A stretch of 64,000 nt of DNA from Caecitellus pseudoparvulus (Eukaryota > Protista > Bigyra: Bicosoecida): positions 310,001 through 374,000 of the forward strand of contig CBFFRQ010000089.1 in assembly GCA_965644315.1 (NCBI GenBank), given 5' to 3'. Positions 1 through 64,000 of the stretch are shown one piece after another. Both the position numbers and the translations under genes were made by a program. Every line of letters starts with the position of its first letter. The stretch's first letter is position 1. The notes below the pieces were generated by a model. It searched no databases. It saw only the letters and a list, made by a program, of their open reading frames with translations, and was not told where the DNA came from.

Positions 1-3000
1 TGAGGGGGGAGCTGACCTTGGGCCGCGCTGTAGAGACAGGTGACGCCAGAGCCGCCGGCTCGTGGGGGGCCGAGGTATCCGCTTTTCCTGCGGAATCCTT
101 CTGCGGTTTGTGCTTCGGTTCCCTTGCGGGAGGTTCAGGTGCTACAGATGTGTCTGGCAGCGACACCCGCACTGCACTTGCCGGGAGGGCTGCTGCTCGT
201 CGAGGGGGTGGGGAGCCCACAGACTCGAACTCCTCGTCTTTCTGCTGTTGCTTCTCCTTTTCCTTCGGCTGTTGGTCGTGCTGCTGCTGTGGGGGCGGCA
301 AATCCTTTGCCGCCTCTCGTGCCTGGTGAGGTTGGGCAGGGGGTGGTGTCTTTCGTGCCGGCACTGCTGCCAGACGGGGAGGGCGAGGGGGCGTTTGCCG
401 GCGCGGACGCCGCACAGCAGCAGTTGCTTGCTCAGGCTGTGGCACAGGGGGGCGGTCCTGCACTCCTCCTCCCTCTGAGGGGCTGGAGCGGGGGGGCGGT
501 GCTTGGTGCAGCGGGGGGGGTGCCACGCGGGCCGGGGGGGGTGTCAGACTCGGTTTGGCACGCTCCTGCCGTTGGGCGACACTGCCCGGCGCGGGACTTG
601 CTCTCTTCCCTGTGCTGGCCAGTGGAGACCTGTGCTGCTGAGGCTGGGTCTGAGGCTGAGGCTGAGGCTGGGGCTGGGTCTGAGGCTGAGGCTGAGGCTG
701 AGGCTGAGGCTGAGGCTGAGGCTGGGTCTGTGCCTTCGGCTTGGGCTGGGGCTGTGCCTTGGACCGACTTGAGTCCGCCTCGCTGGCCTTGCTGGAGGTC
801 GCGGCGGCTGGTGATGGAACTTGTCGACGGGGCGGCGAGAGGGGGGCGGGGGCCAAGTGGCCGCTGGACCGCGATCGGCGCAGGGAGCCTGTCCCGGGTC
901 GGCGTTTGGGTTGCCCCCACTCATCCATGTCGTCCACGTCACTGTCGTCCGAGCTGGATGACGTTGACTCGGCTGCCTGCACGGCGTGGGGCACAAAGGC
1001 AGGCTGTGTCCCAGGACTGGACGACCTCAGATCGTGCTGGTTCAGCTGCGAGAAACGCCGCGAGGGCGTCAGCCCAGCCCGTTCAGGGGCCGGTGGTTCC
1101 TTGCCAGTTGTCTGTGGCTGCGTGCTCGATGGAAGGTAAGCAGGAGAAGCCTGCGCGTCAGACTTGCCAGCAAGTGGCCGGGACACGTCAGGGTCCTGCT
1201 GCGAATGCGATGCCCTCTTGGTCGCAGGCTTGATAAGCCCCGCCAGGGGTGCCTGTGCCGTGGGCTGTCTGCTCTGGGCAGGCGAGGCACTGCGCTGCGC
1301 GGCGGGGGAGGCTGCCCTGCCCTTGCTACTGCCGATGGAGTTGGATGACGGGAAACGCACTAGCACAGGCATGTCGGCCTCCTCCTCCACGGAAGGCGTC
1401 ACCTTGACGGGTGTGGAGCGCTGTCGGGGCAAGTGGGGGCTGCTGGCCCTGCGCTGGAGGGGCTGCGGGGGGGACAGTGCCGATCCTCTGGAGCTGTGCC
1501 GCAAGGTGCCTGGCTGCTGCGCCAGTAACGGGCTCGCTGCAGTGTGTGTTCGGGGTGGTGGCGTTCGTGCGCTGTCCTGTGCTTTTGGTTTTGGCGCAGG
1601 TGGCGGCGATCTGGAATCGCGCGCACTCGAAATTATTGGGCCTGGTTGGGCTTTCGCCAATGGCTTCGGTGCGGGTTTGGCTGCGCTCGACGAAAAGTGG
1701 TGCTGCGGTGCCGTGGAGCGTTCTTGTATGTCTTGCTGCCGAGCAGGGCTGTGCTCACGCTGCGGAGGCACGGCGTGCACCACAGTCACAGGGCTGCTGC
1801 TGTGCCCTGATGTTGCTGCTCGGGGTGGCTTCCCAGTAGAAGGTGAGGGTGCTCCTTTACCGCTGGTTGCAGTTCCTTCAAATGGATCAGGTCCTTCATG
1901 GGTGCCGCGTTTCGCTGTCTGCTGTTGGGCAGGCTTGGTGGCCGGTTCGCCTTGGGCCACCTGGAAACTACGTGACGAACGAGATGACGGGGAGCGCTTC
2001 GGCATGCCCGCTACAGCCGCTTGGCGCCGGCCTGAGCCAATGGGGTTCCGGTGCAGCGCACGGGGGCTCTGCTTGTGTTGTCCACTGGGAGTCGACTTGC
2101 CACCTCGGCCCGGCCCGGACTTGGAAGCGCGGTACTGATCCAGTGACTGAGCACGGGAGGAGGGACGGGGAGCACCAATCGTAGCACGCGAGCCCTTGGG
2201 GCTCTTGGGGTCCTCGTGGGACGGAGGCAGCGTCCGGGCAAACTTCCGGTTCCGCTTCGCCCTGTGCTCTCGCACACACCGAATGCTGTCCAGGCAGCCG
2301 CAGTGGTAGAAGCAGCAGCAGCACAGGACGAGCACGACGAGGCAGATGAGGGCTATGCCAGCAATGAGGGTGCCAGGCGTCTCCTCTTCCGCACTGGGAG
2401 GTAGCACCACCCCTGCTGTGGGGGGCGGCGAGCTGCCTGGGGAGGGGCTAGGCGAGGGCACCAACGCTGCAGCCTGCGCAGCCAACTCAGCATCGAAGAT
2501 AAAGGGCACCCTTGCACCTGGGGTGTCTGGGTGGAAAGCGGTGTAGAAGATCGCGTACTGCCCCGCGCTGGACAGCCTCTGAGGCCGGTGGCCCACTTCC
2601 CGGTTCGCAGACACCGTGACTGCGTGCAGCGGCACCCACTCTTCGTCGGCAGTGAAGGTAAAGATACTCGACGCGGTGTCGTCTGTGGAGGCAATGAGTG
2701 CAAACACGTCCCCATTGGCAACTGCCATGCTCTGCACGCTCCACGCAGCCGAGAACTCCCCGCCGTGTGGGCGGGGAGTCAGACTGGCCATGCGCAGCAC
2801 TGGCTCGGCAGTCGGGTCGAACACCCACAGGGAGTCTTCCAGCGCGAGTGCTTCGCTCCGCCAAGCAAAGAGCACTTCGCTGCCTGCCCGCTTGACAGCG
2901 GCACGGGGAGACCCCATGGGGCTTGCTTCAGTCAGCGCCCCGCGCAGGACGGTGGAGGTGCCGGCTTCAATGTCGTGTGCAACGGCAAGCGCCGTTCCTG

Positions 3001-6000
3001 CACCGTCAGTGAAGAGGAACAGCACTGCCGACCCAACTACAAGCACACCGTGGACGTCTGTTGCTGTGGCATACGAGGGCACCGCGTCTGACACTGGTGC
3101 CACGGTCCACGCTCCAGTCGTGGACCCCGGTCTGGCAACATACAACGCAGATGAGCCGCCTGACGAGGCAGCGAAGTACACACTTTCCGCGCCAGTGCTT
3201 GACCTGTACACATCAGCGTGGGTCGGGTGAGAGCTGCCTGCACCTGGAACAACATCTGCGACCTGCACAAGGCCCGCCGCTTGCCCGCCTGTGATGGGCA
3301 CAAAGTGCAGCTCTGTGCCGTTGCCGGTGTCCGCGACGACGTACAGACCATCACCAGACGCAGCCAGTATGTGGGTGGCTGCATCTGCCGCTTGGAGTGA
3401 CCGAAGTCTGCGTGTAGACGTGCTGGCCAAATCCGCAACTTCCCACACGCCATGCTCGGGCGCGAAGCAGTGCAGTGACGGCCCGCTTGCCTCGTCTGCC
3501 GTGAAGCACGCCGTGCGGGCGTCCAGCAGGGTGAACTGCCGAGGGTTCGAGCTGGCAGTGCCTGTCACAATGTCTGCCATCAGTGCTGAGCTGCCATCTG
3601 CCCGGAGAAGGAACGGCTCCCGCCCAGTAAGAGGCGCTGAGCCGTCCCCAAGGATGACAGTGCTTCCACCACCCCCCTCAGGCCGCCCCACCTGAACAGC
3701 AGCCGTCACTCGCTGAAACACCTGGTCGTCAGTTGTCACCACCATTGCTGCGATGGGCGTCACGGAAGGCGTCGCTGTCGGGGAAGGTGTCGACCCAAGG
3801 GAAGGTGAGGCCGAAGGGGACGCCAGAATCGCAGGAGAGCGTGTTGGGGATGCAGATGCTGCCGAGACTGGCTGCACAGCCGGAGAGCTAGCAGCCGAGG
3901 CGCTGGGCGCGGGCTCCGCGGTGTCGAGGACAGACACAGTGACAGCCTGCGAAATCGCCACTGGAGGGGAGCCATTGTCCTGTCCGAGAAGCGTCAAGGT
4001 GTATGCTGCAGTGCTCTCGAAGTCAAGCTCAGCCGTTGTCATGAGCTGCCACGAATTGTGGGAAACCAACTGCAGCACAAAAGGAGCCACGACGGGCGCC
4101 GCGATTAACGTGACTGTGTCATTCTCGGGGTCCACGGCCATTACACTGCCCAGGGCGGTGCCGACAGGGGCACTCTCCAACACACTGAAAGGCGCCAGCC
4201 CAACGAAAGCTGGTCCTTCGTTGACATTCACCACCTGCACAATGATGCTGAAGCGCGCCACAACTGCGCCGGCCCCGGGTGAGCCAGTATCCACGAGCTC
4301 GACGCCGAGTACGTGGGCAGTGGCAGCCTCCGCATCCAGAGCAATCAAGTTCGTGAGTCGCCACAGCTCATTTGAGACGCTGGAAATCGAGAACGCCATA
4401 CTGGGCTCTTGCAGGCGGAGCAAACCCCATTCCCCCGCGTTTGGGTCCGCTGTCTCAATGTCCAGCGCCAATGTGCCTGGTGGGGCGTTCTCGTAGACAT
4501 TTCCAAGCACAGGTGCGGACGCGTTGGACACACCCACACGGTAGGGTGCCTCGTTCACGGGCACCAGCGCCACGGTCACATTGACAAACGCCACCTGCCG
4601 TGAAGCGCTGTCATCCTCCACGCGCAAGACAAGGGGCAGCAGTGCCGGCAGTGACCCAGAGAACACTCGCAGGTTCCGCATTGCCCATGCTTGGGAGCTG
4701 CCGCTGCCACCCGCTTGAAGGAGCTCAAAGTCTGAGGCATAGTCACCGAGCACCCTCACACTGCTCACTCCATCCCCATCATCGTCTGCAAATTGCACGT
4801 TGCCGACGAGGGAGCCGATGCCCGCACCCTCCAGCACGCTCAATGCCGGAGTGCCGACCAGGTAAGGGGCAGCTGGCACATCAGTGACAGACACATGTAA
4901 AACCAAAGTGGCTGTATGCCCCGCCCCATCCACAGCCTGCACTGTGACCTTCCGAGTCCCAATGACGGCAAACCCCGCACTTGCGTTGGCGTGCTGGAGC
5001 GGCCGGGCTGTGAGAAGTTCCCAGGCTGTGGGTGTTCCGCTGACCGAGAAGTCACCTGCCCACGCCGGTGTGACAGTCACAGACATACCACTAGTGGTGG
5101 TCACATCGTCCGGGTCCACGAGGGCGAAGGAGCCAACAAGGGTGCCAGCTGGGCTTGCCTCCGCCACGGTCAGTGTGCCGGGGTCAGCCGCAAACACGGG
5201 GGCTTCCGCTTCATCTGTGATGGACAAGCTGTGCGAAAATCGAACAGCTGACGCGCTGATGGAGCCGCCTGGAAGGATGTCTTGCACGTCAAAGGACAGC
5301 TCCCAGGCGGGCACAGCAAGCGCCTCAAAGTCCAGGGGGGTCCCAACCACTGGAGTAAACTGCACGAAGAATGTGTTTCCAGACACGCGCTGCGCAGACA
5401 GTGAACTGCCCCACACAGAGGAATTCACAGAAATAGCGGGAGCCGCCAGCTGTGCCATGCCCCCGTCTTCGTCGAGCACACTGACATCAGCCCGGGCACC
5501 TCCAGCTTGCACAGCGACAGGCTGCCGAGTTTCGGCACCACGAATTGCTTCAGTCAGCGTCAGCGCGGAGACAGGGAAGGCCAACTGCGGTGGGTCATTC
5601 ACATCGGTCAAATGGACTGCGACGTTAATGGTGTGGTTCAATCCTGCTGCATCAGCGGCTGTCACGCGCACAGTGGCTGTGTTTGCCCCCTGCTCGAAGT
5701 TCTGCAGGTCGGCCGGCAAGGCACTGGTTGTCACAAGGTCGTAGCCCTGGAATTCGAAGCCTGCTGTGGAGCAAGTGACAGTAACAATGTCCCCCGCATC
5801 CGGGTCGACAACTGCCACTGTTCCGACGTAAACACCAGGGACAAGCGGCGAGCCAGCTGGAACCTCGGGCAAGCTCCACGGCGCAGCCACTCCAGCGACG
5901 CTTGGGGCTTCGTTTGCATCCTGCACGGCAATAGAAATGGCCCCTGTGCGGCTGCGACCCGTGGAGTCTTCCATGTACACGAGCAGGTCAATTGACGGCT

Positions 6001-9000
6001 CAGACTCGTGGTCCAATGGCCGCGCCGAGCGCAGAATCCACACGTCGGCTGGACTGTTGCTAGGCAGGATCGTGAAGGCTGCAGCCCAGCTGCCCTGGAG
6101 AGACACTTCAGGCACTATGTCAGCATCGGGGTCCTTGATGAAGAACCTTCCGACTTCTGTGTTCCCGGGCAGATTCTCCAGCACGTCAAAGTGGATGCTC
6201 TCCACTCGCTGCTCAGTGGTCGTGCTAGCACCTGAGTCGTAGCCAATGGGCAGCATGACTGGCGCCTTCTTAACATCGGTCACTGTCACTTCAACGGTGA
6301 CATCTGGGAGGCCCACTGCTTGCCCTGCTTCCCCGTTCCAAACTGACACGTTTCGGACCACCGACACCGAGAAGAACGGCGTTCGCTCAAAGTTGGGCTT
6401 TCGCGAGGCAACTCGCATGATGAAGTCGCCTGTGGTTGGGTCTTGAGTCATGTTGAACAGGGCTGGCACGCCGGCTGCATCTGGTGGTGACTGGCTTGCA
6501 ATGGCAGCATCGACCATGGTGTCTCCTTCGGGGTCGTTGATGTTGGCCTGCGGGAATCGAGCGACCTCCGTGCCAAGAGGGGAGTTCTCTTGCAATGCCA
6601 CTTGAATCAGCGTCGGGGTGGAGCTGGTCGGCGCCTCATTCACGTTGCGCAGGACGATTTCCAGCTGCAAATCAAATACCTCCACAGAGGCATCTCCCGT
6701 CACAGGATCACAGCCGCCAGGACCTTGGTACGCGTCTGTGACCTTCAACGGGATGTGTATCGTGTAGCTTTCCAACACGGTGGCGGGCGGGTCGTTGCGA
6801 GCTCCGGCAATGCCTTCAAAGTCCAGGCCATCCGTCAGGATGCCAGGGGTCCCAGCGGGAGCTGGTCTGAAGAGGGAGCTGACAGCGAAGTCAAGCTCAG
6901 GCCAGGGCACGGCTCCGTTGCTCTGCACTGTGCCAGTTGCAGAGTTAAAGTGGTGGCACAGGATCGAGTAGGGGTTCCCGTCAGCATCTGTCACTGTTGC
7001 TGTGAAGTTCAGCGGCCGCTCTTCAAGTACTGTTACTGGGGCCAGGACAGCAGAGCCAGCGTGCTCGTTGGGGTCATCCAACACTGTCAGGTTGAAGTGC
7101 AGTGTTTGATTTCTGGCAAAGGAGCCAGAGCTGTCGTCCACTACCAGCACGATTTGGACGCGAGCGCTCGCTCTAGATCCGGGCTGATGCTCTAGCAAGC
7201 TGTCTTCACCCGCTGCCTGCAGCCGCGCCGCCAGAGCCTCGAAGTCCACAGAGGCGCTGAGCTCGATGTCCAGAGAGGCAGACCCTGCCTGGACGTTCGC
7301 ATCAGGGAACACCACCTGCAGGGGCAGCACGCTGGAGTCGAGCACCTCTGACCCTGGGCTGTTCAGGGCAGGCAACGAGCTGAAAAAGCGGAAGTGGCCC
7401 GCTTCACGGTTTGTGTTCCCGGCCACATAATCACCATCCGACAAGGTCACCGTGCCGACCACAAACCCTGTTGTTTGCACGCCTTCCGTCAAGTCGATGT
7501 TCGGGTTTGACAGCACCAGAGGCGACAGAGGTAGGCTTCGACGGGCGATCATCACAGTGAAGGGCGCCAGAAGGTCTGCCCAAGTTCCGTTGCCGTGGTC
7601 CACTGCAACAGCCAGCTCCACTTCCGCCGCAGGCGCGTCTCGAACACACTCAATCAAACTGCTGTCGGCCGCACATGCGGCGCACTGCGGCAAGGGGCCT
7701 CCTGACGTTGCCTGGCACTCTGCTCCAGGCGCTGCCACCAAAATGCTGGCCAGATCAGCTGATCTAAACGCCACAGCGTACTCTGCCTGCCCTTCGTGCA
7801 CCACGGACTCGGGGAGGGTGACAAGGAACGGGACCAGGGAGGTGTTCAGCGGTGCCCCGCTGACACCTCCTTCGTTCAATGCATCCGTCGTCGCCGTCAC
7901 TTGGACCTGGCCTGGAGCGTGCATCCCAGTGGCAGCGGCAGCGGTCATGATGTCCTCGTCCGCCACACGCAGGACAGCAAGACTGTAGTTCTGGCCATCT
8001 GTGATGGCGAGAGGGAGTGCTGGCATGAATGCCATGCTTGTGACTGGGTCATTGGTGTCCTGGAGTACGAAGGACAGCGAAGCAGGTGTTGCACCTGCTC
8101 GGGGGCTTCCAGCGCGCCCACTGTTGGACGCGATGGCAAGGTCGAGGGACACGTCTGAGCGATCAGAGGCGGTGTCCCTCCCGGCGGCGCGCGCCACAGC
8201 CTCAAAGTCCAAGCTTGCCAAGGCGCTCACGGTAAAATTGGCTCCCCCAAAGCTAACTTCAATGGCAGAGACAGACAATGGGAGGAGGGAAGCATTCACG
8301 GCACCTTGAGCGAGCCCGCCCTCATTCAGCGCCGCATTGGAGGTGGACACCAAGACTGCGCCGCCCAGGTCTGCTTCTGTGCCGGGCATGAAGTCGCCAT
8401 CTTGCACGGCGACTACGACAACCGGATCGGGTGTTGTGTTTTCCTGAAACGTTCCGCCACCGCTGGCTACCACTGCCGAGGTAGGTTCCTCTGCATCCAG
8501 CACGGTGAAGTCTAACGTTCTGGGCGCTTGAAGGCGGAAGCCAATCCCCCCCCCGCCGCCGTACACAGTGATGTTCACCGAAATGCCTGGGCGTGGGCTT
8601 GTCCCAGGCATCCCAAGAGTCTGGGCTAGTGCCTCATAGCTGATTTGTGTGCCCACTTGGACGTCAAAGTCGGCCTGCCCCTCACTGGCAGTGTGAGGCA
8701 CGACGGTGAGGTTCACTGGGTTGTCCGCAAGTGGCTGGAGGGCCCCTCCCCCCTCGTTGAGGTCCGCGAGGGATGCCAACGCGGTCAGCAAAATCAGATC
8801 TGGGGCAGGAGATGCCCCGGCGACAAAGTCTGGGTCCACCACCGTGACTCGTGTGATGAATGAAGGGAAGGACCCCTCTTCCAGCACGTTGGGACTCAGC
8901 TGAGCAAAGCTGACGGAGGTAGTTTGCTCCTCGACAGGCAGCAGGGTGATGTTGAACGTCGTCGCTGTGGTGCCATCCACTGTCACGTTCACAAACTGCC

Positions 9001-11092
9001 CGGAGCCGTCGTCCACGGCAATGCGGACTTCAATGTGCAGTGGGGAGCCGTCTAGAACCTGCATGGCTGCCGCGACAGTCTCATAGTCAGGGTTCGTCAG
9101 CTGCAGAGTAAACAGGGCCTCGCCGCCCTGTACACTTGCAGCATCTAGCTGCAGCGCCAATGGGAAAATGCTGGTGTCCACGCGGCCATTGCTCATGACG
9201 CTTGGGTGGCTCGCGAACACGCGTGTGGCGCCCACTGACGAGGAGTCGCCATCGACGAAATCTGCGTCAGCCACACGAAGCTGCGCAGTGTATGCGCCCG
9301 AGCTGCTCTCATCAACGGACCCATCCAGGAGACTGCCGGCTAGCTGCAACTCGGCAACAGTGATGGGTTGGTTTGCGGGGGGAAGGCCGTACACGACGTG
9401 CACGACACCACTGTCCTGCTCAAACCGAGACAGAATGGACAAGTCGTCGAAGCCGTCCTCGTTCAAGTCGCTGTTGGTGTTGATCTCGAAGCCATTGAAG
9501 GAAGCGTCGGCACTGTGGGATACTTCCATGCCCCGGGATATGTCTGCCGCCAAGTACCCTCCGAGCGCCAGCTCCCCTGACGCGGAGGCTGCCGTGCGCA
9601 GGCCAGCTGCTCCGAACAGGACCGCCACGTAGGATTCGAAATTGTCCTCGAACACCTGGTCTGTGAACGAGGTGCCGTCCTGCGGGCGCAGGCGGCCATT
9701 CAGAAGCGCTGTCTCTGCTCCCGCCGGAGGGGAGGCCCTGGCCATGGTGGCTGCCAAGGCGATGTCCATGGCGCCGTCCGAGTTGATGTCCCCTGCAGCG
9801 GTGAGGGCAAAGCCCAGCCAGGACCGGTCCATGGCATCATCAGGTGTCAAGAACATCCCATTCGACACGTTACTTGCGATGGCCGTGGTGGCTGCGAAGG
9901 ATGCAGGCCAGGCGGGCCGTCCCCACAACACGTACACGCGGCCCTGGCGCGAATCCGCCGCCACGTCGCCGACGAGGATGTCACTCAACCCGTCGCCGTC
10001 CACGTCCCCACCGCCGCACGCTGCCCCAAAGGAAGTCCCCGACATTGATCCGGAAGTCAGGTTGAAAGCCGCGCTGCCGTTCGCGCTGGAGATGGGGATG
10101 GTGCCCTGCCCAATGTACGCAGCAAGTGGTGCGCCGCCCAGCACGACGTACACATTGTCCTGGCCACTGTTGAACACGGCAATGTCGTCCGCCCCATCTC
10201 CATTCACGTCCCCCACGTTCACCAGACTGGCACTTCCGCTCAGCACCTCGTACCGAGCATGTGTAAGGCTGCTCGTCGGCGTCGCGGAACCGCCCATGGC
10301 GGGAAAAGAGCACAGCACGACCAGAGCCGGGGGCACGGTGTCCTCCAGCCCTGCTACACCTGTGCTGCCGTCTGCGCAAAACGACCCTGCGACGGCAGTA
10401 GCGCCGAAATCTGCGCCTGCTTCGCTGCCCGTCACTTGAGCGACGAGGCCAGGCGCATCAAAAACGGACCACAGCTGGTCCTGACCCAAGGTTGGGAACC
10501 CTGCCGTAGAGGAGTCGCCGTGGAAAAACAACAAAGCTCCGCTTGAAGTGAGGCCGGGAGCACCAATGATGAGCTCTGGCGCCGGCGTCGAGTGAGTGTG
10601 CGCCGAGGTGAGGGCGGCTCCGAAGCGCTCATCCGCCCCCGTGCCGCAGAGACGGTGCACATTGCTATCGTCGCCCTCCAAGCGCAGGGCTAGCGGCCCC
10701 ATGGCAACCATGATGCAACCGGCATTTGCGTTGGGGGAGACGTCATGCAGGGGTCTGCCAACCGCCAGGTGAGTGTTGGTGAAGCCAGGCCAGGTTGTCG
10801 AGGCGAGGCCTGCCAGAGGCGATCTCGGAGTCTGCTCATCAACCTCCATGGCCTGGCCATCATCGCTGTCGACACTGTCCAAGTCCACGATCCCAGCGTG
10901 CGCTGACAGGCTGCGCTGCATGACGGCTTGCAGCGTGCGCAGATTGCGTGGCTGAGGGGGGTCCCGTGCGGAAATTGACACACTGCGCCGTGTCGCAACG
11001 TCGACCGACCCCGCCACGGCGTAGCTGGACAGGCCCCAGTGTGCAAGCACGGCCAAGAAAATGCGGCAAAGCGATGCGCGTTGGGATGCCAT
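1..11092 (-). CDS. Giant type I membrane adhesion protein: FG-GAP (integrin-alpha-like) repeats + cadherin-like repeats + ELWxxDGT-like propeller + TM + long cytoplasmic tail; 3' end outside window
   Basis: Hand translation from ATG at 11092 gives MASQRASLCRIFLAVLAHWGLSSYAVAG (signal peptide). It continues with ERFGAAL...ELIIGAPG, GDVNGDGADDIAV, GDVDGDGLSDILVG, GDINSDGAMDIAL and DLNEDGFDDLSI (FG-GAP Ca-binding loops, ~9400-10650). Repeated ENxPxGTxV / DPD / LDFE / DVNDPP / NVNEAP cadherin motifs follow (~3900-9300), then TM GIALICLVVLVLCCCCFY (~2305-2370). The track lists no minus-strand ORF in this register below 11483, consistent with the frame staying open to the window edge. Confidence 0.9.
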   Translation of the reverse strand, partial: MASQRASLCRIFLAVLAHWGLSSYAVAGSVDVATRRSVSISARDPPQPRNLRTLQAVMQRSLSAHAGIVDLDSVDSDDGQAMEVDEQTPRSPLAGLASTTWPGFTNTHLAVGRPLHDVSPNANAGCIMVAMGPLALRLEGDDSNVHRLCGTGADERFGAALTSAHTHSTPAPELIIGAPGLTSSGALLFFHGDSSTAGFPTLGQDQLWSVFDAPGLVAQVTGSEAGADFGATAVAGSFCADGSTGVAGLEDTVPPALVVLCSFPAMGGSATPTSSLTHARYEVLSGSASLVNVGDVNGDGADDIAVFNSGQDNVYVVLGGAPLAAYIGQGTIPISSANGSAAFNLTSGSMSGTSFGAACGGGDVDGDGLSDILVGDVAADSRQGRVYVLWGRPAWPASFAATTAIASNVSNGMFLTPDDAMDRSWLGFALTAAGDINSDGAMDIALAATMARASPPAGAETALLNGRLRPQDGTSFTDQVFEDNFESYVAVLFGAAGLRTAASASGELALGGYLAADISRGMEVSHSADASFNGFEINTNSDLNEDGFDDLSILSRFEQDSGVVHVVYGLPPANQPITVAELQLAGSLLDGSVDESSSGAYTAQLRVADADFVDGDSSSVGATRVFASHPSVMSNGRVDTSIFPLALQLDAASVQGGEALFTLQLTNPDYETVAAAMQVLDGSPLHIEVRIAVDDGSGQFVNVTVDGTTATTFNITLLPVEEQTTSVSFAQLSPNVLEEGSFPSFITRVTVVDPDFVAGASPAPDLILLTALASLADLNEGGGALQPLADNPVNLTVVPHTASEGQADFDVQVGTQISYEALAQTLGMPGTSPRPGISVNITVYGGGGGIGFRLQAPRTLDFTVLDAEEPTSAVVASGGGTFQENTTPDPVVVVAVQDGDFMPGTEADLGGAVLVSTSNAALNEGGLAQGAVNASLLPLSVSAIEVSFGGANFTVSALASLDFEAVARAAGRDTASDRSDVSLDLAIASNSGRAGSPRAGATPASLSFVLQDTNDPVTSMAFMPALPLAITDGQNYSLAVLRVADEDIMTAAAATGMHAPGQVQVTATTDALNEGGVSGAPLNTSLVPFLVTLPESVVHEGQAEYAVAFRSADLASILVAAPGAECQATSGGPLPQCAACAADSSLIECVRDAPAAEVELAVAVDHGNGTWADLLAPFTVMIARRSLPLSPLVLSNPNIDLTEGVQTTGFVVGTVTLSDGDYVAGNTNREAGHFRFFSSLPALNSPGSEVLDSSVLPLQVVFPDANVQAGSASLDIELSASVDFEALAARLQAAGEDSLLEHQPGSRASARVQIVLVVDDSSGSFARNQTLHFNLTVLDDPNEHAGSAVLAPVTVLEERPLNFTATVTDADGNPYSILCHHFNSATGTVQSNGAVPWPELDFAVSSLFRPAPAGTPGILTDGLDFEGIAGARNDPPATVLESYTIHIPLKVTDAYQGPGGCDPVTGDASVEVFDLQLEIVLRNVNEAPTSSTPTLIQVALQENSPLGTEVARFPQANINDPEGDTMVDAAIASQSPPDAAGVPALFNMTQDPTTGDFIMRVASRKPNFERTPFFSVSVVRNVSVWNGEAGQAVGLPDVTVEVTVTDVKKAPVMLPIGYDSGASTTTEQRVESIHFDVLENLPGNTEVGRFFIKDPDADIVPEVSLQGSWAAAFTILPSNSPADVWILRSARPLDHESEPSIDLLVYMEDSTGRSRTGAISIAVQDANEAPSVAGVAAPWSLPEVPAGSPLVPGVYVGTVAVVDPDAGDIVTVTCSTAGFEFQGYDLVTTSALPADLQNFEQGANTATVRVTAADAAGLNHTINVAVHLTDVNDPPQLAFPVSALTLTEAIRGAETRQPVAVQAGGARADVSVLDEDGGMAQLAAPAISVNSSVWGSSLSAQRVSGNTFFVQFTPVVGTPLDFEALAVPAWELSFDVQDILPGGSISASAVRFSHSLSITDEAEAPVFAADPGTLTVAEASPAGTLVGSFALVDPDDVTTTSGMSVTVTPAWAGDFSVSGTPTAWELLTARPLQHANASAGFAVIGTRKVTVQAVDGAGHTATLVLHVSVTDVPAAPYLVGTPALSVLEGAGIGSLVGNVQFADDDGDGVSSVRVLGDYASDFELLQAGGSGSSQAWAMRNLRVFSGSLPALLPLVLRVEDDSASRQVAFVNVTVALVPVNEAPYRVGVSNASAPVLGNVYENAPPGTLALDIETADPNAGEWGLLRLQEPSMAFSISSVSNELWRLTNLIALDAEAATAHVLGVELVDTGSPGAGAVVARFSIIVQVVNVNEGPAFVGLAPFSVLESAPVGTALGSVMAVDPENDTVTLIAAPVVAPFVLQLVSHNSWQLMTTAELDFESTAAYTLTLLGQDNGSPPVAISQAVTVSVLDTAEPAPSASAASSPAVQPVSAASASPTRSPAILASPSASPSLGSTPSPTATPSVTPIAAMVVTTDDQVFQRVTAAVQVGRPEGGGGSTVILGDGSAPLTGREPFLLRADGSSALMADIVTGTASSNPRQFTLLDARTACFTADEASGPSLHCFAPEHGVWEVADLASTSTRRLRSLQAADAATHILAASGDGLYVVADTGNGTELHFVPITGGQAAGLVQVADVVPGAGSSHPTHADVYRSSTGAESVYFAASSGGSSALYVARPGSTTGAWTVAPVSDAVPSYATATDVHGVLVVGSAVLFLFTDGAGTALAVAHDIEAGTSTVLRGALTEASPMGSPRAAVKRAGSEVLFAWRSEALALEDSLWVFDPTAEPVLRMASLTPRPHGGEFSAAWSVQSMAVANGDVFALIASTDDTASSIFTFTADEEWVPLHAVTVSANREVGHRPQRLSSAGQYAIFYTAFHPDTPGARVPFIFDAELAAQAAALVPSPSPSPGSSPPPTAGVVLPPSAEEETPGTLIAGIALICLVVLVLCCCCFYHCGCLDSIRCVREHRAKRNRKFARTLPPSHEDPKSPKGSRATIGAPRPSSRAQSLDQYRASKSGPGRGGKSTPSGQHKQSPRALHRNPIGSGRRQAAVAGMPKRSPSSRSSRSFQVAQGEPATKPAQQQTAKRGTHEGPDPFEGTATSGKGAPSPSTGKPPRAATSGHSSSPVTVVHAVPPQREHSPARQQDIQERSTAPQHHFSSSAAKPAPKPLAKAQPGPIISSARDSRSPPPAPKPKAQDSARTPPPRTHTAASPLLAQQPGTLRHSSRGSALSPPQPLQRRASSPHLPRQRSTPVKVTPSVEEEADMPVLVRFPSSNSIGSSKGRAASPAAQRSASPAQSRQPTAQAPLAGLIKPATKRASHSQQDPDVSRPLAGKSDAQASPAYLPSSTQPQTTGKEPPAPERAGLTPSRRFSQLNQHDLRSSSPGTQPAFVPHAVQAAESTSSSSDDSDVDDMDEWGQPKRRPGTGSLRRSRSSGHLAPAPLSPPRRQVPSPAAATSSKASEADSSRSKAQPQPKPKAQTQPQPQPQPQPQPQPQTQPQPQPQPQTQPQQHRSPLASTGKRASPAPGSVAQRQERAKPSLTPPPARVAPPPLHQAPPPRSSPSEGGGVQDRPPVPQPEQATAAVRRPRRQTPPRPPRLAAVPARKTPPPAQPHQAREAAKDLPPPQQQHDQQPKEKEKQQQKDEEFESVGSPPPRRAAALPASAVRVSLPDTSVAPEPPAREPKHKPQKDSAGKADTSAPHEPAALASPVSTARPKVSSPL
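637..729. repeat. (GGCTGA)n hexanucleotide microsatellite encoding a poly-(Gln-Pro) tract in the cytoplasmic tail of the giant adhesion protein
   Basis: Tandem gaggct/ggctga units are directly visible; the minus coding frame reads QPQPQPQP with occasional QT. Confidence 0.9.
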
Positions 11093-12090
11093 GCTGCTCG
11101 GTTCGTGCCGTCTGGCTGGCCTTGGGCGGGGATCCAAAAGGTGGCAAGGACGCCGGCTGAGGGAGGCGCCCAGTCTGCCTGACACAGAAGGTGGGTCACG
11201 ATTTACCTGCAAAAGGGTGCAGAGAAGCGTTGATGGCGTGCTGGGATGCCTTGGGGGCGCGCTGGGCAGAGTCTGCAGCCTCAGTCAGCGCACGCGGCAA
11301 GTGGCACCGGCGAGGCCGCGTGCAGAAACGCTTGGGCTTGCACAGATACTGTACGCACCCTCCTGCTCCCTTGTGATGGGCGAGGCAGCGAAAGGCCTTC
11401 GAAAACAGGTTCACTGAACGGTTCACAGGCAGCCGTGCTGCGACTCGCGAGCAGAGGGCTCTTCGAGCACGCTGGCGGCCTTTTATGTGTCCTTTCTTGT
11501 GTGTGGTGCAGCCAGCACTGGTGACAAGCCGGGTGTGCGATGGAAACAAGACAAGTACGCTGCAGTCTGCAGCTTCGGGAGAGCATGCGAAAAATATTCC
11601 TGTTCCTCTGCTTTGCAAGTGGTGTCGCACCTGCTGACGGGGGGCGTCGAGTCTCGTGCAAGCGGGAAACATCGCCACCGTCGTAGAAAACTGGCCGCGT
11701 CGCTGACCCCAGCACTCTGCGGGTGACCGGCCAAATTCCAGCGCAAAAAGGTAGCTGAAGATCGAACTTCAAGACATTCAGCCATCCCTCACCTTGCCTG
11801 GTAGAGTGAACACGGAGGCGCCCGCTGTTTGGTGGGAACTGCTGCTCGTCGCAGCGACGCCTGTGTCTGAGCCGGCCGGAACCACTCCATAACAGCGTCT
11901 TTCTGGTGCTGTCTGGGATCCGTAGACAACCTTAACATCAGTATCTATCGTCATTCCGTCGGATCCTCCAGATCCTTCTCTTTGTTGACCCAAGCAGGGG
12001 TCCGTTCAGCAGGCGTTTCGGACGCGTTTCGGCCAACGCCTCACCTGCAGCTTCACTGTGCTGGCCTTGCCGGCCAGTTTCTTGGGCAGA

Positions 12091-15000
12091 ATGTCCAGTG
12101 GTGTGGGTGCTAGTGTGAGCTTGACAGTGGATGGGAGCGGCGCAGCTCTTCCGAGTGCTTCTGGGGACAATCCTCCGAGCGCAGCCAGCCGAGCGCCTGC
12201 GCCGGTCTTGAGGCCACCCTTCATCGACACAAGCCCACCACAGGGTGCACCTGGGTCGCGGCGCATCACTCTGCCCAGCACTGCGCCTGCGTTTCCTCAA
12301 CATACCAAGAGTGACCTTGAGGCGCTGCAAGGCGCTGCAGAGCTTGCAGCCAGTGTCGGGCGGGACGTCAGCCTTGGCCGTCCGGGAGCTAAGCTGCCGT
12401 CGGTGGACCTGAGGTCAGTAGACTTGCGGTCAATGGACTGGACCCGCGAGGACAGCCGTGACATGTCGACGCGGGATTTGTACACACCTACAGCGGCGGG
12501 CTACATCCGGCGTCGCCGGGCGAGCACTGGGCAGTGGAGTGACATGCAGAGCCCGCGCCATGGGAGCACGTCGACGACTGGACCCGACACTGCACCTGCC
12601 AGCTTGTCCCAGGTGGCGAGACGGGTGTCACATGCACTGCGGGCGACCAGGTCGCCTCGTCACGGGTCTTCTCGCAAACCGCGTCGCATGAGCGCCTTTG
12701 ATCGCACGGTGGATGTGCTCGCGGGGGGTGCGCCTAACAGCCAGCTCGTGCAGGAGTACGCGGCCGCGCTGCACCGCAAGCGGCCCCGCCAGCGGTGGTC
12801 CCAGCTGGAATCCGCTGACCCACATGCAGCGCAGGTCATGAGCGGGGTGTATCGAGTGGCGCTGTCAGAAGCCAAGGCGGGGGGTGTCGTCACAGAGGCG
12901 GGGCGGCGCGAACACCGCAGACTGCAGCGGGCGTGCCACCTGCTGCCGCCAGCGCCCAGAAAACATGCGGAGGGGCGTGAACCTGTGCCATACGTGCTGC
13001 AAGGCGACCTGCGGTTTTATTCCGTGCAGTTTCTGCTGCGGAGGCACCGCCTGCGCAGGGCTCCGCGCGTTCGTGCCTGCCTATCACTGTGGTTCGCAGT
13101 GGCTCGCACCTGCACTGAGGACGGCCGAGCAGTGCTGGGCGTGGGGCGGGAAACGTACCTGAGCATCTTTACCACGCTGTGGCCGGTGTTGAACCCGAGC
13201 GGCTCCACTGCAGAGGGCCTTGTGCTTGCGGAATTAGACTGGGAGCGCGACGTGGCCCTGGGCAGGGGACGCGGCCCAACAAGCACGTCCGGCAGCGCCT
13301 CTCCCACCAGACGCCGAGACATCTCCAAGGATTCTGACAGCGGTGTCTCCGGCGTGAGCAACTTGTTCTTGAAGGAGCGCGTGTTCGCTGACACCATGTT
13401 CGAGCTGGCAGACGTGTGGACAGAGACCACTGCGGAGAAGGAGTACTGCCAATTCCTTCTCACCATGCTGCGGCACTGGGTGGACAGCGTGGGCCGAAGC
13501 GAGTTGCCCACGCTGCTGCAGCTGGCCAGCGACACATCGGAGCCAAGCGCAGTCGACGCAGTAGCTGCGCGTGATGTGCTGAGCGGCCTCGGGCAGTGGG
13601 TGTGGGCAGCCGGCCCCCAACCCGGAACACACTGGCGGCACAGCGCGTTGCCAGAAGTCCTAGCGGGGCTGCCTGAGGGCTTGCCCGAGGGTGGCGATGG
13701 CGATGGCCAAGCACTGGATCGAGTCGGGGCGTACGACTCGGACAGCGATGCGCTGCTCAGCACTGACGAGAGTGACAGCGGCGTGAGTTCGGCGGGCTCG
13801 CAGTCCAGTTCAGGCAGCTTTATCCCTGGGTGGGAGGGCGAGGGGGGGGGCGAGGAGGGGCATCTGGCTCACCTGCTGGAGTGGGCTGCTCGCAAGGGTT
13901 ACGCGCACTCCCACTCCTCATTCCTGCACCGCCACCGCAGTGTCAGCCCTGGGACAGTGGTGTCACTGCCCACCCATGCCCCCACCATCGGCCGCGCGAC
14001 GCCGCCTTCCGACGCAAGCGAAGTGGCCCAGCGCAGTGCTTCGCAGCAGGCGGCACGGGGGCGCCCCCACCTGCGCCTGCACCTGGCCGCTGACGACAGC
14101 TCAGACGCTGCCGATGCCTCACGCACGCCGCTGGCAGGCCCCTTCCTGCGGGCTATGGACACCGCCGTCACCCGCCTGCTGCAAGGCAAGGGCGCAGACC
14201 ACGCCGCCAAACACCACCCACACCCTAAGCAACTGGTCACGGCTGGTGGGCAGGCGAGAGGTGTGGGGGCGACAATGGGGGGTGCACCGCACGCTGTGGG
14301 GCAGCTGCTGTTGCCCACGGCCCGAGGGTCGCATCCTGGGCTGCCGTTGGCTGGGTCAGTGGGTGGCAATTACCGTGCGGTGCACGGGCAGTGGGTGGGC
14401 GGCAGCACCTCTGGCAGTGTTCCACACCGTGTTCCGATTTCCACCTCGGGAGGGGATGGATTCAGCAGCGGCGTCCTGGCCGCTTCCCTGCATTCAGCCC
14501 TGACGAGCGGCGTGTGGCAGGTCGCAGGCGTCGACGGCACCGCCCTCGCCACACGGGCGTGGGACGGCGAGTTGTTGCTGGCCATGGCTGAGGTGGAGGC
14601 CCGCAGGCGCGAACGAGCGGCGTGGCAGCGCGCAGTGAGTCAGCGCGTGGTGGCGATTTGGAAGGAAATGGTGCTGCGCACTCGAGCGCGGCGCGCACAC
14701 CGTGCCTTGCTGCGCACATCCTCCAAGGCGCGGCGCAAGGAGCGTGTGCGGCGCAAGTTCATGAAGGCTCTGCAGAGCGTCGCGGCGGAGCTAAAGGATA
14801 CTCACGCCTCACGCCTGATGGGCGTGCTGGACACTTTGCCCAGCGTGGAGACGAGCGCCGCTCAGACAGGCGCTAAGGAGTCTGGTGAAGGGAAGGTGCC
14901 ACCTGCACCGCCCGGCAGGCACGCTGGCCAGCCCCCCCGACACACCCGCAGTCGCACTGCCCCTGCACTGCCGTCTGCGCTGCGCACGTCGCACAGCACC

Positions 15001-18000
15001 ACCCTGCGGAAGGAAGTGTCCTACGCTTCAGACGTGGAGGACGGTGAGGACACCGCGGATGCTGAAGTGCAGCCTGCGTCCGCGTCAGTCGGAACAGAGT
15101 ACGACCCTGAGCACGGCGCGGTGATCCATGGGCCCACTGGGAACATCTTCATTCCGCCGCTTCCCTCGGACACACATGCGCTGTTTGCCGCCTTCCGCGA
15201 CGAAGAAGGGTACAGCCACGAGATGGCACTGTGCGACCACTTGCTGCTGTCCGGCCTCGGCCACCGAGCCATAGCGCAGGCGCCGCCTCCGCCCGCCCGA
15301 ACCACGCCACGAAGCACCTCTGTGAGTGTGGCAGAGGCGCCCATGCCGTCGGCGGGCCACCGCCACACGCCCTCCATGGCCAGTGTGGGTTTGCCAGCTG
15401 TCAGTCTCGCTGTGCACCGCGGAGGCAGCATGCAATTCGACGCGCTGGGGCGCATGTCCTCCCTCTCCAGCGCCTCGTCAGAAGACGGAACACAGCGCCA
15501 CGCGGAACACCCCATGCGCCCTGCCGCCACTCCACAGCCGTCGGAACCAACTGCAGCGTCTGATGCGCAGGCGATGCTGTACGAAGTTGCACTTGCAGTG
15601 GCCAAGCCGGGTGCTGTGGAGGCCTTTCCCAGGCAGCAAAAGCTGCAAGGGGAGGTGGCTCAGGTGCCCAGTCCACCGCCCAGCCGACACCGCTCCCGAG
15701 TCACTTTCAGTGACCGGGCACTGGCAGGTGTTCTGGAGCAGGTGGGCGGGGTAGATGCTGCCGAGCAGCTGCACGCTGTGTCGGGGCTGGAGCAAGCTGC
15801 AGCGGCAAAGGGGGTGAGCAGCATTGTCAACGCCCTGCGAGGCAGCAGCGAGGGGAAGGCGGGTGCAGAGACCGCCACTGCCGCGTTCCTGTCCCGTTTC
15901 ACCGCCATGAAACGCATGGCACAAGACCAGGCTGCCGCCGCGCGCAGCCGCCTCGCGGCAGCCAAGGCCCGCGTCGCAGCGCCAAAGGTTCGCATGTTGC
16001 TGAACGACGACACAGTCATGCGAGCCGCAGCACACCTGCAGTCCAAGGCAGTGCACGGGTTCACCAGTCCGCTGTCGTCCGCTTCAGACAGAGGCAGCCG
16101 GAACGGGCACCATGGCGGCAGCCTGAGCATGGGCGCTGCTGGGTCTAAGTCCCTGCTCAGCACGCCCAGTGCCCTGTCCATGGGGGCAGAGCACGGGGCA
16201 CCACCACCCATGCCGAGCGGGCCCGGCACCATGCGCCCTGTACGTTACGGCGTCGGCGGCCTGGGCTGCACACCCCGTGACTGGGAGTTGCTGGGAGTCA
16301 TGCCGATTCAAATTCCGCACTCTGCCCTGCAGCACGCCGGCCTCGTGCGGGGCGTCGGCTCCAGTCCCTGGGCAGGCAGTGGGGGTGTACACGCGGCAGG
16401 TGTCGTGTTTGCCGAGGCTTTGGCGCTGTGTTCGTCTGCATTTGCGCCGGCAGCACCGGGATCCGCGCTGGGTGGGCTGGTGCAGGCTGGCATGCAGGCG
16501 ACACGTGCGAGGCTTGAGGCAAGCCCTGGCGCGCCGCTGTACGTGGGAGCAGCTTCTGAAGGCTGGGTGTGGGTGGCATGGATGCTGGTGGACCACTTGG
16601 AAGGCGCGCATGTACCCCGTCGCAAAGTGACCACGTCGCAGACTCGACGGGGGTCGCACGCGCCAAGCGCCGCCTCTGCGCCGCCACCCAGCAGCACCCG
16701 AGCCACAGCCCGCACGCCACGCGAGGCAGTCGGGGTGGACGATGAGCCCAGCATGCAGTCGACGGATTTGTCCGCGACGCCGGTCGCGACAGACGACTTG
16801 CAGACCACAAGTTTCTGGCCCCCCACACCGTCCATGCGCCAGCGGTCGTCCTCTGCGACCCCGCGCACTGGCTCGCCCCGCCCCCCCACCAGCCGTGCAG
16901 CCAAGCTGGATGCGTCAGTGGTGGGCACAGTTGACGATCTGGACGCGCTGTCCGAGCGCCGCAGCCGAGTGAACGCCGACGGCACGACATGGAGCAGGGC
17001 TGACGCGGCGGAGGACGCGTCGCGTGAGATTGTTCTGGGTGTGTTCCCGGACCAGCTGACAGCGGCCCTGGCGTTCGACCACGCCGTGCGGGAGCGACGT
17101 GCTCGCCTGGGCATTCCCGCCCCCATTGCTGCATCGCTGCAGGACCAGCTGGGGCGGGATGCGGGAGATGGGCGCAGTGCCGGTGGCGGCGCGGTGGATG
17201 GGCTGAGTGCGTGGGACATCCGGCGCCTGCCGGCACGGTCGCGCCACAACCTGTTCACGAACTTCACCCTGGCGGGCATGTTGCTGAAACCGCCGCCCCA
17301 CCTGCACGCAGAACGGGCGTTTTTCCCGCCGTCGGCCGCACCCCCTCGACTGCACCGGTGGCAGGTGTACACGCACCTAGCACAGCAACGAGCCCTGGCA
17401 GCCGCCACGACCGCAGACGCCGCAGCCAGTGCGGCCCGTAGATTTGGGCTGCAGCACGCACAGTCCACAGCGGCACTGCAGGCTGTGCAGAGTGCCGTGC
17501 AGGCTGGGCAGTTGCATTGCCCCGCAGTGCAAGGCGGCTCAGAGGGGGTGCAGGCATCCATGCAGCGTGCCATGGCAGCTGCAAGTGGCGAAGGCGACTC
17601 GCGTCATGACCACACCGCCAAACACCAGGCGCTGGTGGTGCCCGACTCCATTCCCGTCGGCGCCGGCATCCAATCCCCCCTCCCAGCCCAGCTGACCCAG
17701 CGGGAGGCGGGGTGGGTGGAGGGCGACAACACGCTGCTGCGGTACGGCCTGGCTGCGACGGCGAAAGACGTCGCGGGCATGGACGCTGAAGTGCTGGCCA
17801 CAGCACCACGGCCGGCAGCGAAGGTGGCTGTGGCAGAGGGCCCGCTGCGCGCGTCAGACCTGCTGCACACTCCGCTGCTCATGACGATGATGCGGGCAGA
17901 TCGTGCCCGCAGGCGCAAACGCCTGCATGCGGCACTGCTGAAACGCACGGGCATTCAACTGGTGGAGTCGCCCAGCTTGGAGGAAGAGGAGGGTGGTGCA

Positions 18001-21000
18001 TCGGACAGTGAGGAGGCGGAGGAGGATGAGGACGAGGTCGCGTTCGCGACGCTGGACCAAGACCTGCTTGTGTCCATGCTGGCAGCTGGGGAGGAGGAGG
18101 CGGCAGCTGAGTACCAGCGGCGGTTCAATGCCCACCAGCAACGCGTCAGTGCGGCCGATGAAAAAGCCAAGGCGGCCAGCGCCCGCCGGCGCGCCGCTGC
18201 CAAGCGGGCGCGAGAGGAAGCGCTGCAACGTTCCCGTGCGGAAATGGAACGCAAGAAGGCGCTGGTGAAGAGTCGGTGGCAGGAAATGCGGTCGCAGCGG
18301 GAGGCTCGCTCTGCCGTGGCGGTCAAGGGCATGGAAGGCAATGCGTCAGACATTCTGCGCAAGGTGTCGCAGTCCGCGCAGTGGACGCTGGCCAGTGCCG
18401 GGGGTGAGCGCGAGGCGCAAGCTCGCAAGCCGTTTCGTGGCGGCGGCTTCGGCATCGGCGGACGCGACATGGAGAACGCCCAGCGGGAGATGTCGGAGGA
18501 TGGGGATGGGCCCCTGCTGCGCGCCCGGGAGTTGCCGCCTGATGGACGGCGCGGCGTGTCGCACTCGCCGAGGTTCGGTCGCTTGGACGAGCTGGATGCG
18601 CGGGGCATGCTGGGGCCTGACTTGCCTCCGGGGACCCCCCCTCACGGCAAGCGAGGGCCCTCGGCCCCCACCATTCCCCGCGAAGCCCCGGAGTCGCCCT
18701 TGCATGGCTCACGCACGTTGCATGGTCAGGGCGACATGCCCCCGCTGGGGGATGGGCGACTGACGGGAGTCGGCGGTTACACCGTCGGCCAGGCACCGGA
18801 ACTCGGCAAAGGGGGGAACTGGGTGGATCCTGGAGCTGGGCGTGCACACCACGCACTGGTAAAGGCGCGTGCTGCGCCATCTGGGAGCAGTGCGCACCGC
18901 CTGACTTCCAAGCAGGAAGCGGGCGTTTCTCGACTGGCCAGCGGCGTCGCTGCGCGGGACCCGAAAGTGAAGCGGGAGCTGCAGCGCAAGTTTGCCGCGA
19001 GCAAGCGCCAGATGGAGCGACTGGCCCGCCGCAAGCGCGCCAAGCGCTCCACCCGCACGAAGGAGTTCTCGTTTGCGACCCGGGCGCGACCAGCTCGTCG
19101 GCCGGCGCCCAAGCCGGCGACCCCGCAGACTGCCCCCAAGCCACGCCGCCGCCCGTACACGCCGCCCACCTTCACGGACGACAGTTCCGAAGGTGTGGAC
19201 ACGGGGGGACTCAGCGACTGGGAGGGGCGGTACCTTCGCGCACAGTCACAACGACTTGCCGCCATGGCTGTGCGGCGGGGCAAGGCGCGGGGTCAGGATG
19301 TCAGCCGCTTTGCCGCGCCGCCCACGTCGCCATCTGCAGAGGGCAAAGCAGGGGAGGAGGGGGATGTCTCGTACCTGCAGGCCGCCGCAGCACGACGTGC
19401 TCGGCGCCGCGTCGCTGAGCTGCAGCACGGCAAGGGGGGCTTGACGCTGGAGCAGTGGTGGGCGCAGCTGACTGCGCTGGCCACCTTGAACGCGCGCCAG
19501 GAGCGACACAGCTCTGCAGAGGCCTTCTTCCTGGGGGACTTGAACCTAGAGGGGGACAAGGCTGCGACGGCACTGCAGGTCGCCGTGCGAACTGCCGCCC
19601 GCACCGTGCGGGACTTGACGCGGCGTGGGAAAATTCCGCACCGGCGTCGCCGCCGCCGCCCCCCACCGGGCCAAGCACCCCCCCAAGCCCGCCTGGCTTC
19701 GGAGTTGCTGTCCGCAGCCATGGCTTCACGGGGGGGTGTTTGGCAGGATGTGTCGCTGCCCACGTCGCCAGGCGGCGGCGAGGGCAGCGGGTCGGATGTG
19801 CTGACGGACCTCAGCGACAGCTCTGCCAGCTCGGGCGCGTTTTCAGAGGCTGCCAGCAGTGGGCGTCGCTCCCGCAGCTACACTGGGCGGGGAAGCCCCG
19901 GTTCACCGGGTTCCCCGCAGCCAGAGGGCGCGCTGGAGGAGTGGACGGACCTGGTCGCGCCCAACCAAGTTGGGGAGGTGGATGCCATCGTGCGACGCCG
20001 GTCGTTGTCCGCCGCCACTGCGCCGCGCAGGGGGGACGTCCCACCGCCTAGTGTGGTGCTGTCGACCATTGTCTCACAGGAAGGCACTGGTCCCACCCCT
20101 GACTCAGGCGCCCTCACCCACTCTGACTCGCTGCACGCCAGCAGCATGGTGGCGCACCCCGCCGTCCCCGCAGCCCCCCCGTCCACCAGCAAGGAAGGCC
20201 TGGAGCTGGAGCTGTCAGACAGCGACCAGGAGGGTGGCGGCGAGCAGGGCGCCTTCAGCGAGGGGTTTTCTTTCGACGCGGAGGAGGTCGCACAAGCCGA
20301 GGCTTGGCGCAGCGGCCGAGCAGCGCCCGCCACGCCGCTGCCAGGCGACGGCGACAGCGACCGCGACGAGGCCCATCGCCACGTGCGGGATTCCGAGCCG
20401 GTGCAGGACGTGCGAGTTCGCATCGCGCATGGCCTGTCCGCGCTGGCAACCAGCGGGCCGCGCCGGCTGGCCCGCACAGTCGGGACTCTCGCGCGGCGAT
20501 CTGGCTGGTTCAGGGCTGCCGTGGGGTTGGCTCTGCCGCAGGGCAGTGGGGGACGGCGCCGACGGGCCCAGGCTGCCTGCAAGGCTGGTGCCGTGGCAGT
20601 GGCGCAGGACGACACGTTGGCGGAGCTGGCAGGGCGGTACACTGTAAGCCGCATGCCGGGCGGCGCCACGCCACAGGGGCTGGCGGAGCTGGCTGCGCCT
20701 GGCTGCAAGCTCCCGGATTGGGTCACCGCCACCACGGGTTCTGGCACTGCCCTGCACCTGCCGGAGCCGTGGCTGCTGCACCACACGTCTGCGGGGCAGG
20801 CGGCGTTTTCCGCTGTGAAGGTGCTTGCAGCTGGGGCGGGGCAGGCTGCTGCTTTGGCGGCGGGGGATGTCTCGCGCCTGCCACTGGCGCTGCGGGATCC
20901 AGGCAGGGTGGAGGGTGTTCCAGCCAGCGTTTTGGGACGGTGTCTCGCAGGTGGTGGCGTGCGGTGCAGGCCTCTGCGCAGTGGCGTTTCCTTGCGCCGC

Positions 21001-24000
21001 CGCGCCGGCACGAGGTCAGGGGGCATGAGCTGGTCCGACTCAGAAGTGGACAAAGTGCACGCGGCACAGCGGCGAAGTGCCAGTGGCAGCAGTATTGCAG
21101 GAGCTCACCGCCACCTGTCCCACCGCTCGCAGCGCCAGTGGCTGCGGCGGTGGTTGTCGCAGTACGGCAAGCTGTGTGCTGCTCTGACGCCGGTGTGGGA
21201 ACACCCCACTGTGGGCGGAACACTTCGCGGTGGTGCTCATCCGCAGCGCAGATCACTGTCGGACGCAGGAGTCACCTCCACAGGCCTTGCGGAGGCTGGG
21301 GACACTGCACGCACGCTCAGCTCGGCTTCCAGCGTCATGGGCGGTGCAGTGTGGGGCGAGGGGGGGTTGCGGAGCCAGCAGTGGGGGGTGCTGTCCCAAC
21401 AAGCCTTGCGCAGGCTGGCCACGGAGCAGGGCGGGCGGGCCAGCCTGGACTCTGTGCACGTGGCGGCTGTGCGTCCCAAAGTCATGCACTGGGGCGGGGG
21501 GCTCATTGACGCGGCACCGCCCGACCGTGACAGTCACCTGGGCACCCCCACCCAGGCGGGGCCAGGAGTGACATTCCGTACCCCACTGACGACGAGGCAA
21601 CGAACCCCCAAAGCAGCCACACTGCGCTTCGGGTCGGCGGTGGCGGGTGGGCCGGGCGAAGCACAGGGAGAGCTGCGCGGCAGCGTCGGGCTCGTCTCCC
21701 CCGCACTGTCCATGCGATCTCGCCGCGTCGTCGCAGCCGCGCGCTCCGTGGCTCGGCATGCTTCCAGCACACGGGCGCACACTGCCAGTCTCCTCGCCAT
21801 CAGCGGCCCGGGGCAGGTCGAGCAGCGGCGTGTGGACGTGCCCGGCACAGTGAGCCTGGGAGCGCTGGGCAACATGCCGGTGGCCAACATGCCCACAGCG
21901 CCGCCCACCCCCTCTGCCACTGGACCTGCAAATAGTGTCACGGTTATGGCGGGTGGCGGCCCCAACACTGGCACTGTGCTGTCTGAGCGAGCGCCGTCCA
22001 CAGGCTCGCCGAGCCGGCGCACGGCAGGGCGGCTTGCCGACTCGCCCTGGCGACGCGACCCGGCACAGGTGCTGCAGGACCAGCGCGTCGCGTTCGCCGA
22101 CTACATGCGAGACATGGTGGGCATGGGCCTCGCGCCCAGGGTGGTGCGGGCTCCCGCTGGCATCCCTGGGCCCACTGCCAGTCGACACAGGTCCACTGCA
22201 GGTCGCCGCGTGGCAACGCCTTCCCCGCTGCAGGCCTGGCACAAGGCTCGCCGTGTGGCGTCACACCAGGCCCCCAGCATTGCTGCAGAGCAGTTGCTTG
22301 CTTTGCTGGGCGGGGCGTCGCCGTCATCCGCACGGCAGCGTGGTAGCTCGCCGTCGCGGGCCCTCATGGGGGGCGGTTTCGCGGTTGGGGCGAAGGGTGG
22401 CCGTGGCACCCTTCACCGAGGCCTGGTGTTCAGCCAAGAGCACTCCAGCTCTGCCACTGCTCTCGCTGACGTTGCACGGGCATACCCCACGCTGCTGAGC
22501 AGCCTGCTGTCTGCCGTGCAGGCGACATCGTTGCAACTTGCGCTGGGGACTGCGCCAGGGTACGTGCGGGCGGCGGTGCGGGACGCGAGCGTAATACGCG
22601 CCATGCGCACCCTCCTGCCTGACCCCCACAGCCACCGCGCCCCACCTCCCCTCCAAGGCACTGTGGCGGCGCTGCTGCGCGCGGCAGCGGCCGGCAAGGC
22701 CTCCCACCGCGCCGGCGAGCTGCATGCGTGGTCTGCGGAATTAGCAGGGGAGGCGGGCGCGTCACTTCTCGGAGCCTTCGATGCCGAGGCGGGCGGGTGG
22801 ATGCCGCAGCATCCATTTGACCTGGCCGTGCAAGGCATGGCAAGTGCCCAGCCGGGCCAGCGCGGCGTGCGGGCGGCCAAGGCGCAGCCCGGCCCTGCCC
22901 GGTCCGTTCTGCGCATGACAAACGTCGTTGTGCGCGATGTAGCCGCTCTCAGCAGCGGGCGGCAGTCAGACGCCCGAAGGGCGAAGCAAGAGCAGCCGCA
23001 CAGTCCAGCTGCACGGAGCCCCAGTCCAGACGAGCCACCTGTCCCCGATGTGGTGCAGCGCTTGTCGGGCGTGGTAGGTCGCACGCGCCGACCACGTCGC
23101 CCGATGCACGCGTCCGACAGCGCCGAGTCACTACACAGCGACAGCTTCACACAGGAGGCCCTGCAGTCTGTCGCGGTGGCGGCACATGGGGAGCGCTTCG
23201 CCTCTGCCACCTCGTTGGAGTTTGAAGATTCCGTGGTGCCGGTGCAGTTGAGCGCGTCTGCCGCGCAGCGCGGGGGATCACGCTGGGCGGCTGCTGGTAC
23301 CGCCAAACACTCCCCTCGAGTGCCAGGGCTGGGCGGCGGTGCTGCAGACTTGTCCCAGCTCACAGCAGCGCAGGGCGCCGTGCCACCACGCGGCACATCG
23401 CACGCCCCCACGCAGGGCGCGATTGAAGCGAGTGTGCAAGTGCCCAGCAGTGTGCCGCGACTGGCGCTTCCAAGCCGCCCAGGTCGCAAGCTCACGGCGA
23501 GCGGCCACGCTGCCAGTTCCTCTGCTGTGGACAGTGTGCGTGTGCCGTTCGTGCCACCCACCACGGGCAGGTCGCACAGCGAGCAGGACGCGGCTTCCGT
23601 CGCGAGCTCGGCAGCGTCAGCCGCCACGCTGCCCTTGCCCGGCACAGCCGCTCGCCCCCTGGACCCCGATGCAGCCTTGCAGCGTGCTCTGGGGCGAAGC
23701 GACGCGGCGCTGCTTCGTGTAGCGTCGGCAGCAGGGCTGACGGGGGGCACGCTGGCGACGTTCCGTGTCAAGCTGCGACCTGCAGAGTACATGCGGCGTC
23801 GCCGGCCGAAAGGTGGTCGCAGGCGCCGACGCAGGCGCCGCCGAGCTCAGCACCCCAAAGCGTCATCCACGCCGCAAGACGAGCCTGCAGAGAGCAGCGA
23901 CGCGTCCGAGGGTGGGGCGGCCAACGGCGCTGAGCCTCCTGCAACAGCGCACGAACTGAGTCTGCCGCAGGAACCTGGCAGCATGGCACACTTGCCAGCA

Positions 24001-24210
24001 GACATGCGCCGGCCTGACTCACTGGCGGATGTGATGAGCCCCGGCACGCCGCGCAGCATTGTGAAGCGGGGAGTGAGCGGGCAGTCCCTGCCTGTGCGTT
24101 TTACCGGCGCCCCCTCCGTGGTCAGTGCCCGCAGCGACCCGGCAGCAGACGAGGCAGAGCTGGACGCATACATGGATGCAGTGTTGGCAGGGGAGCTAGA
24201 TGCCGAGTAG
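12091..24210 (+). CDS. Giant (~4,040 aa) mostly low-complexity protein with a conserved-looking N-terminal helical module, a split AP2-like domain, a coiled coil and Arg-rich NLS-like tracts
   Basis: Uninterrupted 12-kb ORF (track starts at GTG 12058; first ATG 12091; an upstream exon is possible). Ordered-looking segments are LAELDWERD...FADTMFELADVWTETTAEKEYCQFLLTML (~13220-13470) and EIVLGVFPDQLTAALAFDHAVR...LFTNF (~17025-17265). An acidic tract and coiled coil lie at ~17980-18300, with poly-Arg at ~19640 and ~23795-23845. Confidence 0.8.
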   Translation: MSSGVGASVSLTVDGSGAALPSASGDNPPSAASRAPAPVLRPPFIDTSPPQGAPGSRRITLPSTAPAFPQHTKSDLEALQGAAELAASVGRDVSLGRPGAKLPSVDLRSVDLRSMDWTREDSRDMSTRDLYTPTAAGYIRRRRASTGQWSDMQSPRHGSTSTTGPDTAPASLSQVARRVSHALRATRSPRHGSSRKPRRMSAFDRTVDVLAGGAPNSQLVQEYAAALHRKRPRQRWSQLESADPHAAQVMSGVYRVALSEAKAGGVVTEAGRREHRRLQRACHLLPPAPRKHAEGREPVPYVLQGDLRFYSVQFLLRRHRLRRAPRVRACLSLWFAVARTCTEDGRAVLGVGRETYLSIFTTLWPVLNPSGSTAEGLVLAELDWERDVALGRGRGPTSTSGSASPTRRRDISKDSDSGVSGVSNLFLKERVFADTMFELADVWTETTAEKEYCQFLLTMLRHWVDSVGRSELPTLLQLASDTSEPSAVDAVAARDVLSGLGQWVWAAGPQPGTHWRHSALPEVLAGLPEGLPEGGDGDGQALDRVGAYDSDSDALLSTDESDSGVSSAGSQSSSGSFIPGWEGEGGGEEGHLAHLLEWAARKGYAHSHSSFLHRHRSVSPGTVVSLPTHAPTIGRATPPSDASEVAQRSASQQAARGRPHLRLHLAADDSSDAADASRTPLAGPFLRAMDTAVTRLLQGKGADHAAKHHPHPKQLVTAGGQARGVGATMGGAPHAVGQLLLPTARGSHPGLPLAGSVGGNYRAVHGQWVGGSTSGSVPHRVPISTSGGDGFSSGVLAASLHSALTSGVWQVAGVDGTALATRAWDGELLLAMAEVEARRRERAAWQRAVSQRVVAIWKEMVLRTRARRAHRALLRTSSKARRKERVRRKFMKALQSVAAELKDTHASRLMGVLDTLPSVETSAAQTGAKESGEGKVPPAPPGRHAGQPPRHTRSRTAPALPSALRTSHSTTLRKEVSYASDVEDGEDTADAEVQPASASVGTEYDPEHGAVIHGPTGNIFIPPLPSDTHALFAAFRDEEGYSHEMALCDHLLLSGLGHRAIAQAPPPPARTTPRSTSVSVAEAPMPSAGHRHTPSMASVGLPAVSLAVHRGGSMQFDALGRMSSLSSASSEDGTQRHAEHPMRPAATPQPSEPTAASDAQAMLYEVALAVAKPGAVEAFPRQQKLQGEVAQVPSPPPSRHRSRVTFSDRALAGVLEQVGGVDAAEQLHAVSGLEQAAAAKGVSSIVNALRGSSEGKAGAETATAAFLSRFTAMKRMAQDQAAAARSRLAAAKARVAAPKVRMLLNDDTVMRAAAHLQSKAVHGFTSPLSSASDRGSRNGHHGGSLSMGAAGSKSLLSTPSALSMGAEHGAPPPMPSGPGTMRPVRYGVGGLGCTPRDWELLGVMPIQIPHSALQHAGLVRGVGSSPWAGSGGVHAAGVVFAEALALCSSAFAPAAPGSALGGLVQAGMQATRARLEASPGAPLYVGAASEGWVWVAWMLVDHLEGAHVPRRKVTTSQTRRGSHAPSAASAPPPSSTRATARTPREAVGVDDEPSMQSTDLSATPVATDDLQTTSFWPPTPSMRQRSSSATPRTGSPRPPTSRAAKLDASVVGTVDDLDALSERRSRVNADGTTWSRADAAEDASREIVLGVFPDQLTAALAFDHAVRERRARLGIPAPIAASLQDQLGRDAGDGRSAGGGAVDGLSAWDIRRLPARSRHNLFTNFTLAGMLLKPPPHLHAERAFFPPSAAPPRLHRWQVYTHLAQQRALAAATTADAAASAARRFGLQHAQSTAALQAVQSAVQAGQLHCPAVQGGSEGVQASMQRAMAAASGEGDSRHDHTAKHQALVVPDSIPVGAGIQSPLPAQLTQREAGWVEGDNTLLRYGLAATAKDVAGMDAEVLATAPRPAAKVAVAEGPLRASDLLHTPLLMTMMRADRARRRKRLHAALLKRTGIQLVESPSLEEEEGGASDSEEAEEDEDEVAFATLDQDLLVSMLAAGEEEAAAEYQRRFNAHQQRVSAADEKAKAASARRRAAAKRAREEALQRSRAEMERKKALVKSRWQEMRSQREARSAVAVKGMEGNASDILRKVSQSAQWTLASAGGEREAQARKPFRGGGFGIGGRDMENAQREMSEDGDGPLLRARELPPDGRRGVSHSPRFGRLDELDARGMLGPDLPPGTPPHGKRGPSAPTIPREAPESPLHGSRTLHGQGDMPPLGDGRLTGVGGYTVGQAPELGKGGNWVDPGAGRAHHALVKARAAPSGSSAHRLTSKQEAGVSRLASGVAARDPKVKRELQRKFAASKRQMERLARRKRAKRSTRTKEFSFATRARPARRPAPKPATPQTAPKPRRRPYTPPTFTDDSSEGVDTGGLSDWEGRYLRAQSQRLAAMAVRRGKARGQDVSRFAAPPTSPSAEGKAGEEGDVSYLQAAAARRARRRVAELQHGKGGLTLEQWWAQLTALATLNARQERHSSAEAFFLGDLNLEGDKAATALQVAVRTAARTVRDLTRRGKIPHRRRRRRPPPGQAPPQARLASELLSAAMASRGGVWQDVSLPTSPGGGEGSGSDVLTDLSDSSASSGAFSEAASSGRRSRSYTGRGSPGSPGSPQPEGALEEWTDLVAPNQVGEVDAIVRRRSLSAATAPRRGDVPPPSVVLSTIVSQEGTGPTPDSGALTHSDSLHASSMVAHPAVPAAPPSTSKEGLELELSDSDQEGGGEQGAFSEGFSFDAEEVAQAEAWRSGRAAPATPLPGDGDSDRDEAHRHVRDSEPVQDVRVRIAHGLSALATSGPRRLARTVGTLARRSGWFRAAVGLALPQGSGGRRRRAQAACKAGAVAVAQDDTLAELAGRYTVSRMPGGATPQGLAELAAPGCKLPDWVTATTGSGTALHLPEPWLLHHTSAGQAAFSAVKVLAAGAGQAAALAAGDVSRLPLALRDPGRVEGVPASVLGRCLAGGGVRCRPLRSGVSLRRRAGTRSGGMSWSDSEVDKVHAAQRRSASGSSIAGAHRHLSHRSQRQWLRRWLSQYGKLCAALTPVWEHPTVGGTLRGGAHPQRRSLSDAGVTSTGLAEAGDTARTLSSASSVMGGAVWGEGGLRSQQWGVLSQQALRRLATEQGGRASLDSVHVAAVRPKVMHWGGGLIDAAPPDRDSHLGTPTQAGPGVTFRTPLTTRQRTPKAATLRFGSAVAGGPGEAQGELRGSVGLVSPALSMRSRRVVAAARSVARHASSTRAHTASLLAISGPGQVEQRRVDVPGTVSLGALGNMPVANMPTAPPTPSATGPANSVTVMAGGGPNTGTVLSERAPSTGSPSRRTAGRLADSPWRRDPAQVLQDQRVAFADYMRDMVGMGLAPRVVRAPAGIPGPTASRHRSTAGRRVATPSPLQAWHKARRVASHQAPSIAAEQLLALLGGASPSSARQRGSSPSRALMGGGFAVGAKGGRGTLHRGLVFSQEHSSSATALADVARAYPTLLSSLLSAVQATSLQLALGTAPGYVRAAVRDASVIRAMRTLLPDPHSHRAPPPLQGTVAALLRAAAAGKASHRAGELHAWSAELAGEAGASLLGAFDAEAGGWMPQHPFDLAVQGMASAQPGQRGVRAAKAQPGPARSVLRMTNVVVRDVAALSSGRQSDARRAKQEQPHSPAARSPSPDEPPVPDVVQRLSGVVGRTRRPRRPMHASDSAESLHSDSFTQEALQSVAVAAHGERFASATSLEFEDSVVPVQLSASAAQRGGSRWAAAGTAKHSPRVPGLGGGAADLSQLTAAQGAVPPRGTSHAPTQGAIEASVQVPSSVPRLALPSRPGRKLTASGHAASSSAVDSVRVPFVPPTTGRSHSEQDAASVASSAASAATLPLPGTAARPLDPDAALQRALGRSDAALLRVASAAGLTGGTLATFRVKLRPAEYMRRRRPKGGRRRRRRRRRAQHPKASSTPQDEPAESSDASEGGAANGAEPPATAHELSLPQEPGSMAHLPADMRRPDSLADVMSPGTPRSIVKRGVSGQSLPVRFTGAPSVVSARSDPAADEAELDAYMDAVLAGELDAE

Positions 24211-24322
24211 TGCAGGGTGTGCCGCCTCTAGGAGTGTGCCGGGTGAGCGAGAAATGCATGCATTCTGCACAACACGTGTTTCTGAGCGCCGCCAGGGCAG
24301 CGTTTGCGCACCCCCCCGCCTT

Positions 24323-27300
24323 TCACTGCCATGTGCGAGCACCAGCAGAAGGCGCTGCGCGCGTCACGGTGGCTGCCTGGCGCACACGTGACCGGAGGCC
24401 GCCTGACTGCGTGGCGATGCCAAAGTGTGTCGGGGCTGAGCGGCGGGGGGCGTGGGAGAACGCCTCCCCCGCACCATCCCCTGACGGCGTGATCATACCG
24501 GTAGACGAAAGGCGCTGCAGGGTGGAGGCCATGGAGGGCAGTGCCGTGCCATGGGCGCTCTTGTACGCCTGCCGCACCTTGTGGGACTTGGAGTTGCCCG
24601 AGATGAACGCCGCCACCTTGCCGTACAGTGCGTTGCGTTCGCGCTGGGCTGCCGCGCGGCGGGGCGTGACCGGTGCGAACAGCGAACTGCCATCGTCCTC
24701 GTCGCCTGCCTCCGACACGCTGCTGAGCGCGCCAGAGGAGGGCAGGGGGGGGTACCCCTCCCTGCTGCGCCCCCCCACACTGGGCAGCGGGTGGATGCTC
24801 AGGCGCCCCTTGCGAGCTGGGGGGCTGTGGCCATGCTGCGACCCCGAGTCGTCGAAAGTGACGTGGCTTGACGCACGGAAGGCGCCCCCGGCCGGCGTGA
24901 CGGCATGGTGAGCCCCACTGGTTGGCGCAAAGGGGTGCGCGCCGTCGTCTGACTGCATGGACATCTGCCGTGCCGTGTTCACGAGCATGCTCATGACGAC
25001 TTCCCGGGAGGAGGAAGAGCGGCGCGCACGCCCCGAGCTGTCGCTCTCCACAGACGAGAAGCTTCGCAGGCCGCCCTGCTGCAGGAGTGGCCGCCCACCA
25101 CCGGCACCTGTGGGCTGGGCGCCGGGGTCGCTCTGAGTCACTGGGTCTGCAGTGCCGGCCCTGCGGGCATACTTGTTGGCCGCACGGCGCGGTGCGACGG
25201 TGCTCTTGAGCCCGGCAGTGGAGGCCAGCGTGTCCATGATGGAGCTCTGGCGGCGCATGGTTGAGGGGGGGGAGGACGGGAGTGGCACGTCGGCGGAACC
25301 GCTGCTGACTCGGCGTGAGGCTGTGCGCACGGAAATACGGCGCACCGAACCCCTCCCCGCGGGGGCCACCACCTGGGGCCGGTGAGGCGTGGGCGGCACA
25401 GGGGAACTGGCCGTGCCGGTGGGCAGTGGCGCCGTGCCGGTGCTGCCGCTGTGCTCCGGCACTTGGATCTGCAGACCCGTCAAGGCGGGGCTGTGGGACC
25501 CGCTCTCTTCTGAGTCACTCCACGCGCCCGCGGCGTCCCAGAACTGGTCGTCCTGGGCAGTGGGGCTGGGAGTGAAGACAAAGGCGCCCGAGTCACCGCT
25601 GGACACGCTGTCTGACCGCGACAGCGCCTCGCCCCGTGATGTGACGGTGGGGAACACCTCCTTCACCGGGTCTCGCGCACGCGTCTCGGGGTGCACTCGT
25701 TCCTTGCCGCTTGAGGACTGCGTCGCAGTGCCCGGGTTGGACTCCATCTGCCGGCGCAGGGAGCGGTCTCCAGCGCTGGGAGACGGCTTCGTGGTCGCTG
25801 GGAATGCATCGTCCGACGCAGGCTGGGTTTGCAGCGGCGTTTCCGTGGGTGCAGTGCGGCCCGAGCCCTGTCCTGTGGATGGCGCCGTGTCGTCTAGCGA
25901 CCCCGAGCGCTGACGGGCGGGAGTGGCGCCAGCGCGCCCCTTGGGGACGCCGTCTGAGTCGTCCCCAGGGGCCTCCTCTGAGCCGCCGCCTGTGCCGACG
26001 GAAGCTGGCACCATGTGCCACTGCCCCCGCTGGGAAGGAGGCGGCACCTTGGACTCGGCCCCCTGCAGGTCATCCACACTGGGCTGCTTGTCCAGGGTGG
26101 GCGGTGGGGACAGGGGGGGCACCTGCACGGTTGTGTGGTGCACGCGCTCCGTCACCTGCTCCTCGCTCAGGAGGGCTTCCTTGTCCCCTCGCCAGAACTT
26201 GATGTGTTCCTGGCCCCCGCCCAGGCGGATGAGCTGGCGCCCACGCTCCGTCTCTTCCTCCAGCGGCAGGGTGGGTATGGCTGGGATGTGGGGGTGGGGG
26301 TCTGCGAAGCTGTCCCCCGTGTCCACCGCAGCCCGGCGCACCCAATTCGGCCGCCGCACGACCCAGTCGTTGCGCACGGCAAGCTCGTAGTACTTGTTCG
26401 CAGGCAGGTGGTTTTCCTGGAACAGAGACCACCCCAGGTCTCGCTTGTACCCGACTGGCACGACGCAGCAGGAGCAGCTCGGACACAGCAGTTGCCAGCA
26501 GCCGCAAATGACGTGCCCAACATTCCCAATTTGCCCATTGTCTGCCATGGACTTGGGGGCGTCCTGCATGGCGGCCCGCTCCCGCTTGGAGCTGCGGCGC
26601 CACTTGAGGTAGGTGATGTCACTGAGCGTCAGGTCTCGCTCAGCGAAGCCGTGCCGCGTCAGCCACCGGTGGTTGGTGCGGTAAAACCGGGGGGACGAGC
26701 AACACATGCGCAGTTTCCCCGTCAAGTTGTCGCGCACCATGAGCCAGGGGCAGCAGCAGCGCACGCCACTGCGGCCCCACCTGTCGATGGAGTAGATGAA
26801 GGCACCCACCAGCTTGATGCCGGAGGACCAGGTGATGAACAGTGCGATGACGAGGGCGAACTGCTGGATCTGGCCCAGTGTCAGGGCGGCAGCCACCAGC
26901 AGGAGATTGGAGAACAGCAGCGCGATGATGACCCACAGCCTGAAGTTGTTGAAGCGCATGGCGGTGGCCTTGCGGTCCAACTGCAACTTGGCCGCGGCAT
27001 CCGCCGCCTCCTGCGCCTGCTTCTTGTGCACTTCCACGACGTTGTGCAGCTGCTCCAGCAACTCTATGCGGGCTGGTCCGTCCCCATCGCCCTCCCGGAC
27101 ATCGCCCAGCAGCTCTGCCGCCTGCTGGGGGTTCACGATGTCGGCCCGCACCTGCCCCTCAGTCGGCAGCTCATCCACGCCCAGCTTCTCGCGCATGGCG
27201 TCGATGAGCGCGGCAGTCTCCGCCTCGCTCTGCGTCGCGGCAGAGGCGCCCGTGGCCATGACGGTGTCCATGGCGGCTGCCTGGAGGAGCTGCATGCCCC

Positions 27301-30192
27301 GCTCTGCGCGACGCGCCTCGCGTCGAGACTTTTCTTCCAGACCCTTTTTCTTGGTGCCAATGGCGCCGCCGGCACGCGTGCCCCAGGAAATGTCGTGCAG
27401 GTTCGACATTGCGAAGAGCTGGAAGGTGTTCACGTACGTGGGAATGAAGAAGAAGTACTGCAGGCCGGTGAGGCCCGCCTTGAGCAGCTTGCCGCGCAGG
27501 CAGGGCGCGATGATGTACGGACCCAGGGACGCCACCAGTGCCACCATGACGAGGGGTGTGAAGGTGACGCGGAAGACGAGCAGGTACACTGAGAGGGAGA
27601 TGGCGATGACGGAGGCCACTGCGAGCAGCAGCGACACGCCGCTGTACAGCCAGCCCAAGTCGCCGACATCCCCCACCAGCGCGACGATGGCCAGGAGCAG
27701 CAGGCAGCAGGCGTACATGGCGGAGATGACAAAGACGTCCCACTGCAGGCCGAGGATGGAGGCGACGCTGGAGAAGAAGGCGGAGAAAATGACCAAGTAC
27801 GAGATAAAGAGGAGGCCGATGCTGAACCAGGCGATGACGGTGAGGGTGCAGATGAAGAACCACTGTGCCATCATGACGGCTTTGCGGCCCCACGGGTGCG
27901 ACGTGAACCAGATGCGCTGGGCGAATTCAAACAAGTACGAAATTTGGGCGAAAAGACTGCCGTTCAGCCACCGCCGGCGCTGCTTGATGAGCTGCTGCAG
28001 CGTCTGCGGCACGTCCGTGTACGCCTGCGCCGACGCTTCAAAGTACAGCGTCCACGCTTCGCCCTCCTTCAAGACAATTTCCTGGCACAGCACGCGATCC
28101 TCCGCCAGGTACATGTTGGCGATGAACGGCCCCAGCTCGTCGGCAGACTTGCGCTCCAGGAGGAAGTACTGCTCCAGCGGCACGCCGCTGATGGCGTCCC
28201 AGCGGTATGCGGAAAACGCCCCCGGCAGCACTGACACGTACCCTGTGATGGACTCGAACGTCTTGTCCAGGTCGTGGGCGATCTGGTACTCGAAGCTCTG
28301 CGCTGCTTCCAGCAGGTGGCTGAAGCGCACGTCACGCACGGCGATTTCGCCGGCCGCACCGCCCACGTGGGGATGCCGCTCGAACACCTGGATCAAGTTC
28401 ACGATGGCGTCAGCGGCAGGCCGTGTGCCAATGTCAAACAGGACGCAGTACTCGGGCACAAGTGCCGCGGCAATGCCGTCAAAGAACCACAGGTGGGAGT
28501 TCAGTTTCCCGCCGTTCTCCTCTTTCATCGCCACTGCAAACTGCATGGGCATGTACGTGTCGCCCGCCGTGGCGCTGGTGGGGTTGGGCACCTCGATGGT
28601 GCTCTCCATCATGTGCATGGTGACACTCTGGTCGTTGCGCAGCTTGGGGCGCAGCAGGCTCTCGTTGAAGGCCGCCAGCTCGTCCTGCAAGTACTTGAGC
28701 AGCTTGGGGTTGGCCTTGGAGCGGCCGTCCATGACAGCCACCACCAAGATGTTCTCCCACGGAATCCCCATGGCCGCCAAGCCTGGAAGGTTCTCCGCAA
28801 TGCCCTCCAGTGTCTCCCGCATCTCCACTTCGTCCTCGTTGTACATGGTGATGCAGATGCAGACGCGGCAGAAACGCCCGAAACGCTTGATGCGCAGGGC
28901 GTACGGGCTGTTCGCGTGTGCCATGTGCTTGGGGGCAGTCACGGGGAGCGGCGTGTAGTCTAGCGTGTCCAGTTCGTCGCCAATCACCCGCTCGCGCGCC
29001 TGCTGTGTCAGCAGTTCCCGCTGGGTCATCTGCGTCGGAACTGCGTCGTCGCCGCCGTCCCCCTCGCCGTACTCAGCGAGGCTGTCGGGGTGGAAGGACG
29101 ACGCGCCGTCGTCGCCGTCCCCCATGGCGCCTCCCCGAGACTGCTGCCGCAGCTCCCGGCGCTTCACGACGGCGTTGTCCCCCCGCAGGCGTGTGCGCAC
29201 GAAGCCTTCGGAGGTGATCTTGTTCCCCGCACCAGCACCCGCATCCAGGACAGAGGGGGACTTCACTGCCGCATCCATGCGAGCCAGGCGTCCCCACGAC
29301 TGCCCCTTGCGCACCAGCACGCCGTCTTCCAGCATTTGCTGCTCCTGCTCAAACAGCGCCGTCGTGACGGCACGAAGGTACGGCTCCTGCCCCGGTCGGC
29401 AGGTCTGCCGCAGAGTCGGCAGGATGTCAGGAGGCCCCTCCTCCACGTCGCTGCCGCCCATGCTGGAGGCTGCGCCGTCGTCATCCCCCATGCTGGGCAG
29501 GTCCGTGGCGATGTCGTCGGGCGGGGTGACACTTTGCGCGGGGGGGGAGTCGGGGGCTGTGCGCAGGGGGGGGGGCGCCCTGGTCGCTGGGCGCGACACC
29601 TCCTCCCCCATCGCAGACACCTGCCGAAGGGAGGCAATGCTGCCGGAGCTTGTGGTGGGCAGCTGGTCCACTGGTCCGGACCCCTGTGCTGCGCCCAGCG
29701 GCACGACACGGTCCTTGGGCGGCGGGACACCCTCCTCCTCACTGGAGCTGCCTTGGGGAAGGGGCGCACCGGCGGTGTCCTTGGCGGGGCCCCCCCCTGC
29801 AGCGCCACGAGGGGCTAGCTCGGTGGGCGGGTCCTTCGCCGCCGCACCAGTGGCCACAGGCTGCAGCACCCCCACTCCGTGCACGTCAGGGTCGTACTCG
29901 GACAGAGGCACCACAGCGCCACTGGGCGTGAGGAACAATCCCTTCACAGTGACGGTGGCACCCTCAGACGCAGACCGCCGGGGCCCACCACCAGGCACAT
30001 CTGGCGAAAGGGTTGGCCCTGGTGACTTGGTGGGCACTGCGAGGCGTGGCGTGATGGGGCAGGGTGCAAGGGGTGCTACGTGCGGGAATTGACCGCGGGC
30101 GTCCCGAGCAACTCCCGCAACGGCGCACGCAACGCACCCCCGGCAGATGCAGCACGGCCATGTGCCTTCACTGAGCTCGATCCATCCGCCAT
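24323..30192 (-). CDS. CHS: Chitin synthase (GT2, division-1 fungal/oomycete type), ~1,920 aa, 2 exons
   Basis: Motifs ITMYNED, DGR, KEENGGKLNSHLWFF, LFDIGT, GGAAGEI, QSFEY, VLPGAFSAYRW, YLAEDRVL, TDVP, QRRRWLNGS and NLHDISWGTR, followed by TM helices. Inferred exon 1 is 30192-30138 (MADGSSSVKAHGRAASAG), with a GT-AG intron at 30137-30037 joining in frame to VPTKSPG. Confidence 0.95.
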
Positions 30193-30767
30193 GCTGCGTG
30201 CAGCGTGCCTGGGGCGTCCTGCACAGCGTTCAGGCGTGAGCGTGATGGGGAGCCGGGCGTTTCGCGCTCACCGTCGCGAGTGAGGGACAGCGCGCAGCCT
30301 CGCTGGGCTGCGTTGAGGCGCAGGCAGGCGGCTAGGAGTGCACTGCAGTACTAACTGTGCGAGAATGGGCCCGCTGTGGGCGAGGCGCGCAGCCCCCGTC
30401 GGCCAGTGCCCCGGAGAGGCGAACGAAGCTCGAGGTCGGTGGACAGCAGGCAAGCCCTGCAAGCTCCCGCCGTCTGGCAGCGAAGCGAGCACTGCACAGG
30501 CGCATGGGTGGGCTGCCTGCAGCACAATTAGAGTGACAAGCCCGGAGTGTTGTGCCGTGCGGTGCGCAGGCCGTTCAGTAATGTGTTCCGTGCGGTGCAT
30601 TGCGCTGCGCCTGCGAAGCGGCGTTTCTTGCCTGCTTGCGTCTGGGGCCATGACCCGCTCTGCTGCGAGGCGCTGCAGGGGGGCGCAGCGAACCCCATGC
30701 GACCAGAGGGAGGGTTGGTGTCCACGCTGCAGTGTTGGGCACTGGCGGTGGGCAGGGTGTGCGCGGC

Positions 30768-32232
30768 TCAGTGCAAGCCGGCCTGGATCATGGCATGCAG
30801 ACTGACGAACATGACAGCTTGTCCGACCAAATGCCAAGCGCCAGCCGCCTGTGCGCCGCTGTACGCCGCCGCCGTGGGCACCAGCTCCACGATGCACAGC
30901 ATGACCATGACGCCTGCCACGAACGCGTTCAGTACCGCCGCCCAGTACGTCGTCAGGGCCGCGGCCACGGGGATGAGCAGCGCAGCCGCCAACGGCTCGC
31001 AGAGCGAAGACAGAACACACCACTTCATGGCGTGCCATGCCGAGCCAGTGGCGGCGAAAATGGGCGACGCCACAGCCATGCCTTCTGGGATGTTGTGCAG
31101 GGAAATGGCGAGAAACAGCGCCAGGCCCCGCCCGGCACAGGCCTTTGTCAATGCGGCGAGGAAGGGCGCGATGCCGCCTGCCCCTGCCAGCGTCAGGGAC
31201 GAGATGTCCTCGGAACACACGCCTGTGAGGGACTGGCTGAAGACGATGAGGCCCTCGGGGAAGTTGTGCAGGGAGATGCCGGCTGCGGCGATGAGGCCAG
31301 TCATGTACAACCGTGACTTCGAGCGGGCAGGGGGGGGGGATGAGGGGGGCGGGCGCCTGGACAGGGGGGTGAAGAAGGCGACGGTGGCAGGGGGGGGTCC
31401 GGCTGGCGGCGGCCCACTGATCGCGCGCGGCCTCGTGGTGCAGGGGTGGTCATGGGGGTGGGGGGGGCCTTGCGCACCACGGTGGTTTCGGGGGATGCGT
31501 GGGGGGGTGAAGGGGGGGCCTCCAGGACGGCGACGTCGGGCTCAGGCACTAGCCACACGACCACCCCGAAGAAGGCCATGCCCAGCATGAACTGCGTGCA
31601 GGGCAGCGAGGGGGTCAGTGCCACGAGAGGCGGCGGACGGCAAAGCGCGTGTGATGGGCGACGCACCCACTGGTTGGCGGCGAACCAGCCCAGCTCCTCG
31701 AAGCTGTGCGGCAACATGTCCGCGTACGAAATGTACAGCATGATGCCGCAGGCAAAGGAAAGGAGGCCTCCCAAGAGCTTGTCGGAAGGCACGCCAAACA
31801 GCACGACAGCAGCTCCACCTGTGCAAGGCAAGAGGGAGAGGCTGCGTGTGGAGCAAGCTCCATGCGGCTTAGGCGCGAGATGAAACCCAACGTACCCACA
31901 GTAGACATCATACCTGCCGTGAACGTCATCATGAACGCGCTGAAAGGGTGCTGCACTGGGTCCAATGCCGGGTCAGCCTTGTGACTGCCGTCAAAATCCG
32001 CATTTCCGCAGCTGTGGCTGCCCTCTAACTTGGAGGCTGTTGCCCCATGGGCATGGCAGTGGTCCTGGGGGGGGGGTATGAAGGGGCGTTGAAGTGCTGG
32101 GGTGGTATGTATAGGGCCTGGTTCTGGAACTGGCTTGCTCACGTGGGCGACTGCGCAGACCAGGCTGCAGGCGAGTCCAAGCAGCACTACAACTCTCGCT
32201 GCGCCCGGTCCTTGAGCCGAGTACTTGGCCAT
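30768..32232 (-). CDS. ZIP-family (ZupT/GufA-like) divalent metal transporter; 3 exons plus an unresolved frameshift
   Basis: Motifs AGISLHNFPEGLIVF and AISLHNIPEGMAVASPI, LLSFACGIMLYISY, LCEPLAA and AFVAGVMVMLCIVELVP. It has an N-terminal hydrophobic signal and a His-containing ectodomain. Introns are 31895-31819 and 31666-31592; a frame change falls in G-homopolymers at ~31330-31520. Confidence 0.88.
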
Positions 32233-32830
32233 ACTCGGCAGCACACAAGGGACGGAGTGCGGCGGCAGTGAGAGAGCACAGCCCTGCCTTCCTGGCTCCC
32301 TGGTGTGTCTCCTCAGCCGAAGGTTTCACTGCGGCGCGGCACTGGTCCGCTTCCCACGGAAGAGCCGTGCGACTTTGCCAAAGTGCGGGGCAAGTTGGTA
32401 GCATAGTCGCGGGGGTGTTGAGTGAGGGGGGTGCAGGTGTAGCATGGGGTCCCGAAAATTGACATGGCATGGCCATTGTTGACGTGTGCTACGCTGTAGG
32501 CTCAAGTTCTGCGTTGGCGTTGTTTGGTAAGTGCGGTGTCGAGCCAGCCATTGGACGGACCCTGGCAAACGAAGCGCCCCATCCTCGACGAATGTCCACT
32601 TGAGCCCAGCTCCAAAATAAACAACCGCACACTGTTCCAGAGCACACTCTTACTTGCTCCTCCTTCAGCTCCTTGGCCGCCTCGCACGTGGCAGCGTTTT
32701 GGCGCCGGTTGTCGAGGCAAAACCCACAGCAGAGCGTGGCGCGCAAACGCCACACACAGGCGTGTCTAGGGCACAAGGTCAGCTCAGTCCGGTTGTGGGG
32801 AAGCAGAACCTTGAACACACCCTGTCGAAC
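32233..32830. promoter_or_regulatory. Putative bidirectional promoter between the ZIP transporter and ferric reductase genes
   Basis: 598-bp spacer between divergent ATGs at 32232 (-) and 32831 (+), with no credible coding signal. Function is inferred from position only. Confidence 0.5.
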
Positions 32831-35736
32831 ATGCGCTGGCTCCTCGCACTGGCCGTGCTGGGCGTCGCGTTTCGCCGGGTTGCAAGCTACGGCTCAGGTG
32901 CGGCACTGCACCGGAAGGCCACTCCGCACCCGCAGCCAGGGCACGCACACGCGCCTTCCTTGCCTCCTCCCTCTGCCAGGAAACATTCCTTGCGTGTTCC
33001 TGCCCCCTGGCAACCATGGCTCAGCATCCTCCAACGGGGGCATCTCGTTGACACTCACCCACCCCATCGACGGCGTGGTGACGTCATATCGGCCAAGCAC
33101 CACCTACTCCTTCTCCGCCTCCTACTCAAGCTTCAAGGGCTTCCAGCTTGTCTTCACAAACAGTACGTTTACGTTCTCCCGCATTGCACGCAGCGCGCTG
33201 GCCTGCTGCAGCAAGCAGCGCAATGTGACCGTGAAACGGACGTCGCTCACCTCCGGCTCCGGGCCACACTTCGCAGGCGCTTCGCTCATCAGCGTTCCCA
33301 GCAGCTCGAACTGCCGGGGCAGCATCACAACCGTGACCAACGGCAAGACGCGGTCTGCATGCACAGGCTGCACGACCGCCGTGCATTCGAGTGCGTGGTT
33401 GCCTCCGCGCACCGCTCGCTCGCAAGCTGCCCGCGCCGCCGCCTGCAACCACGCCAACTTGCGCCACCGCAGACTCCGCCACGAAGACGGGATTCTCAGG
33501 GCAGTGGACGTCCCCTCCTGCAGGGACGGGCACCATCACGGCGCAGCTGGTGGTGTCCGATGGCCAGGGGGGCGGCTTCTCCGCCTATCGCCTGTTCACT
33601 TTCACCGAGGTTGCACCTTCCCCCGCCTCCACTCCGGCCAGCACGCCGGCCTCCACCACCACGGCCACCCACTCGCCGTCGGCGTCTGTCACTGCCCCCA
33701 TAACGGCATCCCCCTCCCCCTCCCCCAGCGTATCCAGCACAGCCGAGTCCACTTCCACGGCCAGTCTGTCGCCTGGCGCCAGCCCGCTGGAGACCACCAC
33801 ACCGTCACCCACGGCCTTAACCACGCCCTCCACCTCGCCCTCACCCTCCGGCACGCCCTCCGTGTCCATGACGCCGGCCAGCTCCCCCACCAGCTCCACC
33901 TCCCCCTCCCCCTCGCCCTCCAACGCCCCATGCACCTTGACCTGCTCAGGGCACGGGCAGTGCCTGCTGCCCACCACCATCCTCGGCACCCCCTCATGCC
34001 GCTGCAGCGACCCCTGGACAGGCGATGCCTCCTGCTCCTCCTGCAAGCCCGGCTTCGCCACCAGCGACGGGCTCACCTGCCGACTGGAACAGACGGCAGC
34101 CGCCACAGTGACGCTGGTGTTCGACGGCGACTTGGCGGCGGTGGCAGGGGCGGAGGAGACTGCGGAACGCACCACCTTTGTCACTACCCTGCAGAACGAG
34201 CTCTCTGCGGCACTGGGGTTGTCGAGTGCCACATCTGGGCGTGTGCGCATCACGGGCCTGTCGGCACTCGCCACAGCCGGAGGGGGGTTCGCAGCCAACG
34301 TCACCATCCTGCCCCCTGCCGCCACAGACACGGGGCCAGCTGCGGCAAACGTGACGTCTGTCGCTGACTCCCTGGCAGCCGCGGCGCGGAACACGAGCAG
34401 CAGTCTGTACACGGGAGCCATCTCCGTCGCAATGCTGAACGGGGCCGGCAACGCCAACGCGCAGGCCAGCGTGACAAACACTGCGCCCGCCTCCATCCTG
34501 GCGCCCTCAGGGGGCTGCGACCCGCCCACCTTCACCGTGCGACTGGCCTCCGCCATGACCATGTCCTGGAGCCTCGTCACGGGCAGCGGGCAGTGTCTGG
34601 CAGAAGGCGCGGAAATCCCCGACGACGCAAAGCTCGTCGCAGCCGTGGCGGTGTCCAGCGAAGATACCTGGTTGGCACTGGGGTGGAACGAGAACTTCGC
34701 CATGGTCGGCACCGATGCGGTGCTGGGCACGCCGAACAACGGCTTTGTGCGCGACGTGCACATCACGAGCAGGAGCAGTTCTGGTGTGCAGTCAGACACG
34801 TCGCGAGACATCACAGACACGCAGCTGCGGTCAACGGACGGCTTCACGGTCATGTTCTTCACTCGCCCCCTGAACACGGGGGACGACGCGGAGGATGCGA
34901 ACTTGCTGCCTGCCGCACAAGCCGGCGAAGCGTCGCGCGTGATTTGGGCGCATGGAGGCGCAGGTGCCGCCTCCCTGGGCAACCACAACGCCAACCGGGG
35001 CAACCTGTTCGTGAACTTCGCCACCGGCGCCACGACGGCCGTGGACCCCGACGGCTTGCGCCTCGCCCATGGCATTCTCATGACCATCGCCTGGGCGCTG
35101 ATGGTGCCGCTGGCCATCCTCTCAGCCGTGTGGCTGAAGCCGGGTACAGATGCCCGGTGCTGCGGCCTGCTACGACCGGCCGTGGAAGTGGACACCACAC
35201 AGCCCCAGGTGTGGTTCACCATCCACTGGCGCCTGCAGCTGGCCGCCTTCGTTCTCGCCACGGCCGCCTTTGTGCTGGCACTCATCTTCACAGACCTCGC
35301 CCCCCCCGCGACACCCCACGCAACCCTGGGCCTGGTCGTGTACGCCCTGATGGCTGTGCAGGTGGGCGCAGGCCTCATGCGCCCCCACAAGCCCAAGCCC
35401 GAGCAACCGACCAGTGGCAGCGCCCCCTATGCCGATGCACAGGGCGCCCCGCAAGGCACCTGCCTGCGCACCGTGTGGGAGGCGCAGCACCGCATCACAG
35501 GCGCCTTACTGCCCCTCCTCGCGATCATCGCACTGGTGACGGGCTACCTGGTGTTCAATGCTGGCATTGGCATCGCAATTGGTGTGCCGTTGGGCACGCT
35601 GGTGCTGACACTCGCCGCAGGCTGCTGCACACTGCGTGGCTGTGTTCCTGCTGGTGCACAGCAGCGGCCCAGCTCCAGGGCACCGGCCGATGGAGACGTG
35701 GAACTCACCAACCCCGTCCGGCCGAAAGTGTCCTGA
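32831..35736 (+). CDS. Ferric-chelate reductase FRRS1/SDR2-like: signal peptide-Reeler-S/T/P stalk-EGF-DOMON-cytochrome b561
   Basis: Exons 32831-32897, 32980-33162, 33277-33390 and 33473-35736 splice in frame. Reeler-like segment FKGFQL...AVHSNSATKTGFSGQWTSPPAGTG; EGF CTLTCSGHGQC...CRC; DOMON WLALGW..MVGTDAVLG...IWAHG..HNANRG. The b561 domain has four haem His (AHGILM, FTIHWRLQ, PHATLG, AQHRITG). Confidence 0.9.
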
Positions 35737-36260
35737 ATCCTGCAGCAGCTGAAGAGCAGCGGGATACGGGTGCCGTGATTGATTCTCAATGCAGTGGAAC
35801 ATACAGCACTCTGTGGGGCGACTGATGAAGGTCACAAGCACAGGACTTGCTTGATGGGAGCTAGGGGGCTGCTCTTTGTTGGTGGGGGAAGGGTGCAGCG
35901 CAGGGGCGGCCGGTCTTTGGCATGTGGCAGGTGCTGCCGCCAGTCGATCGCTGGCTGTCTGGCTCTGAAAGCGAGGCCAGGCTCAAAGCTGCGGAGGGGG
36001 CACTTTATCAAGATTTTCCGTAAAACTCGATGCATAGGCACAAGCCATGGCTTGTGCATGCAGCTTGGATGTCCTCCTTGCATCCATGCCACACTCGTCG
36101 GAGGAGTTTGAGGCTGTGCAAGTGCTTGGGCGAGGTGCGGAGTTTGAAGCCAACGCCAACCACAAAACAGTCGGCCGCTTTTGCCCACCCAAGGAGAAAA
36201 GGTTAAAAGAGGCAGAGAAGCACTTACCTGTTACCTGATCAACCCCTTCAGTGTGTTAAT

Positions 36261-39200
36261 ATGTCAAGTGCTGGAAGCCAGGAGCCCGGAGCGGCTGTGA
36301 GTTGCTTTGCGGGATTTGACAGCAGCGCTTGCGCTTGGTGCTGGCCCCAAACCCAGGAAGCCCAGAGCCGCAGCACCCGAGTCTTTTGTCCGGCACAGGC
36401 GTCACGGGAAGCCATAGGAGGTGAAGGTGCTAGTGCACGACCTAGCAGGACGGAAGAGGTGCCGTTTGAGAAACTCCTGGCGTGTTTGGAGAAGGTGAAC
36501 TGCTGGCCAGGCTCGGACATGGAACATGTTGACGCAATTCGTGGCCTAGCAGCCATAGGGGAAGGGAGTCCACCTGGTGCAGGCAAAGGACCAAAAATCA
36601 TGAGCCTTGGGGACTTGGAGGGTCTTCTTCGCGAAGCTGGAGGTGCGCTTCTGGAGCGTGCTGGAGCGCTTCAGGAGCAGGTTGATCGTCAGGAGGTGAG
36701 TAATGCGCTGCAGTACCTGTCGTTCCGGTGCTTTTGCGCTGTTGAGGTGCTGTACCGCATAAGTGCTGGTGAGCCGCTCGACGCTTGTCCGACGGGGGAG
36801 GCCGTGTGGGACCCAATCCAGAAGGCTTGGGACTCTGTGGACGTCGAGGCGCAGAGTCTGGAGGGTGCCTTGGCGGACCTGACCCGATGGTGGCTCAAAC
36901 GCAAGAGAGAAACAGCCCCTCAAGCTGCAGCGGTCGCAAGTCCCATACACGATCCTGACGCAAACGCAGCTGTTAAAGCTGCTTTGTCCAGCATGCGCAG
37001 GCAGGCAGAGTGCTTTCGAGAAGCGGATGAGGAAGACCTCGGCAGTGGGCAAGCGGCGAAATCTCTCGACAAAGCTGCATACGCGGTGACAAAAATGCGC
37101 CAACAACTCAGGTGCACAAGACTAGTTGCCGCAAGAATGCTTGCGCCTGCGGACAGTTTGGACCTTGCGGAGGAAATCGCATTCTTTACGTCAGCCGATC
37201 GCAGCGTGTACAGCGTCTCGAAAGACATCATGCCTGAGCACTTAACAGAAGTACTGGATGTGGAAGAATGGGCACAGGATATCGCAAGTGGTTCATCCAA
37301 CTTGCAGCTCAGTGCCGGCCAAGTATTGGCAACTGAGAGCCTGAGGGTTGCCCAGGGCTTTCCTCGAGCTGTGCAAGCTTTGCGAGGGGTAGGGCTCGTG
37401 CACAGCAGCACACAGTTCTCACCAACGGACCCCCTGGGGCAAGTTTCAGGGGTCAACATCCAAGTTCAGTGCGAGCGCGGTTGGCCCCTGGGCATGTTTG
37501 TGCGGGACGAGGGCTGGCCAAGTCTCGAACTTCGCCTTCGCCAGCGACTGTGTGTCAAGCTCCTTGGCACTTGTGCAGTTGCAGCGGCCTCTGGTGCTGA
37601 TCTCAACGGACTATCCTTGGAGAGCTTCGTTGTCGTCGGGATGCAGGCGTGTACACTTGAGAGTTTGAAGGATGCACTCGATGCTGGGAGGTGCCAAGTT
37701 CTGATCGGATCTTGTGTTGGAGTTTGGACGAGGGCAGGGCACGAGAGCGCTGTGTCAACAATCGCAAGCATGCTGGAGCAGATCCTTGGCCCTCTTGAAG
37801 CTGGCAGCTCAGAAAAGCGGTGGATCCAACAGCAGACAGCGAGGAGCGGCAGCGGAGGAGCAGCGTCAGAGGCAGACAGCGTCAACAGCATCAGTCCCTT
37901 CTGCTACTCGGCTGCATATGTGAACGCCTGCAAGACTTTTGGCCTTTGGTGTGTTAAACTATGGAGAGCTGATAGAACCATCCGTGCTGCAATTGACGCA
38001 GAGCGAAGGACAGAGTGCCAGACGCAGCAAACGAACGCGGCCTCCTTTATTCAGGCCTGCCGAGAAGGAGACATTGTCTCAGCTCGCCATCTTCTTTGCA
38101 TGGGTGGCTCGCGAGCTGTGGACGTTCACGCGTCTGACAAGGGAGGGCCCGAGGCAGCATTCCGCGCGGCATGCTCCAGTGGTCATCTTGATGTGGTAGT
38201 TGAACTACTTGCGTTGACTGGAGAACGTGCTGTGGACGTGCATGCTCATTCAGAGTATGCCTTTCAGTTGGCGTGCAGCAATGGCCACTTAGCAGTGCTG
38301 CGCCATTTGCTGGCCCTGGAGGGGGAGCGTGAAATCAATGTCGGCGCTGACAACCATCTTGCCTTTCGGTGGGCATGCCAGAACGGACACGCAGAAGTAG
38401 TTACCGAGTTACTGCGCCTGACCGGACATCGCGCAGTGGATGTGCATGCTGTGGATGGGGATGGTCCCGAGGCTGGCTTCCGGCTTGCATGCCAGAATGG
38501 TCACGTGGACGTGGTGCAGGAGCTGCTGGCTCTGACGGGTGATCGCGAAGTGAACGTGCATGCGGAGAGCAATGGTGATCCTGAGTATGGCTTCCGAGCT
38601 GCCTGTGAGAGAGGACATGTGGACGTGGTGCGGGAGCTGCTGGCTCTGACGGGTGATCGCGAAGTGAACGTGCATGCAGAAGGTTGGGGTGCTTCCATGT
38701 GTGGTTTCGGTATCTCATGTGCAAGTGGAAGCACGGGTGTGGTGCTTAAGCTGCTCGATTTAGATGGTGACAGTGAGTCAGGCTTGCATGATGCACTGGA
38801 GGGTGATTCTGAAGCCGGGAGTTTCGTCGCAGCCTGGGCGAGTGGACATGTTGGTGCGGTTCATGAGATGCTGGCAATAAAAGGTCTTCAAACGGTGGAT
38901 TTGCCTGAGAAAAGTGATGGGGAGTCTTGGGCTAGTTTCATGGCCGCTTGTATCAATGAGCAAGAGCGTGTGAAGCGTGGAGTGCCAGCTCAGAAGGGGA
39001 ATGTTGGAGTGGGTGTGAAAAAGGGCTTCAGTTCTGTTCTTCCCCAAAGTGGGTTCCAGGCAGCCTGTCGAAATGGGCATGTAGATGTCGTGCGCGAGCT
39101 GCTGGCACTGACGGGTGACCGAGCAGTGGACGTGCATGCTGGGCCTGAAGGTGGTCCTGAGTTTGGCTTCAGGCTTGCCTGCCAGAATGGTCACGTGGCT

Positions 39201-40313
39201 GTGGTACGGGAGCTGCTGGCGCTGACTGGGCATCGCGAGGTAGACGTGCACGCGGCGAGCAATGGTGATCCTGAGTTTGGCTTCCGGCTTGCCTGCCAGA
39301 ACGGGCATGTGGATGTTGTACGCGAGCTACTGGCTTTGACTGAGCATCGGGAAGTAGGGGTGCACGCTGGATGCAATGGGCAGATTGAGACTGGATTCTT
39401 GGCTGCATGCCACAATGGTCACCTGGATGTTGTTTGTGAGCTTCTTGCTCTGACAGGTGATCGGGAAGTGGATGTGCATGCTGGACCTCCGGAAATGTCT
39501 GATTTTGCGTTTCTTACAGCCTGCCAGAATGGGCATGTAGATGTGGTGCAAAGACTTCTTGCTCTGGGCGGTGATCGAGTTGTTGATGTGATGACAGGGC
39601 CAAAAGCCATGCCCGGCTTTGCCTTGCGTCTTGCTTGTGATGGTGGGCATGAGCACGTGGTACGTGAGTTGCTGGCTGTGGCTGAAGAGCGTTCGGTCGA
39701 TTTGCATGCTGGGCCTGAGAGCTTACTTATTGGTTGCTTTCAACATGCCTGTGAGAATGGACATGTGGGCGTGGTGCGGGAGCTGTTGGCTTTGACAGGG
39801 CACCGTGAGGTGGACGTGCATGCTGGGCCTGAGGGCACTTCAGAGGCAGGCTTCTTTGCAGCATGCAGGAATGGACATGTGGGCGTGGTGCGGGAGCTGT
39901 TGGCTTTGACAGGGCACCGTGAGGTGGACGTGCATGCTGGGCCTGAGGGCACTTCAGAGGTAGGCTTCTTGGCAGCATGCCAGATTGGGCACGTGGACGT
40001 GGTGCGGGAGCTGTTGGCTTTGACGGGTGCCCGTGAGGTGGACGTGCATGCTGGGTTCGATGGCAAGCCTGAGGCTGGCTTCTGGCTTGCGTGCTTGAAA
40101 GGGCACGTGGACGTGGTGCGGGAGCTGTTGGCTTTGACGGGCGACCGTGAGGTGGATGTGCATGTGGATGGGGACTATGCCTTCGTTGCTGCCTGTGAGA
40201 ACGAGCACTTGAATGTTGTGCGTGAGCTATTAAACCTGACTGGGTCTCGAAGGATTCCACCTGAAGCGCGGGAAGCTGCGAGAGAGTTCGCCGAACTTGA
40301 GGAGTTGATATGA
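36261..40313 (+). CDS. Ankyrin-repeat protein (1,350 aa) with an N-terminal helical region and a degenerate kinase-like region
   Basis: About 17-18 repeats of type VDVHAGPEG.SEAGFRLACQNGHVDVVRELLALTGDRE from ~38030 to 40250. Intronless, with visibly lower GC than the flanking genes. Confidence 0.88.
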   Translation: MSSAGSQEPGAAVSCFAGFDSSACAWCWPQTQEAQSRSTRVFCPAQASREAIGGEGASARPSRTEEVPFEKLLACLEKVNCWPGSDMEHVDAIRGLAAIGEGSPPGAGKGPKIMSLGDLEGLLREAGGALLERAGALQEQVDRQEVSNALQYLSFRCFCAVEVLYRISAGEPLDACPTGEAVWDPIQKAWDSVDVEAQSLEGALADLTRWWLKRKRETAPQAAAVASPIHDPDANAAVKAALSSMRRQAECFREADEEDLGSGQAAKSLDKAAYAVTKMRQQLRCTRLVAARMLAPADSLDLAEEIAFFTSADRSVYSVSKDIMPEHLTEVLDVEEWAQDIASGSSNLQLSAGQVLATESLRVAQGFPRAVQALRGVGLVHSSTQFSPTDPLGQVSGVNIQVQCERGWPLGMFVRDEGWPSLELRLRQRLCVKLLGTCAVAAASGADLNGLSLESFVVVGMQACTLESLKDALDAGRCQVLIGSCVGVWTRAGHESAVSTIASMLEQILGPLEAGSSEKRWIQQQTARSGSGGAASEADSVNSISPFCYSAAYVNACKTFGLWCVKLWRADRTIRAAIDAERRTECQTQQTNAASFIQACREGDIVSARHLLCMGGSRAVDVHASDKGGPEAAFRAACSSGHLDVVVELLALTGERAVDVHAHSEYAFQLACSNGHLAVLRHLLALEGEREINVGADNHLAFRWACQNGHAEVVTELLRLTGHRAVDVHAVDGDGPEAGFRLACQNGHVDVVQELLALTGDREVNVHAESNGDPEYGFRAACERGHVDVVRELLALTGDREVNVHAEGWGASMCGFGISCASGSTGVVLKLLDLDGDSESGLHDALEGDSEAGSFVAAWASGHVGAVHEMLAIKGLQTVDLPEKSDGESWASFMAACINEQERVKRGVPAQKGNVGVGVKKGFSSVLPQSGFQAACRNGHVDVVRELLALTGDRAVDVHAGPEGGPEFGFRLACQNGHVAVVRELLALTGHREVDVHAASNGDPEFGFRLACQNGHVDVVRELLALTEHREVGVHAGCNGQIETGFLAACHNGHLDVVCELLALTGDREVDVHAGPPEMSDFAFLTACQNGHVDVVQRLLALGGDRVVDVMTGPKAMPGFALRLACDGGHEHVVRELLAVAEERSVDLHAGPESLLIGCFQHACENGHVGVVRELLALTGHREVDVHAGPEGTSEAGFFAACRNGHVGVVRELLALTGHREVDVHAGPEGTSEVGFLAACQIGHVDVVRELLALTGAREVDVHAGFDGKPEAGFWLACLKGHVDVVRELLALTGDREVDVHVDGDYAFVAACENEHLNVVRELLNLTGSRRIPPEAREAAREFAELEELI
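39755..40165 (+). repeat. Near-identical 114-bp tandem units encoding 38-aa ankyrin repeats
   Basis: gaatggacatgtgggcgtggtgcgggagctgttggctttgacagggcaccgtgaggtggacgtgcatgctgggcctgagggcacttcagagg occurs at 39755 and 39869 (period 114), followed by two more diverged copies. Confidence 0.9.
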
Positions 40314-40901
40314 ACGCAACATTCGCACCTTGGCTGCATCCAGCCAGTCAAATCTTTTGCCCTCCTTCTCTCATTCGGAAGTCGTCTGGGTCTACAGCCC
40401 AGACTGCGGAGCCACGCCCGCTACCGGTGTACACACATGACTAAGTTCGGGGATTATCAAGACAGGATGTATGAAGAAGCAAAGTGCTGCCTTGTCTACG
40501 ACATTCTTCATGCGCCTTCATGCCTGTGCAACTGGCTGAACAGAAACCCGCCCACATAGCATTTGAGACCTTAAAGTCGGGCACAAACCCATAGGCGGGC
40601 TGCAGTTCTTGAGCGTGCTATGCTTGAGAATGCAGCCCAGCCATCGAAGCCCAAGCAAGGAAGTTGACTTTATGGCAGTGTTGCGACTCAAGCAGCCGCA
40701 CAATCCACGCTGCTCCCACTTTGGCGCCAGTATTCCAATTCAGACACACTCACCAGCATCCCATTGCTACCATAGCGCCCGCCACCCGTACCAATATTGA
40801 CTTCCGCCCCCTTTCACCACCCCATTAAACACAGTTCGGTATCTCGCACCAGAGCCAGTGGGTTCACATCGGCTTGTCCTACGCAGTGTGACCAGGATGT
40901 C

Positions 40902-42212
40902 ATGGAGGAGCTCGAAAGGCGTGTGATCCACGCCATCAAGCGATTTGCGGCGGTATATGGCGCCCACGCCTGCTTCGTGTGGGCGTGGCGCGTGTGGCGC
41001 ATGGTGCAGCTGGGCCGGTGCTCGCGGAAATTGGTGCCGCTGCTGGTTGGCATGGGGCGCGCAGCTCGACAGACTCTGCGCAGCCAGTCCACGCTGCGCG
41101 TCGCTGTGGCGTGTGCAAGTTGGGGTCCAGTGTATCGTCTGGTGTCTCACTGCGGCCAGGCTTCTTTCGCAGCAGAGGGCCGTGCCTGGCAGCCAAGTCT
41201 GGTCGCTGGCGTGGCTGGCGCAGCGGCTGGTGCTGTCGCGGCCAGTGCGCTGCCTCCTGGCTTGCGCAAGGTGCTGGCGCCCCACGCTGCAGTTCGAGGC
41301 CTGTCCGTCATAGCATCCGGTCAGGGGGCTCGTTTCTCCCCCCTGCAGCGGTCTGTGGCTCCAGTGGTGCTGTTTTGCGCCTCCAGCGCAGTGGTCATGT
41401 GGTGTTGGTTTTACGCTCCGCAGGCCTTGCCACGGAGCTACCGCCAGTGGATCACCGTCATGGCAGACATGGACAGCAGACTACTGCACGCTCTGCGGGA
41501 GCTGCGGGCTGGGCGCCTGCGGTACGGCACTCCCTCTGCGTTTTTGGCGGAGTACTGCACAGACCACGGTCTGCCCAGCTCGGCAGGTGATCCTGGGCTT
41601 CACAAGCCCCTTCCATGCAGCTCCGTCCACCCAGCCAGTGGGGACAGCTGCAGACACAATGTGCAGCGTCGGTGGCTGCGTGGTTTCACTGCTGCGCTGC
41701 TGCTGCACGCGCCGTTGTCTGGCATTGCAGCTGTTGCAGGGGCGGCGGTTGCAGCTGCTGCGTCGGCGAAACACGCGCCCCAGACAGGGCGGTGGGAGGT
41801 GGCCCTGCGGCATTTCAGGGCACACTTGGCCAGTGGCGTGTCCAACGCTGCCCGGCGCTCTGTGCGCTCTGGCGCCTTCCTTGCCACGTTCATCGCAACC
41901 ATCTGGGGGGCCATTTGCTGCACACGGAACGTTCTGCGGGATGACGTGCCGTGGGGGCCAGGGCTGGGGTGTTGCCTGGCAGGGCTGTCATGCCTCATTG
42001 AGCCCCACGGCCGCCGTGTGGAACTGGCGCTGTACGTGCTTCCGCGTGCACTGCAGAGTGTGTGGGAGTTATCTGGCGCGCCGTCGCCGCCAGCCGGCTT
42101 CGGCCGCGCTCTACTGACGCTCGCCAGTGCTTGCATGGCAGCAGGCTCCACCAGTGCGAGTGGCGGTGGGGGAACCCTGGAGGCGGGGCTGCTGCAGTGG
42201 TTGGCGCGTTGA
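40902..42212 (+). CDS. TMEM135: TMEM135/PMP52-like peroxisomal/mitochondrial membrane protein
   Basis: Motifs LFCASSAVVMWCWFYAPQALPRSYRQWI, C..VHP...SC, RSVRSGAFLATF and IEPHGRRVELALYVLPRALQSVW are typical of the family. Confidence 0.8.
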   Translation: MEELERRVIHAIKRFAAVYGAHACFVWAWRVWRMVQLGRCSRKLVPLLVGMGRAARQTLRSQSTLRVAVACASWGPVYRLVSHCGQASFAAEGRAWQPSLVAGVAGAAAGAVAASALPPGLRKVLAPHAAVRGLSVIASGQGARFSPLQRSVAPVVLFCASSAVVMWCWFYAPQALPRSYRQWITVMADMDSRLLHALRELRAGRLRYGTPSAFLAEYCTDHGLPSSAGDPGLHKPLPCSSVHPASGDSCRHNVQRRWLRGFTAALLLHAPLSGIAAVAGAAVAAAASAKHAPQTGRWEVALRHFRAHLASGVSNAARRSVRSGAFLATFIATIWGAICCTRNVLRDDVPWGPGLGCCLAGLSCLIEPHGRRVELALYVLPRALQSVWELSGAPSPPAGFGRALLTLASACMAAGSTSASGGGGTLEAGLLQWLAR

Positions 42213-42235
42213 ACTCTGCATTGGGCAGGCACGAC

Positions 42236-43861
42236 TCAGGGTTTCCCGGCGCCCCACTCCACCGTGGAATCGCCGTCACCTCCCCCGTCATCCACCACGA
42301 CATCTCGCTCGTCCACCTGCCCGCCCATCTGCGCAAAGAAACCACCACCACCACCACCGCCACCGCCCCGTGGCGCCTTGGCTGTGCTGCCCCCCCCTCC
42401 GCCTGCCTGCGGGGGTGCTTTCTTCACTCTCCGAGCCTCAGGGTTGCTGCCTGCGGCCATGACCTCTCCGCCGTCACCAGCCTGCCCCACGCCCGCAAAG
42501 ATGGCTGGTTGCGGGTTGATGAGGTCTTCGGACCTGAATCTGTCCAGGCTGGACTTGGGCAAGTGCTCAATGTCCGAGAAATCCACGGACGTCACTTCCT
42601 GGTACTGCTTGTAGATGTGCTTCATGGGCAGGACGTTGAATGCGACAGCGTTCACGACGGCGGTGGCGACGGCGAGGAGGCCCAGGGAAGACACCAGCTG
42701 CACCAGCAGAGTGGAGAAGTCAAATTTCCCAATGGTGCCAGTCTGCTGCACCAGCAGACGCACACCGTGGCGGTCCAGCAGCGTGCGTGTGCGGTTGTCG
42801 TCGCCTGGCTCGGGGATGACTTGCTGCACTTTGAACTCGGTGTTGACGACTTCAGACACGGCATACGTGTACCGGATGTCCTCTGGGTCGTAGCTGAAGA
42901 AGTTGTCGTACTCGATGCTGACCAGCAGCACCACGCCCGCGTACCGCTTGGTTTCGTTGTACAGGGAATTGGCGGGGTCGGCCGATGCGAAGTCACTCAG
43001 GTTGGTGCCAGCTGCGCGGAGCAGGGAGGCGATGGTGATGATGTCCGTCCTGCCGGGGTCGCCCAGGGAGATGAAGGGGGGGCACTCGAAGCCCCAGTCG
43101 TTGTACGGCGCGCAGGGGTCCAGCCCCGCCTCGTTGCCGACCCGCCCCTTGCCGCCCGTGAGGGCGCCGTGCATGGAGGTGGCCGACGCAGACAGCTGCA
43201 GCGTGGGCACGTTCATGGTGTGGTCGATGAACAGCGTGAAGAAGGTGGGGTCGCTGATGAAGTACGCAGTCTTGGGAGCGATGGGTGTGTAGCTGCAGTT
43301 GGCGAACTGCATGTCAGCACAGGAGGCGGGCCGCTGGGACACGGTGCGGGACACCCGTGTCGTGAGGAAGGTGGCGGTGGACTCCACAGGCGGGTACACC
43401 GCGTCGTACTGGTCCCAGAAAATGCAGGGGTGTTTGCCGGCGGGGCGGCCGCCAGCGCCGGGAAAGTACCCAGAATCCCCGCAGTAGGGCCGGTCTGCGC
43501 GGTAGAACTTGGCGTCTGGCGACTGCAGCTGCAGGCGCACGGTGCCCACGACGTCCCCGCGCTTCCGATAGCCCTTCTGGATGATGACATTGTACCTGGC
43601 AGTGCAAGGCGACAGGGGGAAGCTGCGCTGGGGCGAGTTTGGCGGCCGGCTGCACCGCAGACGCACACGACAATGTACACGAAGATCAAGAAGAGACTTG
43701 TGTAGTAGATGATGCCCAGGCGTCGGTCCCGAATGCGCACCTTGCGCACGACCTGTCAGGGGGGGCAAGTGCAGCGAGTGCTGGGAAAGTGCCAAATTCC
43801 GCAGTCGAGCCTGCGGTCCACACACCGAGTACGCAAAGATGTCGTCCAAGTCCCACGACAT
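42236..43861 (-). CDS. P2X: P2X-type ligand-gated cation channel (protist/algal type), 3 exons
   Basis: Spliced N-terminus MSWDLDDIFAYS|VVRKVRIRDRRLGIIYY...VYIVV|YNVIIQKGY (introns 43825-43753 and 43666-43596). Ectodomain FLTTRV, FTLFIDH, RYAGVVLLVSIEYDN; pre-TM2/TM2 RHGVRLLVQQTGTIGKFDFSTLLVQLVSSLGLLAVATAVVN. Confidence 0.9.
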   Translation of the reverse strand: MSWDLDDIFAYSVCGPQARLRNLALSQHSLHLPPLTGRAQGAHSGPTPGHHLLHKSLLDLRVHCRVRLRCSRPPNSPQRSFPLSPCTARYNVIIQKGYRKRGDVVGTVRLQLQSPDAKFYRADRPYCGDSGYFPGAGGRPAGKHPCIFWDQYDAVYPPVESTATFLTTRVSRTVSQRPASCADMQFANCSYTPIAPKTAYFISDPTFFTLFIDHTMNVPTLQLSASATSMHGALTGGKGRVGNEAGLDPCAPYNDWGFECPPFISLGDPGRTDIITIASLLRAAGTNLSDFASADPANSLYNETKRYAGVVLLVSIEYDNFFSYDPEDIRYTYAVSEVVNTEFKVQQVIPEPGDDNRTRTLLDRHGVRLLVQQTGTIGKFDFSTLLVQLVSSLGLLAVATAVVNAVAFNVLPMKHIYKQYQEVTSVDFSDIEHLPKSSLDRFRSEDLINPQPAIFAGVGQAGDGGEVMAAGSNPEARRVKKAPPQAGGGGGSTAKAPRGGGGGGGGGFFAQMGGQVDERDVVVDDGGGDGDSTVEWGAGKP

Positions 43862-44264
43862 GGTGTCTGAGCCGCGAAGTGCTTCCACAAATTCGCCTTA
43901 CTTCCTGGTGCTGGTCACCCGCGCCAGAGCTGTGCAGACTGGAGTGGCGGTCGGCGGGTGGCCTCGCACAGCCACGTGATGCAGTCGCTGAGGCCCAGCT
44001 GCGCTGCCTGGCCAGCGTGAAACCGTAGCAGCACACTGCATACGGAGCGGCCACTACAGCACCACACCCTGACCTGACAACCTGCAGGGAATGAATTGTA
44101 GAGACGGTGCAAAGGTGGCGCCGTGGCCTGCCGCGGTGAACTCCGGCCACGCTGAGCGGCACCCTGAGGCGCTGCTGCCCTTGGTCTATCCCGCGCCCCC
44201 ACTTCACGCTCAGCTTCGACTGCACTGCGCTCCATGCCTGACGGCAGGCTGGCGTTGCCGGCGC

Positions 44265-44798
44265 TCACAGGCGGGAGGTGGCCTCCACCACCGCCTGCTC
44301 GATCTTGGGCAGCATCTCATAGTCCCACTTGGTCTTGGCGTCCAGACCCTCCCGGCGCACGCAGGAGGAGAACTTGGCCCAGTCGATGTTGCTGTCCGAG
44401 GGGTTCTGCGGGTCAAAGCCGGCGGCCGAGCCACAGGTGCCCGCAGCGTTGATGATGACGGAAGCGGCGGCCTGCCCCACAGCGGCAGTGGCCTGCTGCA
44501 CCTGCATGTAGGCGGCGACGCCGGGCTGGTCAGACATGCACTTGGCGCGTTCCTCGGCGTCCATGGTGGAGTTGTTGGTGCACTTGACACCGGCACGGTA
44601 GAAGGCAGCCTGCGTGGGGCGCCGGGGCGGTGCGGGTGATACGCGCGCGGGGTGGACCACGCCGTGTGCGCTGGCCGCCCTCACCTCGCACTTGCGGATG
44701 TACTTGCGGTCAATCTCCTTCATGGAGTCAGCGACGTGCTCCATGAACTGCTGCTGCATGGCGGTGAACGCCTCCTGCACGTCTGACGGCATGTCCAT
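44265..44798 (-). CDS. Small helical Cys-containing protein, FAM136A/DUF842-like
   Basis: MDMPSDVQEAF...SMKEIDRKYIRKCE|AAFYRAGVKC...AKCM...FSSCV...MLPKIEQAV, with an in-frame 75-nt GT-AG intron at 44684-44610. Length and residue spacing resemble FAM136A. Confidence 0.6.
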   Translation of the reverse strand: MDMPSDVQEAFTAMQQQFMEHVADSMKEIDRKYIRKCEVRAASAHGVVHPARVSPAPPRRPTQAAFYRAGVKCTNNSTMDAEERAKCMSDQPGVAAYMQVQQATAAVGQAAASVIINAAGTCGSAAGFDPQNPSDSNIDWAKFSSCVRREGLDAKTKWDYEMLPKIEQAVVEATSRL

Positions 44799-45002
44799 GA
44801 TGGTGCGGAATTTGGGGGGGGCAGGCAAAGAACAGTGGCACTGTGGCGCGATGGCGAGTTCAACAGGGAAGCAGGCTAGCATAGCGTGGGGGCGGTAAAG
44901 TGGGGTCGTCATGCGAAAAGTGGGAGGGACCGGAATGATGCGAGTGCGCCGCGTGGCGGCCCCTCGCTGCACGCGCAATCATGCATTGCACGCTCAGTCG
45001 CC

Positions 45003-46287
45003 TCAGGAGGACACGGCCTTAGCAAAGGAGACGGTGTTGGCTGCCCGGTCGAAAATAGTGCCGTAGGCGCGCAGGAAGGTGTCACCCAGGATCCAGATGG
45101 GGAACAGGCCCTCCCCTGCGTCAAACGCCATCATGCCCAGGATGCACTGGGTGGCTCCGCCGGCCTCCTGAGAGGGCAGGCGCACGACGTACTGCTGGGG
45201 CGTGAGGGGGAAGTCCACGCCCGCCATGGTGAAGGAGATGGTGGGCAGGGAGTCGACGTTGGAGCAGTCGGGAGCGACGTTGAGCTTGGCGATGATGGGG
45301 TCAAACACCTTGGGCGGGCCGGCGATGACAGAGGTGCCGGTGTCGATGACGCCGATGCAGTCCTTGCACGCGCCCGTGTCCTTGCCGTCCACATTCACAG
45401 CCTGCAGCGTGACGGCCCAGTACCCCAGCAGCGGCTGCAGGGCGTCAAAGGCGACGGAGGTGAAGGGGCCCGTCACCTTGCTCTCATCCACACCGCCGAA
45501 CACCAGCACACTCTCGGCATCACCGGGAGTGGAGGACAGGTACGTGAAGAACTGGTGCTTGGGCAGGACGCCTGCCGCCATGAGGTTGTCAAAGACGGGT
45601 GCGGGTCCGTTGGGGATGGGCATGGCGATGATCGGGTAGGCGAGGCCCAGGATGCCGTCGAAGGGCGCCTCTGCGAAGGAGCCGTTGCCGTTCACCACCG
45701 TCATCTCGCCAAACACCTGGTTGGGGATGGCGTACCCGGCCACGTGCGTCACGTCGCGCGCCAGCTTGCCGTACACGATGCCGGAGCCGTAGGGGATGAA
45801 CAGGGTGCGGTTGTCAGGGGTGTAGGTGGAGGAGGCGCTGTGGTTGTACTTGGCGTGGTTCGCGCAGGCAGGGGACGCCTTGTAATCCGTGCAGTTGGAG
45901 GAGGGCACCCACAGGTTGCTGCTGCCGGTGTCGTACACGACGGTGAAGTCTTGCGGCGGCGACCCCAGGCTCACCTTGCCGTAGTATTCGAAGTCCTGCG
46001 TGTTGTCCATGGGCAGCGTGTGGGGCTGGGGGTCGGACCCACGCAGACGAGCAGTGGTTTTCTGCTGCAGGAAGGCCAGGCGGCGCCCAGCGCTGGCTGT
46101 GTACTGCTCCACAGTCTGTGCAAGGCTTGCAGGGTGTTGTGCAGGTGCACTGCACTTGCCGTCGCCGCCCTCGCGCTGCACACACCATGACTTTGTGCTG
46201 CAGCTGCACGACTCCCTGGGCTTCTGCAGTGGCCATGGCGCCCAGGATGGCTGCAGCGGCCAGCGAGGTCGCGACAGCAAGCTTCAT
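45003..46287 (-). CDS. Pepsin/cathepsin D-like aspartic protease (A1), secreted/lysosomal, 2 exons
   Basis: Signal peptide MKLAVATSLAAAAILGAMA; one intron after KVM. Motifs YYGKVSLGSPPQDFTVVYDTGSSNLWVPS, YGSG, FDGILGLAY, IDTGTSVI and WILGDTFLR. Confidence 0.95.
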
Positions 46288-46676
46288 GGTGGGGAAAGGC
46301 ACAAGGGCTGTGGTGCTGGGTAATGGGGCACTTGAGGCAAGGAAAAGGGGGGGGGCTTTAGGAAGGTAGGCACAGTACGCTCAGGAACATTGACCTGAAC
46401 ATGTGCTATGTTGGTGTGCATTTGTCACGCTACGCTGTTTGTCTGCGCAGCTGGGACTGCGGCGGCCTGCAGCACAGCAAGAAGCCACCAACCCATACAC
46501 TCCCCACCAGCCATGACAACGCTTGCCACACTAAAAAATCCGCAACACACACTGCCTGGCCATCTTCGCAGCTCGCCTGCTCAAGCCCTGCCTCGCCTGC
46601 ACTGGCTCGGCAGCTGGCGTGGTGGCCTGCGGAAATCGCTCGGGTGGTGCAGCCCGTTCGTGCAAGGACGCACGCC

Positions 46677-49600
46677 ATGTTGGGACCAGGGGACTTGCAG
46701 GACTTTGATGACACTGTGCTGAAATCCCTCGGCGGGCTGGATGCCCTCGTGCAGGGCCTGGGCACTGACCCCAAGAAGGGACTGAGCAGCGAACAGGTGG
46801 CAGCCAGCCGGCGTCGGTTCGGCAGCAACAAGCTGCCCGACAAGGAGCTGACGAGTTTCTGGGAGCACCTGTGGGAAGCCTTTCAAGATCGCACGGTGAT
46901 CATCCTCGTCATCAGCGCCGTCGTGCAGGTGCTCTTCGCCGTCTTCGTCAGGTAAGTTCTTGTCACACGTGGTGACAGGGGGGGCTGTCTCAAACCACGC
47001 CGTCAGCAGCCACTGCCGTTGCGTTTCGCCCTGGCACACGCCCACCCGCCTTTCCCCCCCATGTGCGCAGTGACGACGGCGCCGACATCGTGCAGGCGTG
47101 CGCCATTGTGCTGTGTGCGTGCAGGCGCCCGCTTGTCGGCGAACTTTCCATTTCCGCAGCACACCCACCACGCCGCGCCCTTTGCAGCTGTGGCCATCGT
47201 GTCTGGCATTGCCTCTGCCCAGAACTACGTGGGGGAGCGGGAGTTCGCCAGTTTGACGGCCCTGAAGCAAGACCGCCCCGTGCAGGTGCAGCGTGTGAGC
47301 GCCAGCGGGGAATCCCACGTGGTGCAGGTGTCTGTTCACGACCTGGTGGTGGGGGACGTCGTCCTGCTGGCGGCAGGCGACATCCTGGCGGCAGATGGCG
47401 TGCTGCTGGAGGGGCACCGTGTGGGGGTGAACCAGTCCAACTTGACGGGGGAGTCTGACGTCGTGGCCAAGTCCAGCGCCGACCCCGTGTTGCTGGGCGG
47501 CAGCGTGGTGGTGGAGGGGTACGGCTCCTACCTCGTCGTGTGCGTGGGGGAGGAGAGCCAGTACGGCCGCATCACCAAGGAGGTGCAGGAGCGCGAGCCC
47601 CCCCGCACACCCCTGGAGGAGAAGCTGGACGACCTGGCCGACCTCATCGGCTGGGCGGGGCTGGGCGTGGGCGGCCTCACCACCGCCGCTCTCTCCGTCA
47701 TGTGGCTGCTGGGGCAGGAGGACCCCCTGTCCCTGCAGAACGAGTGGATCGACCTGTTGAAGTTCTTCGTCGTGGGGCTCGTCATCGTCGTGGTGGCGGT
47801 GCCCGAGGGCCTGCCCCTGGCCGTCACCATCTCCCTGCAGTTCTCCATGCAGCGCATGGTGGCGGACCGCATCCTGGTGCGGGAGATGAAGGCCTGCGAG
47901 ACCTCCGGCTCCGCCAACGTCATCTGCTCCGACAAGACCGGCACGCTGACGGAGAACAAGATGAAGGTGGTGGATGCCTGGCTGGCCGCTGCACCCGACA
48001 CCGCCGTGCAGTCGCCCAAGGCCGCCCTGGCGCCTGCCGTGGCACAGGAGCTGGCCAAAGCCATCGCGCTGAACACCTCTGCGCACGAGCAGGAGGGCGA
48101 CGCCGGGTTCATGGGCAACCCCACGGAGGTGGCCATGCTGAACTGGCTGGCGGCAGGGCTGGGCTGCGAGGTGGAGGCCATGCGGGATGCCGCCCCCACG
48201 CGCTTCCGCATCCCCTTCGACTCCCTGCGCAAGTGCATGACCACCGTGACGGCAGGGCAGGGCGGGGACTTTGCCGTCTACTGCAAGGGCGCCCCGGAGC
48301 TGCTGCTGCCCCAGGCCAGCCAGGTGGCTCGCCCCGACGGTAGCGTCGTGGAGCTGACGGAGGGGGAGGTGGCCACCCTGCAAGACCGCATCGCGGCCAT
48401 GGCCTCTGCAGGCCTGCGCACCATCGCCGTCATGAGCAAGACCATCGACGCACAGGACGCAGTGGAGGGCCTGGGCATTCCCGGCCCAGCTGACGCTGCG
48501 GGGGTGGGGGCTGAGGAGGAGGAGGCGGCGTGGGAGGGCGCAGCGGACAACGGCGCGCTGGACGACGACTTCACGCTGCTGGCCATCCTGGGCATCGCCG
48601 ACCCCATCCGGGCAGCAGTGCCGGGGGCGGTGGCCAAGTGCAACGCGGCGGGTGTGCGGGTCATCATGGTGACTGGGGACTACGCCCCCACCGCCGTCAG
48701 CATCGCCAAGGAGGCTGGCATCCTGAAGGAGGAGGGGCTGGTCATGCAGGGGCACGAGTTCCGCGCCAAGACCGAGGCGCAGCGGCGGGACATCGTCCCG
48801 CGCCTGGCCGTCCTCGCCCGCTCCTCTCCCAACGACAAGCTGCTGCTGGTGAACACGCTCCTGGACATGGGCGCCATCGTGTCTGTGACGGGGGACGGTA
48901 CCAACGACGCGCCCGCCCTGCGCGCAGCGACTGTGGGCCTGGCCATGGGCATCGCCGGCACGGAGGTGGCCAAGGAGGCCTCCGACATCGTCGTGCTGGA
49001 CGACAACTTCGCCTCCATCGTGCAGAGCGTCAAGTGGGGCCGCGCCATCGTGGAGAATGTGCGGAAATTCCTGCAGTTCCAGCTCACCGTGAACGTCAGC
49101 GCCTGCCTGCTCACCTTCATCGTCGCCTGCTTGAACGGCGGGGACATGTCCAAGTTCCCCCTCAACTCCGTCGAACTGCTGTGGGTGAACCTCATCATGG
49201 ACTCCTTCGCCGCCCTGGCCCTGGCAACGGAGCCCCCCAACGAGGCCCTGCTGCAGCGCCTGCCAGAGGGCCGCGGCACTCCCCTCATCACCACCCGCAT
49301 GTGGAAGCACCTGCTGGGGCACGGCCTCGTGCAGACTGCCGTGCTGCTGGTGTTGACCATGCACCCCGACGCTGCGGAGTGGGTGGGCGCCCCCGCCTTC
49401 GGGGACCTGCAGCACATGACCTTCATCTTCAACGTCTTCGTGTTCATGCAGGTGTTCAACATGTTCAACTGCCGCAAGATCCACGACGAGGGCGGCGTCT
49501 TCAAGGACCTCGGCGACTCCACCCTGCTCACCGGCGTGCTGGCTGTCATCGTTGGCGGGCAGTACGCCATGGTCACCTTCGGCGGCGACGTCGTGCAGAC

Positions 49601-49844
49601 GGTGCCCCTCACCACCGACCAGTGGCTGCTGTCCATGGCCATTGGCGCCTGCAGTCTGCCCCTCGGCGCGCTCCTGCGCCTGCTCCCCGTCGGTGCAGAG
49701 GCCAACGTGGACGCGGCGTCGCCAGCCGGCAAGGCTGCAGCTGTGGCCAGCTCTGGCTTCACGCACCCCTCCCTGGCCAGCGCCATGTTTCCCGCCGCAG
49801 CAAAGCCCCGCAGCAGGTCTTCGGGCGCACTGAAGCTGCAATGA
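46677..49844 (+). CDS. P-type IIB (PMCA/ACA-like) Ca2+-ATPase, 3 exons
   Basis: Motifs LGGLDALVQGLGTD..GL, FGSN, LTGES, VPEGLPLAVT, ICSDKTGTLTEN, KGAPE, VTGDGTNDAPAL and LLWVNLIMDSFAALALATEPP. Introns 46952-47070 and 47115-47187. Confidence 0.96.
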
Positions 49845-50202
49845 TGCGTTGCGTGACACGTAGCCTGCAATGCACGTCTATGAATTCTCCCCGCGCTTCG
49901 TGAAACGAGCTCGAAACGCCGAGCAGTGCACGGCGCACTCCTGCAAAGACTACCCACTCTGTCGCCCAGCAGGGGGCCAACGGAGAAGGCATGCTGCTGC
50001 ATGCTCGTCTTTCTGCACGTCAGTGAGGGACGTACCGCAGGCAGCCCCTCCGTTGTTCTGTCCCCCGTCGAGGAGGCGCGTGCTTCGTTTTTTGTCGAGC
50101 GTGCTTGCTCAGAATACTTGCTGGCGCCGGCACTCGCCGTCCCGCCCCACAAACCAAGCACCCCCCGCACCCACACCCCGGCCTTCGCAAGTGACCCACC
50201 AC

Positions 50203-51899
50203 ATGGGATATAATCCTGCTCACGAACAAGTCCGAGCAGTCTTCACCGCGGCCTGCAGCTGCTGCTTTCTGCACCGCCAGCCTTCTATTCTCCACACCCC
50301 GCATGGAAACACCGCCTGTGCGTGCCGTGCAGCGTACCCAGAGCTGCAAGCAGCCAAGGTGCACTGAAAAATACCCCCCTTTATCCCCCACAGCTGGATT
50401 CCTCTCCTGGCGTCGTGCTGGAGGAGGAACGCGGCGCTGCATGCGCACAGGCTTCGCCACACGCCAGCGCCACGCCCACCGCCAGCCCCTCCAAGCCCAA
50501 GGCACCCCTGCCTGCAGGCGGCAGTGATGGCCAAATCAGCAACCCAGTCAAGGGCGCCTCTCCTGGCGGGCCAGTTGTGGACCCTGAAGACCCCTGCACG
50601 GCCGGCTGCCCGCCAAGTGTCGACAGCACATTCGATGCTGGGCACATGCACCCGGGGGAGCTGCTGTGGGGCGGCGCCGCCACCCAGCCCAACAGCAACA
50701 GCAGTGACAGCCTGCCGTCCCTTGTCCCAGAGGACGCCAAGTACGCGCCCCTCGTGCTGCCTTCCCTGAACCCTAAGCCCCCTGCCCTGCTGGAGGCCGA
50801 GCCCACCCCCACCTGCTCCAACTCCACCATCATCCTCTCCGCCATCCTCGTCGGCGTGCAGTACGGCCTGGGCAGCAGCATCCTCGGCATGAGCTCCCGT
50901 CTCCTGGACACGCAGGCGTGGGCGGTGGTGACGCAGCTGAATGCCTTCGGGCGTGTGCTGGGCCTGGCCACCATCATCGGCGTGGAGGGCTTCTGGCGGG
51001 GAAACTGGCCCAAACCCGGCTCCCCTGGCACCTCCCTCTTCGACAGCCAGGGCTGGATGAGCGCCGTGACGAGTGCTGCCCAGGTGGCCATCTACATCGC
51101 CGTGCACTTCCTCACCACGACGGGAGACGTCGGCATCCTCCTCGCACTCACCATGCTGTACAACGTCGTGCCGGTAGCATACGGCATTCTGCGCGCAGGG
51201 GAGCGCCTGACGCTGCCCAAGGCGGTGGGCTTCGCTGCCTCGGCCGCCGCCACAGTGTGCCTGGCCATCGCAGGCCTGGGCGGCGGCGGTGGGGGTGGCG
51301 GCGTGGATGGCGCCACCATTGCCCTGCAGGTGGTGCTGCTCTGTGTCTGCATCTGCGGGTGGGGCACGACGGACACGATCTTTGCTCGCGTGGGCCGGCG
51401 CATGCACGTCATCACGGCGGCGGCGTGGTACGCCATGGGCTGCATCGTGCTCACGGCCGTGGTGGGGCAGGGCACCATGCTGTTCCGGCAGGCAGAGGGT
51501 GCCGTGCCGCACTCTGCCATCCCCAGCACGCCCACCGGCGGCGCCAACCCGCTCTTTGGGTACCTGCTCATCCTCGGCACCAACGCCACGGCCACGCTGG
51601 GCTGGTACGGCTACGTGAAGCTGGGGCAGGTCGCAGATGCGAGCCTGTTCGTGCCCATCGTCGCAGCGCTCATGACGGCACTGCCTGCCATCGTCACCTC
51701 CGTCGTGCTGGGCGAAGGGTGGGGTGCCCTGAAGGTCATTGGCGTCATTGCCGCGGTGCTGTCAGCTGTGGCCATGGGCGTGCCACCCCCCAAGTCCACC
51801 TGGTGCAGCCGAGGCACCAAGCTCCCCACAGTCATCAGCCTGGACCCCGCGTCCACCAAGCCTGCAGACCCCAGTATCGCCGAGACGTCCCTTGTTTGA
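50203..51899 (+). CDS. EamA/DMT-superfamily 10-TM transporter with Pro/Ser-rich N-terminal extension (5' exon structure uncertain)
   Basis: Two 5-TM halves: LYNVVPVAYGILRAGERLTLPKAVGF and ASLFVPIVAAL..ALPAIVTSVVLGEGWGALKVIG. The main exon starts at ~50395; candidate first ATG is at 50203 with short introns. Confidence 0.75.
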
Positions 51900-51910
51900 G
51901 CACGCCCACC

Positions 51911-52804
51911 TCACGCTTCGTCGGCCATTAGGGCCATGAGCGCCGCGGTGGTGTCCCCCCCCGCCGCATCCAGCGCACGCCGGGCAGCCTCCCGCTGCGC
52001 CTGCGAGGCACTGCTGCGCCCCAAGATCTCCAGCAGCGCCCCGACATCGTCCCTCCACCGCGAGGCGCTGCCCTCCCCGTGCAGCACCTCCAGGTCAGGC
52101 TCTGCGAGGGGTTTGGGCAGGGTTGCCGGGACACCTGGCGGCAGCGCCAGCGCCGCTGCTGCCTCTCGCCAAGCTGGGGACCAAGCAGTGTCTCCGCACG
52201 CCTGAATGGCCGGCAGCTGGTCCGCCAGCAGCTTGGCAAAGGCGATGTTGGGGTATGCGTGCGGGCGGCAGTGGCGCAGGAAAGCCCACGCCTGCGCCAG
52301 GCCCCAGTCCTTGCGCAGCTGCAGCAGCACCCACAGGACGACAGTGGCAGAGCGACTGCGCCCTGCACTGCAATGCACGAGCACTGGCGGCGTCGCGGCG
52401 CGCACAGCCTCCCGTGCCTGCTGGAAGACTGCACACACAGTTTCATGCCCCGCTTCCTCAACCCACTTGCCAGAGTCGTGCATGTCCAGCTCCACCAACT
52501 GCACGCCAGCCTCGCCCAGCGCCGCACGGGGGTACCATGCGCCCAGCTCGGCCCCTGCCACGTTCAGCACGGCGGCGATGCCGTGCTCCTTCATCCACGC
52601 CGAGTCCTCCACGGCGTGGCCAGAGGCCAGGTACAGCAACCCAGGCACCACTTCCGAATGCTGTGCCGTGTTGCCCTGCCCCAACTTCGGCGGTTCAAAA
52701 GCATGCACAATGGCTGCATCATACTCCTCGCTCAAGCCGTCTGAAGAAGTGGTGGCCTCGTCGCCCGGGACGCTCGGCGCTGGAGCGCCTGCTTGGTCAG
52801 CCAT
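51911..52804 (-). CDS. Dual-specificity protein phosphatase with C-terminal UBA-like domain
   Basis: SEVVPGLLYL, GIAAVLNVA, catalytic VLVHCSAGRSRSATVV, RPHAYPNIAF. The C-terminus REAARRALDAAGGDTTAALMALM is UBA-like. Confidence 0.9.
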   Translation of the reverse strand: MADQAGAPAPSVPGDEATTSSDGLSEEYDAAIVHAFEPPKLGQGNTAQHSEVVPGLLYLASGHAVEDSAWMKEHGIAAVLNVAGAELGAWYPRAALGEAGVQLVELDMHDSGKWVEEAGHETVCAVFQQAREAVRAATPPVLVHCSAGRSRSATVVLWVLLQLRKDWGLAQAWAFLRHCRPHAYPNIAFAKLLADQLPAIQACGDTAWSPAWREAAAALALPPGVPATLPKPLAEPDLEVLHGEGSASRWRDDVGALLEILGRSSASQAQREAARRALDAAGGDTTAALMALMADEA

Positions 52805-53049
52805 GCTGAAGCCAAGGGCACTGCACTTGGCGATCACTCTTGCGTGCGTGGCAGGGGGGCAGCGGGTGCGTCAGGGGCGGGGCGGCGCAAACAGCCGCGT
52901 CAACTCAACAACAAAGTCCTGCACAATTTGATCGCACTTGCTCATGTCTGCGCGCCCCGTCCTGCTGGCCGACTTGTACAACCCACCACTTTGGGTGCGA
53001 ACTGCGGCTTTTGGGCCACGGGTTCCGTGCCTCCGAGCAATTGCTCGCG

Positions 53050-56000
53050 ATGGCGTCTCAAGCTGCCTACGCCGCTGCTCCCCAGCATGCGGGCCCCCTG
53101 TTCAGCGTTGAGCTGACCATTGAAGGCATGACGTGTGCTTCCTGTGTGTCCACTGTGCGGTCAGCCCTCGTGGACTTGCCGCAAGTCCAAGATGCTTCAG
53201 TCAACCTCGCCAGCGAAACGGCCACAGTCTCGGTGCGGGGGGACGCAGAGGCCGGCAAAGCCGACGTCAGCAAGTTGGTGGAGGCCGTGGAGGGCGTGGG
53301 TTTCGGCGCACAGGTCCTGCGCAGCGATGCTGCGCCAGCCGCCGGTGGCCACGTTGTCACGCTGGCCATCGAGGGCATGACGTGTGCCTCCTGCGTGTCC
53401 ACCGTCACGGCGGCGCTGGAGGGCGAGTCAGCCGCCGCATCCGCATCCGTGAACCTCGTGGCTGAGACCGCCTCTGTGGTGCTGGCCCACGGCGTGTCGC
53501 CAGGCGACGCCGTGCCGGCCCTGCTCCGTGCCGTGGAGGACGTCGGCTTCGGCGCCTCCCTGCAGTCTGTGCGGTCTGCCGCCCGCGACGGGAGCCAAGC
53601 GTCGAAACCTGCGGAAGTCTACGACTGGGCGAGCGCCGGAGCTCGCCTGTTGACGGAGAGCAGTGGCGACACGCTGAACTCAGCCGCAGTGGCGGTGGAC
53701 TCCATGCGCGCCCGGCAAGCCGAGACCCAGCGCAAGTGGCTGTGGCGGTGCATCATCGCAGGCGTCTTTGCCCTGCCCAACCTGGTCGTGACCATGCTGC
53801 TGCCCCTGACCATCCCGTCGGTGGAGCACGCCCTGATGCAGGACGCCTTTGGCGTGCCTGGGCTGAACTGGATGGCAGTCGTGGGGGCAGTGCTGGCGGC
53901 GCCAGTGCAGTTCGGCAGCGCCATCCCCTTCTACCGCAAGGCGTGGTCTGCAGCACGCCACGGCACCTTTGGCATGGACTTCCTGGTCACCGCCGGCACC
54001 ACCATCGCCTATGGCGCCTCCCTCATCGACGTCTTCGTCGCGGTTGCCAGCGCCGGCGAGACCAAGTCCCACGCCATGTTCGAGACCTCCTCCACCCTGC
54101 TCTGGTTCGTCATCCTGGGCAAGTACCTGGAGTACTCTGCACGCTCCCACACCAGTGCCGCCATTTTCAGCCTCATGCAGCTGCAGGCCGACACTGCCCG
54201 AGTGCTGCTGCCGGACAGTGAGACAGAGGCGGTGCCCACCTCGCCACAAGACACGGCTGGCGAGCGCGCCCACGGCCTGGTGCCTGCAGATGACGCGCTG
54301 GCAGGGCTGTCTGCGGCAGACCACAGCGGCTTCGAGGAGCACCGGGTGCCCTCCTCTCGCCTGCGCCCAGGTGACTATGTGAAGGTATACGTGGGGGAGC
54401 AGTTCCCAGTGGATGCCACCGTCATCTGCGGCATCACGTCGGTGGACGAAGCCATGCTGACGGGCGAGTCGGTGCCTGTGCGCCGTGGGGTGGGCGCGCC
54501 GGTCATGGGCTCCACAGTGAACGTGGGGGATGTGGTGCTGGCCCGGTGCACCGCCGACGTCGGTTCCTCTGCCGTCAGCCGCATTGTGCAGCTGGTGCAG
54601 AACGCGCAGTCCAGTCGCACCAGCATGCAGGACATGACGGACCGCGTGAGTGCCGTGTTCTCCCCACTCGTCTTTGCCATCGCAGCGGCCACGCTGGGCA
54701 TCTGGTGTGGCCTGGTTTTCGGCGGCGTGGTGGGGGCGGACGCTGTCCCGGCAGGCTCCACGCCCTTCCTCTTCGTCCTGCGCTTCTCCCTCTCGGTCGT
54801 CGTCATCGCTTGCCCCTGTGCACTGGGCCTGGCCACGCCAACGGCAGTCATGGTGGGCACGGGGGTGGGCGCACGCATGGGCGTCCTCATCAAGGGTGGC
54901 GCTGCACTGGAGGGTGCCAGCAAGGTGGACACCGTGGTCCTGGACAAGACTGGCACCATCACCACCGGCGAGCCAGTCGTGACGGAGGCCGTGCTGACCC
55001 CTTGGAGCTCTGGCGCCCCCGCCGGCGAACGCAAGGGGGACGGGACCAAGTCCACCCCCGCCCGTGCCTGCTGTGCTGCGGAGGACATTGGCCCGGAGGT
55101 GCACGCGGACGGCGGCTTCCACGCCGTGTCTGACCTGACGACGCTGCTGCGCGTCGCCATCGCCCTGGAGACGGGCTCCGACCACCCCATTTCCAAGGCC
55201 ATCTGCGACCTGGCCCAGGCAGCCAAGCGCCGCAGCGTGAGCCAGCTGGTGCTGGGGGCAGGCGGAGGGGGCGCCCGGGAGGCGACGACGGCAGGCAGCG
55301 CAGCCATCCCCCCTGCCCTGGTGGTGTCGGATTCGCACAAGGTCATCGCGGGCAAGGGTGTGATGTGTGAGCTGGAGAGCATGGGCACCGCCTATGCCGG
55401 CAGCGCCAAGTGGATGGAGAAGCTGGGCATGGCCATGGGCCCGACGGCAGAGGCGGAAGCTGAGGCCCTGCGCAGACAGGGCAAGACTGTCATCTGCATC
55501 GCCGTCAAGGGGCGTGTCGTGGGCCTTCTGGCTGTGGCCGACGCTCCCCGGGCAGACTCGGCAGGCGCCATCGCAGCGCTGCACCGGCAGGGCCTGCAGG
55601 TGTGGATGTTGACGGGGGACCACGCCGCGACAGCCGTGGCAGTGGGCGCAGCAGTGGGCATCCCCAAGGCACGCGTGGCCGCGGGCATGAAGCCCGAGGA
55701 CAAGCAGGCCACTGTGAAGCACCTCCAGGATGAGGGGCGTGTGGTGGCCTTTGTGGGGGACGGCATCAACGACTCACCCGCCTTGGTGCAGGCAGACGTG
55801 GGCATCGCCATGGGTGGCGGCACGCAGGTGGCCATGGATGCCGGGGACGTCGTGCTGGTGCGTGGCACGCTGGCTGACGTGCACACTGCCCTGGACCTCT
55901 CCCGCACCGTCTTCCGCCGTATCCGGTACAACCTCGTGTGGGCGCTGGCGTACAACACCCTGGGCATCCCCCTCGCAGCGGGCGCCCTGTGGCCCTTCAC

Positions 56001-56430
56001 AGGCACTGGCATCCCGCCTCAGGCCGCCGCTCTCGCCATGGCCCTGTCTTCCGTCTGCGTCGTGCTGTCCTCCCTGCACCTGAACCTGTACAAGGTGCCC
56101 ACAGTGCAGGGCGAGGAACGGGGGGCGGACGAGGAGGCCGAAGACAAGGCCATCCTGTCCAAGGCTGGCGACGAGGAGGATGCCGAGGGGGGGACACAGG
56201 ATGAGGAGGACACGTCTCTGTTCAAGCAGCACTGCACGTGCTCGTGTGAGGCCTGCCGCGGCAACAAGCGCTTCACTGCCGGCGGCACTGGCGGGCAGCT
56301 GGCCCAGCAGGATGCGCTGCAAGGCGAGGCAGTGCCGGACGTCCAGCCCTGTGGCTGTGACACCTGCGAGTGTGCCTACAGGCCTTCCACCTCCACAGAC
56401 ACTGCCGTGCTGGAACCCGGCCTGCCCTGA
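53050..56430 (+). CDS. Copper-transporting P1B-1 ATPase (ATP7/RAN1/CCC2-like) with 2 HMA domains and a Cys-rich C-terminus
   Basis: Two IEGMTCASCV; TGES; CPCALGLATPT; DKTGTIT; SDHP; GDGINDSPAL; TM7 YN; TM8 MALSS. Confidence 0.96.
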   Translation: MASQAAYAAAPQHAGPLFSVELTIEGMTCASCVSTVRSALVDLPQVQDASVNLASETATVSVRGDAEAGKADVSKLVEAVEGVGFGAQVLRSDAAPAAGGHVVTLAIEGMTCASCVSTVTAALEGESAAASASVNLVAETASVVLAHGVSPGDAVPALLRAVEDVGFGASLQSVRSAARDGSQASKPAEVYDWASAGARLLTESSGDTLNSAAVAVDSMRARQAETQRKWLWRCIIAGVFALPNLVVTMLLPLTIPSVEHALMQDAFGVPGLNWMAVVGAVLAAPVQFGSAIPFYRKAWSAARHGTFGMDFLVTAGTTIAYGASLIDVFVAVASAGETKSHAMFETSSTLLWFVILGKYLEYSARSHTSAAIFSLMQLQADTARVLLPDSETEAVPTSPQDTAGERAHGLVPADDALAGLSAADHSGFEEHRVPSSRLRPGDYVKVYVGEQFPVDATVICGITSVDEAMLTGESVPVRRGVGAPVMGSTVNVGDVVLARCTADVGSSAVSRIVQLVQNAQSSRTSMQDMTDRVSAVFSPLVFAIAAATLGIWCGLVFGGVVGADAVPAGSTPFLFVLRFSLSVVVIACPCALGLATPTAVMVGTGVGARMGVLIKGGAALEGASKVDTVVLDKTGTITTGEPVVTEAVLTPWSSGAPAGERKGDGTKSTPARACCAAEDIGPEVHADGGFHAVSDLTTLLRVAIALETGSDHPISKAICDLAQAAKRRSVSQLVLGAGGGGAREATTAGSAAIPPALVVSDSHKVIAGKGVMCELESMGTAYAGSAKWMEKLGMAMGPTAEAEAEALRRQGKTVICIAVKGRVVGLLAVADAPRADSAGAIAALHRQGLQVWMLTGDHAATAVAVGAAVGIPKARVAAGMKPEDKQATVKHLQDEGRVVAFVGDGINDSPALVQADVGIAMGGGTQVAMDAGDVVLVRGTLADVHTALDLSRTVFRRIRYNLVWALAYNTLGIPLAAGALWPFTGTGIPPQAAALAMALSSVCVVLSSLHLNLYKVPTVQGEERGADEEAEDKAILSKAGDEEDAEGGTQDEEDTSLFKQHCTCSCEACRGNKRFTAGGTGGQLAQQDALQGEAVPDVQPCGCDTCECAYRPSTSTDTAVLEPGLP

Positions 56431-56591
56431 GTCCCCCGGCCCCTGCCCCACTCGGAGCGGCGGGGACAATGCACTCTCCATGATTGTCAATCTTTCAAAA
56501 CCATAAATACCACTGTGCACCGCCGCCCGCCGCACCCACGCGCCCGAGCCAGCCGTGCCCCGACGCCGACACCACACCAACAGCGCCCGCC

Positions 56592-57065
56592 ATGCTGCGC
56601 GCCGTCACCGCTGCTGCCCGGGTGGCCACCACCGTCGTGCGCCCCGCAGTTGTGCAGCCTTTCATCGTGGAGGCTGTGACCCCCCTGCGTGCCATGTGCA
56701 CCGTCACACAGGTGAGCGGCGCAGGCGTGCCAGCGGTATTACCGCCACGCCCAACATCCGCAGCCCACGTCAGCGCACGTGGCCTCGCCTCTCCCCCCCT
56801 CGCGCCGCAGACCTTCCTGGATAGGGCAGAGGTGACTGAGCGTGTCCTGACTGTGCTGAAGGGCTTCGACAAGGTGGATGGTGCCAAGCTGTCTTCCGAG
56901 AGCCACTTCAAGAACGACTTGGGCCTGGACAGCCTGGACGCTGTGGAGGTGTGCATGGCGCTGGAGGAGGAGTTCTGCGTGCAGATCCCCGACGCCGAGG
57001 CGGACAAGATCTTCTCTGTCCCAGATGCCATTGAGTTCCTCGCCACGCACCCCCAGGCCAAGTAA
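56592..57065 (+). CDS. NDUFAB1: Mitochondrial acyl carrier protein (NDUFAB1-like), 2 exons
   Basis: Presequence MLRAVTAAARVATT; intron 56712-56810; phosphopantetheine motif DLGLDSLDAVEVCMALEEEF..IPDAEADKI..HPQAK. Confidence 0.95.
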   Translation: MLRAVTAAARVATTVVRPAVVQPFIVEAVTPLRAMCTVTQVSGAGVPAVLPPRPTSAAHVSARGLASPPLAPQTFLDRAEVTERVLTVLKGFDKVDGAKLSSESHFKNDLGLDSLDAVEVCMALEEEFCVQIPDAEADKIFSVPDAIEFLATHPQAK

Positions 57066-57271
57066 GCGTCCACCTGGTGGTGTGCGGAAATCCACACAGC
57101 ACACACACAATCCGCGGCGCCACCTCGTCTGCGTGCTCTCACGCGCTCGAACGGCCACTCATGAAAATGTCTCTTGCATGCATTCACTCCGCTTCGCTTG
57201 CCCAGCGCCATGCACTCGTCAGGCAGCTCGCCTGGCGCTGAGTAGCGAGGGCGGTGCACGCGGTGCCCGCA

Positions 57272-58574
57272 TCACTCCTGGAAGGCAGCCAGGACGTTCT
57301 TCTTGATGCCGAACTTGTACGCCTTCTCCACGGAAATGCTGCCCTTGCTCAGCAGGCTGGCCATGCGCGTGGCCTCCTTGGTCACGTACTCGTCCCCCTT
57401 GGCCAGGACCTTCTTCATCACGCGCTCGTACACGGCGCCGAAGGCCTTCTCGCCGTCCAGCAACTCGGCGATGGCAGCAGGCAGGTCTGTGTCCAGGATG
57501 GAGTTGCGGCCCTCGGCGTCGCCCTGCATGAACTGCGTGGCCAGGGCGTCCAGAGCAGGCACCCGCCCAGCGGTGGGCAGCAGGGCACCGGTCTCGTCAC
57601 GGGCTGTGCCAGCGTGGGTGTTGATGAAGGACACGAACGACTTCAAGTCGCGGCCGCCAGAGTAGTCCACCGCCTCCTTGTCCTCCCCGGCGGGGAACCA
57701 CTTCAGGGTGGGGTACCCAGACACGCCGTACTCGGAGGCGACATCCCGGTGGGCAGTAGCGTCCACTGCCACGATGGCCACGTTGTCGTCCCCTGCAAAG
57801 ACGTCTGCCAGGGCCTTGTACGTGGGGGCCAGGTTCTTGCAGTGGCCACACCAGGGAGCGTAGAACTCCACCAGAGCAGACTTGCTGGGGTCCTTCACCA
57901 CCGCGTCAAAGTTGGAGCTGCCCAGGTGCTGCACGTTGGTCACTTCGCGGGGCAGGCTCTTCTGCAGCCCCGTGCGCTGGTTGATGAAGGCGACGATGTC
58001 ATCAGCGGAGCGGCCACCCGAGTAGTCATCTGCGCGAGGCGTGCTTGGATGTGCCGGTCGCCACGTGTGCGGCGGCAGGGCGCGCGCTGGGCTCACCTGG
58101 ATCCTCCAGTGTCCCGCTGAACCACTTCAGTGTGGGGAAGCCAGTCACACCGTACTTGGAGGCAAAGGCGCCGTGTGCGTCGGCGTCCATCTTGGCCACC
58201 AACACGCCATCGCTGCGGAAATCGAGGCAGCGCCAGTGGGCGTGGAAGCCTCCCCGCCACCGCCCAACCACACGCACCTCTTCTTGTACACGTCACCCAC
58301 ACGGGTGTACTCGGGCTCCAGGGCCTTGCAGTGTCCACACCACTGACGTGGGGGTAAGGGGGCGCATGCTTGCGGTGCTGTCAGGTGGCTGGGCTACGCG
58401 CCTGGCTCGCTCGACACGTACAGGCGCGTAGAACTCCACCAGCGCAGGGGTGCCGCTGCCCACGAGGTCCTCGAAGTTGTCTGGCGTCAGCGTGTACACG
58501 CCATCTCCACGGCTGGCAGCAGAGGCAAAGGCAGCAGCGGCAGCCAGCATCACACTGAGCACGGCACGAGCCAT
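57272..58574 (-). CDS. Protein disulfide isomerase, a-a'-D type (two WCGHC thioredoxin domains + ERp29-like C domain), 4 exons
   Basis: Signal peptide [19 protein letters not shown]; VEFYAP|[10 protein letters not shown]; second [16 protein letters not shown]; [13 protein letters not shown]. Ends [10 protein letters not shown] with no KDEL, as usual for this subfamily. Confidence 0.93.
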
Positions 58575-58772
58575 GGTGAACGTGTGTGCTTGTGGGGCAG
58601 AGGGGCGTCTGGAAGGGGGCCTGCAGACACTCGGGTGGTTGCTGTAATGGTCTGTGGGCAAAACCTTGCGAGTGCAGTTGTGAGCCGTGTGCTGCAATGA
58701 CTTGCGCCGCGGTGTGAAGGGCTTGCTGTTGCTTTGTCAGGCGGCGCCGTGCCAGCCACGGAAGCACGCAGC

Positions 58773-60855
58773 ATGGCGGCGCCCACTGCTGTCCCTGACC
58801 ACCTGCCCTTGCTCGTGGGGGGTGAAGATGGGCTGCACACTGCGTCCTTCGTGGGTGGTGGGCCCGGGAAAGAGCCCTCCGTGCAGCAGAGCAGCTTTGC
58901 GGGCACGCTGGCTGCAGCTGTGCACCCTGCAAGCCTCACCTGTGCCGTGTGGAACCACAGCAGCAAAGTGGTGGCGGCAGGCTGTTCAGACGGCGATGTG
59001 CGCCTGCTTGCATCGGGCAGCGGCAACATCGTCGCTACGTTTTCCCTGGGAGAGGTGCGTGGGCTGGCTGCCGTTGCGGTTTTTGCGCGAGACGCCACGC
59101 AACTTTCCCCGCCCCTGCAGCCTGTGGGGCATGTCCACTTCAGCAGCTCCTCCAGGTTTCTCATAGCTGCATCAGCAAACACCCTCATGGTGGGTACTTG
59201 GCAGCGACGCCCGTTCCCCGCCCAGCCTCGCCTCAAACGCCGCACGGTGCTGCCCTGGTCCTGCTGCCCAGATGTGGGACCTCAAACGACACCGCGGCAA
59301 GCCCATCGTGCAGTGCAAGGTACGCCCCGCCTGCCCCGTGCAACACACACACGTGTGCCTGCAACGCACTGCACCCTCCCTCCCGCACTCCTTCCCCCAG
59401 CTGTCTGCACCCATCCGCACACTCAGCAGCGAGCCCGGGCATGACCGCCTGGTGGCAGTGGTGGAGACTGGCCAGCTTCTGGTGTGGGACGTGCGGCGGG
59501 TGGCCAAGTGGGCCTCCACGCCCCTGCCCCCGGCGCAAGACGGCGGCGAGCCCACGCTCCGCCCGCTGCCTGCGATGGTGTCTGCAGACAACACCCACCA
59601 CCCCGCGGCGCCCCTGCGCGTGACGGGGGCGGCTCCATTCCTGGCAGCTGCCTTCTTCCCCTCACGGGACGCCCGTGTGGCGAACCGGCTCATCACAGTG
59701 GAGGGCGACGGGGGCGTCGCGCGCGTGTGGAACACCACCACCAACCCCTGGAGCGAGGAGTGGTGCTGCCCACCCACATCCAGCCACCCCGACGCCACCC
59801 ACATGACCCTCGCCGCCAGCAACACCCCCTCCGGGCACGGCTGCCTCTCGGGCCTCGGCACCTTCGTCACGGCTGGGGATGACGGGGTCCTGAACGTGAA
59901 CGACTTCCTGGCCCGGCGGCACACTGTGCAGGTGCAGCTGGGCACCCCCTCCGCTGCGCTGTGCCTCCCCCCCCTCGGGCGGGCCTTGCTCGTGGGTGAC
60001 ATGCACGGCGGCCTGCACTGCCTCGTGCCTGAGGACATGCACAGTGCCGCAGCTGTGACGATCGGCAGCGGGGCGCTGCCCTTGCGCAGCCTGCACCTGG
60101 CCACAGCGGACCACACAACGGCGGCAGCCGCTCCCACGCCACCACCTGCTCACGCCACCGCACCTGCGACTGCACCGAGCCCTGCCCCTGCGGGTGCGCC
60201 GTCCCCCCCCACGCCCCGTGTACCGGTGCAGACAGATGCCCCCCCCCACCCAGACAGCGCACCTGCAGCTGCAGTGTCCATCCCCACACCTGCGCCAGCA
60301 CCACCTCCACCGGCTGGCACGCCCCCAGACATGGCTGGCGTCGTGCAGAGCGCCCTGGCCACTGCCCTCCCAGCCCTGCTCTCAGCGACGCAAGAGGCAG
60401 TGGATGGGGCCGTGTCGTCCGCCGTGGCATCCGCCATGCAAGAGGCGAGGGGCAGGGCCAGTCAAGGGAGCGGCCACGGAGCGCCGGTGGCGCTGAATGT
60501 GGACTCTGCAGCCGTCACGGCAGCGGTCACCACTGCGGTGCGGGCTGAACTGAGCAAGCTGCGTGACGGCGTCGTGGAGCGAGTGGCCGAGGCAGTGTCG
60601 CGCACCGTTGCACACTCAGTCTCTGGCACCGTGCAAGAGGTACTCACCGCCTCCATGCGCACGGCAGCACAGGAAGCCGTGCAGCCGCTGGCCGTGGCTG
60701 TGCAGGGGCTGCACGTTGCGCATTTGAGGGCTGACTCGGCCACTGCAGCAGCGCTGGCTGCCTTGCGTTCCGAGCAGGCCAGCGCGTTGCAGTCTCTGCA
60801 AGCCAAAGTTGATGCTCTAGCGGCGGACCAAGCCCGCATGGCGTCGCTGTACTGA
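58773..60855 (+). CDS. NEDD1/GCP-WD-like WD40 protein with Pro-rich linker and C-terminal coiled coil
   Basis: WNHSSKVVAAGCSDG, FSSSSRFLIAAS..MWDLKR and FVTAGDDG WD repeats over exons split by introns near 59055, 59190 and 59320. The C-terminal AVQGLHVAHLRA...coiled coil resembles the NEDD1 gamma-tubulin-binding tail. Confidence 0.65.
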
Positions 60856-61100
60856 GCGCAACACGCGTCGGCGTGTTGATCTTCGCAGCACACGCGCACC
60901 GGCGTCGAGGCAAGCGAGGCACTGGCGGCCATTCCCCAAAAATCACATTAATCGCGAGTTAACATGGTGAAATCGCTATCAGGCACATATCCTCGCATGT
61001 GCAGTAGCCCGCTCACCCGTGCGCGGTCGCAACGGAAGCGAGCGTTTCACCTCGAAACTCGCCTCGTTCGTCGCCTGCTGCCCCCGCCACCACACGCCGA

Positions 61101-64000
61101 ATGGCGGCGCAGACGCGGTCGCCAAGCCGCGCCTCCGTCGCATCCGAGGCACGGGATGTTACGCTGGGCGCCGGCTTCACGTCCCTGGACGAACGGTACC
61201 ACTTTGGAGCGGAACCCCTGGCCAGCAGGCACAGAACTCGAACGATTCACGGCTGGCACGGCGAGCAGGTGCACTTCCAGGTGTTCGTGCCCCTGCCAGC
61301 GTCCACTTCGGCGCCCTTGACACTGAAAGTGGAAGTGTCGGACTTCTACGAGCCCGACAGCACCAGCCCAGCCTTCACGGCACTGGGCAACGTGTCCCTG
61401 TACGTGGTGAAGCCTGTGCGTGCAGACAGCGCCGTCGTGTACGACCGGCTGGAGGCGCTGCCGCTGGCGCGGAGGCAGTGGGCCGGCACCGGCACGGCTG
61501 ACGCTGTGTCTGTGGAGGTGCCCCTTCCAGCCGACGGCCTGGTGCCTGGCTCCAGCGACACATGGCTGCTGCCTGTGCCGTGGGGCGCCCAGGGCAAGCA
61601 GCCGTCCAGCCAGCCCCGCTTCACGCTGCTGTGGGGCACTGTGCACATCCCCACGCGGTGTGACGTCGCCCCCTCCTACAACTACGCCTCTGCTTGTGGC
61701 GAGGCGCCGGCGGCCACCCCCGCAGCGGGCGTCGCACCCACCTACACCTGCACCCTGCGCCTGAGCGTGGTACAAACAGCCGCAGGCATCTCGCCGCCCC
61801 CCGGCGCCCTGGGCAGTGGTGCCGCCTCAACATCCCCCACTCAGCCACAGGTATCCCCTGTGTTCCCTGGGGCGGCCCCAGGAGCCCCACCCCGCGGCAT
61901 GCCCCCCACAGCCCCTGACTCCCCTGCCCTCCAAGCCATGGCGGCGTTGAGCCCGCCGCCGCCCACGCCCAGTGCAGTGCCCGAGGCCGTGCCTGAGTCC
62001 CGTGCCATGGTGGGCCCTGTGGCCCTGTCCCTGTCTTCCTCCGCGCTGTCCTCCATCTCCACCCTGCCGACACAAGTGGACAGTGCTGAGCTGTCGCTGC
62101 ACGTGACGACACCCCTGCCCATCCCAGGCCCAGGGCAGCCCCAGGCAGCTTTCGGCGTCATGCCGCCCCCCACCGCGTGGAAGCACCACCTGCACCTGTG
62201 GCAGAACCCCTTTGCCGTGGCGGAGTTCCACAAGGTGCCGCTGTGGTCGCCGGCGCACTGGGCCGTTCTGCGAACACACTACGCCCCCCTGGCTGAGCTG
62301 GGCTGCACCAGCATCACCGCCACCATCCTGCACGACCCGTGGGGCAGCCAGACGCACACGCCGTACGCTAGCATGGTGCGGTGGCTGGTGCGGGAGGTGG
62401 GCGGTTCCGTCACGCTGTCCTTCGATTTCTCCGTCTTTGACGCGTGGGTCACCATGTGCCTGCAGCTGGGCATCGGCCCCCTCATCCACGCGTACTCCAT
62501 CCTGCCCTGGGCGGCAGACGGCGGCGGCAGCGAGGTCAAGGCCGCCCAGCCCAGCCAGTACGTCATGTTCAACGAGACGCGGCAGTGCATGCAGCGGGTG
62601 TGGGCGCACCCTCTCCAGCCCACCTATGCCGCACTGTGGGTGCCGTTCCTGGAGGCGTTCCAATCCCACCTGGCCCGGCGGGGGTGGCTGGGCATCACGG
62701 CCGTGGCGGTGGATGAGCGCCCGCCAGAGGAGATGGCTGCCGCCATCGCCATGGTGCGTGCCCACGCGCCTGGCCTGCGCCTGGCCCTGGCTGGCAACTA
62801 CCACGCCGAGCTGAGCGAGCACGTGGATGACTGGTGCGTCTGGCTTCGGGCGCCCATGCCGGGGCCAGGCGTCGTCCCGGGTCGTAACTGCGTGGCCAGT
62901 CCGACGGCACCCTTCGCGGCCATGTTCCAGGGCTCCGCTGACGCCCGGTGGGGGACGCAGCAGGTGGATGCGGGCACGCAGCACCTGGCCTCGGCCCTGC
63001 GCCGGCGTCCACGCACCGACTCCACCGTGGCCGATGCAGGCATGGCGGGAGACGCGTGGGACCCTGCCGCCGACGCGTCAGCCCGAGGCCTGGCAGCCCG
63101 CAACGTCGCCCGTACAGGCGCCCCCAGCACCGCCATGCCCGTGGCTCTGCCGCCTGTCAGCGGGGGCATTCCCCCCGCCTTGGCGGACCGGGCAGCAGCG
63201 CTGGCTGGGCGCCGCACGACGACGTTCTACACCTGCTGCGGCCCCGTCTCACCCAACACCTTCACCGCCAGCCCGCCTCTGGAGAGCACGTGGCTGCCGC
63301 TGTTTGGCGTCGCGAACGGGTATGATGGGTACCTGCGCTGGGCGTACGACTGCTGGACTGCGGAACCCAACATCGACACCCGGTACCGCCCCCGCTTCTG
63401 GCGGGCAGGGGACGCCTTCCTCGCCTACCCCAACGGGCAGCCCTCCGTGCGCATGCTCATGCTGCAGCGGGGCATCACGGCAGCTGAGAAGCAGCGGCAG
63501 ACAGTGGGCAGCTTCCTCATGACCCTGCACCACCTGAGCGGGCAGGGCTCCTCAACACAGGAAGTGCCTGCTCTGGCCCAGGCGCTGGAGGGGTCTGGGG
63601 GCGCGTCGCCCAGTGGAGGAGGGGGCACCGTGCCTGCGCTGCCGCCACAGCTGCAGCCAGGCCTGTCCATGCAGTCCAGCATGGGTGACGTCACCCTGGC
63701 TGTGGAGGCGACCCCCTCCGCCCTGGCACCAGCTCAGGGCCCCGCCATCCTCCCCGCCCCCGCGCCTGATGTCTGGTGGGCGGACACGGTCAAGGCGCGG
63801 GTGGTGCCGGGTCTGGGCAGCATCGGGGACACGCTGGCGGGTGTCCTGGAGCGGGGTGCCAGCGCAGGCCACGCGCGGCCAGGGGGCTTCACGGCCTGGG
63901 ACCTTACCCACCAGGAATCCTTCAGCGCCGTGCACCGCGTCCTGCACAGCGGGGAGGCGGGGGTGCGGCTGTGGATCGGGGCGCTGTTGACTGTGCTGCG
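61101..64000 (+). CDS. Glycoside hydrolase family 123 / DUF4091 (putative beta-N-acetylgalactosaminidase), Bacteroidetes-like; runs off window
   Basis: Absent from the track because no stop occurs before 64000; ATG 61101 follows an in-frame TAG at 61005. Motifs HGWHGEQVHFQV, HLHLWQNPFAVA, ITATILHDPWGSQT, FDFSVFDAWV, YSILPW, AVDERP, ALAGNYH, TFYTCC..PNTFT.SPP.E, DGYLRWAYDCW, AGDAFLAYP and SVR..L..GI...EK. Confidence 0.88.
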   Translation, partial: MAAQTRSPSRASVASEARDVTLGAGFTSLDERYHFGAEPLASRHRTRTIHGWHGEQVHFQVFVPLPASTSAPLTLKVEVSDFYEPDSTSPAFTALGNVSLYVVKPVRADSAVVYDRLEALPLARRQWAGTGTADAVSVEVPLPADGLVPGSSDTWLLPVPWGAQGKQPSSQPRFTLLWGTVHIPTRCDVAPSYNYASACGEAPAATPAAGVAPTYTCTLRLSVVQTAAGISPPPGALGSGAASTSPTQPQVSPVFPGAAPGAPPRGMPPTAPDSPALQAMAALSPPPPTPSAVPEAVPESRAMVGPVALSLSSSALSSISTLPTQVDSAELSLHVTTPLPIPGPGQPQAAFGVMPPPTAWKHHLHLWQNPFAVAEFHKVPLWSPAHWAVLRTHYAPLAELGCTSITATILHDPWGSQTHTPYASMVRWLVREVGGSVTLSFDFSVFDAWVTMCLQLGIGPLIHAYSILPWAADGGGSEVKAAQPSQYVMFNETRQCMQRVWAHPLQPTYAALWVPFLEAFQSHLARRGWLGITAVAVDERPPEEMAAAIAMVRAHAPGLRLALAGNYHAELSEHVDDWCVWLRAPMPGPGVVPGRNCVASPTAPFAAMFQGSADARWGTQQVDAGTQHLASALRRRPRTDSTVADAGMAGDAWDPAADASARGLAARNVARTGAPSTAMPVALPPVSGGIPPALADRAAALAGRRTTTFYTCCGPVSPNTFTASPPLESTWLPLFGVANGYDGYLRWAYDCWTAEPNIDTRYRPRFWRAGDAFLAYPNGQPSVRMLMLQRGITAAEKQRQTVGSFLMTLHHLSGQGSSTQEVPALAQALEGSGGASPSGGGGTVPALPPQLQPGLSMQSSMGDVTLAVEATPSALAPAQGPAILPAPAPDVWWADTVKARVVPGLGSIGDTLAGVLERGASAGHARPGGFTAWDLTHQESFSAVHRVLHSGEAGVRLWIGALLTVL

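Follow-up and report, generated by a model that had tools for sequence, protein, structure and literature searches.

Animal adhesion is based mainly on two systems, one defined by integrin-alpha heads and the other by cadherin repeats, and the history of both before the animals is actively debated. The DNA analysed here, a stretch of 64,000 nucleotides from Caecitellus pseudoparvulus referred to as the window, raises the question of whether a protist has joined them in a single receptor. The first-pass annotation had claimed that the first 11 kb hold one uninterrupted minus-strand frame for such a protein, so that it has to be decided whether the gene is real, whether its domains are what they appear to be, and to which family, if any, the protein belongs.

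The open reading frame and its features

The features of the encoded protein are listed below from the N- to the C-terminus, with window coordinates and the basis of each assignment in brackets.

1..11092, minus strand: coding sequence, codons 1-3697 of 3832 (no in-frame stop)
11012..11092, minus strand: predicted signal-peptide-like N-terminus, residues 1-27, cleavage-type AVA/G (hydrophobic segment read from the sequence)
9368..10810, minus strand: FG-GAP beta-propeller head, residues ~95-575 (Pfam, AF2, Foldseek, VIA, phmmer)
9368..10237, minus strand: blades 4-7 of the head, residues 286-575, with Ca loops (motifs and AF2 model)
7064..9367, minus strand: five tandem "M" modules of ~150 aa, residues 576-1343, an orphan repeat (self-repeat, model)
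3893..7063, minus strand: nine cadherin (EC) repeats of 105-144 aa each, residues 1344-2400 (Pfam, iterated HMM, motif table)
3713..3892, minus strand: Ser/Pro/Ala/Thr-rich mucin-like linker, residues 2401-2460 (sequence, composition)
2393..3712, minus strand: membrane-proximal ELWxxDGT-repeat domain, residues 2461-2900 (NCBIfam, internal repeats)
2276..2371, minus strand: single TM helix, residues 2908-2930, with a Cys cluster and then a basic stop-transfer stretch (hydropathy)
2..2281, minus strand: cytoplasmic tail, residues 2938-3697 in the window and to 3832 beyond it (composition, motif scan)

Translation of the register from 11092 to 2 gave 3,697 codons, all of them open, as the first-pass annotation had stated. 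The frame continues for another 135 codons (405 nt) beyond window position 1 and then ends with TAG, giving a full protein of 3,832 aa (G000:C89:309594-321092 including the extension, minus strand), and no other ATG precedes the one at 11092 within the open frame. The gene is missing from the ORF list of the window because this list omits ORFs extending past the edge of the window.

Neither of the two protein libraries searched contained a self-match of the 3,832-aa protein, which could indicate a non-functional or mis-assembled ORF, i.e., a pseudogene or a chimera assembled from two genes. We consider this reading hardly credible, since 3,832 stop-free codons would arise by chance with a probability of ~1e-46 at the given base composition and the domains follow an ordered grammar from the signal peptide to the tail. 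The gene also lies inside an 895-kb contig, where its composition resembles that of its neighbours, and the stop codon is followed by two candidate poly(A) hexamers (AATGCA, 56 and 167 nt 3' of the stop; the background frequency of this hexamer is ~0.14 per kb and strand). Judged by its sequence, the ORF thus appears to be a real coding gene. Adhesion-gene surveys that start from predicted proteomes under-count giant intronless genes, because such genes are missing from public protein sets. The genome contains tandem full-length eukaryotic SSU rRNA genes, which bears out the claim of a eukaryotic source; the organism is a free-living marine stramenopile.

The propeller head, the membrane anchor and the relationship to integrins

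The FG-GAP repeats with DxNxDGxDD-type loops that had been proposed for the N-terminal region were recovered by Pfam with E 2.4e-12 (FG-GAP, 46.9 bits, cut-off 22.1; FG-GAP_3, E 2.3e-7), together with four D-x-[ND]-x-D-G-x-x-D loops at residues 295, 363, 435 and 542. In the AF2 model, residues 286-575 reach a pLDDT of 70-90, as opposed to <50 for residues 95-285, in which blades 1-3 were recognised by eye in the sequence; a closed propeller of seven blades is putative. All 50 Foldseek matches listed for the head model are integrin alpha (E ~1e-7), and the VIA comparison with blades 4-7 of integrin alpha5 gave a Z of 19.7 (rmsd 3.6, 214 residues, 27% identity) against a Z of at most 15.6 for generic propellers. 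The phmmer search against the PDB likewise returned integrin alpha in 33 out of 33 matches with a best E of 1.8e-7, although PDB matches of the head are biased, as integrins dominate the solved FG-GAP propellers. In the word search, the nearest relatives of the head are giant FG-GAP proteins with ~30% identity, most of which carry RTX-type Ca-binding repeats, and the few named ones are bacterial or archaeal. Bacterial contamination or a recent transfer of the head was considered and not adopted, as the likeness (~30%) is one between repeats and the 895-kb contig that holds the gene is eukaryotic.

The remaining elements of a type I membrane protein, which had been claimed as a signal peptide, one TM segment, a Cys cluster and a disordered tail of at least 760 aa, could all be recognised in the sequence, the signal peptide as a putative one and the tail being longer in the full protein. 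The TM segment (Kyte-Doolittle 3.2) is the sole strongly hydrophobic segment of TM character, and a weaker one at residues 2326-2344 (Kyte-Doolittle 1.91) falls within a cadherin repeat. The cysteines at residues 2917, 2924-2927, 2931, 2933 and 2939 may form a palmitoylation-type cluster. The tail comprises 760 aa in the window and ~895 aa overall, is rich in S/P/Q/R, looks disordered according to its composition by bins, and carries a (PQ)n run and PxxP motifs. The motif scan of the 895-aa tail revealed neither GFFKR, nor the looser pattern GFF.R, nor NPxY, and the Pfam search of the same tail gave no match, so that it has no catenin-binding Cadherin_C domain. N-X-S/T sequons are found 26 times in the ectodomain and not at all in the tail.

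Integrin alpha chains are characterised by a seven-bladed FG-GAP propeller with Ca2+ loops in the last three to four blades, thigh and calf legs, a GFFKR motif and a beta partner. The protein resembles animal integrin alpha (alpha5, alpha4, alphaV) in its FG-GAP head, in the Ca2+ loops of the last four blades and in its type I single-pass topology, and differs from it in being about four times longer, in its cadherin-type stalk, and in having neither thigh and calf domains nor GFFKR; the animal proteins typically measure 700-800 aa (Kang et al., bioRxiv 10.1101/2020.04.29.069435). A true but highly derived integrin-alpha orthologue, pairing with an undetected beta-like subunit, would agree with integrin alpha leading the PDB matches in sequence as well as in fold, with the position of the Ca loops, and with the signal peptide and single TM, both of which are lacking in the protist FG-GAP proteins, those of Cafeteria included, that were excluded by Kang et al. 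(bioRxiv 10.1101/2020.04.29.069435). This orthology is nevertheless very improbable. The integrin leg domains (Integrin_A_Ig_1 and relatives) gave no Pfam match in the protein, PF08441 (Integrin_A_Ig) gave none in a whole-genome search whose control was uninformative, and integrin beta (PF00362) was not detected in a six-frame search of the genome; moreover, the head is closest in the word search to the giant FG-GAP proteins mentioned above, and the PDB is biased towards integrins. Because leg domains, GFFKR and a detectable integrin beta are lacking, the protein is not an integrin; it falls outside the integrin-alpha family and within the cadherin superfamily, broadly defined. Of the integrin-like receptor that had been proposed, the single TM segment and the head, which among solved structures is nearest to integrin-alpha propellers, are retained, but membership of the integrin-alpha family is not. 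By analogy, the protein may work like a cadherin stalk that is tipped with an integrin-alpha head.

The rod and the membrane-proximal domain

The cadherin repeats were detected by Pfam (PF00028) with E 1.3e-23 (83.6 bits, cut-off 28.8), so that HMM support was obtained for both domain types named in the first-pass annotation. When the protein was searched piece by piece, Pfam matches were located at residues 1634-1723, 1975-2070 and 2302-2389, and several separate repeats reached E values of 1e-9 to 1e-11; the count of nine repeats is based on an iterated HMM and the linker motifs. Predicted Ca-linker motifs comprise a DxD-like motif in 9/9 repeats, an LDxE-like motif in 5/9 and an end resembling D/N-x-N-E/D-x-P in most of them. 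At least two consecutive repeats thus lie above the Pfam threshold and inter-repeat Ca2+ motifs are present, as in cadherins in the broad sense. Their PDB sequence matches are CELSR1 (E 7.7e-32), protocadherins and cadherin-23, which suggests that the stalk repeats are of the animal type.

In known cadherins, the trans interface is located at the membrane-distal EC1. Homophilic cell-cell adhesion of the cadherin type, as in mating, cysts or aggregates, with the EC repeats making the trans contacts and the propeller as an accessory, could be supported by the canonical EC repeats with their Ca-linker motifs and by a cadherin that is up-regulated in the stationary phase of the related flagellate Cafeteria burkhardae (PMC7852580). 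However, the distal end of the present protein is formed by the propeller and five non-canonical modules instead of EC1, and a catenin-binding cytoplasmic domain is missing, which makes this explanation improbable.

The five M modules between the head and the canonical repeats share the motif order E...DxDF...ALNEGG...DFEA...D.NEP and 21-28% identity among each other. Sequence and profile searches against Pfam, NCBIfam and the PDB yielded nothing significant, and no M-module paralogue was found elsewhere in the genome. Among 1.84e9 representative proteins, the only relative was a weak repeat match at residues 1310-1431, which spans the end of M5 and the start of M6. The hhalign comparison of the M-module profile with the canonical cadherin repeats was not significant, with a probability of 1%. 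The M3 model (pLDDT 71, a value that only one of the five models reached, with an alignment that rests on six internal repeats) has protocadherins as its top matches in Foldseek (E 4e-3) and VIA (Z 7.7), where Ig domains score equally well, and a language-model feature search of the modules returned cadherin clusters only (0.92-0.93). At moderate model confidence, the M modules would be a beta-sandwich of the cadherin/Ig type, in which cadherin is not separated from Ig; they are probably derived from cadherins. The claim of a long run of cadherin-like repeats therefore applies to the nine repeats of residues 1344-2400, but not to residues 576-1343, which are without HMM support, and a third of what had been called a cadherin stalk consists of an orphan module family whose cadherin/Ig likeness comes from a moderate-confidence model. 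These orphan modules are a small structural puzzle by themselves.

A second propeller had been claimed between the cadherin repeats and the membrane. This region matches the ELWxxDGT repeats of NCBIfam TIGR04534 with E 3e-11 and 43.2 bits over two stretches, which is below the curated whole-protein cut-off of 65 bits, and three clear internal repeats (residues 2490-2642) are accompanied by weaker ones. For this domain, the matches of the ESM Atlas feature search all stayed below the threshold, the PDB profile search gave nothing, and the word search gave no match among proteins of 2,033-6,470 aa. The E values are significant while the score stays under the cut-off, and the domain is probably a beta-propeller.

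The same domain was found, with ~31% identity over its full length, in three other giant cadherin ORFs of the genome (C62, C89 at ~98 kb, and C147), which also match TIGR04534 (E ~1e-9). In these paralogues the cadherin repeats are likewise followed by the ELWxxDGT domain and the TM segment, with a short tail of ~35 aa; they have other heads, and FG-GAP is absent from them. Because the three paralogues share the chassis of cadherins, spacer, ELWxxDGT domain and TM while their tips differ and their tails measure ~35 aa, domain shuffling has probably taken place in a lineage-specific family. The best-scoring candidates of the genome searches amount to ~30 giant cadherin ORFs and ~30 giant FG-GAP ORFs; when contigs and frame sizes were cross-matched between the cadherin, FG-GAP and head-blade searches, no second ORF with both FG-GAP and cadherin was found among the best candidates. 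The gene is one more variant among the many giant adhesion-type receptors of this genome, yet a real and unusual domain mosaic.

Proposed function and comparison with known systems

We moderately favour the reading that the gene encodes a giant type I surface protein of a marine stramenopile, in which a propeller tip was placed on a cadherin-type rod by shuffling within a lineage-specific family. The rod would consist of ~14-15 beta-sandwich modules, namely the five M modules, a single module of intermediate type and then eight to nine canonical cadherin repeats whose Ca2+-linker motifs are largely intact. The Ca2+ of sea water could stiffen the linkers of both the cadherin repeats and the M modules, giving a rod of ~60-70 nm that holds the propeller far from the membrane, where it would bind a ligand presented by prey, by the substrate or by another cell, while the long tail with its PxxP and basic/phospho-type motifs might recruit cytoplasmic partners. 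By analogy with known systems, the protein is probably a receptor for Ca-dependent adhesion or recognition at long reach, and the gene is a testable candidate for the recognition of prey or surfaces by a bacterivorous flagellate.

The protein might instead be a passive component of the surface coat or glycocalyx, i.e., a glycosylated spacer or brush whose head and tail have no specific ligand or signalling role. The 26 N-glycosylation sequons and the mucin-like S/P linker are in line with such a coat, as are the low-complexity tail without a recognisable domain and the many giant repeat proteins of similar build in the genome. However, the head retains four intact Ca loops and a sequence likeness to ligand-binding integrin blades, and a unique head on a common chassis suggests selection for specificity at the tip, so that a passive coat is rather unlikely. 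Beyond the favoured receptor reading, it can be speculated that a stramenopile independently built an "integrin-cadherin" receptor free of a beta subunit, with a Ca2+ propeller as the tip, a rigid rod lengthened by M modules and a tail that couples to the cytoplasm. We put this forward only tentatively; if true, the two hallmark adhesion heads of animals would belong, as combinable parts, to a eukaryotic toolkit that is much older and wider, and the M module would represent a new class of cadherin-derived domains that evolves fast. In any case, one polypeptide of a stramenopile, far from the animals, joins both modules to a single TM segment, which shows that these modules have been freely recombined in protists.

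Among the best-scoring candidates of the genome, this gene alone was seen to join both domain types, but its rarity is relative, since dozens of giant mosaic cadherin or FG-GAP receptors are encoded in the genome and related mosaics are known. The amoebozoan "Type I/II" integrin-alpha homologues are membrane proteins with an FG-GAP/cation-motif head, which in four of them adjoins an Ig-fold-like or cadherin-like domain (InterPro superfamily), and among the stramenopiles Kang et al. list an integrin homologue in Ectocarpus only (bioRxiv 10.1101/2020.04.29.069435). The present protein is likewise a non-animal membrane protein with such a head; whereas the cadherin/Ig-like domain of the amoebozoan homologues stands at the leg position, it has 14-15 modules, nine of them Pfam-grade cadherin repeats, as well as the ELWxxDGT domain and a tail of ~900 aa. 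In the stramenopile Pirsonia diadema, an expansion of "integrin-like" FG-GAP/EGF genes encodes proteins of 360-2,680 aa, some of them with a signal peptide and TM, for which a role in recognition or attachment was proposed (PMC13524835). In both stramenopiles, FG-GAP surface proteins that vary in length have undergone a lineage-specific expansion, but the partner of FG-GAP is EGF in Pirsonia and cadherin here.

An EC rod on a membrane anchor is shared with long non-classical cadherins (CELSR, protocadherin-15/cadherin-23, FAT) and with the protist cadherins of choanoflagellates, Pythium and Cafeteria, and among named proteins a cadherin-domain protein of Cafeteria comes closest, with 24% identity. 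That the genome itself belongs to Cafeteria was rejected, as the Cafeteria protein P0002 matches it with no more than 30-39% identity. Unlike in these proteins, the distal tip is an FG-GAP propeller with orphan modules instead of EC1, and the cytoplasmic part contains no known domain. Giant bacterial surface proteins (P0015, P0017, P0027, P0033) also combine FG-GAP and Cadherin Pfam domains in one polypeptide and share ~30% identity with the blades of the head. They differ in their many serial propellers with interspersed single cadherin-like domains and have neither a TM segment nor a cytoplasmic tail; the bacterial-type P0015 additionally bears RTX repeats.

Gene model and domain order

The minus-strand frame running from window position 11092 to 2 translates into 3,697 codons without a stop, as the first-pass annotation had claimed, and the flanking DNA (L001, G000:C89:305001-315000) adds 135 codons followed by a TAG. 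The giant ORF (G000:C89:309594-321092) encodes a product of 3,832 aa; a stop-free run of such length has a chance of about 1e-46 at the local base composition. It is indeed absent from the ORF track, as had also been stated, because that listing omits frames running off the window. The first ATG of the open frame lies at 11092, with 64-66 in-frame codons 5′ of it that contain no other, and is directly followed by a signal-peptide-like segment. Downstream of the TAG, the hexamer AATGCA occurs twice, at 56 and 167 nt (L001:4430-4541, minus strand), against a background of about 0.14 per kb per strand (9-10 copies per strand across the 64-kb window), which fits a candidate poly(A) signal and a short 3′ UTR. 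On the plus strand, an open frame of 4,050 aa (window 12058-24210) lies head-to-head with the receptor gene, with about 1 kb between them; it has no Pfam match at E ≤ 0.1 and is a second giant gene, which may have its promoter region in common with the receptor gene.

The genome (30.6 Mb, 215 contigs) is eukaryotic, since it contains tandem full-length eukaryotic SSU rRNA genes. On C81:462535-506238, rDNA is arrayed in tandem with a period of about 8.45 kb and includes five complete SSU copies. A further full-length SSU match at C213:27842-29337 is much weaker (451 bits) and may be organellar or foreign.

Domain layout of the 3,832-aa protein (minus strand; residue numbers)
1-27: signal-peptide-like segment, by sequence
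about 95-575: FG-GAP head, Pfam FG-GAP and FG-GAP_3
576-1343: five tandem M modules (M1-M5) of about 150 aa each
1344-2400: nine cadherin repeats, Pfam Cadherin (E 1.3e-23), iterated HMM and linker motifs
2401-2460: S/P-rich spacer
2461-2900: ELWxxDGT-repeat (ELW) domain, TIGR04534 (E 3e-11, under the curated cut-off)
2908-2930: transmembrane segment (TM), the sole strongly hydrophobic segment of TM character
2938-3832: S/P/Q/R-rich tail

The domain order and the single-pass topology are shown at the level of the translated sequence. The single TM described at first pass was recovered together with its Cys cluster, with cysteines at 2917, 2924-2927, 2931, 2933 and 2939, in and beside the membrane segment. 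All 26 N-X-S/T sequons fall in the ectodomain. The tail has no Pfam domain, and a motif scan found no GFFKR, NPxY or PPxY motif in it; it carries 13 PxxP motifs and a (PQ)n run. The second propeller that had been proposed is probable: the ELWxxDGT repeats (three clear internal ones, plus weaker ones) are present and matched by TIGR04534, but with a score under the curated cut-off.

The head and its stalk

The FG-GAP repeats with Ca loops held up in the HMM check, with Pfam FG-GAP matching at E 2.4e-12 over three stretches and FG-GAP_3 at E 2.3e-7. Four D-x-[ND]-x-D-G-x-x-D loops are found at residues 295, 363, 435 and 542, and three earlier, loop-less blades were read by eye. A structural model of residues 95-575, built from an alignment of 18 rows of homologous propeller segments, reached a pLDDT of 70-90 for residues 286-575 and of <50 for 95-285. 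In Foldseek against the PDB, all 50 listed rows were integrin alpha (E about 1e-7), as were all 33 sequence matches to the PDB (alpha4 at E 1.8e-7), although nearly every FG-GAP propeller with a solved structure is an integrin. When the model was compared with 48,161 representatives using VIA-align, integrin-alpha chains filled the first ten ranks (Z 15.8-19.7), whereas generic WD40-type propellers reached Z ≤15.6. The top match, alpha5 (4wjk_A; Z 19.7, rmsd 3.6 Å, 214 residues aligned, 27% identity), aligned over residues 211-452, where its Ca-binding blades lie. Since integrin alpha leads the Foldseek, VIA-align and sequence matches, the head resembles integrin alpha in the region that matters; its Ca motifs are intact and its blades integrin-like. 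Word searches placed giant FG-GAP proteins closest, at about 30% identity; most of them contain RTX-type Ca-binding repeats, and those few that have names are bacterial or archaeal. No close paralogue of the head was found in the genome searched.

The long cadherin-like run that had been claimed is secure for residues 1344-2400. PDB sequences matched by these canonical repeats include CELSR1 (E 7.7e-32), cadherin-23, FAT4 and many protocadherins, and the Ca-linker motifs of the repeats are mostly kept. The M modules, however, have no sequence match in Pfam, NCBIfam or the PDB and no paralogues in the genome, and comparing their profile with that of the canonical repeats gave no significant result. 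When 1.84 billion representatives were searched exhaustively with HMMER, the sole match to residues 576-1487 was P0052, confined to residues 1310-1431 (spanning the boundary between M5 and the next module, M6) and made up of many weak repeat matches. P0052 is an apparently bacterial, metagenomic protein of 6,116 aa with about 37 tandem repeats of about 105 aa and NVNEA-type linker ends. A model of M3 from six internal repeats gave a Greek-key sandwich (pLDDT 71, pTM 0.61, reached in one of five models). Protocadherins lead its structure matches (Foldseek E 4e-3, VIA Z 7.7), Ig domains tie at Z 7.6, and an Atlas shape search gave mixed matches. A language-model feature search, treated as a lead, returned only cadherin clusters (0.92-0.93), and the motifs E, DxD, DFEA and D.NEP follow one another as in a cadherin repeat into which about 40 aa have been inserted. 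With moderate confidence, the M modules are divergent cadherin-derived sandwiches.

In established cadherin structures an EC-type module is about 4.5 nm long. At this length per module, the Ca2+-stiffened rod would measure roughly 60-70 nm and would display a ligand-binding propeller; the Cys cluster may be palmitoylated, and the apparently disordered tail could bring in partners.

Comparison with known systems

The FG-GAP/cadherin receptor architecture is confirmed, and the earlier interpretation as a eukaryotic integrin-like head on a cadherin stalk is partly supported: the FG-GAP head, cadherin repeats and single TM are present, but compared with classical integrin alpha the protein lacks the leg domains and GFFKR, and no beta partner was found in the genome. 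In amoebozoan examples an Ig-fold-like or cadherin-like domain adjoins the head, and Cafeteria and several other protist FG-GAP proteins were excluded as integrin-alpha homologues because signal peptide and TM were missing or at least seven TMs were present (Kang et al., bioRxiv 10.1101/2020.04.29.069435); the 3,832-aa protein would pass these minimum requirements. Giant bacterial proteins that combine FG-GAP and Cadherin are known as well; these contain multiple propellers and lack a TM, unlike the single-TM protein described here. FG-GAP expansions are already known in stramenopiles, as Pirsonia has 445 ‘integrin-like’ FG-GAP/EGF genes (PMC13524835). In Cafeteria burkhardae, cadherin and other adhesion domains are up-regulated in stationary phase (PMC7852580). 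An assignment of the present genome to Cafeteria was rejected, as the Cafeteria cadherin protein P0002 shows only 30-39% identity to it.

The gene family in the genome

Cadherin has at least 136 matches in the genome and FG-GAP at least 140, and each of the two sets falls in roughly 30 giant open frames of 2,000-10,000 aa; when contigs and frame sizes were cross-matched, no other frame with both was found among the best candidates. Neither protein library searched returned a self-match of the 3,832-aa protein, so that the lack of orthologues may stem from genes that were never predicted, even if such genes exist. Three giant cadherin ORFs also contain the ELW domain, at 30-31% identity.

ELW paralogues (contig, product, 3′ region)
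C62: 4,416 aa; L010, about 179.9-181.1 kb
C89 at about 98 kb (C89b): 4,450 aa; L012, about 98.3-99.6 kb
C147: 10,046 aa; L011, about 36.2-37.4 kb

Despite their very different lengths, the three are near-identical to each other across ELW, TM and tail, which points to a recent duplication or gene conversion event at their 3′ ends. C62 and C89b contain Cadherin and Cadherin_4 without FG-GAP in Pfam, and C147 had no FG-GAP match among the best candidates scored in genome-wide FG-GAP and head-blade searches. All three end in the order ELW, TM and a tail of about 35 aa without a Cys cluster. Since the ELW-TM order is common to paralogues with other tips and short tails, the receptor gene puts another tip and a far longer tail on a chassis that it has in common with them.

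Eight equal-score cadherin matches at C69:862262-867916, spaced by about 672 nt in frames of 245-963 aa, with a 4,528-aa frame just downstream, could be a tandem array of almost identical cadherin units interrupted by frame breaks, or an artefact of the assembly. Two pairs of giant cadherin frames with identical scores and closely similar lengths, C20 (about 38-39 kb; 6,581 aa) with C68 (about 871-873 kb; 6,583 aa) and C65 (about 11-13 kb; 4,541 aa) with C32 (about 817-819 kb; 4,708 aa), may represent locus duplications or haplotypes left uncollapsed.
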